A stretch of 64,000 nt of DNA from positions 26,474,001 through 26,538,000 of the forward strand of contig CM114271.1 of the NCBI GenBank assembly GCA_050084515.1. Reading direction: 5' to 3'. A model generated the notes under the pieces. That model saw nothing but the letters and a program-made list of their open reading frames with translations. It had not been told where the DNA came from and searched no databases. The stretch comes from Blasia pusilla. Its lineage: Eukaryota. Positions 1 through 64,000 of the stretch are shown here, in pieces. The stretch's first letter is position 1, and each line of letters opens with the position of its first letter. The position numbers were made by a program, and so were the translations under genes.

Positions 1-1825
1 CCGGGCCTTCGAGCTTGTTGTAGGAGACGTTGAAGGCGTCCAGAGTGGACAGGTTCTGCAGAGTGACAGGTATCTCACCCGTCAGCTCGTTCCTCGAGAG
101 GTCGAGAGAAGCCAAGTCCATCATGTTGCCGAATATCGGTGGAATCTCCCCGTTCAGCCTGTTGTTGCTCAAATTGAGATTGACGAGCCTCGAGCAGTTG
201 GACAGGGAAGGCGGAATGCTGCCCGAGAAGAGGTTTCCGGAGAGGTCCAGTACGCCGAGCGAGGAGACATTCCCGAATTGAGGGGGTATCTCGCCATACA
301 AGCTGTTCCCCGTCGCGTAGAACTCCTGGAGGTTGTAGAAGGTCCACACGCTCTCTGTGGACGGGAAAACCCCCGAAATGCGGTTGAAAGACAGATCCAC
401 AAAGGTGAGCTCGGAGGCACTTACGATGTCCGCAGGCAGACTCCCGTTCAGCAGATTCCTCGACAAGTCCAGGAACGCTAGGTAAGGCAGGAACCCAAAT
501 CCAGGAGGTATAGCACCGGTGAGCTGATTGTTCTGCAGTCGAACTCGGTACAAGCTGGGGCAGCTGGCCAAGCCCGGGGGTAACGAACCGCTGAAGGCGT
601 TGTTGAATAGGATGAGCCTCCAGAGCGCTCCGGACTTGCACAGCTCCGGAGGTATATCTCCCGTCAGGAGGTTGGACGAGACGTCGAGGTGGCCGAGGCT
701 GGAGCTCAATCCCAGTCGCCGCGGGAGGCTTCCGCTCAGAGAATTGTTCCAGAGAAGAAGAGTGAGAAGATGCGGAAAATCCCCGAACGAAGGGGGGATT
801 TCACCTGTGAGATTGTTGCCCCAGAGACTCAGCAGCCTCACCTGCTTCATGTCACCCAGCTCAGCCGGGATGGACCCGCTCAGGCTGTTGTTGGACAGAT
901 CAAGACTCCAAACCGTAGACAAGTTCCCGATCTCTGGCGGTATGGACCCGGAGAGCTGGTTGTCGAAGAGGAAGAGAGAATTCAGTTTGGCGAGCTTCCC
1001 GAGCTCCGCAGGGATCTCGCCGGTCACATTAGCCCACGAAAAATCCAAGTAGGTGAGCTCTACGAGGTATCCGAGCTCGCGGGGGAGTGTGGTGGTGAAA
1101 CTATTGTATCCCATCTCCAGCCATGTCAAGGAAGTGAGACCTCCGATAGTCGGCGGAATCGACCCGGTCAGCTTGTTGCCCGCAAGGTTGAGGAACACGA
1201 GCTTCGTCAAGTCCCAGTAACTCGAGGGGATCTCACCGTGAAACGCATTTCCTCCTAAATGCAGATACACCAGCTCCGTCAATTTCCCGACCTCCTCGGG
1301 TAGAGCGCCGGTGTAGAGGTTGTCGTAGAGATCGAGCTTACGCAATGATCTGAGGTTCGATATTCCAGGGGGGAAGCTGCCGTTCAGATAGTTGGACGTG
1401 AAATTTAGGTAAGTCAGCGAGCTGAGGTTCGTAATTCCTGCGGGGATCTGCCCTGAGAGGCCGTTACAATTAAGATCGAGGCTTTGCAGGTCCGTGAGGA
1501 GACCGATTTCTTCCGGGATCGAACCCGTCAAATTCTTGTTCGAAAGGTCCAAACCCGTAACAATGCTGGAATCGTTTTCGGAAGCAGATACTTGGCTGCA
1601 GGTGACGCCTATCCATGTGCACGGAGACGGGTTGGAAGCAGTCCAATCGCTAAGCTGACCTACGGTGTCGCCGAGACCTTCCTTGACGAGCAAAAGATTC
1701 GCAACCACCTCGGACGTCGACAGGGCTGCCGCGCAAGAGATGTATGCGCACAGCAAGAAGTTGAGAGCGACAACGGACGACTTCGCGGCATGAGGAAGCC
1801 GCATTGCTCTGGAACTGCGCGGCAT
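1..1825 (-). CDS. LRR receptor-like kinase/protein ectodomain, LRR-XI-like (CLV1/BAM/PXY-TDR type); partial, continues past the left edge
   Basis: Open minus frame from ATG 1825 (second in-frame ATG at 1804): MPRSSRAMRLPHAAKSSVVALNFLLCAYISCAAA (signal-peptide-like), an LRRNT cap (LSDW...PCTWIGVTC), then about 20 plant LRRs (LDLSNKNLTGSIP, LDLSNNSLSGSIP, LDVSSNLLTGDIPPELC, FNVSYNKLEGP). It is absent from the ORF track because there is no stop in the window. TM and kinase domains are not visible, so kinase status is inferred from family resemblance. Confidence 0.9.
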   Translation of the reverse strand, partial: MPRSSRAMRLPHAAKSSVVALNFLLCAYISCAAALSTSEVVANLLLVKEGLGDTVGQLSDWTASNPSPCTWIGVTCSQVSASENDSSIVTGLDLSNKNLTGSIPEEIGLLTDLQSLDLNCNGLSGQIPAGITNLSSLTYLNFTSNYLNGSFPPGISNLRSLRKLDLYDNLYTGALPEEVGKLTELVYLHLGGNAFHGEIPSSYWDLTKLVFLNLAGNKLTGSIPPTIGGLTSLTWLEMGYNSFTTTLPRELGYLVELTYLDFSWANVTGEIPAELGKLAKLNSLFLFDNQLSGSIPPEIGNLSTVWSLDLSNNSLSGSIPAELGDMKQVRLLSLWGNNLTGEIPPSFGDFPHLLTLLLWNNSLSGSLPRRLGLSSSLGHLDVSSNLLTGDIPPELCKSGALWRLILFNNAFSGSLPPGLASCPSLYRVRLQNNQLTGAIPPGFGFLPYLAFLDLSRNLLNGSLPADIVSASELTFVDLSFNRISGVFPSTESVWTFYNLQEFYATGNSLYGEIPPQFGNVSSLGVLDLSGNLFSGSIPPSLSNCSRLVNLNLSNNRLNGEIPPIFGNMMDLASLDLSRNELTGEIPVTLQNLSTLDAFNVSYNKLEGP

Positions 1826-4591
1826 TGCTGCTATCCAACTCGACCTCCCTATATTCTTCTCCCTAAACCGAACCTCTCAACGGCCCCTTCGCATCTATGA
1901 GTCGCACCCTCTGGACTGCCGCGTTCTGCCACTCTCTCAGAATTGCGCTCTAACGAAGAGAACACCGCGCGCATGGAATGCTGATTTCACTAACATACTC
2001 CGACTTCGCAGCGCATGACATCTTCTTCCACAGCTGTGATCCCCTCCTCATTCGGCGCTACCGGCGTCGAGGGCCTGGCCTGGGCACTCATGCTCTAGGA
2101 CTCACAGGACTCGCTCGCTTGCTCGCTCACTTCCCCACTCCCTCACTCACTCACTCACTCACGGGAGACCGCCTGAAGCGGCATTCAGATGTCTCCGTCG
2201 ACACGGAGATCATCACATCTCTTTCCCGACCCATGCTCCTGCGCTGTGCTCTCGACCGAGGCTAGGAGGCAATCCACGGCTTCACGCTCTAGGACTCGCA
2301 GAGACGAAGGTCCTCCGCGTAAACCGTACCCGCAGTGCACTCATCAAACACTAGAGCTCCTGACGATCGATCTCTATCGCATTCACCATACCGTACTCAC
2401 TCGAGCGAGGCCCTTTCCTCCCGTGCCTCCTCCCTCGAGCTACTCGGACGAATTCAATCTCAATGTCGTTCTCCTCTCTTGATGCCCCCCCCTTCCCCAC
2501 TGCGCCATGATTGTCCGCTGAAGCTCTCGCGGGGCAGGACGCACTACAAGAGTTCGTCGCACATCCGTCGACCTGCCCTCCCTCTCCCGCAGCACAAACC
2601 CAGGCAGCGACCCAGCGCCCGCCCGCCCGCCCGCCCGCCTGCCTGCCTGCTCGCAACTCTACGCCAGAGGAGACGCTTCCATCAAACGATGGAAATCGTT
2701 TTAAGACACGCCACGTTTCTAACACGACTCCCGGACACTAGCGCTGCGATCTCTCTTCTGTCTCTCTCCTGCGCTGGCTTCTCTCTCCCCACCCTCCCGC
2801 TCCAGTCTCGCACACACGTGACCGACTCCCTCCGGCCTACCCTCGGACTCGGCGCCAATCACGACGTCGCGACCTTCACATCGCTCTCTCCCTTCTATTT
2901 CTCCACGGCGGCCGCTGTCGCGCCACCGGAGAGCGTTCCCTCCTCCTCATCCCATTCGCACCGAACCAGACGGCGCGGGGAAACCGCGCACCGGCGCCTC
3001 CAAACTGGCGCTCCTCCAATGGGTCCGCCATCTCGCACAGTGCGGACCAGGAGAACGGTACACTTCACGTGGCAGCGCTGCGAGGATGGATGGAAGCCAG
3101 CTCGGGCTCCGTCCGAGTCAAAGGTTGACATTTATTTCTGTCGCCAGAGAGGCTGCCATTTCATTTGTCCTCGCGCTGTGCGGCTGCTCCCGGACTCTTG
3201 GCAGACATCCAACTACGGCCTCGCCACACCTTTAGCGTCCATACGCCGACGGAGATTAGCGTTCCAGACACTTCCAAATCCACTCTAATAATAAACGTCT
3301 CGGCATGGCGCACCTCAAAGCCCCGAATCTCGTTAGCTGCGCATATAAAGCCTCCTACAACATCCAAACATGAAACCCGTCAGTTCCGTCCTCATTATGG
3401 CACACTTAAGGGACCGGTGCGAACGCACTGCCGCTTTCCTTACTTCACCGCCCTCGCTCGGCAGTCCTGACTCCAGAGTCCAGAGTCGCGACTCCTGAGC
3501 GAGCGAGCTTTGGTCCTGAGCTCCTGACTTCGGTGAACCGGCGTTAAGCTTCCCAAGTAAAGTCCGAGACTCCGAGGGATCATTCCTCCGGAGTCCCAAC
3601 GGGCAGCGGGCAGACCAGGATAAGGCAGGCCATCCCGTACCTCGCAAGCGCTGTAAAAACTTGGCGCTGCATGTCTGTACTGTAACTCAGAAAGTAATGG
3701 CAGTATAGGACAAACGTACGTTGACATGATCGGGATAGTTACATCCGCCAAAGCGTACGAATTTGGAAAAAAGGATATTATTAATAAAATGCGAAATTCT
3801 TTAAAGAACCTCTGCTCAAAGCCTCAAACATCGCAATTTTCGAAAGTCGGACCAACGGAAAATTCCTTCATTCCCTTTTGTGAAACTTCCCTTTTTCATT
3901 CTTTTCCATCCACCTTTTCTTTTTTCGTAGCGACATCCCGAAGGACCCCCAAGTAATCGCATCGTATTTTGGGTTCCCTGCCATTTTAGTGCGGCTGCTT
4001 TGTTTTCTGTGAACTATGTTCCCGACTAGTCCTAACCTAAAAGTTGTGAGTCATTTTGTGGTTCCACTTAATCTTGTGAGATCGTATGGAATTTTTCTCA
4101 TGAGAAAAATCGTTCGGGATTAAACCCGATACGATGAAGGAGGACGAGTATATTAATCTTTCACACTTTAATATCATTGATTTTATTTCGTTCAATGTTT
4201 ACTTGTACATTGTGAAGATATGCATATACCAATTGATGTTGGAGTTGACTCACAACATTGTAGAGTTCTACTTCTATTCCTCCTCGCTATGCCGCGAAGA
4301 GAACTTGACCTTGAGTCCTATGAGCAAAAGACGAGAGTTAAGTCTCCAAGACCCAACCAATCACGTGTCTCGTAGGTGAGTCGGTGAAGCCATCCGACAG
4401 TAAGCAGTTATGAATCTCCCGAGGTGCATATAATTTCCCCAGGAAGGCGTTATCACTAATCCTTTGCCATTCTCCACCAATCTCTCACCCAAACCAGAGT
4501 CCATCCATTAATCAAGGCTGCACACGGACAAAGTTCGTGTCCGCGGACATGACGGTACGGGCCTCGGTATCTGTTGCCTGCACGCCTCACG

Positions 4592-6681
4592 TGTAGCGTA
4601 AACCTGGGCTCGCCACCCCACACCCATTTGGTAGCTCATACTAGACCCACTCAAGCGCACGCAGCCTATGCAGGCCGCACATGGGCTAGGCAAGGGCTCA
4701 TAGCTTGGACACCCATTCGATCCCTGCCGTGTCCTGCCACCCCCATACATGTTCCCATGTCTTGATCATATGTGGGCCACGAGGGTGCCAGAAAAAACCT
4801 ATCGGGTATGTCCGCCCCATGGATGGTCTTATTCGTTTCCATGCAAACTTGCTAGTAATCCTCAAGGTGTATCTCGAATGGTTCCTTAGCTCAAACATTG
4901 CCCAAACATGAAACATAGTCAGCTCCTTATTCCAAGCCTCCAACATGTATGAAGAGAGAAAGTCCCTCCCTCTAGATACTTATAGGGTCCTTGGTAGGAA
5001 AGTGGGGTTCCCACAAGAACTCCACTTTCCCAAACATCCATCCTAGCAAGATTGCATGTAGATGAAGTCCATGTCCATGGGCTTACATCTATTTCTTGCA
5101 ACCATGTACCCTAGGCCCTTTGTTGTGGTCCTCAACCCTAAATGTGGTTTGCATTTCACAAACCCATTTTTGACTAGGTAACCCCCAAGATGAGTTGGGG
5201 AGTCTCATGGAAGATTCTGCCATCTTTACTTCCCCAAAATCTCCTTGGAACCTCATTCGACATTTCATGTGTCTCATGGCTAACACATATCTTGACTCTC
5301 ATGATTTTCCATCTCATGTTTGTTTGAGGAACCTTTGTGTTTTGTCACTAGCCCAATGGTATTTCGCCCATCTTCAACTACTCTTGACTTCCTTGCTACC
5401 CGCCCTTAACTAAAATTTAGCTCAAGGGTCTTTCATCTATCTTACCTCATCCTCCTTCCCCATGAGTGGATACATCCCCTTTCTCCTAAGGCTAGTGTCA
5501 ATGTACATGCATATCTTAACTTGGGTTAGTCCCACGATATGCTTCATGGCCCACTCTAGTCTTGTGACTAGCTAGTCTAGGTTTTGAACTTGGTGGATCA
5601 TATCTAGGTCTTTCTTCCTTTGACTCATGATCATGACTTTCTTCTTGTCTCCCCATTAAAGTGAGCATCATTTTCTTGCGTCTACTCTCCTTGAACATCA
5701 ATCTTTAGTGTTGCATAAGCGTACATTCAGTAGGACACAGTCTCATTGTTGATCTGCACCCAAACACGCATTCATGTTAGTCGGGTCTGGATCAATCAGT
5801 GCTCCAACTTACCGAGCTCTTGACTCTGCCTCTCATCAAGCTCAACCTTTCTAGTTTCTCGCTTTATAACAACAGGAAGTCCTTCGAGACTTGGGATAAA
5901 ATTTCTGGTTGGTCTAGGGACCTCAAACTGCGCTTGCACGCCCGACGGTCCCATGTGTCCAATGGACCTCAAATAAATCCCTAATCGAGACTCACTAAAA
6001 TGAGTCATGGGTTGGAATCCAAGTGTGGCTTTTGAAATCCCCTCCCTCAAATGAGGCTTTGGTTCCGAATCCCAACACCAAACTCCCACTCTATTCCGAG
6101 CCCATGAGCCGTCCCATGGCACCCCAAAGTGGGGTTTGGGTCCCAAGCATCCTTGGAGACACTCCCCCTTACTACTACTTCCAGGGATCTCTGCCCTCCC
6201 ACTAACTTTGGGGAAAAGACAGACGGGCCCTTCTTTCTGGCCCTCAATCCAACTCTCGGTACAATCCATTTTGGGAAGTTTCTTAGCCTTTGCTTGTGGG
6301 TTTTCTAAGATCTTTGGTGCGTTAGAATTTTCTTTTCATAAGTTTTCCAACGCCACCTTACTTGTCCCAAACGCATCTTCGGATTGAACATTATGGTCTG
6401 AAACACATTCAAAACTCCAAACGCTAGTCGCATTCCAAATCCGGTTCTCACCTCTTTGGCGGCCAACCTTCCTAGACTAGACTCCTTTCAAGTCTTGGTT
6501 CACGTTTGGTCCAGGTTTCCTAATCATGATCATAAACGCATGAAACGCACAAACTCTATTCGTGCATTTTATCTTTTGCAACTATTCCACGAAATCTCTC
6601 CAAAGCGCAACCATCCTAACGTGAGCCCACTAAAGTTCTGATGTTTCACTTGGCGTTCGTTTGGTTATGAGGGTCGCGACA
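4592..6681. mobile_element. LTR-like sequence (probable solo LTR), degenerate
   Basis: Termini TGTAGCG...CGCGACA form a 6/7 inverted repeat with TG..CA ends. The last ~930 bp (from ~5745) align by eye with ~7955..8874. No TSD found; the left boundary is tentative. Confidence 0.5.
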
Positions 6682-7688
6682 GCCATAAACTCAATTTTTT
6701 GCAACATTGAATGGAAGTCTAGAATATTTGTTACAATTGCCCCTCGTTGTTGTTCACTAGCCTTTTCCAATCTATGCAAGTTTCCAATGTATGTTGTCTT
6801 TGTTATGAAAATTCTATTCAAAGAAATATGTTGAAATCATTTGTATAGTTCAGTCCATTATCCCAATTTCTCTATGAAATTGCTTTCTCTTCATCAAGAT
6901 TTGTATTGATCAACCAAGGATTCCAATTTCTATTAGAAAAAATATATTTTGAGATATCTTTACATATCAAGAGACTCCAAAACACATTTTCTCAACGTGT
7001 TCTATTTTTAAGTAACTTATAAAGGAAATATTGACTCATTATTTAATTATTTGGGGTCGTGTCATTTGGCAAAAAAAAGCTTTGCTTTAGAATTCTCTAG
7101 TGCAAATCAAAAATCTTTTGAGCTACATGGATTGCAATCTCAATTGCTCATACTCACACTCTTAGTACGAGGAGAGAATATCATTTGCTTGCCAAATATG
7201 ATTCAACCATATTGCACTTATCTTAGAATAAAAATCACTTGGTGGATCACTAGATCTCCTCATCCCTTTGCACCAAATTTCTTTTATTTTTTCTTGTTTT
7301 CTTTTGTGAGGGGGAGATGGAGAAGGATGCATATCGTTCAAAATCTCCAACAATTTTAGAATATTTAATGGCTATAATATAATTATCAATGACTGCAACA
7401 CATTAGTGTATATTTGCAAAATATCTCATATTTATGATTGTTACTCATCTGTTCTTGAAAATTCTTGCGCTTCTACATAGAATTGAGTGCAAGTTGTAAG
7501 CTTCAACAAAGAGTGTAATCATAACATTTTTAAAAATACCTCCAAATTTAGAATTTCTATTTTCCAAAATCAGAAGGTTTCCAAAAAATTGAGGTTTGTA
7601 AATAGTTCCCTTGAATTAAAGATAAACAGAATATATGAGTTGTCCGACTAGATAGGAGATAAGATGCACACATTTTAGAAAGGTCCAT

Positions 7689-8874
7689 TGTTCATAATAT
7701 ATGTTTTATGTATTGAAGATTGTGATATAGTCAAGTTCATCGGACACATGAATTTTTATATTTTAGTACTCACACAAAATAGAAACGCTTAATCTTGATT
7801 AATTAATTAAGCATGATTACTTTAGCTATGGTTAGTTGACCATGGTTAGGAATAGGGTTAAGGTTAAGGTTGAACACGTACAAAATCCATGTTCGACCCT
7901 AGAACAGATATGTCTGTGAGGGCTCAGGTTCATGCATCTGAGCTTGCACTCGTAACATTGATCTGGACTCGGCAAGCCTGCACGCACTTAGTCAGGTATG
8001 GGCCAACCAGCATTCCAACCCACCGAGTTCTCAACTTGGCGTCTCATCAAGCTCAACCTTCCTTAATTCCTAGTTTCCAAAATATGGCAAGTCCTTCAAG
8101 ACTTGGAACAGACTTCCTGATTAGTCCAGGAACCTAAAACGGCACTTGCGCGCCTAGCGATCCCAACTGTTCGACGGACCTCGTGCGAGTTCCAAACTGA
8201 GACCCAAGTAATTGAGTCGCGGGGTGAAATCCAAGAGGGATGTCTAAAATTGCCTCCGTAGACTTGGTTCAGGTTTTCCAACCCAACCCCAAACTCTCGA
8301 TCCGTTCCATGCCCTTGAGCCGCCGCATGGCGCCCAAAGTGGGTTCCGAGTTCCAAGCACTCTCGGAGACCTTCCCCCTTTCTAGTACTTCTAGGGTTCT
8401 CCAATAACCCCCCTTTTGGAAAAGGAGGGTTGGGCCCTTCATTGTGGCCCTCAACCCAACTCTACTTACAGTCGTTTCCGGGTTTTTTTCTCAGCCGCTC
8501 CTTATGCGTTTGTAGAGATCTTTAGTGCGTTTGAATCAAATTTCCATAAGCCTTCCAACGCACCCTTGTTTAATCCAAACGCATCTTGGAGCTAAAATTT
8601 ATGGTTATAAATACAGTCGGAAACTCTCAAACGCTAGTGGCGTTCCAAATCCGGATTCCTTCCTTTGGCAACCCACTTTCTAGACTTGACTCCTTTCAAG
8701 TCTTATTCCGCATTTGGTATAGGTTTCTCGGTCGTGAACACAACATCTGGAACGCGAAGCCTCGCTTGCGTCTCGTCTCTTGTCTCTTCTTCGAGACTAC
8801 TCCAACGCGCAAACCATCTTAGCGTGAGCCCGCTAGTGTTCCGCTTTGGCACTCGTTTGGTCATGAGGGTCACA
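7689..8874. mobile_element. LTR-like sequence of a family different from the downstream Gypsy 3' LTR
   Basis: TG...CA bounded. The right part is homologous to 5745..6681 (tctcatcaagctcaacctt, gactcctttcaagtctt, tttggtYatgagggtc). The left part (~7712..7865) is homologous to the reverse complement of ~29245..29410 (attgaaga.., aagttcatcgg, tactcacac, gcttaatcttg). Confidence 0.55.
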
Positions 8875-8885
8875 GTAGTAGTGGA

Positions 8886-10090
8886 GTGACACGGAGAGGA
8901 GTGAGATACCAAGGAGTTATGAGTGAGGAGCTACCTCGACATCTATCTGTGGCTGGATCGTCATCATTAGACACTGGGTCTGGTGACGAGGTGGCAGACG
9001 GAGGCAGTATCACTTGGCAGGAGATGGACGACATGAGCCATCGAGGCATGCGTCGTTTCTCGAGTGTTGTGGGCACCATTGACTTAGATGATTTTATCCA
9101 GGAGTTTGACACGTGGTGCGACTTCCAGGAGATACGGGCCCCGACACGGTTCAACCCTTTCATGGCATGGAAGGGGTTGTTCCAGCACTTGGAGGGTCCT
9201 CCGATGGATGACTACATGGAGTTTCGATCACTATATTCAGTAGAGATCGATGCCTGGAGGATGTATTGGGCTCCAAGGTATGTATCCACTAGTGATCGCG
9301 AGGCATATGATGGGATCGTGAGAGGAGAGAGACCCATACCATTAGCCCAGAGACTAGATGGAGAGGAGGGCAGTAAGACAGACAACGTGACAGAGACCTC
9401 TGGTGGTAGAGGGCCACCCAGCTTCAGCCCCACAGTGGAGTTCTTCCGACAGTTGGGGAAGAGCTACCAGGGCGTACGCACCAACAAGCTCAAGAGTCTA
9501 CAGGATTTTCAGCGACAATTGGGTTAGAGTCCGAGAGAGGCATTCACACGCATGAGGAGGCTGATCATTGCTACGTATGGAGTGACTGAGGCACAATCAA
9601 TCTAGTATTGGTACAGGGTTCTAGACCGAGAACTACGGAGGAGAGTCCGAGATGCGGTGCTGATTCATACAGCGAAGCCCACATTGAAGGTGGTCTTTGA
9701 GCTTTCTCAGCGTATTGAGCTCAACATGAGTGAGGATCAGGTAGTGACCGCTGGATTTTCTCGAGAGTCGACGGGTCCACGAGCGATGATGACCCCACAC
9801 GTGCCACAGCGAGCACCAATACCACGGGAGCGGGCCAGTGTGCCCAGAGAGCAGGGCGGGTACCGTGAACCTATGAGGCAACGACCCGTACCTACAAATG
9901 TTGCCCACCAGAGACCGATGTTATCTTGTTGGACATGTGGAGGGGCCCATAGGTAGAGAGACTCCACACAGCATGGGAGAGGACCACGGCGCCTCCGATT
10001 GCTCAGGAGCCCCAGAGGATGGCCCCACCACAGTACCAGTGGGACTATTGCCACATATATGGTCACACTAGGGATAGATGTTATGACCTT
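8886..10090 (+). pseudogene. Gag-like protein with two degenerate CCHC zinc knuckles
   Basis: ORF pieces 8886..9527, 9657..9956 and 10019 onward. DLDDFIQEFDTWC capsid-like segment; CWTCGGAH and (W)DYCHIYGHTRDRC knuckles followed by an RGG-rich tract. Confidence 0.75.
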
Positions 10091-10662
10091 CGTCAAGAGG
10101 CACGTCCAGAGGTAGGACGAGGGCCTGGGGGCGGTCGTGCTGGAGGAGGTCGGGGAGTTCTTCCTGGACGTGGTGGTAGAGGACCACCACCACCCAGAGG
10201 AGATAGAGCAGGAGCACCAGAGCCAACACTTCTCTCATGCATCGATCAGTTGGAGCAGAGGATTACTGCCATGACGATGATGCAACTCAGGGAAGGCACG
10301 GAGCCGCGAGCAGCTAGTGTGGCTCCAGCTTCTACCTCTTACCCTGACCCGGGTGAGGATCTCGCATGTATGGGGTTTATGTGTAGTGCAGCCCAGGTTG
10401 AGACAACTGCAGTGGTGACTCGGAGTGCTACGAGAGGCATTGAGCCATCGAGAGGTGGAGTTGAGATTGACCCACCAGAGGGGAACAATGGGCGGCAGGC
10501 CAGGGTTCCACAGTCATTCATATTGTTGGAGGCACTACACACACCATCGATGGTGCCTCGGCAACCAGAAGTGCCTACAGCTCAGGAAGGTACGTGGACG
10601 TCACGAGGAGTTGGAGTGACAACTCCTATGCCGGCTCGAGTGGAGTCAATGTCGACCATAGT

Positions 10663-10869
10663 GTTGGAGGTGGCCACCAGAGTGAGTCAGACTCCACTAT
10701 TTTCCGCCATAGAGTTGGCGACGTTGGGAGTTGGAGGTGGCCAACAGAGTGAGTCAGACTCCACTATTTTCCGCCATAGAGTTGGCGACGTTGGGAGTTG
10801 GAGGTGGCCACCAGAGTGAGTCAGACTCCACTATTTTCCGCCATAGAGTTGGCGACGTTGGGAGTTGGA
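10663..10869 (+). repeat. Tandem repeat, 3 x 67 bp plus 6 bp
   Basis: Unit gttggaggtggccaccagagtgagtcagactccactattttccgccatagagttggcgacgttggga at 10663, 10730 and 10797, with one substitution among the copies. Confidence 0.97.
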
Positions 10870-11089
10870 CCAGTTGAGGTGTTCTGGTTGGCCGCCAAGT
10901 TATGTGAGCGTGGAGAGATGACTGCTTCTTGTTCAAAGGTAGTTGAGGAGGTGGTGGCTTGCCCTCACAGCCGTTGCTCGGGACGTCCCCCACAGAGTCA
11001 TGGCATGCGGCGGCGGTGAAGTTCGTAGATATACTAGCTCGACCGACCATAGAGCTAGCGGTGGTGACACTTGGAGTAGTGTTACTGGA

Positions 11090-11480
11090 TAACCGAGCTA
11101 GAGTATTTTGCTTGGTTAGTCCCACAGGGAAAGTTCACCACCCGCAACGCGTCCTACTTGATTCAGGAGCGTAACCCTCGATCTTAGGGAAGGCGGCGTG
11201 TTGAGCGTTGGGGTTACAGAAGGCCGACATTGAGCCTTGTCCCTTCCACATACAGACCTCGATTGGGGGCGTGTCATCCAAACAATATATGACCCGACAG
11301 GAGATAGTTGTCAAAGTCCAGCCAGAGCATGCGACGGATAGTTCTATGGTGCGCACACGTGCGATTACGACACCAGATGAGTCATACGATATGTTGGTGG
11401 GGAGTACAGTGTTCTATCCCCTAGGATTCATCCTTGACTTTTGGGAGGAGATTGTTGCTTATCGGCCAGGGTGGTGGTGA
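11090..11480 (+). pseudogene. Retropepsin-like aspartic protease domain
   Basis: RVLLDSGA catalytic motif (~11148..11171) and a downstream YDMLVG flap/helix-like segment; internal stops. Confidence 0.85.
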
Positions 11481-11885
11481 GGTGACAGGCGGATGAGTCA
11501 GTTACCTGTGCGGTTTGCGGGACAAGATGGTCGATCACGAGGCGATTTTGTGACCACGTTGGCAACTTTCACAGGTAGTGTTAGCTAGCTAGGAGAGTTG
11601 TTGGAGGGGAACGCACATGCGGAGGATGTCCCAATAGCAGATAGTCCCACGGAGAGACAAGCCATGGCGGGTGTCTCTTCCCATGTTGGCAAGACCTCTT
11701 CACCATTGTGGGATACGAGACAAGAGCTATAGAGGAGTGCCAACGACCTCGTGAGGCAGGCGTGGAGTCATGCCTTTATCCCAGAGCAGCAAGAGTCAGG
11801 TGGCGATCGGGCTCTTGGAGTGGAGAGATTGACCCCACTGGATACCACACCCGTTGTGTGGTAGTGTCCAGAGGAGGGTGGTAGG

Positions 11886-12842
11886 GTGTTAGATCTCTTT
11901 GGAGGGATTAGCACTGGATTGGTTGCAATATTGCAGGCGGGCATACGAGTGCATACGTACTTTTATGTGGAGAGAGATGAGACCGCACGGCGAGTATCAT
12001 TACGTCATGTGGCGAGATTGGTCCAAAGGTATTATGAGTTGTTGTCGGTATCTGCAGTTCGGGGATATCAACATACACTACCCGCCGACATCTCTTTGGT
12101 GGGGGCGCAGGATCTGGATAGAGTTGGCACCATTCATTTGGTGATTACAGGATGGCCATGTTAGGGTCATTCATCAGCTTGCCGAGGATTTGGATTGCAG
12201 GATCCGAGATCAGGGATATTTTGGGAGATGTTGCGAGTAGTACGACACTTGCAAGAGAGTCAGACATGTTCTCTAGCGTACATTTTGGAGAACATGCCGT
12301 TGTTGGGAGACATTCGTGCACGTGTGATGACGAGTGTGCATCAGGTGAGGTCCTGGTTGGGACCTGTTGTGTTGCTAGATGCAGCGAGTGTTGGATCACG
12401 TGCCCACCATCCACGACTATGGTGGACAAACCTGATACCATCAGAGGTACTGAGTCGAGCATATGATGGAGTCCAGAGAGCACCACATGTCACAGTGGAT
12501 GCTATTTTGGGCTCAGGGCGTTGATCTTAGGTGGTGACGCGGGATGATAGACCACCGTTGGCGATGGCCAATAGGGTGGGGGAGTTGAGGGCAGCCTTAT
12601 CTACGTTGGTGACCTTCCCAGCATCCCATGCCTTTTGTCAGGGAGGGCCAAGCATGATTTGGGATGAGGTGACCCGAGCATTAGAGGAGCCTACAGTAGA
12701 TGAGCGCAAGCGCGCCATGGGGTTTGTTATGGGTACTACGGCGGTGCCAGGTATGATTGAGTCATCATGGAGACAAGTGTTGGGGCAAGCAATGGACCTC
12801 AACTGTCTTACATGGATAGTCAACCTAGGTATGGCTGAGTAG
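11886..12842 (+). pseudogene. DNMT3-like C5 cytosine DNA methyltransferase domain embedded in the retrotransposon Pol frame
   Basis: One frame with three stops (TAG 12162, TGA 12522, TAG 12528). Motif I VLDLFGGISTG (DNMT3A VLSLFDGIATG); motif II YVE; motif IV LVITGWPC*G with the catalytic Cys; motif VI YILENM; motif VIII LDAASVGSRAHHPRLWWTNL (IDAKEVSAAHRARYFWGNL); motifs IX/X DERKRAMGF..TTAVPGMIESSWRQVLGQAMD ([28 protein letters not shown]). Confidence 0.92.
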
Positions 12843-13239
12843 AGACGGATGTGAGTGTCATCCATGTCGTCACGTCCACGAGTTGGACCATTGCCTACAG
12901 GGTCTGTACAGGCATTGGCTGGGGACGGGACGAGGAGAGATAGGCATCCATGGACTTCCTAGGATGTCGTTTGAGCAGAGAGTGCAAAGGCGGCCACAGT
13001 AGCACGTGTCATTTTTTGGATATGGACCATGGTGTAGGAGGTCAGAGTGGAGTGGCTGTTGCGGAGGTGGCAAGGGTTGCTACATAGCAACCAAAGTCGG
13101 AGGTTGCGTCCTCTCCGAGTGAGGTCACGATGGAGACTTGGGAGCCTGTGATAGGTTGCAAGTTGATAGGAGGAGAGCGACGGCGAGTTCATAGGTTTCT
13201 GAGAGGGGGCATGTCAGTTGTTTTTCCTTCAGTATGAGA

Positions 13240-14040
13240 GACTTGGGTACGCTGAAGGGTCCCGAGATACGAATTGAGTTGGCTAGTGATACGTGAATCT
13301 TTTGTCGACCCTACAGGTATTCTGATATGGAGCGAGCCTTGATTCAGAGCAGGAGTCATAACTTGTTGGAGGCAGGAATTGTGGAGTTATCACATGAGGA
13401 GTATGCATCTGCCACAGTCATGACGGAAAAGAAGGATATGTATGGCAATTGGATGGATAGGCGGATGTGTGGAGAACACCGTCCTATCAAGCGACATACG
13501 AGGTCAGATCGATACGCCATGCCTACTCCTGAGGAGATCTTTGATGCGGCAGGGCATGCAAAGATCTTCAGTACTTTAGATCTTCGTGTTGGCTATCATC
13601 AACTTCCTATCACCTTGGAGGACAGGGAGAAGACAACATTCTGGGGGATAGATTGGTTCGGGAGAGATTGCTTGTATTAGTGGCCGTTCTTACCTTTTGG
13701 GTTGAAAAACGCGCCTGCAAAGTTTCAGAGAGTGATGGATAGGATTCTGGCTGGCTTAGATTTTGTATGATGTTACATAGATGACATTCTTATCTTCAGT
13801 TCCACGGTTGAGGAGCATGAGCGACACCTGGAGGAGGTGTTTTGGCAAATGCAATTACATAGACTGAAGTTACATATAGGCAAGTGTAGATTCTTTCAAG
13901 AGCAGATTGAGTACTTGGGACACATCATATACCTGAGTGGGTTAGGCGTTCAGCAGACGAAGATGGAGGGTATTGCGCAGATTCCATGCCCTACAGATGT
14001 GAGTAGAGTTCGAGGGTTTTTAGGACTGTAAAACTTCTAT
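13240..14040 (+). pseudogene. Ty3/Gypsy reverse transcriptase
   Basis: RPYRYS, DRYAMPTPEEIFD, FSTLDLRVGYHQL, LPFGLKNAP, YIDD (13774..13785), KCRFFQEQIEYLGH, VRGFLGL. Confidence 0.97.
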
Positions 14041-14199
14041 CGACGGTATGTCAAGGATTTTAGTGCGATTGCAAAGTCTTTGATCTTGTTGACGAGACTT
14101 GATCAGGTTTGGTTGTGGGGAGATGATCAGGAGCGAGCATTTCAGGAGCTCAAGGACATCTTGACATCCTCACCCATTTTATAGAGACCGGTTAGGGTT

Positions 14200-14565
14200 G
14201 CCCATTCCACCTACATACGGATTGGAGCATGTTGGGTCTAGGAGCAGTGCTTACTCAGAGGGATGACGAGGAGAGGGAGTATGTTGTGGCTTACGCGAGC
14301 CGATTGAACAACATTGTAGAGGCAAAGTACAGCTCCTACAAGGGAGAGTGCTTGGCTGTAGTGTGGGTTGTGGCATATTTCAGGTGCTATTTATTCGGAA
14401 ACCCTTTCACACTTATCACTGATCATCAGCCGTTGAGGTGGTTGATGGAGTCCGACAAGCTTACGTGAAAGCTTGCCATATGGGCTATTTTACTACAGGA
14501 GTATGAGTTTGAGGTGGTTCATAGGACAGGCCGGCTGAACCAGGATGCGGATGGGTTGAGTCGTA
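14200..14565 (+). pseudogene. RNase H domain
   Basis: HTDWSMLGLGAVLTQ, VAYASR, YSSYKGECLAVVW, TDHQPLRWL, NQDADGLSR. Confidence 0.95.
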
Positions 14566-14939
14566 ACCCATGTCCGAGTTAGAGAGATGATACAAGAGCT
14601 CGATGGCATGGAGAGAGTGATGAGGAGATGGTGCCCGGTTGGCATGCATCTGCCTATCTTTGTTGGTTGACTATGGTAGGTCACCATTGGTGATGACTCC
14701 AGTGGTGGGGTTGGATGATGAGTCTTTGGATGCGGAGGTCAATGAGGAGGCGACAGGTAGTCGTGATATCCATGACGACGTGGAGGTTGTGGAGTTTTTG
14801 CGCATTGGCGTCATAGCGAGCACAATGAGTGCTAGGGAGCGAGATCGGATCCTACAACGACCCAGGAGGTTCACGTGGGAGGGGATTCACATTTTGCGGG
14901 TATGGGGAGATGGTAGGATACGAGTGGTACCTCATCCTT

Positions 14940-15990
14940 CTCAGTGAGCACGTGTAGTGCGACATGCCCATGAGGAGTTGGGACATTTGGAGTAAAGCGT
15001 ACTTACAACTTACTCCAGATTCAGTATTAGTGGCGTGGCATGCATACTGGGGTACAGCAGTTTGTCGCAAGATGTATGGTATGTGACAGAGTGCGAGTAT
15101 CCTTCAATGCTCCCACTCTGCAGTTACATCCTTTGTCGATTATGGGTTCAGGTTATTGGTGGATTTTAGACTTTGCGAGACCTTTGCCATTGACGGGGCG
15201 TCATCACCGGTACGTGTTGGTCATGGTGGAGCATTTCTCCAAGTGGATAGAGTTGGTGGCACTATCGGACAAGGCGAGCGAGGGAAAAACCTATGCATTT
15301 CCAGATTGTGTGCTTAGTCACTTTGGTGAACTGGCGGAGGTGTTGACTGACCAGGGTACCGAGTTCAGGGAAGAGTTTCAGGCCTTGTATGATTAGGCGC
15401 TGATAGATCACCACACCACGTCCAGAGATCATCGTGAGGCGGATGGGTTGGCGGAGAGAGTAGTACAAACGGTGAAGAGAGGATTGCGCAAGTATGGCTT
15501 GCAGCGAGGACAATTGAGGGAGTGGGACCTATAGTTGTCATGGTTGGCTATGGGTTATCGCTTTAGTCGGAAGGCATGCTTGGTGTCATTTTCACCATAG
15601 TTTTCCTCTTTGGGAGAGAGTCAGATTTACCTATAGCTATTCAAGATGACATGGCGGAGGTGTTAGATCTTGATGATCCAGATATGTGGGTACAAGCGTG
15701 TTCTCAAAGGGCGGAGATTTTTCGTAGAGTTATGCCTAAGGCCTTTGAGAACTTAGCTATTGCTCAACAAAGAGATATATTGAGGTACGCGACCATTCGT
15801 GGAGGAGGTTATCGTCCATGGATTAGGAAGTTTCATCTTGGAGATTACGTGTATTTATAGCAGGCGGCACCCACGACGCTAGATGTCACTGCAGGGCGCA
15901 CGATCCTATGTGTGCACGAGGTATTACCAACAAGAGTCCTCATGTTGGAGGGACCGGATGGTATGGTTTGGAAGGATCATGTGGGAAATT
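14940..15990 (+). pseudogene. Integrase (HHCC zinc finger plus DDE core)
   Basis: AHEELGH...CMVCDR; ILDFAR, LTDQGTEF, GLAERVVQTVK; stops and frameshifts present. Confidence 0.95.
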
Positions 15991-16065
15991 GTGCACCATG
16001 TCATCTTTCGAACATAGACGGGGACAGTGGATCTGAGCTTCGCAGTGGTACCTGCAGGCTTGAGG

Positions 16066-16212
16066 TGTATGTTGTGCCGATCTACGAGGGATGCAGCCAC
16101 CATGTTAGTATGTGATGGTTTTTCTCGAGGGTGGCATATGTCATGTCTGAACGCCCCCCTCCTCCTCGATGTAGTTCCCACAAGATGATGGATGTGTCCA
16201 AGATGTGTATAG
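16066..16212 (+). pseudogene. PHD finger at the Pol C-terminus
   Basis: CMLCRSTRDAATMLVCDGFSRGWHMSCLNAPLLLDVVPTR*WMCPRCV*: C4HC3 spacing, with the fourth Cys changed to Phe (TTT) and one internal stop. Confidence 0.88.
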
Positions 16213-16279
16213 GGTAGTAGGTCATGTCAGAGAGATGTGATATTTTCTATCTGGAGTTGGGGGGATCCAACTGCCAACT

Positions 16280-16289
16280 AGGGGGGCGG
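16280..16289 (+). promoter_or_regulatory. Polypurine tract of the Gypsy element
   Basis: agggggg(c)gg lies about 70 nt after the pol stop and just upstream of TGT at 16291. Confidence 0.7.
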
Positions 16290-16428
16290 TTGTGTGATCT
16301 CCATGTATATGTATGAGTTGATTTTTGTACATGTGTGGATCGACCCGTGTGTGGGGAAGATCGATGTCGTGTGGTGTAGATGTGACCAGCGATGCATGTT
16401 GTGTAGCGATACGTATGCGCACAACAAC

Positions 16429-17042
16429 TGTCACATTTGAGTAGCCGATAGGCTGAGATCGTGGATAGGGCGTAGGAGCCAGTGGACTATCTTGAGTGTA
16501 ACTTTTTCCCACGGTGTCGGATGAGGTTGAGTATAAGTCCATTATGTCAGGAACGTTGTTTTTGATAACTTTCTTGTTGAGGTCTTTCACAACCGGGTGA
16601 CTTGTTGACCAGGTCAACCGCCCCTGGTAGCCTGTGTGCGTAGGTTACCAAGGAGATGGCTATTTTTAGGGTAAGAGCCTTTTGGCTCTTCCCAACCCTG
16701 TATAAGAGAGGAAGATGGATTTCCTAAGCCATCTTTCTCATGTTGGGCCGTTAGAGCACCTCTCTTGTATGTGTGTGAGATAGGACTAGGGTGCTAGCGT
16801 CCGGATTCCTTGATAGCGCAAGGTGGACGATGCTCGATATGCCAATGTAGATTGAGGAGTGGAGATTTAGGCCGGGTGTGTCATTTTTACTACTCTTTAT
16901 TTTTGTTGTGTGATCTCCATATATATGTATGAGGTTATTTTTGTACATGTGTGGATCGACCCGTGTGTGAGGAAGATTGGTGTTGTGTGGTGTAGATGTG
17001 ACCAGCAATGTATCTTGTGTAGCGATATGTATGCGCACGACA
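16429..17042 (+). repeat. 614-bp 3' LTR of the DNMT-Gypsy element, preceded by a 136-bp copy of its own 3' end (16291..16426)
   Basis: TGTC...GACA terminal inverted repeat; TATAAG at ~16701. Segments 16291..16426 and 16907..17042 differ at 12 of 136 positions with no gaps. Confidence 0.7.
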
Positions 17043-18057
17043 CCGATCAAATTAATGGTGCTCAAAGAAGTGGATGTTGAGAATCCAGCAATTGTAAGAA
17101 CAAGACTCAAGGCAAAAAAATGTGTCTTGTTGTTGAACTCGCTATATGCGTAGAAGAATAAAATTTGATCTAAACATGTCTTTGGTGAACTAGGAACTTA
17201 GAGCAAGTATTCGATTGTGCTAGGGAATAGAACTTGAGAACTAGGAAAACAAGTAAAAAATATTTTATAAGAAATTAAGTGTGTAGGAAAGAATATGAGA
17301 ATTGATTCGACTATGAGATAAATCCATGGGGATCTTGTGTAAAGAAGCACAAGGTATCTCTTTGAGAAAGCGATGCTAGAGCTGGTTGGGAATTAGGATA
17401 ATAGGATCTAGATGGGTCATTTTTAAAAGTAGGAGGGAATGCTGCATAAGACACCAAAACCAATAATTGTTGAGGATCCAAAGGCATTGTGTGTAAAATT
17501 AGCACCAAATATCTCTTTGAGTGGGATATTCTAAAACTAGTAAATCCGAGGGGATACAACGTGGTAAATAGCTCTAGCTAGATGTGTTCTTGGATATTGG
17601 AAATTGGAACTTTTGGCTATTAAAGATGGAGTTGGATCTTGTGATAGTTGAGTTTAGATGGTGTTTAAAAGAAAAAAGGCATAGGAGTTGTGGGCCATTA
17701 GAATATGGCAAAGTCTCAAAAGAGTAACACAAGATATATCAATAAAGGAGTAGACAGCAAATCAAATGGTTGTAAAAACTCTAGAAGAGTATTATCTTAA
17801 CTATCTTCGCATAAGCTCAAGTTCTTAGGAGACGTCGCAATGATATCGTAGGATCTTAAGGATGTAGTGTCATACAACCTACCAACTCAACACCATATGC
17901 TTGCCAAGTTGGATTATGGGACCAAATCACATGCAATACTTAGGAGAAATAACCAAGCCAAGACAAGGGAGCATAATCGAGGATGTGCCTCATAAGTTGT
18001 ACTAGTCATGGATATTGTGTGGCAGATGAAGAGAGTTGAAGATGTATTGTGTGGTTG

Positions 18058-18760
18058 AATTTCAAGATTTAGTACATTTTGGTTATTCAATAAGTGTTAT
18101 GCTTGAAAAAATATAACATAGCTGATGGAAAATGAATGCAAATACTTGTGATGAAAAAATTCATGAGAAAATTTTGGAAAATAGGAAAATAAGAATAAAT
18201 TATTTATTGTGAAGAGTGAAAATTTCAAAAATATCAAAGAATATGGAACACTTGTATAAAAGTTGACTTATGTAGTGGCTAATATTATTGATGGCATTTT
18301 TTCAATTTGGTGATGAAGAAATTATTTAAAAATGAACAACAAAGTATTTTTAACCATTGAAAGAGGGGGCACTCCTTGACTATGGATCCAACGATATTTG
18401 TGTGAGTGAATGATTGGATAAGTTTATGATTTAATTTCAAGATTTAGTATGGTGTGTTCAGTTGATAAGTGTTGTGCTTGACAAAACATGAGAGACATGA
18501 TGGAAAATGGATACAAATATTTATTATAACAAAAAATCATGAGAAAATTTTGTAAGATGGGAAAATAAGAAGGAATTATTTGTAGTGAAGAATGAAAAAA
18601 ATTAGAAAATAGAAAAAAACATGGAATTCTCCTATAAAAACTAAATTATGTAAAGGCTGTTATTTTTATGGTATTAAATTATTTTTTTAGAAATAAAAAA
18701 TCATATGATGAATAAATTAATTAAAAAATCTAGCAAAGTTTTTTTACCTTTGAAAGAATG
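18058..18760 (+). repeat. Old tandem duplication, ~375-bp period, AT-rich
   Basis: aatttcaagatttagta..ataagtgtt..tgatggaaaatg..tcatgagaaaattttg..gaaaataagaa occurs at ~18058 and ~18433. Confidence 0.8.
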
Positions 18761-19269
18761 ACACACTACCTCTCATTCCCCAAAAACCCTGGGGTATGTC
18801 CACCCTAGGTATAAAAGTGAATAACATAAATGCCCTCATCGTTGCATTTAATGCATAGATTGGGCATTCTTGTTCTAGCATCACCTTTTTTTTCAAAGAT
18901 AAAACGTGTTCTTAACTTCTTACCAAATAAGTAGTAGAATCCTTCAATAATGTTTAGATGAACAATGGAACCATGGTGTTTGCATGGTGTGAGCATGCAA
19001 ACACCATGTGCATATAGCTTCACTTTTGGCTCTTATTCAACATAATTTTTAATCCCTCTTTTTTGTTGTGAAGTTTCTCAAAGATGCATTGAATGCATCA
19101 ATGAGGGGAAGTATTTTCTTAGATATACACAACCCCACATATTTGATGTCAATTTGAAATCAATCCCCATTGGACGCCATACAAGTCACTCACTTTTAAT
19201 GGCATTGTAATTTTTAAGCAATTGTAATATTGACTCATATAAGAAGGAAATAAATGACATGAGTAAAGG

Positions 19270-19700
19270 AAGATGGGGAAAATTATCAAAAGAACAAGGA
19301 GGGACTCCAAAATTCTAGAATCACCAAGGCCACCCTTGACCACGAGCAAAAAAAGAGAGGAGAAACCCCTTAAAATTTGACCTCATCTATAGCATAAACA
19401 ATACTAACAACATCTAAAGAAACATGACTACCAATAAGAGGGCTTCTAGTGATCGCGTTTTCCACAACTTGAGTCTCTTTCATGAGCCCATTGGTTTGTG
19501 CACCTTGTTGGGTGATAGAGACTCGTTGTCTCCAATATAACAACCCATTAGCTAAAGATAACCTATTTCTCAAGTGGAGAAGATGAGCACACTAAGGAAA
19601 GCATCAAACCTCTCGTCCATATTCCCATGCATCTCAATGGCCAATGGAACAAAGCGATGTCCTTTGTGAATATGACTCAAAGCCAAGTCTTCTTATTGTT
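19270..19700 (-). mobile_element. Old 3' fragment of a CRE-like RLE non-LTR retrotransposon
   Basis: The minus strand translates GHRFVPLAIEMHGNMDERFDAFLS, matching GHIFIPTAIEMYGAMG at ~24560..24600. The 3' region (gggactc.aaa, atgactac.a.taag, .ctag) also matches 24240..24390. Confidence 0.7.
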
Positions 19701-22700
19701 TAGAGGGTCCAATAAAACCCTCTCACACAAAACGTAAATGTTTTTCGAAGATCCTAGAAGTGTGCATGTTCAACAACTTTCAAAGATGGACGCGTTGTTG
19801 GAGTGGGTCTTAAGTGGGAACTCTTACAAAAAATCAAAAGTGAAGATGCAAATATTTTCATGGAAACCACTGGAAATACCATCCCATCATTTTCCACGAC
19901 CATTATTCATGCATGGACCTTAGGCCGAAGATGGCCTAGTAATGTAATGCATTACCTCCCTCAAGTTTCTTGGAGGATGACCTATCCCCCCATGACAAAG
20001 ATTTAAAGATAGATGATATGACACTAAAAACTCTATAGGACCATAACTTCAAGGAAAGGGGCCGGAAGAACTAATCATGGTACAAAAGGGAGAACTGAAA
20101 AAACTCTTTATTCAAAACTCCAATAGAGGAAAACATCATTTTAATTATAATTATGGAGCACCACTAAATATTCTCTATCGACTATATTATTCGAAGAGAG
20201 TTTTTCAAATGGCAACAACTGAGTATTCACCGTATGTCATTTAAAGCTTGTATTGCGAGTGGCATAACCAGACGTTGGGGTCCCTAACTAGAATATAAAA
20301 TTCGAATATCAGTTTTTGAGATAACTTGGAGACCCTGTAAATTAATTATACTAAAAAAACTTTAATAAAAAAACGACTACCTAATAGAAAAGACCTTTAT
20401 CTATGACCTCTCCCACGTCTTGACCGCGGGCACGCCAAATATGGAAAGGAAGGGGACGATTCCATATCTCTTTTGGGGGGTGCGCTTTTGTGTAAGGGGG
20501 CGATTGAGTTGGACTTAATGTTGTCTTCCTCGAATGCAACTAAAGCGAACTGTCTAATTTTCGTAGATGCACTTTCATATTAATTAGAACGACATTAAGA
20601 GTAGGCTAGCACTTAATAATCCTCCCTTCTAATTGGCCGTTGCTTTCCTTTCTTTCCTAGGGCACATGAGCACGTGAATATTTAATTAAGGTTCCATGAC
20701 TTTTGGATCCTAGTGTTGTTTTATTGGAATATACATCCAAAGCACTATGTGGGCATCTTCAAGCGATGCTATATTCCATATTGATTAGAACGGTCTTAAG
20801 ACTAGGCTTGCTCTTAATCGTCACGTCTAATTGGCTGTTTCTGAAGACGCCTGAGGAGAGGGACAACTACTATATTACCATTGCCAAGGTAGGAAGAAAC
20901 TAATGGTGTAAGCACGAGTGGGTGAATGGGGACAAAAGAAGGCTCTCGTTGAAAGGTTTAATTAATAATAAAAAACAGTTGGAATTAACAGATTAGCTCC
21001 AATACTTTGCATGGATAAGATGCCTCCTTTTTAGGCAGAGGAAGCTATTATTTAATTTAATTATGGAGCCGTAGAACGCCTTAATCGTCTGGAAAATTCA
21101 CAGAAGAGAGTTAAAGGGAATACAGAATTAGCGACGTAAATGCATTATTTAATCTTTGGAACAAAACTCGTGAGTGGTCATGCTTATACTATTCCGGTCA
21201 GCTTAGGAAAGAGCGCCGGAATATTGTAAGTTCCCGACACTAATTAGTAGCCAACAAGAGTATCATTTCTTCTCATGCCCGATTATTTGGGTAGACAATC
21301 ATATAATTAATATTTAAAAAAAAGATTTAAATGAGATGGGATCTAGAACTGACTTCACATTCTCTATGACTATTATTTTAAAATAGTCAAAATGTGGTTA
21401 AATAATTCAAAATAATAATAATGATTTAATCCCCAGATGTGTACTTCCCGCTATTATGTTATAAATCCACTGTATATAAGTGTAAACACTATTCGCTGTG
21501 ATTTGTTTACGAAATAGAATAATGATAATGGTAAATAAGAAGCATTTAATTTTTTAAGGTGTGGCCAATGGCTGACGACTTATTTTCCTAATTGCGCGTC
21601 ATGATTATTTTAAATAATTACGAGTCCAAAAATAAGCAAGCTATTAATTTGTTCTGTGGCCAATTGGGACTACTATTGCTACTGATGCATCATGATTTGA
21701 TGCGAAAATACGAATAGAAAATTCATTAATGGCGCGAGAAATTATTATTATTAGTCAATCTTTGCTCCTATGACAACTTGTAGCGTCACAACGTCTTATT
21801 TCATTTATATAAGGAGTGTTAGTACGAATCGTGGAAAAAAACCCATCCACTTGTAGTGTAGAGTATTTATTATTTGTCGAAATGCTATATATAATTTTTT
21901 AATAGGATTCCAAGGAGCCTTTCAATTAAATACATCTAACATTGGTCTAAATTATTTTGAACAGGTGATTAATAAATATAATTAAAAGAGAATGTGTTTG
22001 ATTGAAGAGAATAAATTAATTATCCGGGCCAAGGATTTGACGGATGCCTATAACGGAAAGCTAGAACTTTTTCCCATCATCAGAATAGAGTTGTCCAAGC
22101 AAAAACACATGCCAAGAAATATTCACACGTGCATAGCACATGCATCATGCTAGTACTTAATAAGATAGTCCCGAATGGATTTGCACGAGTGGATCTTATT
22201 ACATGTATCACTTGTGAATTTTGTTTAACATTCAATCGTGATGTTTGACACTTGAATAAAGCATGTTTTATGACCTTATACACTCTTTCATTGAAAATTT
22301 AAAAATTTGGTTACCATGCCCATGCTTGAAACATTTTTTTTAATATTTAAATAAAAATTTGAAAACTTTAAATCTTAGAGGAATGATAATATTCCACTCT
22401 TTTAAATAACTACTCGAATAAAATTTAAATAATAATCCACTCTTCTAAATAATTACACCCTTCCATAAACTTTTTAAAAATACGTATTGTTCCCCTTCCA
22501 CTCCTCCCACCAAAATAACAGATATTAATTAAATTGTTACTTTATCTTCATTGATGAAATCATTTCTCTCTTTTATTCAAATTCATTTTTTTCCCTTCCC
22601 AAATATAAGTGTGAATTAAGAAAAAAAAATTGAAAGCTTCTTACTATCTTGTCTTTATATATATAAAAATTAAATTGTAAAACATGCTTTATTTTAATGT

Positions 22701-24164
22701 AAAAAAATCATTCACGTTAAATAATTTTTACATACTAAATACAATAGTAATAATATGCCTCAATGTATAGTATATGAGGGGCTAATATGCTTACTCGGAG
22801 ATCAACTAGAAGAAATATTTCATATACTTGCCTTATAGCAAGCTTAAACTTGGGAGATAGTAAGGTTGATCCATATACCACGAAAAATAGCAAATTTTAA
22901 TTGTAGTTGCGATACACATGAGTGATTAAATTGAATAATTTTAATTTATATTATTAAGCGGAGAGACCTTCTTGACTTGGCCATCTCTTCCAATGCTCAA
23001 CCTTGGACCTTTAGATGGCAATAAAATAGTCATGTGACATGGGTGTAATTGAGATACCTGTAATTGTGCATATAATTTTTTGTCCAAAACATAATAATAA
23101 GTAAAACTCATCCAAGTTGGAAGAGGGAAACATTCATAAAAAAGCAAGAATATTGATTTTAACATTTAAGTGGTCACATGGAAGGAACCTTCCAAATTTT
23201 GAAATCCAGATTAATATTGCTTTCACTATACCTCATTAGTACATCCATTTGAATTTTTTTATAATAAATTATCTCACATGAAAAGAAATTATATTTGGAA
23301 CATACTCTTATGAAATGTACATTAAAAAATCCTCCAATCCTTCATATTATTATTGGGAGAATGCCTTGTTGATTTGCAAACACTTCCATGTTTGACACGT
23401 GGCAACTAGGCAGCAAGAAAAAAGTTTGCATTTGTATGCAACATCATTAATCATTTCCCTTCACGGGTTATTCACTAACAAAAGCTCTTCGAACAATTTT
23501 TTATTTCCCTTGCATCTCACGGGCACCTTACTAGTTACTATTAATATTACCTCCATGAGAGTAAAGAATTTTGCTCTACTATAAAATCATTTATCATCCG
23601 ATAATATATTAAAAATAATATAATGAGTCGTCTAAAAACTCTCGTTAAATCACTTATTAAACCCTACAAGACAAAAATTAGACTAGCCAATGTGACACAA
23701 AGAAATTCTCAAACCCATCCTCTTTTAATATTTTCAAAGAACGATTTCTTTCCACTGCACTCCAATTTTCACTAGAGCGGAGTATTTGAACCGAAGTTTT
23801 AATAAAGGGCCACAATCGGAGGAGAAGAAGAAAGCAAATAATGAAACAGGACGTATATGAGTGACGTGGACACGCGTACCATTATTGCCCTTCTATGGAA
23901 GCGGCCACTTCTCGCGTGGCCGCTTGTGATTAGAGGGAGCTTTCTGCGTGCGCCCTCTACTCCGCAAGAGAAGTACGTCGGGAAAACCGGGAATTCCGTC
24001 GGCACGTCCTCGAAGTAGAATTCCGATCCGAGACAAACAAACGATATTACGTAAGGGCCGTAAGGCCTATGGGGCAAGTCCCTCCTTCGGGGAATCTCCG
24101 CGAGAAGGGCGAGAAGCGTTTAGGGTTGACCAGACGGTGATCGCTCGCGAGGAGGAGGAGTATT

Positions 24165-26425
24165 GGGGAAAAAAAAAAAGAAAGAAAGATGCACTTCGAT
24201 AAAAACGAGTGATGGAAAACCCATCGGAAGTTAAAAGAGGGGACTCAAAGAGTCAAAACCTGAAGGCCACAACACGACCAGAAAAGGAAGAAGGGGCATT
24301 CCCCCTAACGATAAAACTCACAACAACAGCAGAGACAATATCAGCAACAACAAAGAGAGCTATGACTACTACTAAGTGGGCCTCTAGCGCCGGCGTCTCC
24401 CAAACTGAGCCCGCCGCAAAATCCCATTAGCCTGGGCACGCGCAACGCTATGGAGACCCACCGCCTACAATATAGAATCGCAGATTAGCTAAGGACAACC
24501 CATTTTCGAGTGGAGATGATGGCGCGATCCGTAATGAACAGTCGAACCTCTCCCCATAGCCCCATACATCTCTATGGCCGTGGGGATGAAGATGTGTCCT
24601 CGTGTAGTCGATCAGAGATATGTGTCTTCTTCGCCGCCCGCCGCCGCCCGCTCCTTGTAGCATTCGCCCTTGGGCCACCACTTGGGCTCGTGACCGCTCC
24701 CGCGAGGATGCAGTGACTACCACGTCCGCCACAACCACCTCAGCCTCACGTGTCATGTAGAGATCGGCACGAATGAGGGAATCCCGCAAGAGAGTAGTGC
24801 CTCTCTCTCGCACATGGAAGCCACTCTCCCGAGCAATCGAACATGATATCCCCGAGCATCGTGAGTGGCTATCCTCTCACCCCAATCGACAGCGTGCCAA
24901 ATGCACACCAAGTGGATTGGCTCGCGACACTCGCAATGTGTCGAACCAACCATCGATGGTTGGGGAGGCCCAAGCGGAACCGCATCGCTGTGGTATAGGT
25001 AAGTGGTGCGAACGGAAAGCTGGAGAAGGGGCGCGCCCCTACCCATGAGCCTGCCCCTTCCGGAGCAAGAGCGAACACGGGGCCCTAACCTCCATGGGGA
25101 TATTCCGGGACATAGTGCCTCTAAAATGCCTCAAAGTGGGCTTCCATCAAGGAAGATTGGAGCCCAGATCGACCGGAGGTAACTAAGGAGGAGAAAGTGG
25201 GGAGAACCGCTCGGCCTCAACTCGAAGGGAATCTCTACAAGCGTGAGTGAAGACTGAAGTGGGAAAGAGCCATCCTCGACACAGGAGACGAGTGTAGAAG
25301 GAGCGGTCTATCTCTAACCAAAAATCGGGAGCAAAGGAGGGGTGCCACTATGGCCCAACTCCTAAAAAAAAAGCGGAGGGCGCCACTAACTCGGTCGAGA
25401 GAAGACCTACTCCACCAAAAGAAATCGGCCAAGAGGCCTCTCACGAGCTAACTCCCCCATGGGGCACTCTAAGGAGCCGGGTCCTAGAAGATCCCCAAAC
25501 ACGCATGAGCTTCCTATCAAAGGATCTATATAGGGAAGAAAGGTGACTAGATGTCCAGACGAGTTCTAGTGAGGTAACCAGGTCTCTGAGCAAAACAAGA
25601 AGAGAGAATGCCGAAGGCGACTTGAGGGTCACCAATCCTCGTAAGATCATCAACGTGAGAAGATCCTCGTAAGAGGCCACGAAAGTCGATACAAAGTCCT
25701 GGCTCCCGAGCGGTACTCCCAAGACTCGAAGCCCCTCCACAGTCGCAAGAAGCCGTCGGGTAAATGTAGATCATCACGTGAGGCCTAATGGAGACCAAGC
25801 CTTGCACTTCCCCACCTTCACCGCAAGACCGACACGTGCCAACCGGCTTTGAAAAGTGCTCGAATGCAGGACAACCAGATCTCCGGGACCAACAATATGA
25901 GTATCATCATGTTTAAGGGAACATGCAACCCGGAAAGCCTCCACCGTAGAAAGAACCGCTCGGTAATGAGCCCACAGAAACAACGCGCCACCCGGAGGGT
26001 CACCCTGACGAGTCCCGGTGACTCCAAGACCGTGACCTCCTCCTCGAATCGACCATGGTGGAAATAGAGGGCCGAAGGGGCCCCATAAAAAGCCTGCACA
26101 AAGGGAATGAGGCTCGCCATGGGGCCACCCGCGTCCCTCAACTCTGTGAATATAGTAGCCCGAGATACTGAGTTGAAGGCGTTCTCCACGTCCACTTGGA
26201 GAACCACCCACTCTGGATGTACATCTAGACAAGCCCTCAAACCTAAGGCAACCGTCTCACATCCGGCGGGCGTGGCAACTCCAAACTGGTGCGGACTCAG
26301 ATGTGACTGGAAAGCCTCACGGAATTGCAAAGCGAGAGTACGACTCACCAACCGCAAGAGCACCTCACCTATGGCAATCGGACGGATACCACCACCCCCC
26401 TTTGACAACGCCAAAAGTCGCCCCG
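24165..26425 (-). mobile_element. 5'-truncated CRE-clade-like non-LTR retrotransposon (RT, CCHC, restriction-like endonuclease), frameshifted
   Basis: RT: LSKGGGGIRPIAIGEVLLRLVSR, PHQFGV, QVDVENAFNSVSR, GTRQGDP, DDTHIVG. Zinc knuckle: CEC..GVHLARC..GERIATHDA. RLE: RADLYM..VVADVVV..GHIFIPTAIEMYG. Confidence 0.9.
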
Positions 26426-27042
26426 CCCCTAAAGAAGGGGAAAAGAAGGTGTTGGTGAATCCACTTTCTCGCGCTTATTATTATGGATCGGATGGATGGT
26501 TTGTTGGAAGGGGCTCGCGGAGCGGCCAAGCTAAGCGAAGGGCCGTTCTAAAGAGGGTTGGACAACGATCGTAGCAATGGAGGTCCGCTTTAGCCGACAA
26601 AAGGGAAAAGGGGTTAATGCTCGTAAGGAGAGACGGCGTTCCAAGAAGTCTCTGTCCGCCACCGACACCAAAGCGGAGCGGATGGACGCAGATGGAGGAG
26701 GAGCGGCATTGACACCGGTGTCCGGCAGGCAGCAGGGCGAAATTAAAAGAGAGAAAAGCAAAAGCAGCAAAACGAAGATTCATCCATTCAGGCTTCTATT
26801 CTTTTTTTTCCATAAATCGGAATTCCGTAGATGCAGCAGCAGCAGCAAGCAAAAGCCCTCCTGGACACCCGGATCACTGCAGGCCACAGCAGGCGACTCT
26901 GGATTTCGTTTCCGGAGGGGAGAAGCGAGATTGGAAGACAGCGCGCGCGACGGTGAATCGATCGCAGGAAGAAGGCCGTGATATTCCTTATGCACGCAGG
27001 TCGTCAGCCATGAAGTTCCTTTCCCTCTCTTTTACTCCCGGC

Positions 27043-27718
27043 TCATTGGAACAGGACTCGTCGAGTTCCATTTCCTGCGACTGACTCTACGAAGGAGGGA
27101 GTCGTCTGCAACTCCGAGCTCGGGGCCGCTGTCAGCCTTTTTTTGGCCCGTTTTCTATTCCCGAGAACGGATGCGAGGGGAAATGTGTTCGCAGCTTTTA
27201 AACACCCGGGAGGTAAGTACTCATGAAGGGTGGCTCCGCTGACAACCCAGTCAGGAAGCAGTAGGTCTGCTGCTCCCTCTGCCCTTCGTAATCCATCCTC
27301 TACTGCGGTACAGTACTCGACCGCCGTTGTGTCGAATCGCCACCTCATTGCGCTGCGCGATATTTCCCGCTGGAAACCAACTCTTAAATTTTGAGATCGC
27401 ACTCCTGCCCCTGCGTTCTTTAGCACAACTTGGAGGCGCTACCGCGACTTTTGTTTGTTCAACGAGACAGGCGGTACTTTTTTGCCAGATGAAAAGTGAC
27501 ACTACTCTCTCCCTATTCATCATTGGCCATCGTTTGTTCTGTTCGCGACGCTGTAGCTTTGGGTGTGGCGAACACATGAGTGCCTCTCTGCCTCGTTGGA
27601 TTCCCTACAACATTCCCTCCTCTTCCTCCTCTCTCTACGCGGTACATAGCCTCCTCGATTTCACGGCACATACCTGTATCTTAATACGTATTCCACCGAA
27701 ACTGTACCGCATCCGCAT
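27043..27718 (-). CDS. Candidate 123-aa spliced protein of unknown function (exons 27718..27674 and 27369..27043)
   Basis: Strong donor CAG|GTATGT at 27674/27673 and acceptor tttcCAG| at 27370 join in phase 0, giving MRMRYSFGGIRIKIQ-REISRSAMRWRF...RRVLFQ*. No family recognised. Confidence 0.3.
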
Positions 27719-28628
27719 GAGAATCCTGCCTGCCTGCCTGCCTGCACTGTACGCCGAGAGAAATGATAATAATAATCCCCCCCGCTGCTGCCTGTGAAGG
27801 GAGAGACGCGCTTCTATGCTTTCGGGACCATCGTCGCTCCGGATTGGGAGCAGAAGAACAACAACAACAACAACGAGCAATAATCCTGCCCCGAGGCGTG
27901 ACTCCGACTCAGTACGTACGGTACAAGCTCGTATTGTGCAAACTGTCCACCTCTCCAAAGTAGTGCAATTATGGCCTGCGACAGGACGACGCCTGCGGCT
28001 GGAGCTGTTTCCCGCTCGACCCGAGGCGCACCTCTCTCATCTCATCTCGCCTCGCCTCGCCTCGAAGGTCCTTGTTGTTGCGCTTGTTACTGCTCATTCG
28101 CTGGCCATCGCGCCTGTACAATGCTGCTCAGTGCTTCCTCCCTCCCTCATCGGCCGCTGCGTGGGACGGCTCCGATGCACCGCGAACGAAATATTGATGG
28201 GGTGAATCAATATTTCTAGAGCTCTAGACACTCCCGTCGGTCTGCGGTGCTTCCATCGCGGGGGGTACGAGATATCTTCTGACAGAGCAGTCATTGCTCC
28301 ACCTTCTCCCACATCAGGCAGGGAGTGTCTCTCGTTAACCCGGAACTGTCGGAACGGGGCTGCTTTCGCCGGCCGAGAAAGGGACGACTTTCCCCGGCCG
28401 ATAAAGGGCTCGCTCCCCAACTTCACGCTTTGGCGCTCCGGGAGCCCTTCTTTCTCTTACGTCTTTCATATTCTCTTTTGGTTTTAGGATTTAAAGTTTT
28501 AATAAGAATTTTCTACTTCCACTGGCGATTCTTTCAATGCACAATTTTCGTGGGTGTGCGAGGTCGATCCGTGTCTTTTGAGTATTTTCCTGTTTGTCAT
28601 GTTTCGAGTCTTTGAGTGTTTTCCTAAT

Positions 28629-29430
28629 TGTTATGCTTCGTGGGTGTGCTAGCTTTGGGTGCGTTTGGGTTTGGTTTGCTTTACATGGTAGGTTCCATAC
28701 GCGAGGAGGAGGTGACGAGTTGGCGAGTGTTTAGAGTCTCTTGAGTGTGTTCCCGAGACAAGAAATCTATTTGGAGTAGTACCGAAGATACCCTAGTTTT
28801 GATAAAGGGATACAAGTTGGGGGATGACGGTGGGACTTTGGATTCTTAATCGTTAAAATTGGAGTCGAATACAAGAGTGTGAGTGTCGGACTTTTGTGAT
28901 ACAATTTTTCTCTCTGTTGCTAAATCCACTTTAGGTCTGATATGGTTCCATTTATCGTTTAGGGCCATGATTTTCAAAGATTTCCAATATGACTTCCCTA
29001 AAGTGTGGCTCTCAAGTTCCTACCAAGTCGATGTTCAAGTTCTTTACCTACATACAAAGGGATGTTCACTACTCAAATTATGTCGGGACACTTGATGTTC
29101 AGCCCTAAGGTAGCACATGTAGAAAACTGCTAAAGAAGCATAGCTGGTGCGATACGATTCTGACACTCACACATTACCATGGAGAACGAACTTTTGCAAT
29201 GAGAGAATGAGTGGAAGTTGGTCCCCTTCTCAATTATATAGGATATGTACAAGCAACCCTAAACCTAATCCTAACTGTGATGAATTAACCTTAGTTAAGA
29301 TAATCCCGTTTAACTGACTAACCAAGATTAAGCTCTCCTACTTCGTGTGAGTATCAAATGTAGCAGTTCGGATGCCCGATGAACTTTACCATAACTCAGT
29401 CTTCAATTGCACATAGGGTGAAGACTTACA
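28629..29430 (-). mobile_element. LTR-like fragment or solo LTR related to 7689..8874
   Basis: The minus strand starts TGTAAG at 29430, and its first ~190 nt resemble 7689..7865. The left boundary (TG at 28629) is tentative; no TSD. Confidence 0.45.
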
Positions 29431-32400
29431 ATATTCTTAAGGATAAATAGATTAAAATTCCCTATCAATTCTTGGAATGGGGCTTGAGTGCAAATGATTA
29501 AGTGCGATTTAGGACTAAATAACCATTCATCCCAGTTAGGGTTGTCCAAAATTGATAGTAATGCCAAGAGTCTATGAGGGAAAAAAATTATAGAGAACAC
29601 TTTGGCATGTTCTTGAACTCCAAACTATGTCGGAGGACTCCACTTCAAAGTCAAATTCAACTCATTATAAAACTTCATATACTAAGGAGGAGGACGTGCA
29701 CAATTTTCATGACACCACTTCCTAAAATTTGAGCTTAGATGAAGACAACATATTTGAGATGGATGAACGTCTTTTGCAACTATACAAACTGGTGCAAAAA
29801 AGTAGATTTCTTGGAGATCATGGCAGGGTGTCCGAATACACATACTTTATGGATAACATCCTCCTCAATTTACCCCTAATTTATTCAAGAAAGTCACCCG
29901 CATGCATGGCAAGGCCTTCCTTGAATTTTTGAGCCTAGTTGAAGTCCATTTTGTCTTCCACTCAAATGCTTTCAATATCCAAAATCCCTATACCAATCTA
30001 ATTGGTTGTGGTCCTTGATAGGTTAGGGCATAATGGAAACGATCCTTGCTTAGCATGAAATCTATTCTTATAGGGTGCGCCTCACGATTCTCGTAGAATT
30101 TTTTTGTTTGCATGATAAACTATATATCATATGAGCTGCTAGAGCCCAAATCAAAATAATAATAGAATATCTCATGTGAATTTGCAAAAGAGGGATTCAA
30201 AGGATGTGTTGGATTGATGGTTTATGACTCCCCCTTAATCAAAGATCACGGGACTCTGGTGAGACATGTTTTGACGAGAAGTCTAATTATTCCATGAATA
30301 TGCAAGTAGTCTCCAAAAATTGAAGGAGAATAATTTCCCTCCTTAACCATAAGAATGTTACTATAAAATCTTGTATATTCTACTCTTATTTTGTCCTACT
30401 ATTTTTTGGAGGACATTTAGCCAAATATGGTATTTTTGTTTGATGATAGAAGTATATACAAATCCTACCATGATCATAGGATATTCTACTATCCTATCTC
30501 ATATATGCATGGCATCTTAGAATTATGGCATTCAATCACTCACACTTGAGTAGTGAATGGGCATTGCATGGATGTGTTGAAATATGGATGACATTTTCTC
30601 TATGAAACAACCTTTAGACAAATGACAATCATAATATAGAATTGGAAGATTTTAAAATCATGATTGTTGTTAATCATGATTTGAGAAATGAACCCCAGCT
30701 GATGCACAATTGAACACCCACTCAAATCTGATAAAATCAACAAATCTAAAATATTGAGTTCTAAAATTGATGCTGGAGGCAAGTAGTAACACGTATGGGA
30801 AAATTGAGAGCAGATTCTGAGTTAGCTCACAATGGGTCACTCTTCCTTTTTTCATCCTATGAGCCACTTATCATTTTGGTCGACATCGGTCCTCCGTAAT
30901 GAAATATTCTAATGCACCCTAAGAGGTTAAAGCTCTCGTCTAAGGATTACATGAATTTGTCTCAAAGAGAGAATAATTTTGCCTCTCGTACTCCTTCTTC
31001 AAGAGTTGATTACATAGCTGTAAATTGACAGAGGATCTCATTTCATCTATTTGATTACATCACATTAACAGGCATATTCAAGGAGGTAAAAATTGTTGGC
31101 ACACACAATGCGTACTATCACTTAAGACCAGAAAATAGAAAATGATGCATTCTAATGTTCCAATCGCAAAAGCTCTTCCATTGGAATGTGTCCTTCTCAT
31201 AAGGAAATATTTTAATAAAAAAATAACATTGCTTGTTCTAGACTAATTTACTCACCATGTAAATTAAAATTAATTCTAGATTGGATTAACACCCTAGCCT
31301 TCTCTTCTATTGTGTCTAATAGATCTATAATAGACTTCAACTCCTCTGCAATTTTTTCCACATCGCGTCATCTTGAAACCACTTTGGATGTCCTTGCTAT
31401 TTTGGTAGTGGCTTTTTTCTCCTCGATTTCTTGGCTCTTCCTCTTGTCTCTACTCTCCAACGATTTGTTTTTGGATTTGAAACTCATGCTCTATTGGTAA
31501 ACATAAACAAGAGTCTTCTTGGGTACTAGACCTTGAGAGCCATCACTTATCTTCCATGCACAAACCCTTGATTGTGGCGGAGGAGGTTGCTCTGATCTTG
31601 AGGTCCAATCTGCTTGGGTCTAGACGATGCATGTTGAGCGATTTTCTTGTTGGAGGATGATATTGATTTTTGGAGTTAGAGGCTCATCTTGATGGTGTAA
31701 TTCTAGAGTAGGAGTGGGGATCTCATGAGCTTTATGTAGAAACTCTTCATCATTATCACGAGCAGTTGGGTCTAGCATCAAAGCTGAATTCTAGTTGTCC
31801 ACCATAGGATGATCAAGATTGATCACAGTAGTAACAAAGATCTCATTTGTATCTTTACCACCGACAAGTTTGCAAAGTCCAAGGGGACTCCATATCATGA
31901 TCAACTCATTTTGGATCGATACTTTTCAATTCAACATTTGACAAAGTCTTGCAAGATGATGTCCCAAACCCAACATTCATAATAGTGGCTGAATTTAATT
32001 GAATCATTGTGATCGATTTAAACTCTTAAATGACTCCTCTCAGGCACGGGTTCTTTACAAAGCCCCATGTGGCCTTATTTCTTATGCCACTTCAATCCGT
32101 CCTACTACAAAATTCCCGATACCTCCACTTCCAGAAGCAAAGCATGTGACGTCTCAAGTTTGATCGCTTCATCCAAGGAAGATTTTTTATAGCCACTATT
32201 ATATCCTCTGGTAAAAAACATACCGCCATCGTTGTGCAAAGTTAAGCTATGACATAAGAAAGAAAGAAGGAAATTGTAATGACACACAACATAGAAGAGG
32301 CGTAATTGCTAATCGTCTGTGTGTTCCTTTCCTCCACTCTTTGAGAGAATTTATGAAATCATCCACATTATTGTATGCTACTTTTTTTCGTAAATAAAAT

Positions 32401-34841
32401 CGATATACAATGTTTCAATGAGATAGTCTTTAAAATCAAAAAATATATTATATGAATATATCCATGAATCATACTATCCCGAGCAAATAGTATGCCATAT
32501 AAATATGCCTATGGATATATTCATATGCTATCAAATAGTATTTGATAACATATGAGTATATCCATATAAATCATACTATCCCAAGCAAGCCACATATTAC
32601 CAACATATGGTGCTATATACTAATTGGTATTATGTAAGGAATTTTCCATTATTTCTATTTTCATGATATTTTCCATTTTATTGGGGTTGGAATTTTTCTT
32701 ATAAATTTATTTTGGAGGAATTTTTTCATGTCCATTTTTTTCGGCTGACGCTTTTTTGTGTGCATTTTATTTTGAGTTTTTAAAAATAAACTAAAATTTA
32801 AATTTGATCTATCCATGGCACAAGAAATGAAAAACAGTAAAGAAAATTTTAGGAGACACACGAAAGATTTATAGTTCTCTAATTTCTTGTTTTTTCAATT
32901 TCAAAATTGATTATTCTTAGTGCCATCGATGTACATGTTAGGTGGTATGATCTTTTTCCCTTAATCTTCCTTTTAATGTAATTTACCTTTATGGTTGTCG
33001 TAGTTTTCCATTACTTTTCTTCATATTCTTACTATGCTATTGTTGATCATTTGTCTATCTTCTTAGATCCTCCATCACCACTTATGATGGCCATCTATGT
33101 TGTCTTTATATGTGTCCCTATGTGCTTTCCCCACTTTACATTAATGTTTCCTTCTTTTTTAGGAAGATCTTATTTTACAACTGGACTCGAATTCAAACTC
33201 TGAAAGCCTAGCCATAGTAAAAGGTTCTATTCTATGAGTGGACTTTTAAGTTGGATAAATGCCAAAGATGGGGACAAACACAAGTCCAGTTTATGCATAA
33301 GTTATACGAAAACCAATTGATGCATCCATGGATGTGTAAGCTTTGTGTGTCGTTTATTGTGTATATTACTACACATATATTCCATCCATTCATACTATAA
33401 TATCTAAAAAATTACACATACAAAAAGAAAGAATATTTATAATGTTTTTTTCTCATTATTTCTTGCGCTTATCTATAATAAAGAAAAAGATTGTTTCTTT
33501 TTCAATTCTTTGCATGGAGTGAGCCCTTTCAAAATCACTTAAAGAGTGGAAATTTAGGAGTCAATGAACAATTTCTAGCCTTGGTGGAGTCAAAGTATCA
33601 TATAAGGATATAAGCAAACCTTGTTTGTGTAAAAAAAAAACTCCTAGGTACTAATTTTGTTTTATGATGGCATGTAGATGAGTGGGGATTATATGTGGGT
33701 AATACCATTTTTATGGAAATACCATGTTTATTCATCTTATCCAATGATTCACTCACAAACAAGATGAATGATTTTATGAGTGTCTCTCGAGATTTTCATT
33801 AGGCTTTTATATATCTGCTCCATGTTAAAACAAAGCCATCTATGTTTTTGTATATTTGAAGGTCTCAACAAAATTTATGACACAAATTGATGATAAAAAG
33901 TGTGTATGAAAAACATATTAGAATCTACAAATTAGATCATAATTCTTAAATTCAAGAAGATAACATGAGACAAGTAGAAAAGTGGAATCTCATCTAAATG
34001 TCTTGTCCATTCCTTTATGAAAAATTGATATGGAAATTCCAAATAGGTTTTAACCCTTCATTTTGTCATAATATATCACTTGCACATCTTCTTTGGATTT
34101 TGTTGATGGAATTCTTCAACCTTTTGTCTCAATTATTATGCATAAAATTACTCATTCCTCATGTCATGGTGTTTATGATAATATCTTATTTAAAATTAAT
34201 TCAACTAGATATTTTTAAATTTTATTCATAAATTATCCATGTTTATTTTAATGATTAAATTCATCACATTTAATTCAATATAGAAAATCATGTTTAGTTT
34301 TAGTCATAATTTCCACATTAAAGTGCTATTTTTGAAAAGTGAGAAAATATCCCTACTATACATTTAAGGGAAAATTATATGGGACCCTGTCCCAATTACT
34401 CTTCTTTTCTTGATCTGAGGACGAGGATCTATGCATTTTATAAATAAATAAATAAATTTAGAAAACATAAGTAGTGAATTTTGGAAATAACTATTGATAA
34501 TAATCAAAAGAATGTAAGTCTTACGTATTTATTTTAATACATTTAAAAGCCTCACTATAAAAAGTTAAAAAAGGAGGATTCATAAATCGAAATAAAATCT
34601 AGATCTTAGATAGTTATAGAATTTTTTGTGTGTGAATACATTTATTTTGATGAATCAAATAAGATTAATAAGTAATATAGTAATTTGATTATACAAGTTA
34701 TTAGTTCAAAATATGATGAAGTTATCAAGAATAAATGCATCGTTAATGAATTCTTCTTCTATCTTACTAAGAATGTGAATTGATATTAATACTAGACTAC
34801 TAGTTAATAGAGGATTGGTAACGTGATAATTTTGATTTTAT

Positions 34842-34856
34842 TATATATATATATAT

Positions 34857-34902
<46 letters not shown>
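34842..34902. repeat. (AT)n microsatellite, interrupted
   Basis: Directly visible. Confidence 0.97.
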
Positions 34903-34906
<4 letters not shown>

Positions 34907-37900
34907 TATGTATCAACGAAGGTTGCGCATGGACAAGGTTCAACTTCTATGGATTTGACTTCATCAATGTGCTTGGTTCATTCATAAATATTATAAATAA
35001 TATCACCATCCTAATTCTCTATTAAGTTGTATTAAAATAGGTTCCTACAAAAGAATTTTTTTTCTTGAGGATAAGGTTTTTTTTCTTTAAAACTTGACCA
35101 TATTTTTTCAATCATGACTGTATGGAATTGTAATTTGGTTATCTTGACTATAGTCAATTAAATTATAACTATGGCATAATTATGAATATATCATAATTCC
35201 TTTCAATTAATAAAACTTATTAAATATTTACTTGAATATTCATAGTCTTACCCATTGAGAGTTTCATGAAAGTACCCACTTCTTAAAGTTATATCCATAA
35301 TAATAATAATAATATTTTTTGTTTATGATAAATTCTAAAAAGACAACATACGTCTAAAATCCAACTAAGAAAGTTTCCAAATCAATCTTTGGAAATATCT
35401 TATCGAGAACAATCAATTGGAAAATCTTTCACGTATTTTTTGCTCGAGATTTCTCGTTAGGAACTTTTGATTGAAAATACTCTCCTACTAGGAATATATG
35501 TGGGAATATGTATAAAGCAAGAATTTTCCAATTTCATAATGCCAAAATAATTTCATTGCCATTTGTCATCTCCATTCATACCTTTGTACATCTCTTTAAC
35601 CTAATGCATTATAAGGGTACCAAAATGCTCGTGTTTAATAACTTCATAATCATAGTAGGGCAACATAGAATAAGTAATAAGTCTCGTTTCTCTGGTTTGA
35701 AGAGAAATCCTATATTTATGATGATAATGCAACGATTTTCCATAAGCTTGTGCGTAATATATATAGATATATATTTCCTTTCATGTGAAATGTGTATATA
35801 CCATTAGATGATGATCTATTATAGGAGGAGATGGATGGATGGATTGATCTAGAGGAAGATTGATTTATGCAATTGTGATGCATTTAAAGTGTGTATGTGG
35901 AGGTTTCTCTAATTTAGTCTAAGATATATACTCAAAGATAACAACGGAATGCGAACATACTAAGTGAATCCTTGGATAAGATGAATAGGAAGGTATTGCA
36001 AATGAGAATAAAAATAAGATGTGGTGGAGGTGGAATCTTCCTTATTGCTTTAATCCATTAAAGTATGCATAGAGAAAAGAATGTCAACCATAAAGTAAAG
36101 GATTCCATGACAAAGAAGAGACAAGGGAAATTTCAACACTGGAGTTTGAAAAAGAAACTTCCCACCGTGAAAATCATGTTGGGAAAACTCAGATGTCATG
36201 AGGACATAAGAAACTAGAAAAAAAAAAACCGTTCTACTTGCTTTCTAGCAACAAAATATTGGAAAAGAATGAAATACGGAAAGGAGAAACTTGACGTTCA
36301 CACAACGTTCTAGATCTCTTACTAAATCTTCACTTCGCTAAAAGTAAGACGAAATTGTGGACGTAATGAATTGGAGCATGACGAAAGACCACCTAACCAT
36401 GAAACATTCTTGCGTGAAAGAAATGAGAAAAACTCATTGAAACCACAAAACAATGAATACAATTGTAAGTGAAATGAATCCTCGTTTATGAAGAACTAGC
36501 AGAAAGAAACCCTTTCATATTCACATGTAATAGGCATTTAAAAGTAAAGTAGCCGGGAAAGGTTCTGTCGGAATTCCCCAGGACTTAGTTTTATTTGACG
36601 TTAGAGTAAGTACGGCTCAGAAACGGAAGTTTCCCTGGTCTCTGCCAGTCACTCATCCATCCATCCATCCCCACACTACACTGACAGACCCGGTGGAAAT
36701 CAGCTCGGATCCGTCGATGTCCTCCCGTCCGAGTGCGGAAGGACAGACACATCCCGTTCCCGGACAAGTGGTGGAGCGCAGTCGTGCCACGTTCCACCCC
36801 CGGACGGGAACTACGTACAGTACAGGCATACATAATAGAGAAGACGAGGTCGGACACGGTAATGTGGCGCACTACTGCGAGACGTACCCCTCCCCGCCCC
36901 GCCCCCGGACGGACGACAGGAAACCGAAATTGTACACGGACAGCCCATACCACTTACGGTGCATGCGCTCGACAGAAGAACAAAAGTAGACGACGAGGAG
37001 CCAGATGGAAAAGCCACGGCTACACCCTCCTCTCTGGCAGACGTACCATACAAGATTAATGCGGAGCTCAGCTGAGCTGTTGCTTTGTGCGCGTACTTCA
37101 CCTGTCCCCCGCCATAGCCCTGTCCTCTACTCTGAGCCACCGATCAGAAGGAAGTGGAGTGAGTGAAGGAAGGAAAAAAGACGTCCGTCAGAAGATCTGC
37201 CCTTCCCTGCCCCTGCCCCGGCCCCGGCCCCCCGCTGCCCCCTGCCTTGCCCGGCGCAGGCACCAGGTGAGGTAAAGTGGGAATGACGTGACTTCCTGCG
37301 GGCCTACCACGACTATAGTTGCGCATTTCGGAGGTTTCCCGATGGGAAGGATTTGCGTTCGTGGAAAGGATCGGCTGCACGAGTCGCGATCCGTCTCGAC
37401 TTGATCGCGATTTCGGCCGTCTGCTCGCTCCGCCGTCGTACGTGATCCCCGGGAAAACTCGAAATTCGCGTTTCGTTTTCGTCGCCTCTCGTTTCATTTC
37501 GAAGAAAATTTATTTTTTAAAGATGAGGGAAAAACTGAGTTCCTTTATCGTTAGGGAGACGGAAATCGTTGAGTAAGGGTTCTTTTCCTTAAATATTCCA
37601 GAACCAGTACTTATTTATAGTCTCGCGTTTCTTTGCTCTTTCATAGGATGGGGTCCCACAGGACCCTTATTCTTTTTGCTAGATATGAAAAGATAAATCT
37701 TATATGTTGACTCCCTCTCTAGTGATTGCAATTTTACGATTTTAACAACTTCATAGTAGATATGTGTTCCTGGATCATTTCAGGAACACATATCTGCTGT
37801 GAAGTTGATGGGGCCCATGGAGTAATTTTGTTCTCCTTAGGATTTCTCAAAGAAAATGATATGAGAAAATATTTGAATTTGCACTCTTGTGTTTTTTTTT

Positions 37901-39072
37901 TTGGGGGCGCTCTAGGTAAGAACAAAGTTTCCCCATGGGTTTGCAAAAATTGCAAATACCAGGATGGGGTATGTGGATAAATGAGGGGATGACCCAACAA
38001 TAATGAATTGTAAAAATTTTAATGTTCATTTAAAAAATATAAAGGTGTGTTTGCTTTCACATTTTCTTTCATCCTACGGGGGACCTTGGTAGAAAAAGGA
38101 GAGAACTATTCACAAAAGGGTTCCTTTGGTTGGGGCCATAAATACCATACATCCTTTCGAATGGAACGTAAATTGGATGGAAGAATTCAGGAGGTAAATT
38201 TTGGGGTTTTTTTAGGTCACTTTGAGTTTGAGATGAGATACTTATAGTGTTAAAAAAGAATAGTATGATTTTTGTGCAGCAGGAAATATTTTTAGACCAT
38301 CCATCTCCACTTTGTGATTTTCTTTCTATTTATCGCATTACTCCCTCCATATCGTAAAGGTAGTTCTACATCTTTGTACTGATTTCCATTTCTTGTTCCA
38401 TCCATTAGAGATGTTTGTGCAATGTTTCGTTTCAATGAAATTCCCAATAAAATATTACACGCTTTCTTTTCCATAAATTTGATATTCACTTGTCTCTTCA
38501 TTCCATCCACTAGAGATGTTTGTGCAATACACACGATAATTTAAATTAATTATTGTAATTATCTGTGAGTAATTAATTAACAAATCCCCAAAATTTTTAA
38601 TTGATCTTTCAAATTAATTTTTGAATAATCTTTTTGGTTGAGAGATCGAGTGACCCTATTGGTTGAGAGGGTGAACAATCCTAAATTCCTAAAATCCCAT
38701 TTTCTAGGAGGGTCAAATATTATTGCATTAAGAGGAGAGGTGTTTAAAAATTAAAGAGGTACACTCCAATAATAAAATAAATACATGCATGAATATTTTA
38801 GTCTCATAGACCCTTTCCAATCCCATCCTTTAATACAATCTTAGATGATAGATCCCAACCATTAGGCTTGTTGAAAGACTCCCCCTAAAATGGACAAGAG
38901 TCATCACTACTAGAAGCCACACATATGACCTCTTTTACTATCTTATTTTTACAAAATATAGATTATAAAAAAAATCCCAAGGTACCCATTTTTTCATGTG
39001 AAAATATGTCATAACTCAAACTACATTATGGTAGTTAGTAGTCACGCTTTGCAAAGTAGTGCTCTTATGGCA

Positions 39073-39119
39073 TCTAACCATTCATCCCATCCTAATCCAT
39101 GATGGGATGAATGGTTAGA
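39073..39119. repeat. Perfect inverted repeat, 19-bp arms, 9-nt loop
   Basis: tctaaccattcatcccatc / gatgggatgaatggttaga. Confidence 0.97.
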
Positions 39120-39422
39120 CGAGATCATGTCGGTATGATCCTAAATATTCTCCTCTTTGAATATTCTCCTTGAGGAGTAATTTTCCTATGTGACTATTTT
39201 GTGCTAATGATTCATAGGGATTGTTACAAGGAGTAATTTTCCTAATAGGGTCCGCAAAACATATTTTAAAAGGGTTCTTATTTTCTCTTTCCCATCATCC
39301 TACAAGAGGATACTCACTAAACCAATGCACTATTTTGGGTGTGTTCCATTAATCTATGTTTCTTGTTATCATGAAACATCAAGCAATTGATATTATATAT
39401 CTAGGAGGAAAATAATAAAAAT

Positions 39423-39470
39423 ATGACTTTGATATTACCATTTACATGTAAATGGTAATATCAAAGTCAT
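39423..39470. repeat. Perfect 48-bp palindrome with no spacer
   Basis: atgactttgatattaccatttaca|tgtaaatggtaatatcaaagtcat. Confidence 0.97.
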
Positions 39471-39474
39471 GTAG

Positions 39475-39617
39475 ATTTCTAGCCATATTTTCCTTTAGAA
39501 GAACCACCTCTAAAATTAACTCTCCTCTTTTTTCTTAAACTCTTAGAGGGAGTTTAAGAAAAAAGAGGAGAGTTAATTTTAGAGGTGGTTCTTCTAAAGG
39601 AAAATATGGCTAGAAAT
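39475..39617. repeat. Perfect inverted repeat, 68-bp arms, 7-nt loop
   Basis: 39475..39542 is the exact reverse complement of 39550..39617; the loop is ttagagg. Confidence 0.97.
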
Positions 39618-42600
39618 TTAGAAGAAGAAGAATATTCAAAGAGGAGAGTGGGACATTATTTTCTTATTTCAAAATAGTGCATCATATACGTCGACTACGG
39701 ATACTTTCTATGTTAGCACTTGCATATGTAAGCAATAATGTTCTCAAAACATATGATTAGACGAAAAATAAATCCAATTGAGGTTTTCATTCATATATGA
39801 CAAGCTATCACGAAAGGGAATTACTCACATTATATATTAAAAAATTTCAAAATAGTCTCTCACGTGATTTCGCATATGATTCTCATCGTCGTAAACATTT
39901 TTTCTTACATTCCATGGATTCACGTGAGAAACACTTTTCACACATTTTCTTCTATGAAATCACCCAAATAAAAAACTCGTGTTAAAATATCTAATCCATA
40001 TGGTCTTATCTGTAAACATAAACAGATGTAACCAAAACAAATAGTTTCCTCGTAATCCACGCTAAGAGCAGCTGATGAGGATTATACGGAGGGTCAGCAT
40101 GAAATCATCCACGCTAAACGTGCCCGATTATTGTGAATGAATTAGTTGGTTTCTTTGTCGTACATGCTTCTCTAGCAGATTGAGAGTTTACGGATCTTAT
40201 AATAAGAAGCTGCTAACCTACTTATGCACCCACTCGTTTATTCAGCAGCAATTTCAGCTCACTTGAGACCACTAAATAGTTCCCAAAATGAGGTTTTTTT
40301 TTCCCCCCAGTCAAACTATTCCTTCCCCCTAAGGAACCCAAGGAAGTTGAAAATTTCTCACTACTATTACTACTAGTTCGCATGGTCCATTATTGAAGGA
40401 AGTGTGCAATGTTGGTGACACCGTTAAATGCACCCTCAAGGGCTTCCATAGCAAGTCAAGCCAAAAGAAAAATAGGGCTCTTGGAGAAAAGAAACAAAAG
40501 AGAGTACAACTTTGTATTTGAGAAAGAACGAAATGGGAATAGGGTCCATGGAGCTCCTCTTTCTTTCTCTCTCTCATGTTCGTTCGTTGGATTTCTTTCT
40601 CGCTCCGTCCGTCCGTCCGTCCGATCGACTGACTGTCGATCACGCACTCACTCAGTCTGTCGTTCCTACGCTGCGACCGACAACTGGCGATCTGGATCTC
40701 CCCCGCGTCTTTCTGGGACGATCCTTAGCGGAGGGGGGAATGGGACGTTCCGACAGCATGATTTTCTACTTCCTACGGGATTCTCTGAGAAAGAGCGAAG
40801 TTAATAAGTAAACGGGAAAATGACGCAGCGGCATAGCTCCGCAGCCGCGCCGTCCGACGGGGTTGTAACGGGTGCTCGTAGGGATGTCGCTGAGCGACAT
40901 GGATGGGGGGATCCCACCACATCCATCAACTCTAACTGGAAACCCCTGTCCCATGGTTGAGAATTTTAAAAAATGATTTTAAATTATTAAAATAGAATAA
41001 AAGTTCGTGGCTATTTTTATACTTCCATAAAGAAATGGAGAAATGACCATAAATAAAGACATGATAGCCCCATGTGGGTTTTCTACGAAGCTGGGGAGTG
41101 GGGACCCGTAGTAGGATCGGAGTCCAGAAACGGTTGGGAATGTTGAAGAGGCCCAAACAAATATAATTGAGTCCCCCCAGACAAACTTTTGTCTTTTGGT
41201 CCATTACTTTGTCCTTCTTCGCATTGCCTTTTTCGTTTTTCAATAAATGAGAAAAATGACCAATTTATTACCGGCGGAGGCGATCGGGAAGGATCGACGG
41301 CCCGAGCTTCGCTACAGCAGGACGCATTTCCCGTTCCTTCCGCGCTCACAGTCAACCGGACAGAGTTACCGAGGAAAGAACTCTTTCCGTCACTTTTCCA
41401 CCGAGACGGTTTGCTCCTTCCCGGAGCCCCCCAAACTCTCAGGCGACGTCCTCACGTAACCTTTAACTTTCTTTTTATATACCTTCTTGTACTCTGTCCC
41501 CGCTTTACTCTTGCCATGTGGCTACGGCGCGTAATTATTATGTCAAGCGACGCTCTCCAGGAGTTCTCTCAGTGGAGGGCCGGGGCCGGGGAATCCTGTC
41601 TTTTTAAGATCGGGCAGAGTACATCCAACCACAGTCCGTCAGCCTACGGATGTGAAGGAGACGCTTCGACCAACAACTGTAGCCCAAACAGTGCGCTCAC
41701 TGCAAGAGGACATGTGGAGGGTGTAAGACAGGAATTCCGATAAATAATGATAAACATTTACTCAGAAATACGGGCGGACTTAGTTGATATTAATTCGCGC
41801 TCACGACACCAAGAAAATAAAAGCCTCCTTTTAATCAATATAGAGCCTGTCAACATTATGTGTCAATCATGCAAACTCTCAACGTCCATTATAATTATAA
41901 TTATATATATATACATATATATATAAACGTTCTGAAGTACTGCCGTATGTGCATGGAAAAATCAAATTAATACACTTAATTCAAACTAGACTGGTTTCTA
42001 AATAAAATATTGCCAAGAATGGGGTCACTTTTGAAAGGGTTTTTGGCCATGGTAATTTGCCCGTGAAAGGATGATGAAAGATACAAATGTGATCTTTTGA
42101 TAATGATAGAAATTAAGAATAATCAAATTCTCAAGTACTTTAATATGTTTGTGGGTGTGCAAAGCATCTCTTCGTTCCTTGGGATAGAGGGAAAGACTCC
42201 CTCCAATTCCACATCTTCTCTCCTTTCCTCATCTTCCATGTTCCGTTCCTCCCTCCCCCCATTGTCTATATCTTTTGATGGTAGGAGTTGAAATGGATTC
42301 TCGTCCCCTCTCTACTCTCCATTGACAACGTCTATCCACTCACTTTGTGGATTGAAACATAGGATTATGTGGAGCGGATCAAAGGAAGGTTAGTCAGTCC
42401 ATTCCTCCTCTCCAACCATCTCCTACTCCTATATCTCATCTCTCCTCCTTATTGAATATTTATTTCATATTTCATATCCCCTCTTCTCTTACCGAAAAAA
42501 TAAATATTAAAAAACATGAGACCCTCCTTTGATGAAAAAGATACATGTCATGGATATACTGATCGTTCCATAACATACATTGTTATCAAGGTCACCAATG

Positions 42601-42860
42601 AATCTCAAAAATCATATTTCACATATTGTGTAGTTCTTTTTGATGTCGAACCAAATCCACTTTCATGATGAGAGGCTTCGGTTACTCACAAGGTAAGGAG
42701 GACTATAGGATCGGAGGAGTTTCAACAAAGAGAAAAGAAGCTCTCTCTCCTTTGTGTCTAGCCTTCTCCTCTCTTTGATGACTTGTACATGCAAGTCATT
42801 TCTCTAATCCCAACCTTCAATACTGATTCAAGGTTTACCTTCCAAAATGGGAATTAAATT

Positions 42861-43593
42861 ATGCCTAGAATAGGGGAATTACCCAGGCGTGCATGTCACA
42901 AGGAAATATTAACTCAAAAAGCACCTGTTGAAGATGAATTCCTTCTCGAAACATCTCCTACGTAAGTTTGCAAAATTCACAATCATTTCACATGTCCACA
43001 TTTCCACCCTTCATAATCTTCACTTTTAATTTAAGTTAGTGCATTGCTCTTAACATTTCTGTATTGTTTCAGACTTCCCATTCCATTGAATCCTATGGAT
43101 GTACGTGATTTTCGGAAGGTTCTATGCGGCGAGGCCCAAAAACGAAAACGTGCTATTCGTGCTGATAAAATGGAAGCCTTGAAAGAAAAAAAGAGGTGTT
43201 ATTATCGAGAGTAAAGAAAAAGAAGGAAAGCGCTTCATGGTCAAGTTGAGACTCCGATGGTAGTTCAAAGTATTCTAACTACTCCAAATGAAGAGCTTAT
43301 GGCCATTGGTAGTCAATCCATGAGGTACATATCTAAATTTTTACATCTCGCTGAAAATCTTTGATTGTTCATTTTTAATTTGTATGTATTATGTAATATA
43401 TTGATGTTTTCTCAGGCCTTTTAATGAGGATGGAGGAATGGTAGCAGAAAATGAAGAATTTCATCTTCCATCCACATATCGGATAAATGCATCACCAAGA
43501 CGGGAGTTACGTGATAGTGCACTCCATGAAGTTTTCGATAATATATCTATGACAAGGCCAACTCTTGCGAAGTATTTGCTTCTTTCCTTATAA
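42861..43593 (+). pseudogene. Three-exon gene remnant with one premature stop, probably the 5' part of a DNA-transposon gene
   Basis: Exons 42861..42961, 43073..43324 and 43416..43593; GT-AG introns of 111 and 91 nt, both phase 2. The frame is continuous except for TAA at 43212. Basic tract RKRAIRADKMEALKEKKRCYYRE*RKRRK. Confidence 0.55.
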
Positions 43594-43859
43594 GCTATAG
43601 TCTTCTTCTTACGTCCGCAGTTCAACCAAAGAAGTTGTCTCCTTCCTTTAAGATAATTCCTCGGCCTTGTCAACCTCTTCCTCTTCTCATTGGAATCCAA
43701 TATTCCCTACATACTTCTGCTCTTCAAACCTGCTTCCTCTTTATTAATATAAAATTTTCAACAACACTTCTTCTTCACTTTTCTTTTTACGACAACAACT
43801 ATCCTATTCTAACTCAAAATCCTATTTTTGCAAAAAAGTCAGAAAAACAAGTATTACAG

Positions 43860-44324
43860 CTCCATTTGGATAGTTTTTCTAAAATAACTCTTAAAAAGTT
43901 GTAACTTGTCGGCCATAGCTTAAAGGATGATAATGCAAAGAAACTTTTCAAATAATTTTCAATCGTATCCTTTATTATATATAAATTAAAAGATACATAC
44001 TCTTCTATTTCTTCATATGTCATTGTTGAATAATAGCTTAGATTATCAATATGGATATCTTGACAAGAAAGATATTGGGGATTGGAATTTTAGGAAGAAA
44101 AATTCCCCATAATAATTTTAGGATTAATATAGATTTAAGATTTTTAGGAAAAATCTTAAATCTCCATTGGGATAGTTTTGCTAAAATCACTCTTAAGATG
44201 TTGTAAATTGTAGGCCATACCTTAAAGGACGATTATGAAAAGAAAAAATTCAAATTATTTCCAAATGTATCATTTCTAATATTTAAATTAAAAGATACAT
44301 ACTCTTCTATTTCCTCATATGTCA
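43860..44324 (+). repeat. Direct repeat, 2 x ~163 bp
   Basis: 43860..44022 versus 44162..44324 (shared aaattaaaagatacatactcttctattt, catatgtca). Confidence 0.9.
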
Positions 44325-45554
44325 CTCTAGAATTTTCCTTACATCCATTTTTTTGACTTTTTATTTGTGTTAGCAAGATATATTTGAATATCACGAGAGG
44401 AGTTTTTACGATAATAACTAAAAACAAGGGGATGCTTTGGCTTTATACAAGTTTTAAAGTTTATCCATTCATGTTTTATTTTCTATATTTGGTACTATAT
44501 TTAGAATCTTTACAATTACATCGAATAATATCCAATTCAAATTGTATAATTAGATGTGTTAATATTATATATAGTGGAATATTATGATGAATAATTTATA
44601 AATTAATATGAAATATCATATATGATATGTAATTCATTTTTCACTTATTCTAAGTAAAAAATCGGATATAGAAAAAAATTCTTTAAAAATCTGGACTTAT
44701 CCCCTGCATTTTCATCAATATATACATGAGCAATGGATGGAAATGAGGAAGGGAAATTTGGTTCTAGCCTTACAAAATAACATCAAATCCCTTAGAAGAA
44801 TATCAAATGGTAAATAAATAATATAATATGACTTTTCAATAGAAAAAGGTGGAAAAAATATATGGTGTATTTACCTGAAGTGTAATTTCAAATAAATCTA
44901 ATATAAGTAGGTTTTCTTGTTAAAAGGAGAAGCATAATTTAAGTAGACTTGGTTTTAATGATACTTGGAATCTTAACTTAGTAAAATTGAAATAAAATCA
45001 TATAGTAATCATTATTAACTGGAACACACTCTAATAGTGGCCTTTGTATAAACTAGCAACTTCCTACAAATATAATTTTTTTTCATTTTTTACTAAAAAC
45101 TCCAAGGTTGGCAATAATATTATCATGCCCATGATATACTACCATATTTCAATATTAAATTGGATTTTCCACATCCAAAATCTCAGCTCTAAACTTATTA
45201 AAAAAAACTCTCCTCTCTCCAAATGTCTCTTATAACTAGTACCACTATACTATGCCCATGTTAATCATGTGTAGTTTTGAATTTAAGTTCCTACTTTCCT
45301 AAGCTACCCAAATGACATGTGTCAATTACTCATGGTCCCAAAATATGTTTAGAACCTCATAACTACTTCTATTTTAATAATTTAGATGTATTCTAGAAAA
45401 TTTTAATTATCAATAATAAATTTCTATTTAATATACAATTATAAGAAAGAATGAACTTTTTCCAAGACAGCTTGGGTTTTTAAAAGATAACTCAAACCAT
45501 GGTTGGACAAAAATAGACAAGTGCGTCCCTAGGGATGGTCATGGAGGAAAAGTT

Positions 45555-46194
45555 TGGATATATCCATGGACGTGAATTGCAAGAGGTGGGACCCACACTT
45601 ATAACTAATGATGGAAGACATGATAAGGACGGGCGGGGCAATAAAGAGGAAGGGAGTGGAGGTGGGGGGAGAAAGAAACGGAAAATTCGGAACACGGAGG
45701 CAAGTGGGGGCAATAAGAACGAGGGGGAAGATGGGGGCCACATGGACATGTCCTTTTATAGGACAGACATAAATCCACGGACTTGGACATGTCTGTGGAG
45801 AGTGCACACAGACTTTGTTCACATGCAACCTTGACTCAAACATTGGTTAGATTGAGGGTCAGAGAGGTTTGGCCAATGTCCAAAATTTATCCTAATAGAA
45901 AGTGGGGGCCCTCCAAGGTTGCATGTGGATAAATTCTGTGCTCCCGGACATGTCCATCTCCATGGACTTACATTCGTTCTATGGAAGGACTTATCCATAT
46001 GGAGCCCATCCTTCACTTTCTTTCTCATTCCCCCCACTTGCCTTCGTGTTCCATTCTCTTACGTTTCTTCCTCCCTTCTCCCTCCACCTTCATTTCCTCC
46101 CCCCTTATTGCCCTACTTGCTCTTGCCCTGCCTCTCATCATTAACTATAAGTGTGAGTCCTACCTCTTGCAATCCATGTCCGTGGACATATCCA
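45555..46194. mobile_element. Long imperfect inverted repeat (~280-bp arms, ~80-nt spacer); fold-back/MITE-like
   Basis: 45555..45833 versus the reverse complement of 45914..46194 (ttgcaagaggt, cacacttata..taatgatg, aggcaagtggggg, ggacatgtc, acatgcaaccttg). Confidence 0.75.
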
Positions 46195-48689
46195 TCAATA
46201 TCCATTTTTGTGAACCAGGGGGCCCTTACAATGCCCCCAATGTCAACTACCCACATAAACATATAAGACCAAAATGCATGATTTTTTTTACTTTGATGCC
46301 TATAATTTATTTCTATGTCGATAGGTGTGGGGGAAGAGATGGTTTGTTTATTGAGGCAATTGAAGAATCTCACAAAATTCTATCTAATAAAATACTTATG
46401 ATTATTGAGACTAATATGGTTGTATAATGCATGACTATAAATCACTACTCTCTCCTTCATATGAGAAAATATCCCTCTTTATACCCCTTCTTAAATCTCC
46501 TCTTTAATTTAAACATCTTAGCCCATGATATCGTCTTGATTTAGAAATCTCATTTTTGAAAATAAAAAGAAAATCCTTCTTTTCTTCAATCCTCATCCTA
46601 GCTACTAATCTATAACATTTTTTGAATGGGAACAACTACACAAGGAAAGTATTTTATGAAAGGATTGTAGTTTTTTAAAAGAAAAAAGATATGATATCTT
46701 ATTACTTCAATTTTCAAGGAAAGGATATAAGCAACTATATTACTTGTGGTTATGTATGATTGGAACATTTAAAAGGCTTATTTATATTGTAATTGGAAGA
46801 AGAGAAGTTAGTTAATATGAGAAAACATTTCTAAACTAAGTCAATTATTGGAATGGAATGATGAGTTATCTCTTGCCTTTAAAGAGTTGGAATATTTTCA
46901 AATACTAGCATTTTTTCAAGAAATTATGAGATGAATGTTCTTTTAGAAGTGGATTAGCATGTACAACCCAAAAACTTAATATGTACAAATAAGATAGACA
47001 TAGGCTCTTATCATTATAAACTTTCCTTGTGTATTTATTTTATAGTTATATATGCATTCTACTAAAAACATATCAACATTTAAAAAGAAGACATATGATG
47101 TTCATAGAAGGTCTTATATTTCCCTTACCCTTAACGTTGATAATACTAAAGGAAGATTAAGTGCCAATTGGGTGTATAACCCTTTCAATGAGATTTTTGG
47201 ATGGTCTTACACCCAAACATTCCCCTTTGAACAATGTAACAATAAAGAGTCTTGCCCTTTGGCATACATGAGAAATAAAAATTTAGATCCAAGTAGTTAT
47301 TTTTCTATAGTTTTATCACGAAAAATTTAATCCATCAATTTTCATGTTTATATTGTGCACACATTTTTTTTAATAGTAATGGGCCAATATTCATCCATAT
47401 AAGAGATAGTTCAACAAACATATCTCTCCCCTTTTTCTACATATGACTAAACTTCACTAAAGTCTATTTGAGTGTATATTCATCTTCGGACCTATGGCTG
47501 TAAAAATACTTGTTTAGAGATTTCCATCATTAATCCACATGCTCTAGGGGGTATCACACTCGTTTGAATTTTTTTCTTAAAAATTTCCTTTTCTTCCCAA
47601 GAGAATACTTTCAACATCTTTTGACATTTTGAGAAGTTTTCTAATAGATTGGAAATTCCTAATTTTCACGGGTTGACTTTTTAGAGATACCCTAGATCTT
47701 GTTACTTACAAAATTTTCAATTGGATGAAAAATCAGTTATCTCTATAGGCTCATTTTACAAAGAAAGGTGGTTCTTAGCCATCCATAGCGTCACTTACCA
47801 TTTTGACAGGAGACACTAGTACTCGAACTTCATACAACACTAGAGTATACATGTCCATGCTGCACACGAGGTAAAAATGCTCTACTAGAAAACTTGGTTG
47901 GTGCTATACTTGGTCTTCAAACATAATTTTTTTTCTCAATGTCCTGTATACTTGAAACAAGTACTAACCCTAAATTGTGTTTTTTTTTTTTTTGTTGGAG
48001 GGGGGGGGACCTCCTTTCTTAACCCTAGAGGCCTAAGATACCAAGAGTGGTTTCTCTGCATAGATGTAGCATACTTTATTTTCCTAAGAGTTATGCTAGA
48101 GAGGAAACATCAACTATTTTTCCATAAGACTTTTCTAGAGTGGAGTCAATAGTGATGGTGACTCATGGAAAAATGACTGTGTAGATATGTAAAAGTCATT
48201 TGGTGAGAGTAATCCAAAACTAAGGTATTCCACTTTTCCAATCAAAGGGGTCCCTCCCCCTTCATACTCTCAAATTCTCAATGATGGCATGACAATCTTC
48301 TTAACCTCGTGCGTGAAATTAGAATTTACGAATTGGGCGGTCTCATTGTCTTTTCAACGATCCTATTGAGAATAAAAAATGAAAAAAAAATTCCATTTTT
48401 TTGTAATCTTCCAAAAACTCATCACTCCTTCAAGGTCAATATTGTGTGTCATTGTTTGTCCAAATAAATGTTTTCAAGATTCTTCAATTTATGGACTATT
48501 CATTTGCCCTAAGGAAGAAAGTGGTAAAAACATATTAAATTTCACTTCCTAGTATATTTTCTTATGATGAATCTCGCTCAAGTGGAAAAGATCGCGAAAA
48601 TAATAAGAAACCCAATTTACATTTGGACAAAGCTCAAATAATAATTCTTTGACCTTGGCTAGATTGATACCAATAGGAGATAAATTGAA

Positions 48690-49240
48690 TAAGAGGCGAT
48701 AGGGAAACCCAACGAAAGTACAAAAAGGAGGACTCAAAGGTTAAGAACATCTAGGTCAAATCTAGCTACGGCAAAAAAAAGGTGATCCCTTAGAAGCAAA
48801 ACTCATCTATTGCAAAAATAATATAAACAACCTCTAAAGGAACATGACCACCACTAAGACAACCTCTAACAATTCCGTCAATATATGACACATCTAATAA
48901 TGTAGATTATCGCCAATCAAAGTCCCATGCAAACCATCATATCCAAACTTTAGTAGGGATTAAAGGTATAGATGATCTTGTTGGCCCCAATTTCAAGTCC
49001 TATTCAAGCCCCCGCTGCCAAATTAGCATGGAGTGCAATATCTTATTTTGTATGTGGATTTCTTATGGCGGCGATGGAGGTGGCTGGTTCATGAATGAAT
49101 GGGGGTCAAGGAGACAACGGGACCTTAATAAAAAGAGATAAAAGAACTCATGGGAATCATAAAAGGGAGACTCAAATAGTCAAGAGCACCATAACCACAT
49201 ACGGTGGGGATAAGGGAAAAGGGAGAGCCCTCTAAGACTT
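48690..49240 (-). mobile_element. Two short old 3'-end remnants of the CRE-like family (~48690..48930 and ~49130..49240)
   Basis: Shares gat.g.aaaccca.cg.aagt, gactcaaa, aaaactca and atgac.ac.actaag..cctcta with 24205..24390. Confidence 0.55.
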
Positions 49241-51695
49241 GGATCCTATTGGCACTCGCGACTCTGCGCGACCATATGACCATCCCAAAAATGGAGTCCA
49301 TAGTTCAGACGGGAAATAGATACCAACCAAATTCATCCGGAATACAATACAATTAATCTAGAAAATGAGTTTATGAGGTCGCAAAATTGATTTCCATGCT
49401 CGCGCCCAATCTTGGACGCTAGGATTTTAGGTGCTTACGGGATCCGACCCTAAGAGGTGCGCGCCATGGGCACTCATTGATAAGACACCACACTTGCAAT
49501 CAAAATCTACACTCCAAATGCAAAATAGAAACCGGTGAATTTAACCCCAAACAGGACACAAAATAAAATTACAATATGAATCTTCAAGATTTTCCTAGAC
49601 CGATTTCCATTTTTTTTTGCACCAAAACCCTCGCAATCTAAGACCAAGCTATTTCATGTGCCCATGGGACATCTCTAAAGGGGACCAAAGGAAGGAAGAA
49701 AGATGCTCACCCTAATCTCTTAGGGTGATGGTGATATTAATGACTAGTGTGATACCAATGCTATGTACCGGTGAAGGAAAAAAATTCTAAACATCCGTCG
49801 AATCTTTAAACTTGTTATTTTAAATTTTCTCTTAAATGTAACATGTATCAACATCGGAACAATATTAAACCCAAGAATAGATTTTTTTTAATCCCGTCCT
49901 CTTTTAATTTATATTATTATCGGAAACGTGTTGAAAAGAGTAAAAAATAATGTCAACCCAAGAGTAGATTTTTTCTTACCTGTCCTCTTTTAAGTTTTAT
50001 TATTATTGGGGAATGAGGGTGCCACGTCTCACCTTATTAAAGGCGTCCCTTTATTTGCCGTTATAAGAAGACGGATAGGATTCAGATGCCTTTCACCCGT
50101 GTTACATAACACCAGATCCGTAGTTAGGAAAAACACCAGATCCGTAGTTATATATGATATATAGATGAGAGGAGATTTAAAGCGTTGTTCTCGAATGACA
50201 ATGAGTGGAAAATAACTCCGAAAAGAAATCCTTCGGGAAAAGACTAGTGGCGGAAGCATGATGCATACAGAATCAGCTGCGCTGCTAATGAATTCGCGAC
50301 GGGACCGTCCATCGATTACTTTCCGTCTCCCCAACTTCGCATGACGGGAGGATATGGAGTAAGCACCGTCACTGATATCGAGGGTATTCGAAATTCGGCG
50401 AGGGCTGCGGGGGTTTACGATGGTGTGATTCCGAAGTTTGAGGGAGGGAGGGAGGGTTAATGCGAGAGAGATATGTGGAGTGAGCAGCTTGATGGAGAGA
50501 TTGAGAGAGGCATCGAGGGTACTGCGGGAGTTTATGATGATCCCGAAATTTGAGGAAGGGAGATGCTGGAAGGGGCGAGGGAACGATGCCTTTCTTTCTC
50601 TCGATCTCTTGATTGAGAGATCGAGCGAGAGAGAGGCGTTGGAAATTCGGAGGGGGCTGGGGGAGTTTAGGATGTTCTGGATCCGAGTTTCGAGTGCTCG
50701 AGGGGCGAGGGACAACTGCTGTGGAAAGTGTCCGGCAGCGCTTTTGTTGTGGAACCTCGTCGGGCGATTGATGGTCTTCAATCCCCGCTCTTCAATCAAT
50801 GGATGCCTAGACGGTAAGTAGGTCACATTCGGATCATAACTGCCGGCCGAGGCGTGCCACACAGCGCAAACGTACAGCCTCGGAAGTTATCAGAACATGT
50901 GCATCATATCCAGATGTGACATCATTTGCTCTCATTTAGACAGTTTCATGTGAATCCCGTCCAGGCTTGGCGTCATCATCTCGCTCGGCTTACTGCCTTG
51001 AACGCTTAGACGGTTTGCTCTTGCATACGTGTTGTACCGCTTTTGACATCGCAGCAATCCGGAAAGTTAGCTCCATCCTTCCTCCAAACGTGGGAAACGC
51101 AACGGTAATTCCTCGTCTGTATGTTCGTCAATTTTGTGACGTGATCTTCTTGCGTAGGAGCGCAACGGTTATGCCTACTGCGTAGAGGTCGATGCACATT
51201 CTTCTTACGTGGAAAGATGGCGGTTACTGCGCATCTGTTTGCGGAGTTTAGGGAGTCGGGGAGCCTGAGCGTTTGCTACTGTGAGTCGTTGCTTTCGATC
51301 CGCTGTGGTTTTTTTCCCAGTGCCGATGAGCACCACCGACGCGGTGCCAGTGACTGCCGTGAAACACGACGGAGGTTTCTGAGGCGATGGACGATGTTTG
51401 TCACTCGCGGTGTTTGTCAGACACGATTGCACTCAATTCCACCGACGCGGCGCAATCAATTGAAGGCTGCTCTGCTAGTGCCAGAGACTGCCCGAGGTCA
51501 CCTCGCCATTAAATGAGTCTCGAGGTGAGACTGATTGTACAGGACTTAAAGTTTACTGAGAATCACTACGGGAAACAAAGGCGTCACTGATTCTGAATGT
51601 GCGGTGCGAATTTTGATCCTCCATGTCTCACAAGCCCACCGTCCCCTCCATCCTGCGGCATACACGAGACACATTTAGAAAGGTTTCTCCTTGTC

Positions 51696-52117
51696 TGAGG
51701 AGAGGACTATAGCCACCGACTCTTGACATCAGTTAGCTGCATAGATTGCTGTAGAATCTGAGGTTTCTTTTTCTCTGCCCTAACTTCTTTGTAAAGCTGC
51801 AATGATAGACGAGGAACTACGAAGGCACCAGGACACTCCTTGGCTGAGGAGCGGACTATTGCCACCGACTCTGGACATCAGTTAACTCCATAGATTGCTG
51901 TAAATCTCAGATTTCTTTTCCTGCTCCCGGGCTCCTTTGCGGAGCTGCAATGAGAGGAGGTGAACTGATGTGCAATGAGAGACGATGAACTACGAAAGTT
52001 CCAAACTTTTCTGTAGAGCTGCAATGATATACAATGAGAGACGATTAACTATGAAAGTCCCTTACTTCTCTGTAGAGCTGCAATGACAGACGATGAATTA
52101 CAATAGCACGAGGACAG
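51696..52117 (+). repeat. Nested imperfect tandem repeats (~150-bp and ~60-bp units)
   Basis: tgaggag.ggactat.gccaccgactct.gacatcagtta occurs twice; the agctgcaatga and gacga.gaactacgaa motifs recur about four times. Confidence 0.85.
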
Positions 52118-52584
52118 TGTTTTGAGTCTCGTTGCTACCTTGCACCTCATGGCAGTGGTGCCTTGTGTTCGAGATGTGTGCTGTGCACATCACGAGCACC
52201 GAGGTCGTGGACAAATTTGAGAAAGGAAGTTGGGTGCATTGGCTCCAGAAGTTACATCCATATTCCCATCATGCAATGTCCTGCGTAAACTAAATCCAAC
52301 CGAGCGCAACACTCTTCTTGTGAGGTTTGAGAACGCACTTTCTACATTATTGGCTTCTGAAAAAGGTAAACAATGAATTGGATGCTCAATCCTTGATCAA
52401 TACCCGACTTGAGCAAGACACGATCATACATGTAAAAACAAATTGAATGTGACGAGGAAGAACACTACTTCTAGAGCACGAGTAGCCGTGGCTCCTTCAT
52501 TGGGAGCACAAAAGACTCATGACACAACAGCAGCTGCTAACTTTACTCCGCAAAATTTAGGATACACATATTGTTCTACCTACA

Positions 52585-55500
52585 CTACGTTTCCTCTTCT
52601 TGTTTCTGCCTCTTGGCTTTGACCTCGTCTTCTGGACTTTCGTCAGGTCTGAGATGAACTTTTGCCGCCATTGAAGGTCCATAAGCTGCCAGATGCTTGC
52701 TGTTGAGGTGCCGCCCAGCTCGAGGCTTTGGGCCCCAATATTCTTCAGGATTAGGAAGGAACCGTGCCACCCCTTTGGCTTGCGCCTTGCTTAATGCAGC
52801 ATTGACCTTAGTAAAATTTGCCTGAACCCATGCAACGAATTGCAAAACGTGTGTTAGATGCAGGAGCTGAATAACATAGCACATTACCTCACCCCCTACC
52901 CTCCAAACAAGCATGGTCCTTCCCAACTACTTAAGCTGGCTGAAACCCTCCACTTGCCAACAGAATCACCTGAATACTGTAAAAATTGGATCTGAAGATT
53001 AGGTTCGTGTGCAAGAATCTGTGGTTTTAAAGAAGTTTTCCATGAAGGAAACAACATTGGCTATGGAACCCATACTCTGAGCAACTAAGGTGAGGTGGAG
53101 GCGTGCTTCTTGCAGGATTACAGTAAGTGGATCCAATCCTAACAGCCGCTTCTCAAACTTCATATTTCTGGCAGTCCATGGGCTGGGGCATAGACCCTAA
53201 AAGCCTAGCCCCACTTGAGTTCAGAAATTAATTTTGAAGCAGTACCAAGGTCTTTTCTTCATCTCATAGGAATCTATCTTCTTTGCAGAGGATGGGTTCT
53301 TGATTTGTCAAATATCAATAGGGCAACAAGCAAATATTTGAACTGGCAGTTAATTGAACAGTCTGACTATTACATGAAATCAAGTTCACTTTGGGCAGAG
53401 CACAGTTTATTCATAAGTGCACATTCAGAAAGACCAGGAGATTTTTTTTTCCAAACCTCAAGCACTGGGTCCTTGCTCAGGATAATTGTGCCAGGAGTTT
53501 CCGCTGCTTGTGCCTTAACAGGGTGGGATTTCACCTGCAAAATTAGTCTTGGTTAATTCATATTATGAGGTCTGAAGCTATGAAATGGAATCTAAACCAG
53601 GCATGGCAGGTCAAGTACTGTTTAAGAATTTCTCTTCTACCCCACTCTCAATGCTTGGCACCGTCAACTGCAAGTAAACTGACCAAAGTGGTAAGCTACG
53701 AAAGTGCTAATGTTCTAGTGTTTAGGCACACAAGTCTCTGGTATTAACTAAAACATTGAGATTGCTAGCACATGAAAATTCCACAGCAGTAGAACCTAAC
53801 ATAACCAGTAGGACACAGCCAAAAATGAGGCCTAACTGATGAGTTTGGGAAGGAGGTTCTTACCCAGCACCGCATGATGTCCCACAAAGCGTCCATTGGA
53901 GCATCAGTTTTCAATCCTAATGGATGCGCATGGGAACCAGAGATGCGATAACCTGCATTTGCCACAGCTGAGCGAAACATAGCAGCTCCTGGAGGAGTGC
54001 ATTTCAAGGTTGCACTCATATTGTGCAGGTTGACATACAATGGAACATCCAACAACTCCTGCACATCCAACCACCTTCAATTTATGCGGTTCCATCTTGA
54101 ATCTATAATATGGCTGTGGCAGACATTCAAAGTCAAACAAAAGAGATTGACCTCACATCCCTGGCAAGCTCCAAAGGTAAGGATCAATTCCTACCAGAGA
54201 TCAAAACCACAAATACACACAAAGTTGTAAGCCAGCTACAAAATGCTTAGCAATTCAAAATATTGACCTATCAATAGTGTTCAACAAATAGCAGAAAGGA
54301 GAACTATGTAAAGCAAACCTGCCCCAGGCCAAATATTTATCTACCATATGACTTGAAAGTGCCATCAATGTGAAGGATACGTCATCCAAACTCGATATCA
54401 CTAGTTTTTCTCAGAATATGCTTTCAACTATTTGATATTGTTTGTAATTGGGCCTGTTAAAGTGGCCAGGAGTAGAATGTCTGCAGTAAGGGACATTTTC
54501 CCTTGAATTTATGAATTTGTTCCCAAAAACGATTCTCATTATGACATTACCCTGATGCCTAAGAGCAAGACACTAGCCCTTGATTTAGAACAAATAATTT
54601 ACATAATTGCATCATAATAATTGTTTAGTGATATTTGTGGACCTGATTGAGGATATGTTCCTACAAAAAAGAAAGGATATCCATACTTTAATCAGTGTAA
54701 TCAGACAAAATAAGTAATACAAGGCTAATTGTGAACTGGAGACTCTTACTGTGACTTGGCATTTGACTCTACAGTTGCCAGAAATGCCAGACTGCGGGTC
54801 ATACGTCAACTATTCCAAAACTCAAAATCTAGAGTTGTCATGAGTTAGAGACCTACATTCGCTTGAACCATCACAGTGTGATCATAAGACATATCCGTGT
54901 CCTTTAAATCTCATCCCTTTAGAGCCAAGTAAAAGATCCAACCTAATAGGTTTATTAAACTGGCTCCACTAGCTGATCAGCAAGTGTTGGATTGAGCGAC
55001 ATGAAAATTCAAGTCCACAACTGTACAGAGATTTTGAAATTCCGGATTACCTCTGAAACTGCAGTAAGGATACTGTGAAGTTTATCAAACGCTGGATACT
55101 GTTTTTTCATGCTGGTTGCAAGAGCAAGTGTGGAGGAGATCCACTCTGGATCATGGATTGGGGCTCCCCACATTGGCCCGCCCATGTTGAAGTGTTTTCC
55201 ACACTGGTCACACTCCGGCAATATGGTAGGCCCATTGGCTGGCATGTAACGTGCACTGTTGTTCTTGGGCGTTGAGAAGCACCACAAAGAATACAAGACA
55301 CAAGTATGCATGGAAACCATCAGCCTACAAGAACCAAATTACCTCAAGAACACAAGCCATAAAATAACATGACATTCATGACTGCACATGCTCACGAGAA
55401 GATCTATAATACCTTGTAGGCAATACGACCCACAGGTTGGAGATGGTACGAATCGCATCCAACGCATTGATATACATATGTCAACTTGCTGGGTGTAGCT

Positions 55501-58500
55501 TTGATCGTACTAGCAGAACTGAACTCACCCACCACAAATTCAGTCAGTCAAGGAAGGGGTCGTCCCCAACTCGTACGGAGAAAGGGTGCTCAAATTGTGC
55601 AAAACTCATGTAGTATGATTTATAAAGTATCGAAGAAAACATGCTATGGACAAGATTTCCAAGTGCTTGAATGCCAACAGCTGAAGGTCCCGAGACTCAC
55701 GTATAAATGCGTACGAAAACTCGCACATAGAAGTCTACAGAGAGAGAAATCAGCGGGACAATGTAACGCTTGTACCGATTTGCATGGCTCTGCACATAAT
55801 ATTGAACTATTCATATTTAGTATGCAGGGTGTAAAAACCTGGAAAACCACAGTTGGGCCTACAGCGAGAAGGGAGAGAAATGAAGGAAAGAGACCCAAAA
55901 AAATTTGAGAACTGAATCCTGTCTGATCCACTACACTAGAACATGAGCCAGATTCAAAACCAGAATACATTTTTCCAGATTTCGAGCTATGAAACGAAAG
56001 GGATTGCTGACAATTAATTCATACCTCAATACAGGCAAGTAAGATCCTTAATGCCATTTCATGACAATATTTCCCACGCAGAGGGTAAGAACCATACCTG
56101 CAAAAAAAAAAAAAGTATCCTTAAATGGTTGAATTTGCACTGCACAAGGTTAAAGGACTACTATGTAGGGCTTTCCTAACTTCCAGATGGCTTACTATGG
56201 AGAAAAGATTGAATCAAGATCATTACGTGCTCTAACCACGGACATAAATCTTCAAACTATGTGGGATGTAACTTGACAGTATGAGTCCTGTGAATCACCA
56301 ATGAAATGTAAACAAGGAATTAAAGGAGAAGAGAGTATACTTGGCATAACAGACTTCTCCATTATTGCCACAAAGCACTGCCATGTCAGTTGCTGTGCAA
56401 AGTAACAAGCCTCCATCGGCAATTGTTTGCACGGCTGAATCAAGGAAAACTGACGGAGAACCATATGGATCAAGATCGACCTGTAAGAAAGGTGAAACAG
56501 AGGTGAAAGAACAGTTGAGAAGCACATGTACTTCAATCCATCATTCCATCAATGTTCAGGCATGCAAAAATCTGCTACAATCCATAGATGAAGGCATTGC
56601 CAGATACTCTGATTGTTGGTGCCATCCCCATTTTATATACTTATGTGGAGCATAAAATGTTGAAGCCAAGCACATTTAAAAAACGAACATTCAATTCACA
56701 CCCAGGTGGAGAGCATAACCTCATTAACACCATAGCAAAAGGTTACCCTTCATCCCATTCATAGACAGCAAGGAAACACATCCCATTTCTTCTCAGTAGC
56801 ATGCCGTGCTTTGTGATTGGAAATAATCAATCAAAACTCACCACATCAAACTCCTTTTCATGTGTCAGCATAAAGACTCTGGCATCTGCATGCTTAGCTT
56901 CAACCTTTGCTTCGGCAACTGGGCCATTTAACCTGATGTTGCGCTCACAGGCCTCAACTGCCACTGTCATGCACAAAAGCATTAGAATCCATCCCGTGAC
57001 ACCAACCTCAGGATCTCTCTGAGAATCAGCACAATCCCCTATGCTTTAGATAGAGATGAAAACTAGTTAAGTAATCCACAAGTGCCAGCAAAAAAATTGT
57101 TCAGAACAGCAGCTACAGAAGTTATTTGCAGCTATTACCTTTGTCATTGTCTGTGGCAACAACGGATCCCAAGCCTTCTATCTCTTTGGCATATCGGAGT
57201 GCCCGCAACCCTGATGCTGCTAATGCCTGAAAGTAGGTGGCTAGAACAGCATTAGCAGACAGAGGGACAAACTGGAGACCTTCCAATGAAATGTAGAGTA
57301 ACCACCCCACATGTATTTTCGAAAGCAGCATTGTTTCTGCTCTAGATTAGGTGCACATTACCAAGGCTCTCTCCCTTTACCTCGAGAACTCGTATAGGCT
57401 TTGCAGGGGAAACCTCAGTAGTCACATCTTCACTGCCGGTGGTAGCAGAGATGGTGGTTGTGTTCTCTGTGAGTGCTTCACCGGAGGTTCCTGACGCACC
57501 ATTTCTTCCTTCAGGATTTTCGACGTCAGACTTCACAGCATTATCTAGGGTAGAAGGCTGGGAGTTGGAGGTTTGTGAAGCTCCTTTGTGCCTGTTCAGT
57601 TTCTTTGCACACTCGGCTATGTGTTCCTCTTCTCGTTTGGCTACAAATGCTCGAATGACAGCAATGGATATATCTCGATTTACAACCTGCAAGGTTGGAC
57701 CACATAACATTCTGTCAGTACTGGTAAACATGACAAATTGACAGTTTTTGGGTCATCCTGGCCACACATATTTTGAACTTGTTCAGACCTGAGACTTGAG
57801 GACATTGCATCTTCACGTACACTTGATTATCTGCCTGCCAATGTACTTACATAGAGTCTTCCGGTGTCAAGTCACTTAACCCATTTTTGAGGGATAGGCT
57901 GTTCAATATACAATATACCCTGCTGACTCTGATGGGGGTGGTTTGGGGAGGGGGGGGGGGGGACTGTGATCCATAGAAAGAGAACCTGCTCATTAAGTAG
58001 TCATTGTCCATGAAGAGAGATAGATATGAATCATTGTCTATGACAACCCCAAAGTGCGCTACAGGAGATGAAATTACAAGATCCCCAGCACTTACGTAGG
58101 GCAGATGGAGCAAGGGCATGAATATGACAGCAATAGTAGCCGGCGATGTCGATAGCAGCTCGTTGTTCTAGATGTCCTACACTAAAAGGCACACGCTCAA
58201 GTGAAAACTTAGCGAGTTGGGCCGGGCTCGTACACGACAGAAAACCGTTCAACGGTGGGGATGGGTCCTTTAACACTTCAGGAAATTTCGATTCCTTTTC
58301 TCACACGTGAGGTGCATTTGGAAGAAAATTCTCCTTTTTAGTCCTCGAGACGCCGATGTTATGCAATATGTTGTCCCTCTAGGTGAGTGAAAGCTCTCCA
58401 ATTCCAAGTCGAAATCAAATGAGCCACATATGAATCCGGCTCTTGCCAGTGCCTCGACTTGCTTCGTAGAATTTACGAATGAGACTTGAGAGATCGTTTG

Positions 58501-59472
58501 AGTCGCAAGGCTACGACAGGCACTACTTAATGAGTACACTCTCTCTCTCGCTCTAAAAAATCTGATCCCCTGAAAATGGGTCGAGAAATTGAGAGGGAGC
58601 ATCGCGACTAAATGCCTCTCAACGGAGAGGTATGATGGAAGTAGAGAATGCAGGTGAGTCTCTAAACCCTAAACGCCCTAGACGTTTGGCACTAGGCAAC
58701 TCCCAAATTATGTACAGCGGACCAATTAGATCGCTCACAACTTGGAATTCGTCATTCGTTTGGCTCCTTCTCTAAATTTCATCACTCCGTACGGCTCCAT
58801 TTCGTTCACTCGTGAGGTCTGTGGATAGTAGACCATGTGCAAACATAGTGGCACGAGAGCAGAACGTTAGTTCGTGCATTCTTATTCCAAGGTGAGCTCA
58901 TTTCATCATTTGGCCATTCCATCCGTTCTGAGTGGAATGGGCAAACATTTCAGACATTTGATTCGTTCTCGAACCCTGATGAAGGAAATCGGTGGCGCGA
59001 TCGACTTTTCCCTGCAAGACCGTAACCTTCGATTCACTTGTTTGAGTACCTGAGCTTTGTTGTAGAAGACGTCGTTCCCGTGAAGTAAGATGTCAGCTTC
59101 ACCCTCCCGCAGTATTGAGTATTGACCTGCGTCCCCCACCACACCTTTTGATGCAGAACTTTCATTGGCACCCGATGACCCGTTTCTCGACCCATTTTCG
59201 ACAGCCTTCAATTCTACGGCATCCCCTCCCATATCTGACGGACTTTGTAGTGGCTCGCGGCAGCAATCAGGCGGAGAAGTCAAGGTAGGTGCTGGGCGTG
59301 GAACTGACGGAGATTTATCCCCGCAAGTACGCAAATCTGAAGACGATGGCAACGTCGCACACCATCGGCCAATTAGTTCCTCAAGAACTGGATTGCGTGT
59401 CTTCAAAGTGTCAAGCGGTTGCGAGCCAAAGGTCCTTCCGGCAAAGCGAACCCTTCTCAACAGGCACAACAT
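52585..59472 (-). CDS. TRM1: tRNA (guanine26-N2,N2)-dimethyltransferase, 12 exons, 689 aa
   Basis: Exons: 59472-59050, 57686-57381, 57226-57139, 56963-56842, 56480-56341, 56097-56025, 55789-55701, 55518-55413, 55263-55051, 54058-53864, 53534-53457, 52821-52585. All introns are GT-AG with consistent phases (2070 nt in total). Motifs: [56 protein letters not shown], CxxC..Cxx[23 protein letters not shown]. Confidence 0.97.
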
Positions 59473-60040
59473 TCACAAGCTCTTAAGCAGCTCGACATCC
59501 GGCAATTCCTATTCTAGGTGGATTCACAACACCAAACTGAACCGCGGATCCTTCAAAGAACTACAGTCCCTCGCCGCCCGTTGACAGACCGGCCAGTGTT
59601 AGTAGTACGCCAACCAGATCCTGGTTTATCACAATGCCAGTAAAACACTCATCCTCGCAGCAAATTGCAGCAGTGTGGAAAGAGCCTCGTTGTACATCGA
59701 ATTTGAACGAAAACGGGGTTGACCAGCACCATTCACATTGTAAGGATTGCGCGAAGTCATCATGGCCTCCCCGGATCACTGCATTCCCACCCCAAGCCCC
59801 AGCTTGCCCGTGCACGCTTCCCCAACTGCAACCCTCCCCGCGGAGTGGAGGTCGGTCTGAGATCACAGTCGGGACATTTTAGGGTTGGGGTCTAGGGTTC
59901 CTCTATTGGAGAATGGCTGTTTTCAAACACAGAGCCCAAGCTCCGAAAGAGCGGTGAATGCGAAGTCAGCATGGGAAGGGGGAGTTGGTTTCCGTCGTGG
60001 TTAGGGTTAGGGGTCAATCATACCCTCGACGTTTACTTCT

Positions 60041-60049
60041 TTAGGGTTT
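60041..60049 (-). promoter_or_regulatory. Telo-box (AAACCCTAA) in the TRM1 upstream region
   Basis: Exact match on the minus strand, with partial copies at ~59878, 59892 and 60001 and a site II-like agccca at ~59933. Telo-boxes are typical of plant translation-machinery genes. Confidence 0.6.
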
Positions 60050-60154
60050 TTTTAAAAGATTGGTGTTTTAGGTTTTCTATCCCATGCGAAATATTTGACA
60101 TATTTGAGTTTTGTAAATATTAGCAAGGTGCTCGTGGTATGAATTTTAATTAAA

Positions 60155-60181
60155 CTAGTAAGGTGCCGTGTAATGCACGGG
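60155..60181 (-). mobile_element. Helitron 3' terminus (hairpin plus CTAG|T)
   Basis: The minus strand reads cccgtgcattacacggcaccttaCTAG followed by T: a GC-rich hairpin a few nt before CTAG, the canonical Helitron end. The element would extend to higher coordinates; its 5' end was not found. Confidence 0.7.
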
Positions 60182-61062
60182 AAACAAAAAAATGTTTGAA
60201 GAACCATGTATAATCCGTGAAGGGATTAATGATGTTACATATAAATTCAATTTTTTTTCTTATTGCTTGTTCGTAGAATGTGAAATATTTTTTTGCTGCT
60301 CCGGTTGTCACATGTCAAACAGAGAGGTGTTTGCAAATCAAGAAGACACTCTCCCATAATAATAGAGATTTTGGAATTTTTAAGTGTTTGATACAAACTC
60401 GACAATTTGAATAAAAATTCTAGTGGAAATACTTGATAATTGAAAGAATATAAAAATCCCTTGTCGATTATCTTTTCATTTAGCTACTTGTATGTTTTGT
60501 TTTAATGGTATGAGGAACATGCCCTTGCTTCTCACGACAAATAATTGCCCTCCCACCTCCAAATTCTTCACTCCTCAAATTAATAAATTCACTTTCACAC
60601 TCTCCAAGCTCTAATTGCAATTCCCACTCCATGAATGAAATTCAAAATGCAAAGAGATTTGCCAAGAGAACAAGGAATGATTGCAAAAACGTTATTATTT
60701 TTTCTTTAAGCTTTGGCTCACATAGATTTCATACCTTAAAAACAAAGATGTGTTAAGAGTATATTTTTTTCTTCACCCAAAGTTAGAGGTGAGGATGGTG
60801 AAAAACCAAATGTATTTATTTCTCAATTTTATGCCTACATAAGAGGAGGTGGTAGTAGATTTTTGAAATAAAGAAGGGGAAGGTTTTAAAAAGGAGAAAA
60901 GGGGAAAATGAGGAGGATGGCTAAGAACGGGAGCTAAGATTTATTTCCAGATGATTAACATGATATTTTTTCAAGTATATTGTATGCTTCATGGTGTGGA
61001 ATTGGCGATGTTGACATCCAAGAACTACGATGGATCCATTGAGATGGGAGTTAGTACCCCTT

Positions 61063-61065
<3 letters not shown>

Positions 61066-61105
<40 letters not shown>
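61066..61105. repeat. (AG)20 microsatellite
   Basis: Directly visible. Confidence 0.98.
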
Positions 61106-61107
<2 letters not shown>

Positions 61108-62754
61108 AATTGTGGCGATCTCCATTAATGCCCAAGGGATACACTTATTTGGTGAGGGTGGAGCAAAAGCATTCCAAGATTGCTTTGTGAGTGTATCTTA
61201 AAGTGTTGTTTTCTATTTTTGGATGTTTTTGGTTCATTTGGAATATGTTTAACAATAATTTGGGGTTGTTTTGTGATAATGGGCCCATTCTAGTATCTTC
61301 ACGTATTGTTGCCTGAAACATGTTATGGTAGGAGGACTTGCATTGAAGTCTTCTTTGATTAGGACATGCTTTTATAGTTGATAGATTGTCAACTCACTTT
61401 TACTTTCTTCATTTCATAAGTACATGTTATTTTAGCTTTGAGGACTAACCATGATTCATTCTTATGCGGCAACATCTTATGCCGCACTTGAGTGAGGAGT
61501 AGGGCATGGATAGGGCCACAAAGATCAGATGGGAGACAACCAACCAAAAGTTGGGCGAGTGGTGGATCCTCATGCTTAGGTCTGAGAGGTGGATATAGGA
61601 AGTATGTGAGGAGGACCATTTAATGATTAGAGTATGAATAGAGACTCAAAATTTTAGAGTGAGGAATGGGACGATGTCAAGGATGATGTGAACCTTGGTA
61701 TCATGCTATGCTTACATGCTTAAAGAATCTAGAGTGTAGTCATAGGGAAGTGATACCAATAATTGGGCTTGTTTGCAATCAACCTAGACATTTGGGGAGT
61801 GGATTGGGTGATCGGAGTCCTTATTGGGCTTGGGGGAACTACATCTAGCCAACCCCATGTAAGAGTAGAAGAGGTACATCCACCTATACTTACCATAAGT
61901 GCAAACTTGTCTAGAAAGTTGTGTGGTATACTAGGTGCATGCCAATAACAAAGGACAAGTTGATAGTTCTACAAACTTGCTAATTTGTAAATGAGAAAAT
62001 CGTCAATATATATGCAAAAAGTTTGGGGAATAAGTAGATTGACTATGTGGATTATATCTATGAATAAAAATTGTAGAATGGAATGACTAATTTCATTTTT
62101 TCCTCAAAAAAAAAGGTTGCGAGTACTTTAAGGAGTTTCACACTCATATTGTGCCAAACATGAAGGGTTTCACTAGAGTCTTGAGTTTATGAGGCTCAAG
62201 GATGATGCGAGGGATGATGATATTTGAGGGATTGGTCTCTTATGTGTTCGGTGACACGTTATTATGCCATGTGTGTAGTGGTTTCACTTGAGTCTAGAGG
62301 CTCAAGGAAGGGTGGTATTTGAGGGATCTACCTAGGCCTCTTGTGAGAAACCATTCCTTATTGAACATACATATGCTCACTTATTAGAGGAGTAAGCGTA
62401 GAATTAGTTGAGATCTAGAGAGAGTTGATATAGTACTTTAGGTAGACAATGATGTGATATTCAAATGGTAATATGTGCACATATGTTACAATGGAGCTTA
62501 AAGGGGGGGAGGGGATGAAACCCTTGAGGAGGATTACTTAGCAACCCATCTTTTAGATATGGGTGTCGGAGTGTGGCATCATTGATTTATTATAGTTAAA
62601 CTATATTGGCGATTTAAACTTGGATTTTCTTGTGTTAAGAGAAGACTAGGAATGATATCAAGATCACAAATATTTTATAATTGGAATGTGTTGGACTTCA
62701 TCTCTCTTTGCTTTAAGCTCAATGAGTTTGTTTAAAGTATCCCACTCTCATTGG

Positions 62755-63052
62755 GAGTGAATTTTGTGCTAGCACATTCGAAGGCAATACTTGAGGAACT
62801 ACCCTTCATAGAATTTGCAGACCAAGATTCAGATCAAATTTAGCTCTAGAGAAAATTTAGAAATCAAGATCAGAAGGATTTTGTATTTGGAGTGTTTTGA
62901 CTTGACTTGACATTGCTATAAGCTCCTAGTGTATGTTTAATGTGTTTTAGTCACATTGAGAGTGAATTTTGTGCTAGTACATTGAAAAGAAGTATCCTTC
63001 ATAGTATTTGTAGACCAAGATTGAGATCAAGTTTAGCTCTAGAGGAAATTTA
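62755..63052 (+). repeat. Direct repeat, 2 x ~95-105 bp
   Basis: gagtgaattttgtgctag..ccttcatag..agaccaagatt.agatcaa.tttagctctagag at 62755 and 62960. Confidence 0.85.
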
Positions 63053-64000
63053 TATCTAAAGAGCATGTTGATTGAATGTGTTTAATCATTTGTGTATGGG
63101 TGTTGTAAGATATGTGTTAATAACAACCGATGTATGTCGGTTGGCGATGTGTATTTGCATAACACATATAAGGAAATGCAACAAAACGATGAAAAGAGAA
63201 GATTTTGAATATCATTGTGAAATGATACATCTTGGACTTATGTTGGAGAGTATTTGGGAAAATACAACAAGTGTGATGTAACTTACTCAAATAATGAAGG
63301 AGGCATTGGAACTACAACATATAAATTCCATAGTAAGTTTGGAAGTATGACACATGAGTTCAATCTTAAAGTAAATGAGTAAATCCATTTAAAGAATGAT
63401 TTGGAAATGGAACATCAATCTAAATTTTACGGCCCGTACATGTTCTCGTCATTTTTTTTCCTCACCATGTGGGCTATCCATGCGTCCTCCATACGTGTTT
63501 ATTAATTTCTGTCTCCCCCCACCTCTCTGAAAGGGCTCCACACTAGTTAAAATTAGAATTGAAAAGAGTAATTTGATGTCATGCATGGCAACTCCTATTG
63601 CAAGAAAATTGCCTCCTCCCCCACACAAGCTATTGGACATGCTCTAGTAGGACGATTCAAAGCTATCTTACAACTACTATAGAAACTCAAATTACCACAA
63701 TTTACCATATAAGTGAATGGGATATCGAGTGAGATAGGTACCCTTTGGCGTTACGACGATTTCCCAAAAAGAGGATGTAGTTTAAATTTTTCTTAAGAAA
63801 TAGAACCAAAAAGGGTCTCCTCCATGACTCCTATGGGGATGGAAGCTGCCCCATACGGGGGCAGCTTTGAACCGCCCTAACAGGGCTGTAGTTGAAAGGT
63901 GGTAGTCGGCAACGGTACCGAAAGGAAAAGACGACGGACGAAGATAACGGGGATGGTAACTGGAATGAACCCTCCCGGGGACGTTTGTCCGCGTGGATGG

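What the first reader, a model, noticed from the sequence alone, without database searches (positions are those of the whole stretch)
11886..12842. Ty3/Gypsy retrotransposon carrying its own DNMT3-like cytosine methyltransferase inside Pol
Seen: a full C5-MTase catalytic domain (motifs I, II, IV with PC, VI with EN, VIII, IX, X, in DNMT3 order and wording) sits between the aspartic protease and RT. It is intronless and in the same frame as the protease (10959, 11208, 11886, 12195 and 12531 are one frame); only three stops interrupt it. The frame to RT appears to be lost only at homopolymers (~13012..13017 T6 and ~13205..13209 G5). Known: DNMT-bearing retrotransposons were reported in dinoflagellates and in the charophyte alga Klebsormidium (de Mendoza et al. 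2018, Nat Commun); standard plant Gypsy elements lack this domain. Inference: this is a land-plant member of such a lineage. The MTase would be a polyprotein product packaged in the particle and could methylate new cDNA or the insertion site. I cannot tell from the sequence whether this family is already described in this host.
Basis: partly seen in the sequence, partly recalled or inferred. Interest (0 to 1): 0.93.

Follow-up and report, generated by a model that had tools for sequence, protein, structure and literature searches.

The report
Liverwort Gypsy retrotransposon carrying a DNMT3-like methyltransferase
This is a dead copy of an abundant liverwort Ty3/Gypsy retrotransposon whose polyprotein includes a DNMT3-type cytosine methyltransferase, a kind of element so far described in print only from a charophyte alga and dinoflagellates.

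Summary
Window 11865-12971 (+) encodes a non-permuted C5-MTase domain, in the protease frame and upstream of RT. PF00145 scores 23.2 bits against a cut-off of 22. The best sequence and fold matches are DNMT3A/B.

It is not a nested host retrocopy. All 20 relatives other than P0022 are collinear with further parts of the element: 15 Marchantia polymorpha gene models, Calypogeia, Sphagnum and three unnamed. In the host's own reads the MTase segment is as deep as its neighbours, about 350-850 times the flanks. A flanking LRR-kinase gene places the host among liverworts.

This copy is dead, with 24 stops and several frameshifts. Related copies give sense-strand RNA in 3 of 3 RNA runs.

The family belongs to a large green-lineage clade: 342 clusters at E<=1e-30. 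It has two domain orders, PR-DNMT-RT-RH-INT-PHD in named streptophytes and RT-RH-DNMT-INT-PHD in named chlorophytes. The DNMT tree and the RT tree each separate the two orders by a single branch.

A Klebsormidium gag-PR-DNMT protein is a distant relative. That links the family to the published KnitGypsy-Dnmt3.

I found no paper describing the land-plant members. What the enzyme does is inferred, not shown. The element's ends are unresolved.

The parts
7988..8822 (+). 5' non-coding leader; the repeated unit starts about here
   Evidence: Genomic depth jumps from about 12 (bin 7338-8004) to about 620 (bin 8005-8671), and joints 5770>7988 and 5788>8001 are seen. 70% identical to 5777-6675.
8832..9974 (+). 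gag (capsid-like part), frame 3, 3 stops in 9024-9974
   Evidence: tblastn of Marchantia, Sphagnum and unnamed relatives, 40-54% identity; stop count.
10043..10732 (+). gag C-terminal / nucleocapsid-like region, frame 2
   Evidence: tblastn at 31-43% identity. Relatives carry zf-CCHC here. In the window only a weak zinc-finger hit.
10663..10869 (+). 67-nt unit repeated three times in tandem at the gag-PR junction
   Evidence: 99-100% identity. 52 genomic reads skip 134 nt here, so other copies hold fewer units.
10983..11504 (+). aspartic protease (LLDSGA at 11154-11171), frame 3
   Evidence: Weak Pfam gag-asp_proteas / RVP_2 hits. tblastn to relatives and to the Klebsormidium protein P0228, E 7.5e-12. 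Motif place.
11865..12971 (+). DNMT3-like C5 cytosine methyltransferase domain, same frame as PR; stops at 12162, 12522, 12528, 12840
   Evidence: PF00145; DNMT3A best in PDB; 53-70% identical to the 20 relatives other than P0022; model of a relative has the DNMT3 fold.
13204..14196 (+). reverse transcriptase (YIDD at 13774-13785), frame 1, 5 stops
   Evidence: RVT_1 at E 7.9e-27; tblastn at 58-71%.
14196..14669 (+). RNase H, frame 3, 2 stops
   Evidence: tblastn to P0010 and P0016 at 68-71%, which carry RT_RNaseH.
14986..15507 (+). integrase: H2C2 zinc-binding domain and catalytic core
   Evidence: Integrase_H2C2 at E 8e-8 and rve at E 6.4e-10; tblastn to Sphagnum P0020 at 69%.
16066..16206 (+). 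PHD finger at the C-terminal end of integrase, degenerate here (one stop inside)
   Evidence: PF00628 at E 9.2e-8. Same position in relatives P0202, P0051, P0077, P0070, P0106, P0052, P0030. Best PDB matches are PHD fingers of MLL3, PHF12, CHD4, DPF3.
16210..17042 (+). 3' non-coding tail with a 149-nt direct repeat (16289-16437 and 16905-17053, 89%); most copies end at 17042
   Evidence: 1058 loose ends behind 17042 with diverse continuations (agreement 0.37), and depth 0 from 17343.

Best explanation
Window ~7988-17042 (+) is one decayed copy of a high-copy Ty3/Gypsy retrotransposon family of a liverwort. Its single gag-pol reading frame, as seen intact in relatives, runs gag(CCHC)-PR-DNMT-RT-RNaseH-INT-PHD. 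The DNMT module is a non-permuted DNMT3-type C5 cytosine methyltransferase. It has been inherited with the element's RT for a long time and keeps its catalytic residues, so intact copies most likely make an active enzyme as part of Pol.

The most likely working (inferred, not shown) has three steps. The protease releases the MTase together with, or next to, RT. The MTase methylates the element's newly made cDNA or the fresh insertion. The integrase's C-terminal PHD finger steers integration by reading histone H3 tails, as the chromodomain does in chromoviruses.

Shown here: the domain, its place in Pol, its presence in all relatives and in hundreds of copies, its DNMT3-like sequence and fold, sense-strand RNA from related copies, and the decay of this copy.

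Inferred: catalytic activity, substrate, timing, and any benefit to the element.
For: Domain and place.

Integral to the family. Of the 21 relatives found with the window's MTase, all 20 other than P0022 are collinear with further parts of the element; these are 15 Marchantia polymorpha models, 1 Calypogeia fissa, 1 Sphagnum fallax and 3 unnamed. P0022 matches only the MTase. P0010 and P0016 carry DNMT+RVT_1+RNaseH in one protein. P0202 and P0033 are long single ORFs with PR-DNMT-RT-RH-INT.

Genomic reads of the same species label: flanks about 1, element bins 354-843, MTase bins 468-722 against PR 354 and RT 673-843.

DNMT3 type. The profile of 7 sequences hits DNMT3A at 8.8e-16, DNMT3C/3B at about 1e-13, tobacco DRM at 1.4e-7, M.HaeIII at 7.5e-6, DRM2 at 4.9e-5; DNMT1 is not listed at E<=0.01. 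The AlphaFold model of the Calypogeia domain has pLDDT 95.8. The listed Foldseek rows, ranks 1-48, are all DNMT3A/B/C entries. VIA-align gives DNMT3B Z 28.8 (rmsd 2.7, 278 aligned), DNMT3A 27.5, M.MpeI 25.6, M.HhaI 22.1, DNMT1 19.3, DRM2 9.7 over 134 residues.

Conservation. Across 37 sequences at 31-77% identity, C111 (the PC cysteine), E154 (of ENV), D184, R194, N201, T259 and E294 never vary.

Co-inheritance. The DNMT tree has 15 rows of PR-DNMT-RT order and 115 of RT-RH-DNMT-INT order, separated by one change, SH-like 99. The RT-RH tree has 9 against 74 rows on one branch, SH-like 99.

RNA. In 3 of 3 RNA runs reads lie on the sense strand at depth 1-20 over the element. The neighbouring minus-strand LRR gene shows the opposite orientation.

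Precedent, from passages read: de Mendoza et al. 2018 (PMC5890265) showed de novo CG methylation in yeast by a DIRS-borne Dnmt3 of Symbiodinium and proposed cDNA self-methylation.
Against: This copy cannot make the enzyme. There are 12 stops in the PR-DNMT frame (10983-12971) and 24 in all homologous frames. ENV reads ENM, and a stop follows the PC dipeptide.

No activity has been shown for any Gypsy-borne Dnmt3. The K. nitens domain gave no methylation in yeast, which the authors call inconclusive.

No tree with host DNMT3, DRM, CMT and MET1 was built, so 'DNMT3 clade' rests on best matches only.

M.MpeI, a bacterial CpG MTase, scores only about 3 Z units below DNMT3B.

No LTR pair, PBS or target-site duplication was found in this copy, so the element's class rests on its Pol.

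The RNA reads are mostly 90-95% alike to the window (650 of 1036 in X19). They come from other copies whose intactness I did not establish.
Confidence: 0.85

Rival explanations
1. A one-off event: a host DNMT3 mRNA retrocopy, or a piece of a host gene, landed inside one Gypsy copy, and the in-frame position is chance.
For: Host DNMT3 genes exist in liverworts: MpDNMT3b = Mp5g09290 (passages read). The domain lacks introns, as a retrocopy would.
Against: The same gag-PR-DNMT(-RT-RH-INT) order appears in 15 Marchantia models, Calypogeia, Sphagnum and unnamed relatives. Depth over the MTase equals that of PR and RT, at hundreds of times the flanks. The DNMT and RT trees agree.
Confidence: 0.02
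2. The module is part of the element but does not methylate DNA. It could be a DNMT3L-like scaffold, a SAM-binding regulator, or an RNA methyltransferase acting on the element's RNA, as de Mendoza et al. suggested for the LINE-borne DNMT.
For: The K. nitens Gypsy Dnmt3 domain gave no DNA methylation in yeast. DNMT2-type tRNA methyltransferases share the fold at Z 21-22.
Against: The catalytic Cys, the ENV Glu and the motif VIII Arg never vary across 37 diverse members, unlike a degenerate DNMT3L-type scaffold. Sequence and fold are closer to DNMT3A/B than to DNMT2 or DNMT3L: Z 28.8 against 21-22 against 11; E 8.8e-16 against 1.9e-4 for DNMT2.
Confidence: 0.1
3. The liverwort sequences are domesticated host genes derived from such an element, and the window holds a pseudogene of one.
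For: Marchantia copies are annotated as genes, one of them as DNA (cytosine-5)-methyltransferase.
Against: There are several hundred copies at 90% identity or more in the host's reads, spanning gag to the 3' tail as one unit. Many paralogous Marchantia models carry gag, PR, RT and RH. This copy is decayed and has no conserved neighbourhood.
Confidence: 0.03

Closest known systems
KnitGypsy-Dnmt3 of Klebsormidium nitens (de Mendoza et al. 2018, PMC5890265; passages read)
   Same: Both are Ty3/Gypsy elements with a non-permuted, intronless Dnmt3-type domain inside the Pol ORF. A K. nitens protein (KFL_008410050, P0228) shows gag, then PR, then the start of a DNMT domain in that order. Its PR matches the window's PR at E 7.5e-12.
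   Different: The host here is a land plant. The only K. nitens model retrieved is distant: E 9.2e-9, 30% identity over 26% of the domain. I cannot show that P0228 is one of the published copies. The paper's text has no mention of a PHD finger or of liverworts: 0 hits for 'PHD', 'Marchantia' and 'liverwort'. Its Fig. 4c legend says the repeats are DIRS-like; here the ends are unresolved.
Chlorophyte RT-RH-DNMT-INT-PHD Gypsy elements (gene models of Scenedesmus sp. PABB004 'pol', Haematococcus lacustris, Cymbomonas tetramitiformis, and many unnamed metagenome proteins)
   Same: The MTase is homologous (31-42% identity, E 1e-116 to 1e-162 to the family profile), and so are RT, RNase H, integrase and the C-terminal PHD finger.
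   Different: The MTase sits between RNase H and integrase, not between protease and RT. These elements form one clade apart from the window's group in both the DNMT and RT trees.
SymbioDIRS-Dnmt3 and SymbioLINE-DNMT of dinoflagellates (PMC5890265)
   Same: They are retrotransposon-borne C5-MTases. A DIRS-borne one methylates CG de novo in yeast.
   Different: They belong to other retrotransposon classes (tyrosine-recombinase DIRS, LINE) and were independent acquisitions according to the authors.
EpiLTRs of Cymbomonas and Euglena (bioRxiv 10.64898/2026.05.21.726589; passages read)
   Same: They are LTR elements carrying DNA-methylation and chromatin-reader modules.
   Different: They carry a Dam-like adenine MTase, a DNMT sister to DNMT4 and a chromodomain. 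No Dam or chromodomain was found in the window.
Host DNMT3A/3B (animals) and plant DNMT3
   Same: They are the best sequence and fold matches, with the same motif order I to X.
   Different: There is no PWWP or ADD domain next to the catalytic domain. The domain is embedded in a retroelement polyprotein and present in hundreds of copies.
Chromoviruses (Gypsy elements with an integrase chromodomain)
   Same: A histone-reader module sits at the integrase C-terminus.
   Different: PHD fingers in green-algal transposons have been noted before (passages in PMC8557442 and PMC6673714).

Membership tests
Ty3/Gypsy LTR retrotransposon | Pol domain order PR-RT-RNaseH-INT | tested here: met
   PR 10983-11504, RT 13204-14196, RH 14196-14669, INT 14986-15507, with the MTase inserted between PR and RT.
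Ty3/Gypsy LTR retrotransposon | Pair of long terminal repeats with TG..CA ends, PBS, PPT, target-site duplication | tested here: inconclusive
   No direct repeat links the 5' 880 nt to the 3' 830 nt on either strand. End bins are not deeper than inner bins. This may be a fault of this old copy or a non-canonical end structure. PBS, PPT and target-site duplication were not searched for systematically.
C5 cytosine methyltransferase (Pfam PF00145) | Score above Pfam's gathering cut-off | tested here: met
   23.2 bits against 22 for the decayed window copy. 29-46 bits for relatives. P0007, P0106 and P0052 gave no Pfam PF00145 hit, although P0007 matched the window's MTase and P0106 and P0052 matched the family profile.
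C5 cytosine methyltransferase (Pfam PF00145) | Catalytic PC dipeptide, ENV glutamate, motif VIII arginines, in the order I-IV-VI-VIII-IX-X | tested here: met
   The order is seen in the window. Cys, Glu and Arg never vary in 37 relatives. In the window ENV reads ENM and a stop follows PC.
DNMT3 clade | Closest sequence and structure relatives are DNMT3 catalytic domains; not permuted as in DRM | tested here: met
DNMT3 clade | Falls inside DNMT3 in a tree with DNMT1/MET1, CMT, DRM, DNMT2, DNMT4/5/6 and bacterial MTases | not tested
   No host DNMT sequences could be obtained. The best 150 of 6303 hits were all family members.
DNMT3 clade | PWWP and/or ADD reader domains N-terminal of the catalytic domain (animal DNMT3A/B) | tested here: not met
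   No such Pfam hit in the window or in relatives. Per PMC12344493 (passage) some DNMT3s lack identifiable companion domains, so this does not define the clade.
Streptophyte Gypsy-DNMT3 (KnitGypsy-Dnmt3) | Dnmt3-type domain within the Pol ORF of a Gypsy element | tested here: met
Streptophyte Gypsy-DNMT3 (KnitGypsy-Dnmt3) | Homology to K. nitens copies beyond the MTase | tested here: met
   P0228 PR matches window 10968-11474 at E 7.5e-12 and gag matches relatives. This rests on one K. nitens model only, and its identity with the published copies is not shown.
Streptophyte Gypsy-DNMT3 (KnitGypsy-Dnmt3) | Purifying selection on the MTase among copies (Ka/Ks below 0.2 in the paper) | not tested
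   No DNA of other copies was available. Invariant catalytic residues are only a proxy.
Streptophyte Gypsy-DNMT3 (KnitGypsy-Dnmt3) | DIRS-like arrangement of terminal repeats (legend of Fig. 4c) | tested here: inconclusive
   A 149-nt direct repeat flanks a 467-nt stretch at the 3' end, but no matching 5' repeat was found.

The most novel reading that the evidence does not exclude
DNMT-plus-PHD Gypsy elements may be an old lineage shared by the green plants and algae, one that has carried its own de novo methyltransferase since before chlorophytes and streptophytes split and moved the module once within Pol. On this reading the lineage is still transcribed, and possibly mobile, in liverworts, including the genetic model Marchantia polymorpha. 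A land plant's methylome would then be written in part by transposon-encoded enzymes that pre-methylate their own new insertions.
Probability: 0.25. Interest if true: 0.8.

Novelty: new member of a known kind. Interest (0 to 1): 0.6.

Why it matters
Cytosine methylation is the main way plants silence transposons, so a transposon that carries a de novo methyltransferase runs against expectation. In print it is known for one charophyte alga and for dinoflagellates.

One opinion paper (PMC6338049, passage read) states that methylase-encoding transposons are not present in land plants such as tracheophytes.

Here the family is found in liverworts and a moss. The host holds hundreds of copies with sense RNA, and Marchantia polymorpha has many long open gene models.

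That moves an open question into a tractable land-plant model with mutants and chromatin maps. The question is what a retroelement-borne DNMT3 does; the K. nitens enzyme gave an inconclusive result in yeast.

Genome annotators should also know that some 'DNA (cytosine-5)-methyltransferase' gene models in bryophytes are transposon Pol fragments.

Tried and rejected

As a result, ends, target-site duplications, Ka/Ks and insertion ages could not be studied.

3. Viral contigs: the 80 loci kept match at 21-43% identity. RT, RNase H, integrase and PHD profiles hit none of them, and the MTase profile hit 76. They are ordinary viral C5-MTases, not this family.

4. LTR search: self-comparisons found no terminal repeat pair. 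Two loose-end strings from the read lay were not found in the window.

5. A tree with host DNMT3, DRM, CMT and MET1 was not possible. The 150 listed hits of the profile search were all family members, and no host sequences could be brought in.

6. P0225 (Haematococcus) looked like a chlorophyte with PR-DNMT order. Its MTase is 97% identical to that of P0191, which has the RT-RH-DNMT order, so I treat it as a gene-model artefact.

7. The look-up of sequencing runs: no RNA holder is listed among the indexed runs.

8. Literature: searches found no paper describing these elements in liverworts, mosses or chlorophytes. The terms included DNMT3, Marchantia, liverwort, bryophyte, Gypsy-DNMT3, six Marchantia gene ids, MpDNMT3 and PF00145. 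Subscription papers and all supplements were out of reach.

9. The reading of the PHD finger as a reader of unmethylated H3K4 rests on my recall of what its best PDB matches bind. It was not tested.
Full report
OBSERVATION

Frame 3 of window 11787-12848 reads a complete, non-permuted C5 cytosine-methyltransferase domain (motif numbers are my recalled labels):
- motif I LDLFGGISTGL, 11889-11921
- motif IV ITGWPC*G, 12144-12167
- motif VI YILENM, 12279-12296
- motif VIII GSRAHHPRLWWTN, 12393-12431
- motif IX DERKRAMGF, 12699-12725
- motif X QVLGQAMDLN, 12774-12803

With X at the stops it passes Pfam's cut-off for PF00145 (23.2 bits against 22, E 5.6e-5). Its best matches among solved structures are DNMT3A catalytic domains (E 7.6e-6).

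In-frame stops lie at 11862, 12162, 12522, 12528 and 12840. The protease upstream is in the same frame. The frame then steps 3 to 2 to 1 before RT, at or near a T6 run (13012-13017) and a G5 run (13205-13209).

ANATOMY OF THE ELEMENT

Homology to relatives and Pfam hits give the following layout on the + strand:
- gag: 8832-9974
- nucleocapsid-like region: 10043-10732
- protease: 10983-11504 (LLDSGA at 11154)
- MTase: 11865-12971
- RT: 13204-14196 (YIDD at 13774)
- RNase H: 14196-14669
- integrase zinc-binding domain and core: 14986-15507
- PHD finger at the integrase C-terminus: 16066-16206 (PF00628, E 9.2e-8)

A 67-nt unit is repeated three times at the gag-PR junction, 10663-10869.

The copy is dead. 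It has 24 stops in the homologous frames: gag 3, NC 0, PR-DNMT 12, RT 5, RH 2, INT 2. It also has several frame changes.

NOT A ONE-OFF INSERTION

A search with the window's MTase among longer proteins gave 21 hits: 15 Marchantia polymorpha gene models, one of Calypogeia fissa (67% identity), one of Sphagnum fallax and four unnamed.

In tblastn, the 20 hits other than P0022 are collinear with further parts of the element. The patterns are gag-NC-PR-DNMT, DNMT-RT-RH, or gag..DNMT..RT..INT. P0022 matches only the MTase. P0010 and P0016 hold PF00145, RVT_1 and RNase H in one protein.

I laid raw reads of one DNA run and three RNA runs with the same coded species label on window 1-20000 at 90% likeness or more. 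Genomic depth is about 1 in the flanks and 354-843 per bin from 8005 to 17342. The MTase bins (468, 722, 644) are as deep as PR (354) and RT (673-843).

The unit, MTase included, is therefore present several hundred times. This is a rough figure, because only about 1 in 100 of the run was read. Most reads are 90-95% alike (43017 of 47402), so this copy is an old or outlying member.

HOST

The partial gene at 2-1876 (-) is an LRR receptor-kinase ectodomain. Its best relatives are Marchantia paleacea (78%), Calypogeia fissa (76%) and Riccia fluitans and R. sorocarpa (68% and 64%). Everything else is at 50% or less. The host is a liverwort distinct from these species. I did not try to name it.

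WHAT KIND OF MTASE

A profile of seven family members hits the following in the PDB:
- DNMT3A: 8.8e-16
- DNMT3C and DNMT3B: about 1e-13
- tobacco DRM: 1.4e-7
- M.HaeIII: 7.5e-6
- Arabidopsis DRM2: 4.9e-5
- DNMT1: not listed at E<=0.01

An AlphaFold model of the Calypogeia domain, built on a 37-row alignment, has mean pLDDT 95.8. The listed Foldseek rows (ranks 1-48) are all DNMT3A/B/C entries, the best at E 9.4e-20.

An all-against-representatives structural search gives these Z-scores:
- DNMT3B: 28.8 (rmsd 2.7, 278 residues aligned)
- DNMT3A: 27.5
- M.MpeI: 25.6
- M.HhaI: 22.1
- DNMT2: 21-22
- DNMT1: 19.3
- ZMET2: 18.5
- MET1: 17.4
- DRM2: 9.7, over 134 residues only, as expected for a permuted enzyme

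Across 37 family members at 31-77% identity, the PC cysteine, the ENV glutamate and a motif VIII arginine never vary.

THE WIDER FAMILY

The seven-sequence profile, run against 1.84 billion cluster representatives, found 6303 proteins at E<=1e-3, 1600 at E<=1e-10 and 342 at E<=1e-30. The 150 listed all score 2.7e-52 or better, and many are polyproteins of 1000-3456 residues.

Pfam shows two domain orders:
- The window's order, CCHC-PR-DNMT-RT-RH-INT, with a terminal PHD finger in P0202 (P0033, P0202).
- RT-RH-DNMT-INT-PHD, in P0051, P0077, P0070 and P0030. P0106 and P0052 show the same order but have no Pfam PF00145 hit; their MTase is seen only by the family profile.

With local profiles, 40 of the 184 proteins then held showed the full second order and 82 showed the MTase alone.

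In a FastTree of 207 MTase domains, I left out proteins with under 250 profile positions matched, except P0020. The tree holds 15 rows of the first order and 115 of the second, and they need one change. P0022, a non-Gypsy RVT-DNMT-Dam protein, served as outgroup and was excluded from that count. The second order forms one clade of 143 tips (SH-like 99) with none of the first order inside. The first tree, of 157 rows, agrees.

For the RT-RNase H tree I kept only proteins with RT, RH and MTase hits and near-full RT. Of its 83 rows, 9 of the first order and 74 of the second sit on either side of one branch (SH-like 99). The MTase has therefore travelled with its RT, and its place in Pol changed once.

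Named members of the first order are all streptophytes: Marchantia, Calypogeia, Sphagnum and Klebsormidium. Named members of the second are all chlorophytes: Scenedesmus, Haematococcus and Cymbomonas. Only seven named genera back this pattern.

LINK TO WHAT IS PUBLISHED

De Mendoza et al. 2018 (PMC5890265; passages read) describe intronless Dnmt3 domains in the Pol ORF of a Gypsy element of K. nitens, with Ka/Ks below 0.2. In yeast, a DIRS-borne Symbiodinium Dnmt3 gave de novo CG methylation, and the K. nitens domain gave an inconclusive negative. The text does not mention Marchantia or liverworts (0 occurrences).

The 37-row profile retrieved one K. nitens protein, KFL_008410050 (E 9.2e-9). 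It has gag, a protease matching the window's protease (E 7.5e-12), and the first part of a DNMT domain at its C-terminal end. That is the window's domain order.

Other papers, of which I read passages only:
- A 2026 preprint speaks of 'streptophytes (Gypsy-DNMT3)'.
- A 2019 opinion paper says methylase-encoding transposons are not present in land plants such as tracheophytes.

Nine searches found no description of the bryophyte or chlorophyte members. Supplements and subscription papers could not be seen.

STATE OF THE FAMILY IN THE HOST

Six places where 42-68% of the genomic reads carry an indel difference (9988, 10957, 13008, 13205, 14194, 14683) lie at or near the window copy's frame changes. 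Those breaks are therefore largely private to this copy or to a minority.

Where the window differs from the reads, it has A for their G at 232 places and T for their C at 201. The reverse changes number 66 and 84. This excess of C-to-T and G-to-A changes on both strands is what deamination of methylated cytosine would leave (inference).

In all three RNA runs, reads over the element lie almost only in the orientation opposite to that of the minus-strand LRR gene, so the RNA is sense-strand. Depth is 1-6 over gag to MTase and 8-20 over RT to integrase, against 9-19 for the LRR gene. With hundreds of templates the output per copy is low. Whether any transcribed copy is intact was not established.

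ENDS: UNRESOLVED

Depth puts the unit from about 7988-8005 to 17042-17342. There are 1058 loose ends behind 17042 with diverse continuations.

The 5' 880 nt and the 3' 830 nt share nothing on either strand, and the end bins are not deeper than the inner bins.

The 3' tail holds a 149-nt direct repeat (16289-16437 and 16905-17053, 89%) around a 467-nt stretch. Behind 16904, 455 reads continue with a consistent sequence that the window lacks.

The stretch 5337-6675 is a relative of the 5' region at about 30 copies.

The legend of Fig. 4c in de Mendoza et al. says the K. nitens element has DIRS-like repeats. Whether this family does too needs young full-length copies.

HOW IT MOST LIKELY WORKS

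Shown: the MTase is made as part of Pol, between protease and RT. It is conserved at its catalytic residues and is co-inherited with RT. A PHD finger ends the integrase.

Inferred: after cleavage by the protease the enzyme is present where cDNA is made. It methylates the new cDNA or the fresh insertion, as de Mendoza et al. proposed for DIRS elements.

The window's PHD finger is most like those of MLL3, PHF12, CHD4, DPF3, KDM5B, PHF21A, AIRE and UHRF1. By my recall most of these read unmethylated H3K4 or the unmodified H3 tail. If so, it could steer integration away from active promoters, as chromodomains steer chromoviruses.

I give about 0.85 to the anatomical and evolutionary reading, and about 0.35 to self-methylation of new copies as the function.

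VERDICT

This is a new, land-plant member of a published kind, not a new kind.

The added value lies in four points: the liverwort and moss distribution, the copy number and RNA in the host, the partnership with a PHD finger, and the large sister group in chlorophytes with another domain order. Interest 0.6.

Noticed in passing
window 2-2668 (-): Partial LRR receptor-like kinase gene. The ectodomain has LRRNT_2 and many LRRs, and its best non-liverwort hits are named MIK1/PXL-like. It is expressed at depth 5-19 in 3 of 3 RNA runs and serves as the single-copy control and host marker.
   Followed up: partly
window 5337-6675: A relative of the element's 5' region, present at about 30 copies; 5777-6675 is 70% identical to 7988-8871. 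It lies 2.2 kb upstream with no coding part. Some reads join 5788 directly to 8001.
   Followed up: partly
window 10663-10869: A 67-nt unit repeated three times at the gag-protease junction. Because 67 is not a multiple of 3, each extra unit shifts the frame. 52 genomic reads skip two units.
   Followed up: partly
window 24000-28500, e.g. 25818-26474 (-): A second G+C-rich block (about 54% GC) holds an ORF with an RVT_1 hit (E 2.9e-8) on the minus strand. It is another retroelement, unrelated to the MTase family by tblastn.
   Followed up: no
window 8005-17342 against reads of X18: Directional excess of transitions. The window has A or T where the family's reads have G or C at 433 places, against 150 places the other way. 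This fits deamination of methylated cytosines in this copy.
   Followed up: no
window 16009-17342 and 8005-8671: RNA reads lie in both orientations over the 3' tail, and mostly antisense, at low depth, over the 5' leader. The coding part is read almost only in sense.
   Followed up: no
protein P0022 (ENA, 1417 aa): An unnamed metagenome protein with RVT_1, then a C5-MTase (29% identical to the window's), then a Dam-like adenine MTase. It resembles the dual-methylase retroelements of the 2026 preprint.
   Followed up: no
Marchantia polymorpha gene models (P0004, P0005, P0007, P0016, P0018 and others): Public annotations name some of these transposon Pol fragments as CCHC-type domain proteins or DNA (cytosine-5)-methyltransferase. 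They are distinct from the host gene MpDNMT3b (Mp5g09290).
   Followed up: partly
window 43854-44333, 51687-51956, 62654-63065, 18052-18757: Short local direct repeats (73-84% identity) lie in the A+T-rich remainder of the window.
   Followed up: no

Follow-up and report, generated by a model that had tools for sequence, protein, structure and literature searches.

A decayed Ty3/gypsy element on the + strand

The window (the whole stretch of DNA that was analysed, 64,000 nucleotides) holds a Ty3/gypsy element on its + strand, at about 8.8-16.2 kb, with the domain order gag-PR-DNMT3-RT-RNaseH-IN-PHD. From Pfam scans of the + strand, run on stop-to-stop pieces and on X read-throughs, and from colinear tblastn alignments, the Pol order PR-RT-RNase H-IN could be read. 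Only one copy of the element was found in the window by tblastn, and it contains at least six frame changes. It is colinear with the Marchantia polymorpha gag-PR-DNMT model P0016 over 9024-12971 (38-55% identity, tblastn), and with the RT-RH-IN-PHD proteins P0122 and P0064 over 13165-16206 (54-81% identity, tblastn). The features of the element are as follows:

8823..9971, + strand: gag-like region (open piece 8823-9524; P0016 residues 1-316 align to 9024-9971 with 52% identity, tblastn)
10663..10869, + strand: about three tandem copies of a 67-bp unit in the gag/linker region (self-blastn)
11013..11471, + strand: aspartic protease region with an LLDSGA motif (tblastn of P0078 residues 961-1113)
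11865..12839, + strand: DNMT3-like C5 cytosine methyltransferase, in one frame (PF00145 on the X read-through)
13165..14187, + strand: reverse transcriptase (PF00078, E=4.5e-12 on 13771-14028; P0122 residues 19-380, 66% identity, tblastn)
14196..14672, + strand: RNase H (PF17917, E=1.7e-28 on 14196-14465; P0064, 79% identity, tblastn)
14714..15603, + strand: integrase zinc-binding region and catalytic core, in two frames (PF00665, E=4.3e-10, and a weak PF17921, on 15031-15393)
15537..16022, + strand: integrase C-terminal helical and SH3-like module (P0122 residues 812-971, 65% identity, tblastn)
16019..16023, + strand: slip from the integrase frame into the PHD frame (tblastn segments switch at 16021/16022, beside a G run)
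16066..16209, + strand: PHD finger, C4HC3 (PF00628; Phe at ligand 4, in-frame TGA; relatives 59-71% identical)
16253..16290, + strand: two purine/G-rich tracts, GGAGTTGGGGGGA and AGGGGGGCGG, a candidate polypurine tract (read from the sequence)
16289..16437, + strand: start of a high-copy repeat, probably the 3' LTR, and copy 1 of a 149-bp direct repeat (repeat and read depth)
16905..17053, + strand: copy 2 of the 149-bp direct repeat (89% identity to 16289-16437)

The gag-like region at 8823..9971 gave no Pfam match. In the tandem repeat that follows it, 10663-10802 and 10730-10869 are 98.6% identical by self-blastn, and all three frames yield the same peptide. The LLDSGA motif of the protease is read within the open piece 10947-11171, and P0078 has a weak aspartyl-protease Pfam match at residues 1004-1095. 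For the methyltransferase, the X read-through of 11733-12959 (P0002), which crosses six in-frame stops, matched PF00145 with E=7.5e-5 and 22.7 bits (cut-off 22), and the motifs LDLFGGISTGL, GWPC, ILENMP and SRAHHPRLWWTNL are readable in the window. The integrase core at 14714..15603 is 54-81% identical to P0122 (tblastn). The C-terminal module of the integrase (translation P0003) has an in-frame TAG at 15858-15860 and ends with ...CAPCHLSNIDG; its C151, H152 and L153 show no variation in 42 relatives.

The candidate 3' LTR adjoins the G-rich tracts, read depth past 16289 is about double that of the interior, and in 1588 reads the sequence upstream of 16289 is a different one. A sensitive blastn comparison of 16213-18200 with 3000-9200 gave no similarity, meaning that no matching 5' LTR was found there and the ends of the element are undefined. 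The sole internal repeats in the region compared are the pair 16289-16437 / 16905-17053 and the pair 5777-6675 / 7988-8871. On its minus strand, at 2-1876, the window also has an ORF that resembles a plant-type LRR receptor (LRRNT_2 plus LRRs).

The terminal finger in the window copy, in reads and in relatives

The first-pass annotation had placed a C4HC3 PHD finger at 16066..16212, and such a finger is indeed present. Read in frame 1, with the TGA written as X, 16018-16209 (+) translates as TGTVDLSFAVVPAGLRCMLCRSTRDAATMLVCDGFSRGWHMSCLNAPLLLDVVPTRXWMCPRCV, in which the C4HC3 layout is LRCMLC-x11-C-DG-F-SRGW-H-MSC-x15-X-WM-C-PR-C-V and the first zinc ligand Cys is the TGT at 16066-16068. When searched against Pfam, this peptide matched PF00628 with E=1.1e-9 and 38.6 bits, well placed against the curated cut-off of 24 bits, over profile positions 1-47/47 (peptide residues 17-63). 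The Cys/His pattern is therefore a real PHD finger, with a score far above what chance would give even if all six frames of 64 kb are read.

The position of the finger agrees with the earlier description as well. In chromoviruses the chromodomain is located right after the C-terminal module of the integrase, and the finger was said to take this place; it begins about 20 residues past the ...CAPCHLP end of the integrase SH3-like module, and no chromodomain was found in the Pfam scans. It had further been described as ending Pol just before the polypurine tract. The first half of this statement is borne out by the Pol stop TAG at 16210-16212, directly after the finger; the polypurine tract is plausible and partly supported by the G-rich tracts at 16253..16290.

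The PHD finger of the window copy is disabled, as is the rest of Pol of the same copy, and three defects can be read in it. Zinc ligand 4 is replaced by Phe (TTT, 16120-16122), leaving seven of the eight zinc ligands and an incomplete C4-H-C3 set; a TGA lies in frame at 16186-16188; and the frame differs from that of the integrase C-terminus, with the switch seen by tblastn at 16021/16022, beside the G run. The open piece with most of the finger has 56 codons (16018-16185). Since this is shorter than the usual 60-aa limit for ORF listing, it is consistent with the remark that the finger is not visible in the ORF track. A displaced frame, a stop and a lost ligand are also what might be expected of a chance Cys/His pattern, or of a captured fragment of an unrelated host PHD gene. 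The window copy was compared with its relatives, both in reads and in proteins.

Reads labelled with the same organism (a genomic run sampled at about 1 in 100, and three RNA-seq runs) were aligned to 15000-16700 with a likeness of at least 85%. Of 75,924 genomic reads on this stretch, only 641 were at least 99% alike, which points to a high-copy family in which the window copy is an outlier. At position 16121, G and not the window's T was found in 1249/1409 and 1296/1454 DNA reads, giving a Cys codon at ligand 4 in about 89% of the family reads. At the frame slip, one base is missing at 16020 in a third of the reads (639/1997) and at 16022 in 35/2281. Most reads are also three bases shorter in the variable loop of the finger, with two bases out at 16164 (795/1064) and one at 16167 (789/1060). 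Among 40 best-supported differences listed, 24 have T or A in the window where the family has C or G, so the decay of the window copy is mainly of the C-to-T and G-to-A kind; the stops at 15394 and 15858 belong to it.

The family is transcribed in reads that carry the organism label of the window. RNA-seq depth over the stretch was roughly 5-70 in the three runs, the first RNA mates lay nearly all on the minus strand (sense RNA in most stranded libraries), and in loose ends of RNA reads the integrase frame carries on into the finger linker. Since nearly all RNA reads were less than 95% alike, they derive from other copies, and none of them demonstrably from the window copy. The window copy is a dead relic of a high-copy Ty3/gypsy LTR retrotransposon family of a plant, most likely a liverwort, and, by itself, an ordinary one.

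In addition to the reads, proteins from relatives were checked for the finger. The 64-residue finger peptide matched 12 longer proteins with 59-71% identity, including models named from Marchantia polymorpha and Sphagnum fallax; in three of the 12, a single ORF encodes both rve and PHD. The full set of eight ligands, normally spaced, is present in 8/12, and the other four (P0010, P0013, P0014 and P0015) carry damage or a truncation. Several Marchantia 'PHD-type domain-containing' models, along with a Calypogeia fissa model, fall into the same 90% cluster as the best match. A search with the IN-PHD part of P0011 among proteins of at least 1275 residues, a limit which favours elements with extra domains, gave 31 polyproteins; rve is listed in 31/31 and PHD in 30/31, and rescanning put the PHD above the Pfam cut-off in 30/31. 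The in-frame fusion of finger and integrase that had been proposed is therefore seen in intact relatives, with rve and PHD in one ORF in 30 of these 31. Two cluster members show the domain order of the window in uninterrupted form, namely P0078 (2811 aa, PR-DNMT-RT-RH-IN-PHD) and P0080 (2391 aa, CCHC-DNMT-RT-RH-IN-PHD, with a weak match for the CCHC knuckle), and in both the finger stands at the very end of the ORF (last 3-12 residues).

A family alignment of 42 proteins (40-89% identical to the first) has seven invariant ligand columns, and the eighth is at least 90% conserved; P0080 has His at this eighth column in a separate alignment. The ...CAPCHL motif of the integrase, about 20 residues upstream of the finger, is conserved in the same 42 proteins. 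Loss of ligands from intact copies, on which the idea of a working finger could have foundered, was not seen in these seven columns, and the reads mostly have the Cys codon at ligand 4. Judged by these alignments, the PHD finger is an integral and conserved last domain of the integrase in the family. A chance pattern or a captured host PHD gene fragment can hence be given virtually no credence and was ruled out as a candidate, by Pfam (E=1.1e-9 for PF00628), by dozens of relatives from several sources in which the same finger ends the integrase ORF, and by the family reads, most of which encode Cys in place of the window's Phe and a third of which lack one base at the slip.

Predicted ligand of the finger and its pairing with the methyltransferase

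When an intact finger was compared with the PDB, the best 60 of 94 matches had CHD4 PHD1/2, KMT2C, PHF12, KDM5B PHD1, DPF3 and PHF21A/BHC80 at the top, and further included ATXR5, KDM5A PHD1, KAT6A, UHRF1, AIRE and BAZ2A/B. The matches to H3-tail readers have E values of 1e-13 to 1e-18. No fingers of the ING, BPTF or TAF3 type were present among the best 60 of the 94 matches, so that me3 readers may be among the rest, and no ADD domain of DNMT3 or ATRX was present among these 60 either.

The AlphaFold model of the Marchantia protein P0006 has pLDDT values of about 88-93 over the finger (residues 171-220), and it has the PHD fold, as Foldseek superposed it on the fingers of DPF2/3, BHC80, BAZ2A/B and ATXR5 with an rmsd of 0.6-1.7 A and 35-44% identity. 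The closest fit was with DPF2 and DPF3 (rmsd 0.6 A, 42-44% identity), followed by BHC80 (1.0 A), BAZ2A with an unmodified H3K4 peptide (1.4 A) and ATXR5 with H3 (1.7 A). DPF2/3, BHC80, BAZ2A and ATXR5 read the unmodified N-terminus of H3, as is in part stated by the titles of their PDB entries. Whole-model matches to the Tudor-PHD cassettes of PHF1, MTF2 and UHRF1 had an rmsd of 12-14 A and are silent on domain arrangement; they reflect only an SH3-like barrel before a PHD.

Individual residues also bear on the ligand. In the 42-protein alignment, Gly is found two residues before the ligand His in at least 90% of the family; the H3K4me3 readers BPTF and ING2 have their cage Trp two residues before the ligand His. 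The MLLCD stretch before ligand 3 and the PP-x-x-x-P-x-G-x-W loop are conserved as in H3-tail readers. Acidic residues before the first Cys are used by several H3K4me0 readers, and the liverwort-type fingers are without acidic residues just before the first Cys in the alignment. Taken together, the sequence matches and the model indicate that the finger resembles the readers of the unmodified H3 tail, and that it is a plain single PHD, not an ADD domain.

It is conceivable that the finger serves a purpose apart from histones, such as binding of a host protein, nuclear import, stabilising of the intasome, or capping of the integrase C-terminus by a zinc-stabilised fold. PHD-like folds with non-histone partners do exist, the missing acidic residues would fit such a role, and the Tudor-PHD superpositions, being uninformative on domain arrangement, leave room for it. 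However, the closest relatives of the finger in sequence and in fold are bona fide H3-tail readers, within the E values, rmsd and identity ranges given above, and the MLLCD stretch and the PP-x-x-x-P-x-G-x-W loop are kept as in those readers. We regard a non-histone role as quite improbable for these reasons.

We have also checked how often the finger is accompanied by a DNA methyltransferase. The generic Pfam DNMT model detected one in 17/31 long polyproteins at E <= 0.01, and in 14/31 with a score at or above its cut-off; a profile made from DNMT segments of the family itself raised this to 27/31. PHD and DNMT occur together in 26/31 long polyproteins, PHD only in four (P0046, P0050, P0053 and P0062) and DNMT only in one (P0063). 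An HMMER search with P0064 against 1.84 billion cluster representatives, of which the best 150 ranked by summed score were taken, gave 54 with both domains, 19 with PHD only, 7 with DNMT only and 70 with neither. Both domains are therefore present in 54/73 PHD-bearing representatives among the best 150, and some of the 19 PHD-only representatives are N-terminally truncated ORFs. The expected co-occurrence of PHD and DNMT is thus frequent, in long polyproteins as well as among the best 150 representatives, with the reservation that PHD-bearing members lacking a DNMT do exist. Of the 70 representatives with neither domain, 17 were scanned with a sister lineage in mind and proved uninformative on it: these 17 are mostly run-together gene models that hold several RT/IN sets of ordinary gypsy elements, and no PHD, DNMT or chromodomain was found in them.

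Two domain orders could be distinguished. In order (a), the type of the window, the DNMT lies upstream of the RT and the finger at the very end; in order (b) the arrangement is RT-RH-DNMT-IN-PHD, and another 100-400 residues come after the finger. Between the two orders, the DNMT domains are 28-41% identical. Among 53 non-redundant DNMT segments of the family, the catalytic Cys is kept in 49/53 and the EN of motif VI in 53/53, and all 25/25 PDB matches of the DNMT of the Marchantia relative P0016 are DNMT3A, 3B or 3C. The distance from DNMT to finger in the window's architecture is about 1,040-1,100 residues, with RT, RNase H and IN in between.

A quick unrooted IN-PHD tree placed most of order (b) in one supported clade (72 rows, SH-aLRT 97), with order (a) on deeper branches. 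The DNMT-less clade P0046/P0050/P0053/P0182 is nested within the order (b) clade, and P0046, P0050 and P0053 have no room for a DNMT between RNase H and IN. The PHD-less outgroups P0234 and P0259 did not fall on one side of a branch, P0234 lying inside the family; the tree is therefore effectively unrooted and does not bear on the order in which finger and DNMT were gained.

The first-pass annotation had compared this pairing with the ADD-plus-methyltransferase arrangement, and one may ask whether finger and DNMT form a reader-writer unit, in which the H3K4 state, sensed by the finger, would guide or switch on the DNMT of the element at the new insertion or on the cDNA, as a retroelement analogue of ADD-MTase. 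The ADD domain is specific for unmethylated H3K4, the specificity to which the finger's likeness to H3K4me0 readers would also point. The frequent co-occurrence (26/31 and 54/73 as given above) and the kept catalytic motifs of the DNMT are compatible with such a unit, as are the Marchantia models Mp_8g15430 (DNMT) and Mp_8g15440 (PHD), which have adjacent locus tags, and order (b), where the DNMT directly precedes IN and one mature DNMT-IN-PHD protein is conceivable. The likeness to ADD itself did not hold up, though, because the finger is a single canonical PHD, no DNMT3 or ATRX ADD is found among the best 60 of 94 PDB matches, and about 1,040-1,100 residues separate it from the DNMT. With RT-RH-IN in this interval, and with a protease present in the window's order, an ADD-like intramolecular coupling is unlikely in the window's architecture. 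Furthermore, fingers persist without a DNMT (P0046, P0050 and P0053) inside a DNMT-bearing clade, and the DNMT-bearing polyprotein P0063 has no finger. A reader-writer unit is on balance unlikely; it may still apply to order (b), in which the DNMT abuts the integrase. The first-pass interpretation is thus supported in its architectural part, whereas its functional part would be in some respects unlikely for the window's domain order.

The explanation that we prefer, with a probability of about 0.6, is that the finger of intact family members tethers the integrase to H3 tails with unmethylated K4 and that the DNMT3-like domain is a separate accessory of Pol; it draws upon sequence likeness, the structural model and analogy. 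In such a mechanism, the finger would hold the complex of integrase and cDNA to nucleosomes via the H3 N-terminal tail with its K4 unmethylated, a step to which we give slightly better than even odds. Docking to H3K4me0 would bias insertion away from active promoters, and targeting by the finger would be analogous to that by the chromodomain in chromoviruses. The DNMT3-like domain, with its catalytic motifs kept, would act as a separate accessory of the same Pol. The PHD-bearing relatives without a DNMT would suggest that the finger may have been kept for targeting alone.

A bolder proposal is that a large and old Ty3/gypsy clade, with at least 54 clusters (at 50% identity) and two domain orders, carries a self-contained epigenetic kit, made of a DNMT3-type writer and an integrase reader of the H3K4me0 type. 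The order (b) protein might then be a DNMT-integrase-PHD fusion that chooses unmethylated-H3K4 chromatin and methylates the insertion as it is made, having arrived independently at the ADD-MTase logic. We consider this proposal doubtful as a whole.

The pairing of the two domains, seen in two domain orders and in at least 54 sequence clusters, is worth a note and experimentally tractable. It would offer a testable case of a mobile element equipped with a chromatin reader as well as a DNA-methylation writer, and it raises the questions of whether landing sites are chosen by histone state and whether the element sets its own methylation. Because Marchantia is tractable and has published chromatin maps, and because the family is transcribed, insertion-site and peptide-binding tests are realistic.

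Comparison with known systems

DNMT3-bearing Gypsy elements and PHD-bearing retrotransposons are both already in print, and the family is not categorically new. KnitGypsy-Dnmt3 of Klebsormidium nitens has been described as a Gypsy LTR element with a DNMT3-type methyltransferase in its Pol ORF and with conserved catalytic residues, and its legend gives a DIRS-like A-coding-B-A-B arrangement (de Mendoza et al. 2018, PMC5890265). Such an arrangement was not demonstrated from the repeats of the window. Like the Gypsy-DNMT3 elements, the window family has its DNMT3-type domain inside a Gypsy Pol, in one ORF with RT and IN in P0078 and P0080; unlike KnitGypsy-Dnmt3, its named relatives are from liverworts (Marchantia, Calypogeia) and a moss (Sphagnum). 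The term 'PHD' occurs 0 times in the main text and legends of PMC5890265 and in its text supplement, which were the parts searched; Fig. 4c and the PDF supplements lie outside this search and may draw one. Nowhere in the literature searched, which for PMC5890265 comprised the main text, the legends and the text supplement, is an element described whose integrase ends in a PHD and which also encodes a DNMT.

Chromoviruses are defined in a passage of PMC6673714, citing Gao et al. 2008, as Ty3/gypsy elements with a chromodomain at the integrase C-terminus. The window family is like them in that a small domain of histone-reader type is appended after the C-terminal module of the integrase, for which a role in chromatin-directed integration is proposed. 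It differs in having a zinc-binding PHD instead of a chromodomain, and in its likely ligand, which, by sequence and model, would be the unmodified H3 N-terminus and not H3K9me. No chromodomain was found by Pfam in the integrase C-terminus or finger of the window, or in the 38 relatives scanned.

PHD fingers also occur in Gypsy elements of green algae. REM1, reportedly described by Perez-Alegre in 2005, is said to be a green-algal PHD-bearing retrotransposon of the Gypsy type, with a PHD plus a chromodomain in its integrase region. In passages of PMC6673714, PMC8557442 and PMC9940879, PHD is given as a common accessory domain of transposable elements, including Gypsy elements of Chlamydomonas, and the legend for Gypsy-7a_cRei places the PHD between RNase H and integrase (PMC9940879). 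The window family resembles REM1 and Gypsy-7a_cRei in using a PHD finger as an accessory domain, and differs from Gypsy-7a_cRei in having it after the integrase, not between RNase H and IN. The passages on PHD-bearing elements in PMC9940879, PMC8557442 and PMC6673714 make no mention of a DNMT in the same element.

In animal DNMT3A/3B, the ADD domain (GATA-like plus PHD) lies directly N-terminal to the methyltransferase. The family is like these enzymes in encoding a DNMT3-type catalytic domain alongside a finger that, by its likeness, falls in the class reading unmethylated H3K4. It is unlike them in that the finger consists of one canonical PHD, which comes after the integrase and lies a long way from the DNMT; only PF00628-type matches were obtained, and not the unit of GATA-like finger, PHD and helix adjacent to a methyltransferase.

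A further parallel for a writer and a reader in one Pol is with the EpiLTRs. These are LTR elements with DAM, DNMT and chromodomain, hosted by Cymbomonas and Euglena; their DNMT is reported as sister to DNMT4, and 'streptophytes (Gypsy-DNMT3)' is named as a separate acquisition (bioRxiv 10.64898/2026.05.21.726589). The two groups share a DNA methyltransferase and a domain of histone-reader type in one Pol of an LTR retrotransposon; EpiLTRs have a chromodomain as reader, a DNMT4-sister DNMT and a DAM, whereas the window family has a PHD finger and a DNMT3-type DNMT. Taken together, these sequence comparisons place the liverwort family among the Gypsy-DNMT3 elements already known, as a modest extension in which the integrase ends in a PHD, itself an accessory domain of a type known before.

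Repeats in and around the element

From the window sequence, a 149-bp unit beginning at 16289, after Pol, is found again at 16905 (window 16289-17053). In 1,588 genomic reads, position 16289 is preceded by the sequence that the window carries ahead of the 16905 copy, and several of the joints at which a read goes back to an earlier position fall at 16288/16289. Taken together, the repeated unit, these reads and the joints argue for tandem sub-repeats, which seem, judging from sequence, to be present in the terminal region of many family copies. Two further sets of repeats lie upstream of and within the gag region.

Repeats upstream of and within the gag region
5777-6675 and 7988-8871: direct repeat of about 900 bp, 70% identity, located 5′ of the gag start and overlapping the gag start
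10663-10869: 67-bp unit, about three copies, 98.6-100% identity, in the gag-to-protease linker

Between the two copies of the direct repeat, the sequence is AT-rich (GC 0.37). This repeat may represent an older, second fragment from the 5′ region of the family; alternatively, it may be an unusual arrangement of terminal repeats. In the linker, all three frames give the same peptide, since the unit length of 67 bp is not divisible by three.

Decay and base composition

The window copy was also compared with the majority of the family reads (the same organism label, aligned to 15000-16700 at a likeness of at least 85%). At 24 of the 40 best-supported differences, the window has T or A where the family has C or G, and this class includes two in-frame stops, one at 15394 and one at 15858. 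Such a pattern looks like decay through cytosine deamination. The family of this element itself encodes a cytosine methyltransferase.

The GC skew is strongly positive (0.18-0.28) over the entire element (window 10001-18000), with G exceeding C on the coding strand, and the flanks differ. This skew may be a property of the family, or else the product of strand-biased decay.

Neighbouring features

Other coding features in the window
2-1876, (-): plant-type LRR receptor-like ectodomain, LRRNT_2 plus many LRRs (LRR_1, E=1e-62)
25818-26474, (-): separate reverse-transcriptase fragment (PF00078, E=2.9e-8), inside a GC-rich island

The LRR receptor-like frame is long and open past the window edge, and its plant-type ectodomain supports a plant host. 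The reverse-transcriptase fragment was not matched by any of the element family's proteins in tblastn.

Additional domains in related polyproteins

Among the long relative polyproteins carrying integrase and a PHD finger, P0045 (residues 2030-2073, 24.0 bits) and P0054 (residues 1247-1291, 21.9 bits) match the G-patch domain with scores around the cut-off of 22. Both have the order RT-RH-DNMT-IN-PHD, and the matches sit between DNMT and integrase. Weak matches to D12 class N6-adenine methyltransferase, both under the cut-off, were found in P0044 (residues 1958-2000, E=0.0037) and P0062 (residues 1752-1795, E=0.00044), polyproteins of the RT-RH-(DNMT)-IN-PHD type, where the matching segments lie in the tail C-terminal of the PHD finger. 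These weak tail matches are reminiscent of the DAM-carrying LTR elements described in a 2026 preprint (bioRxiv 10.64898/2026.05.21.726589).
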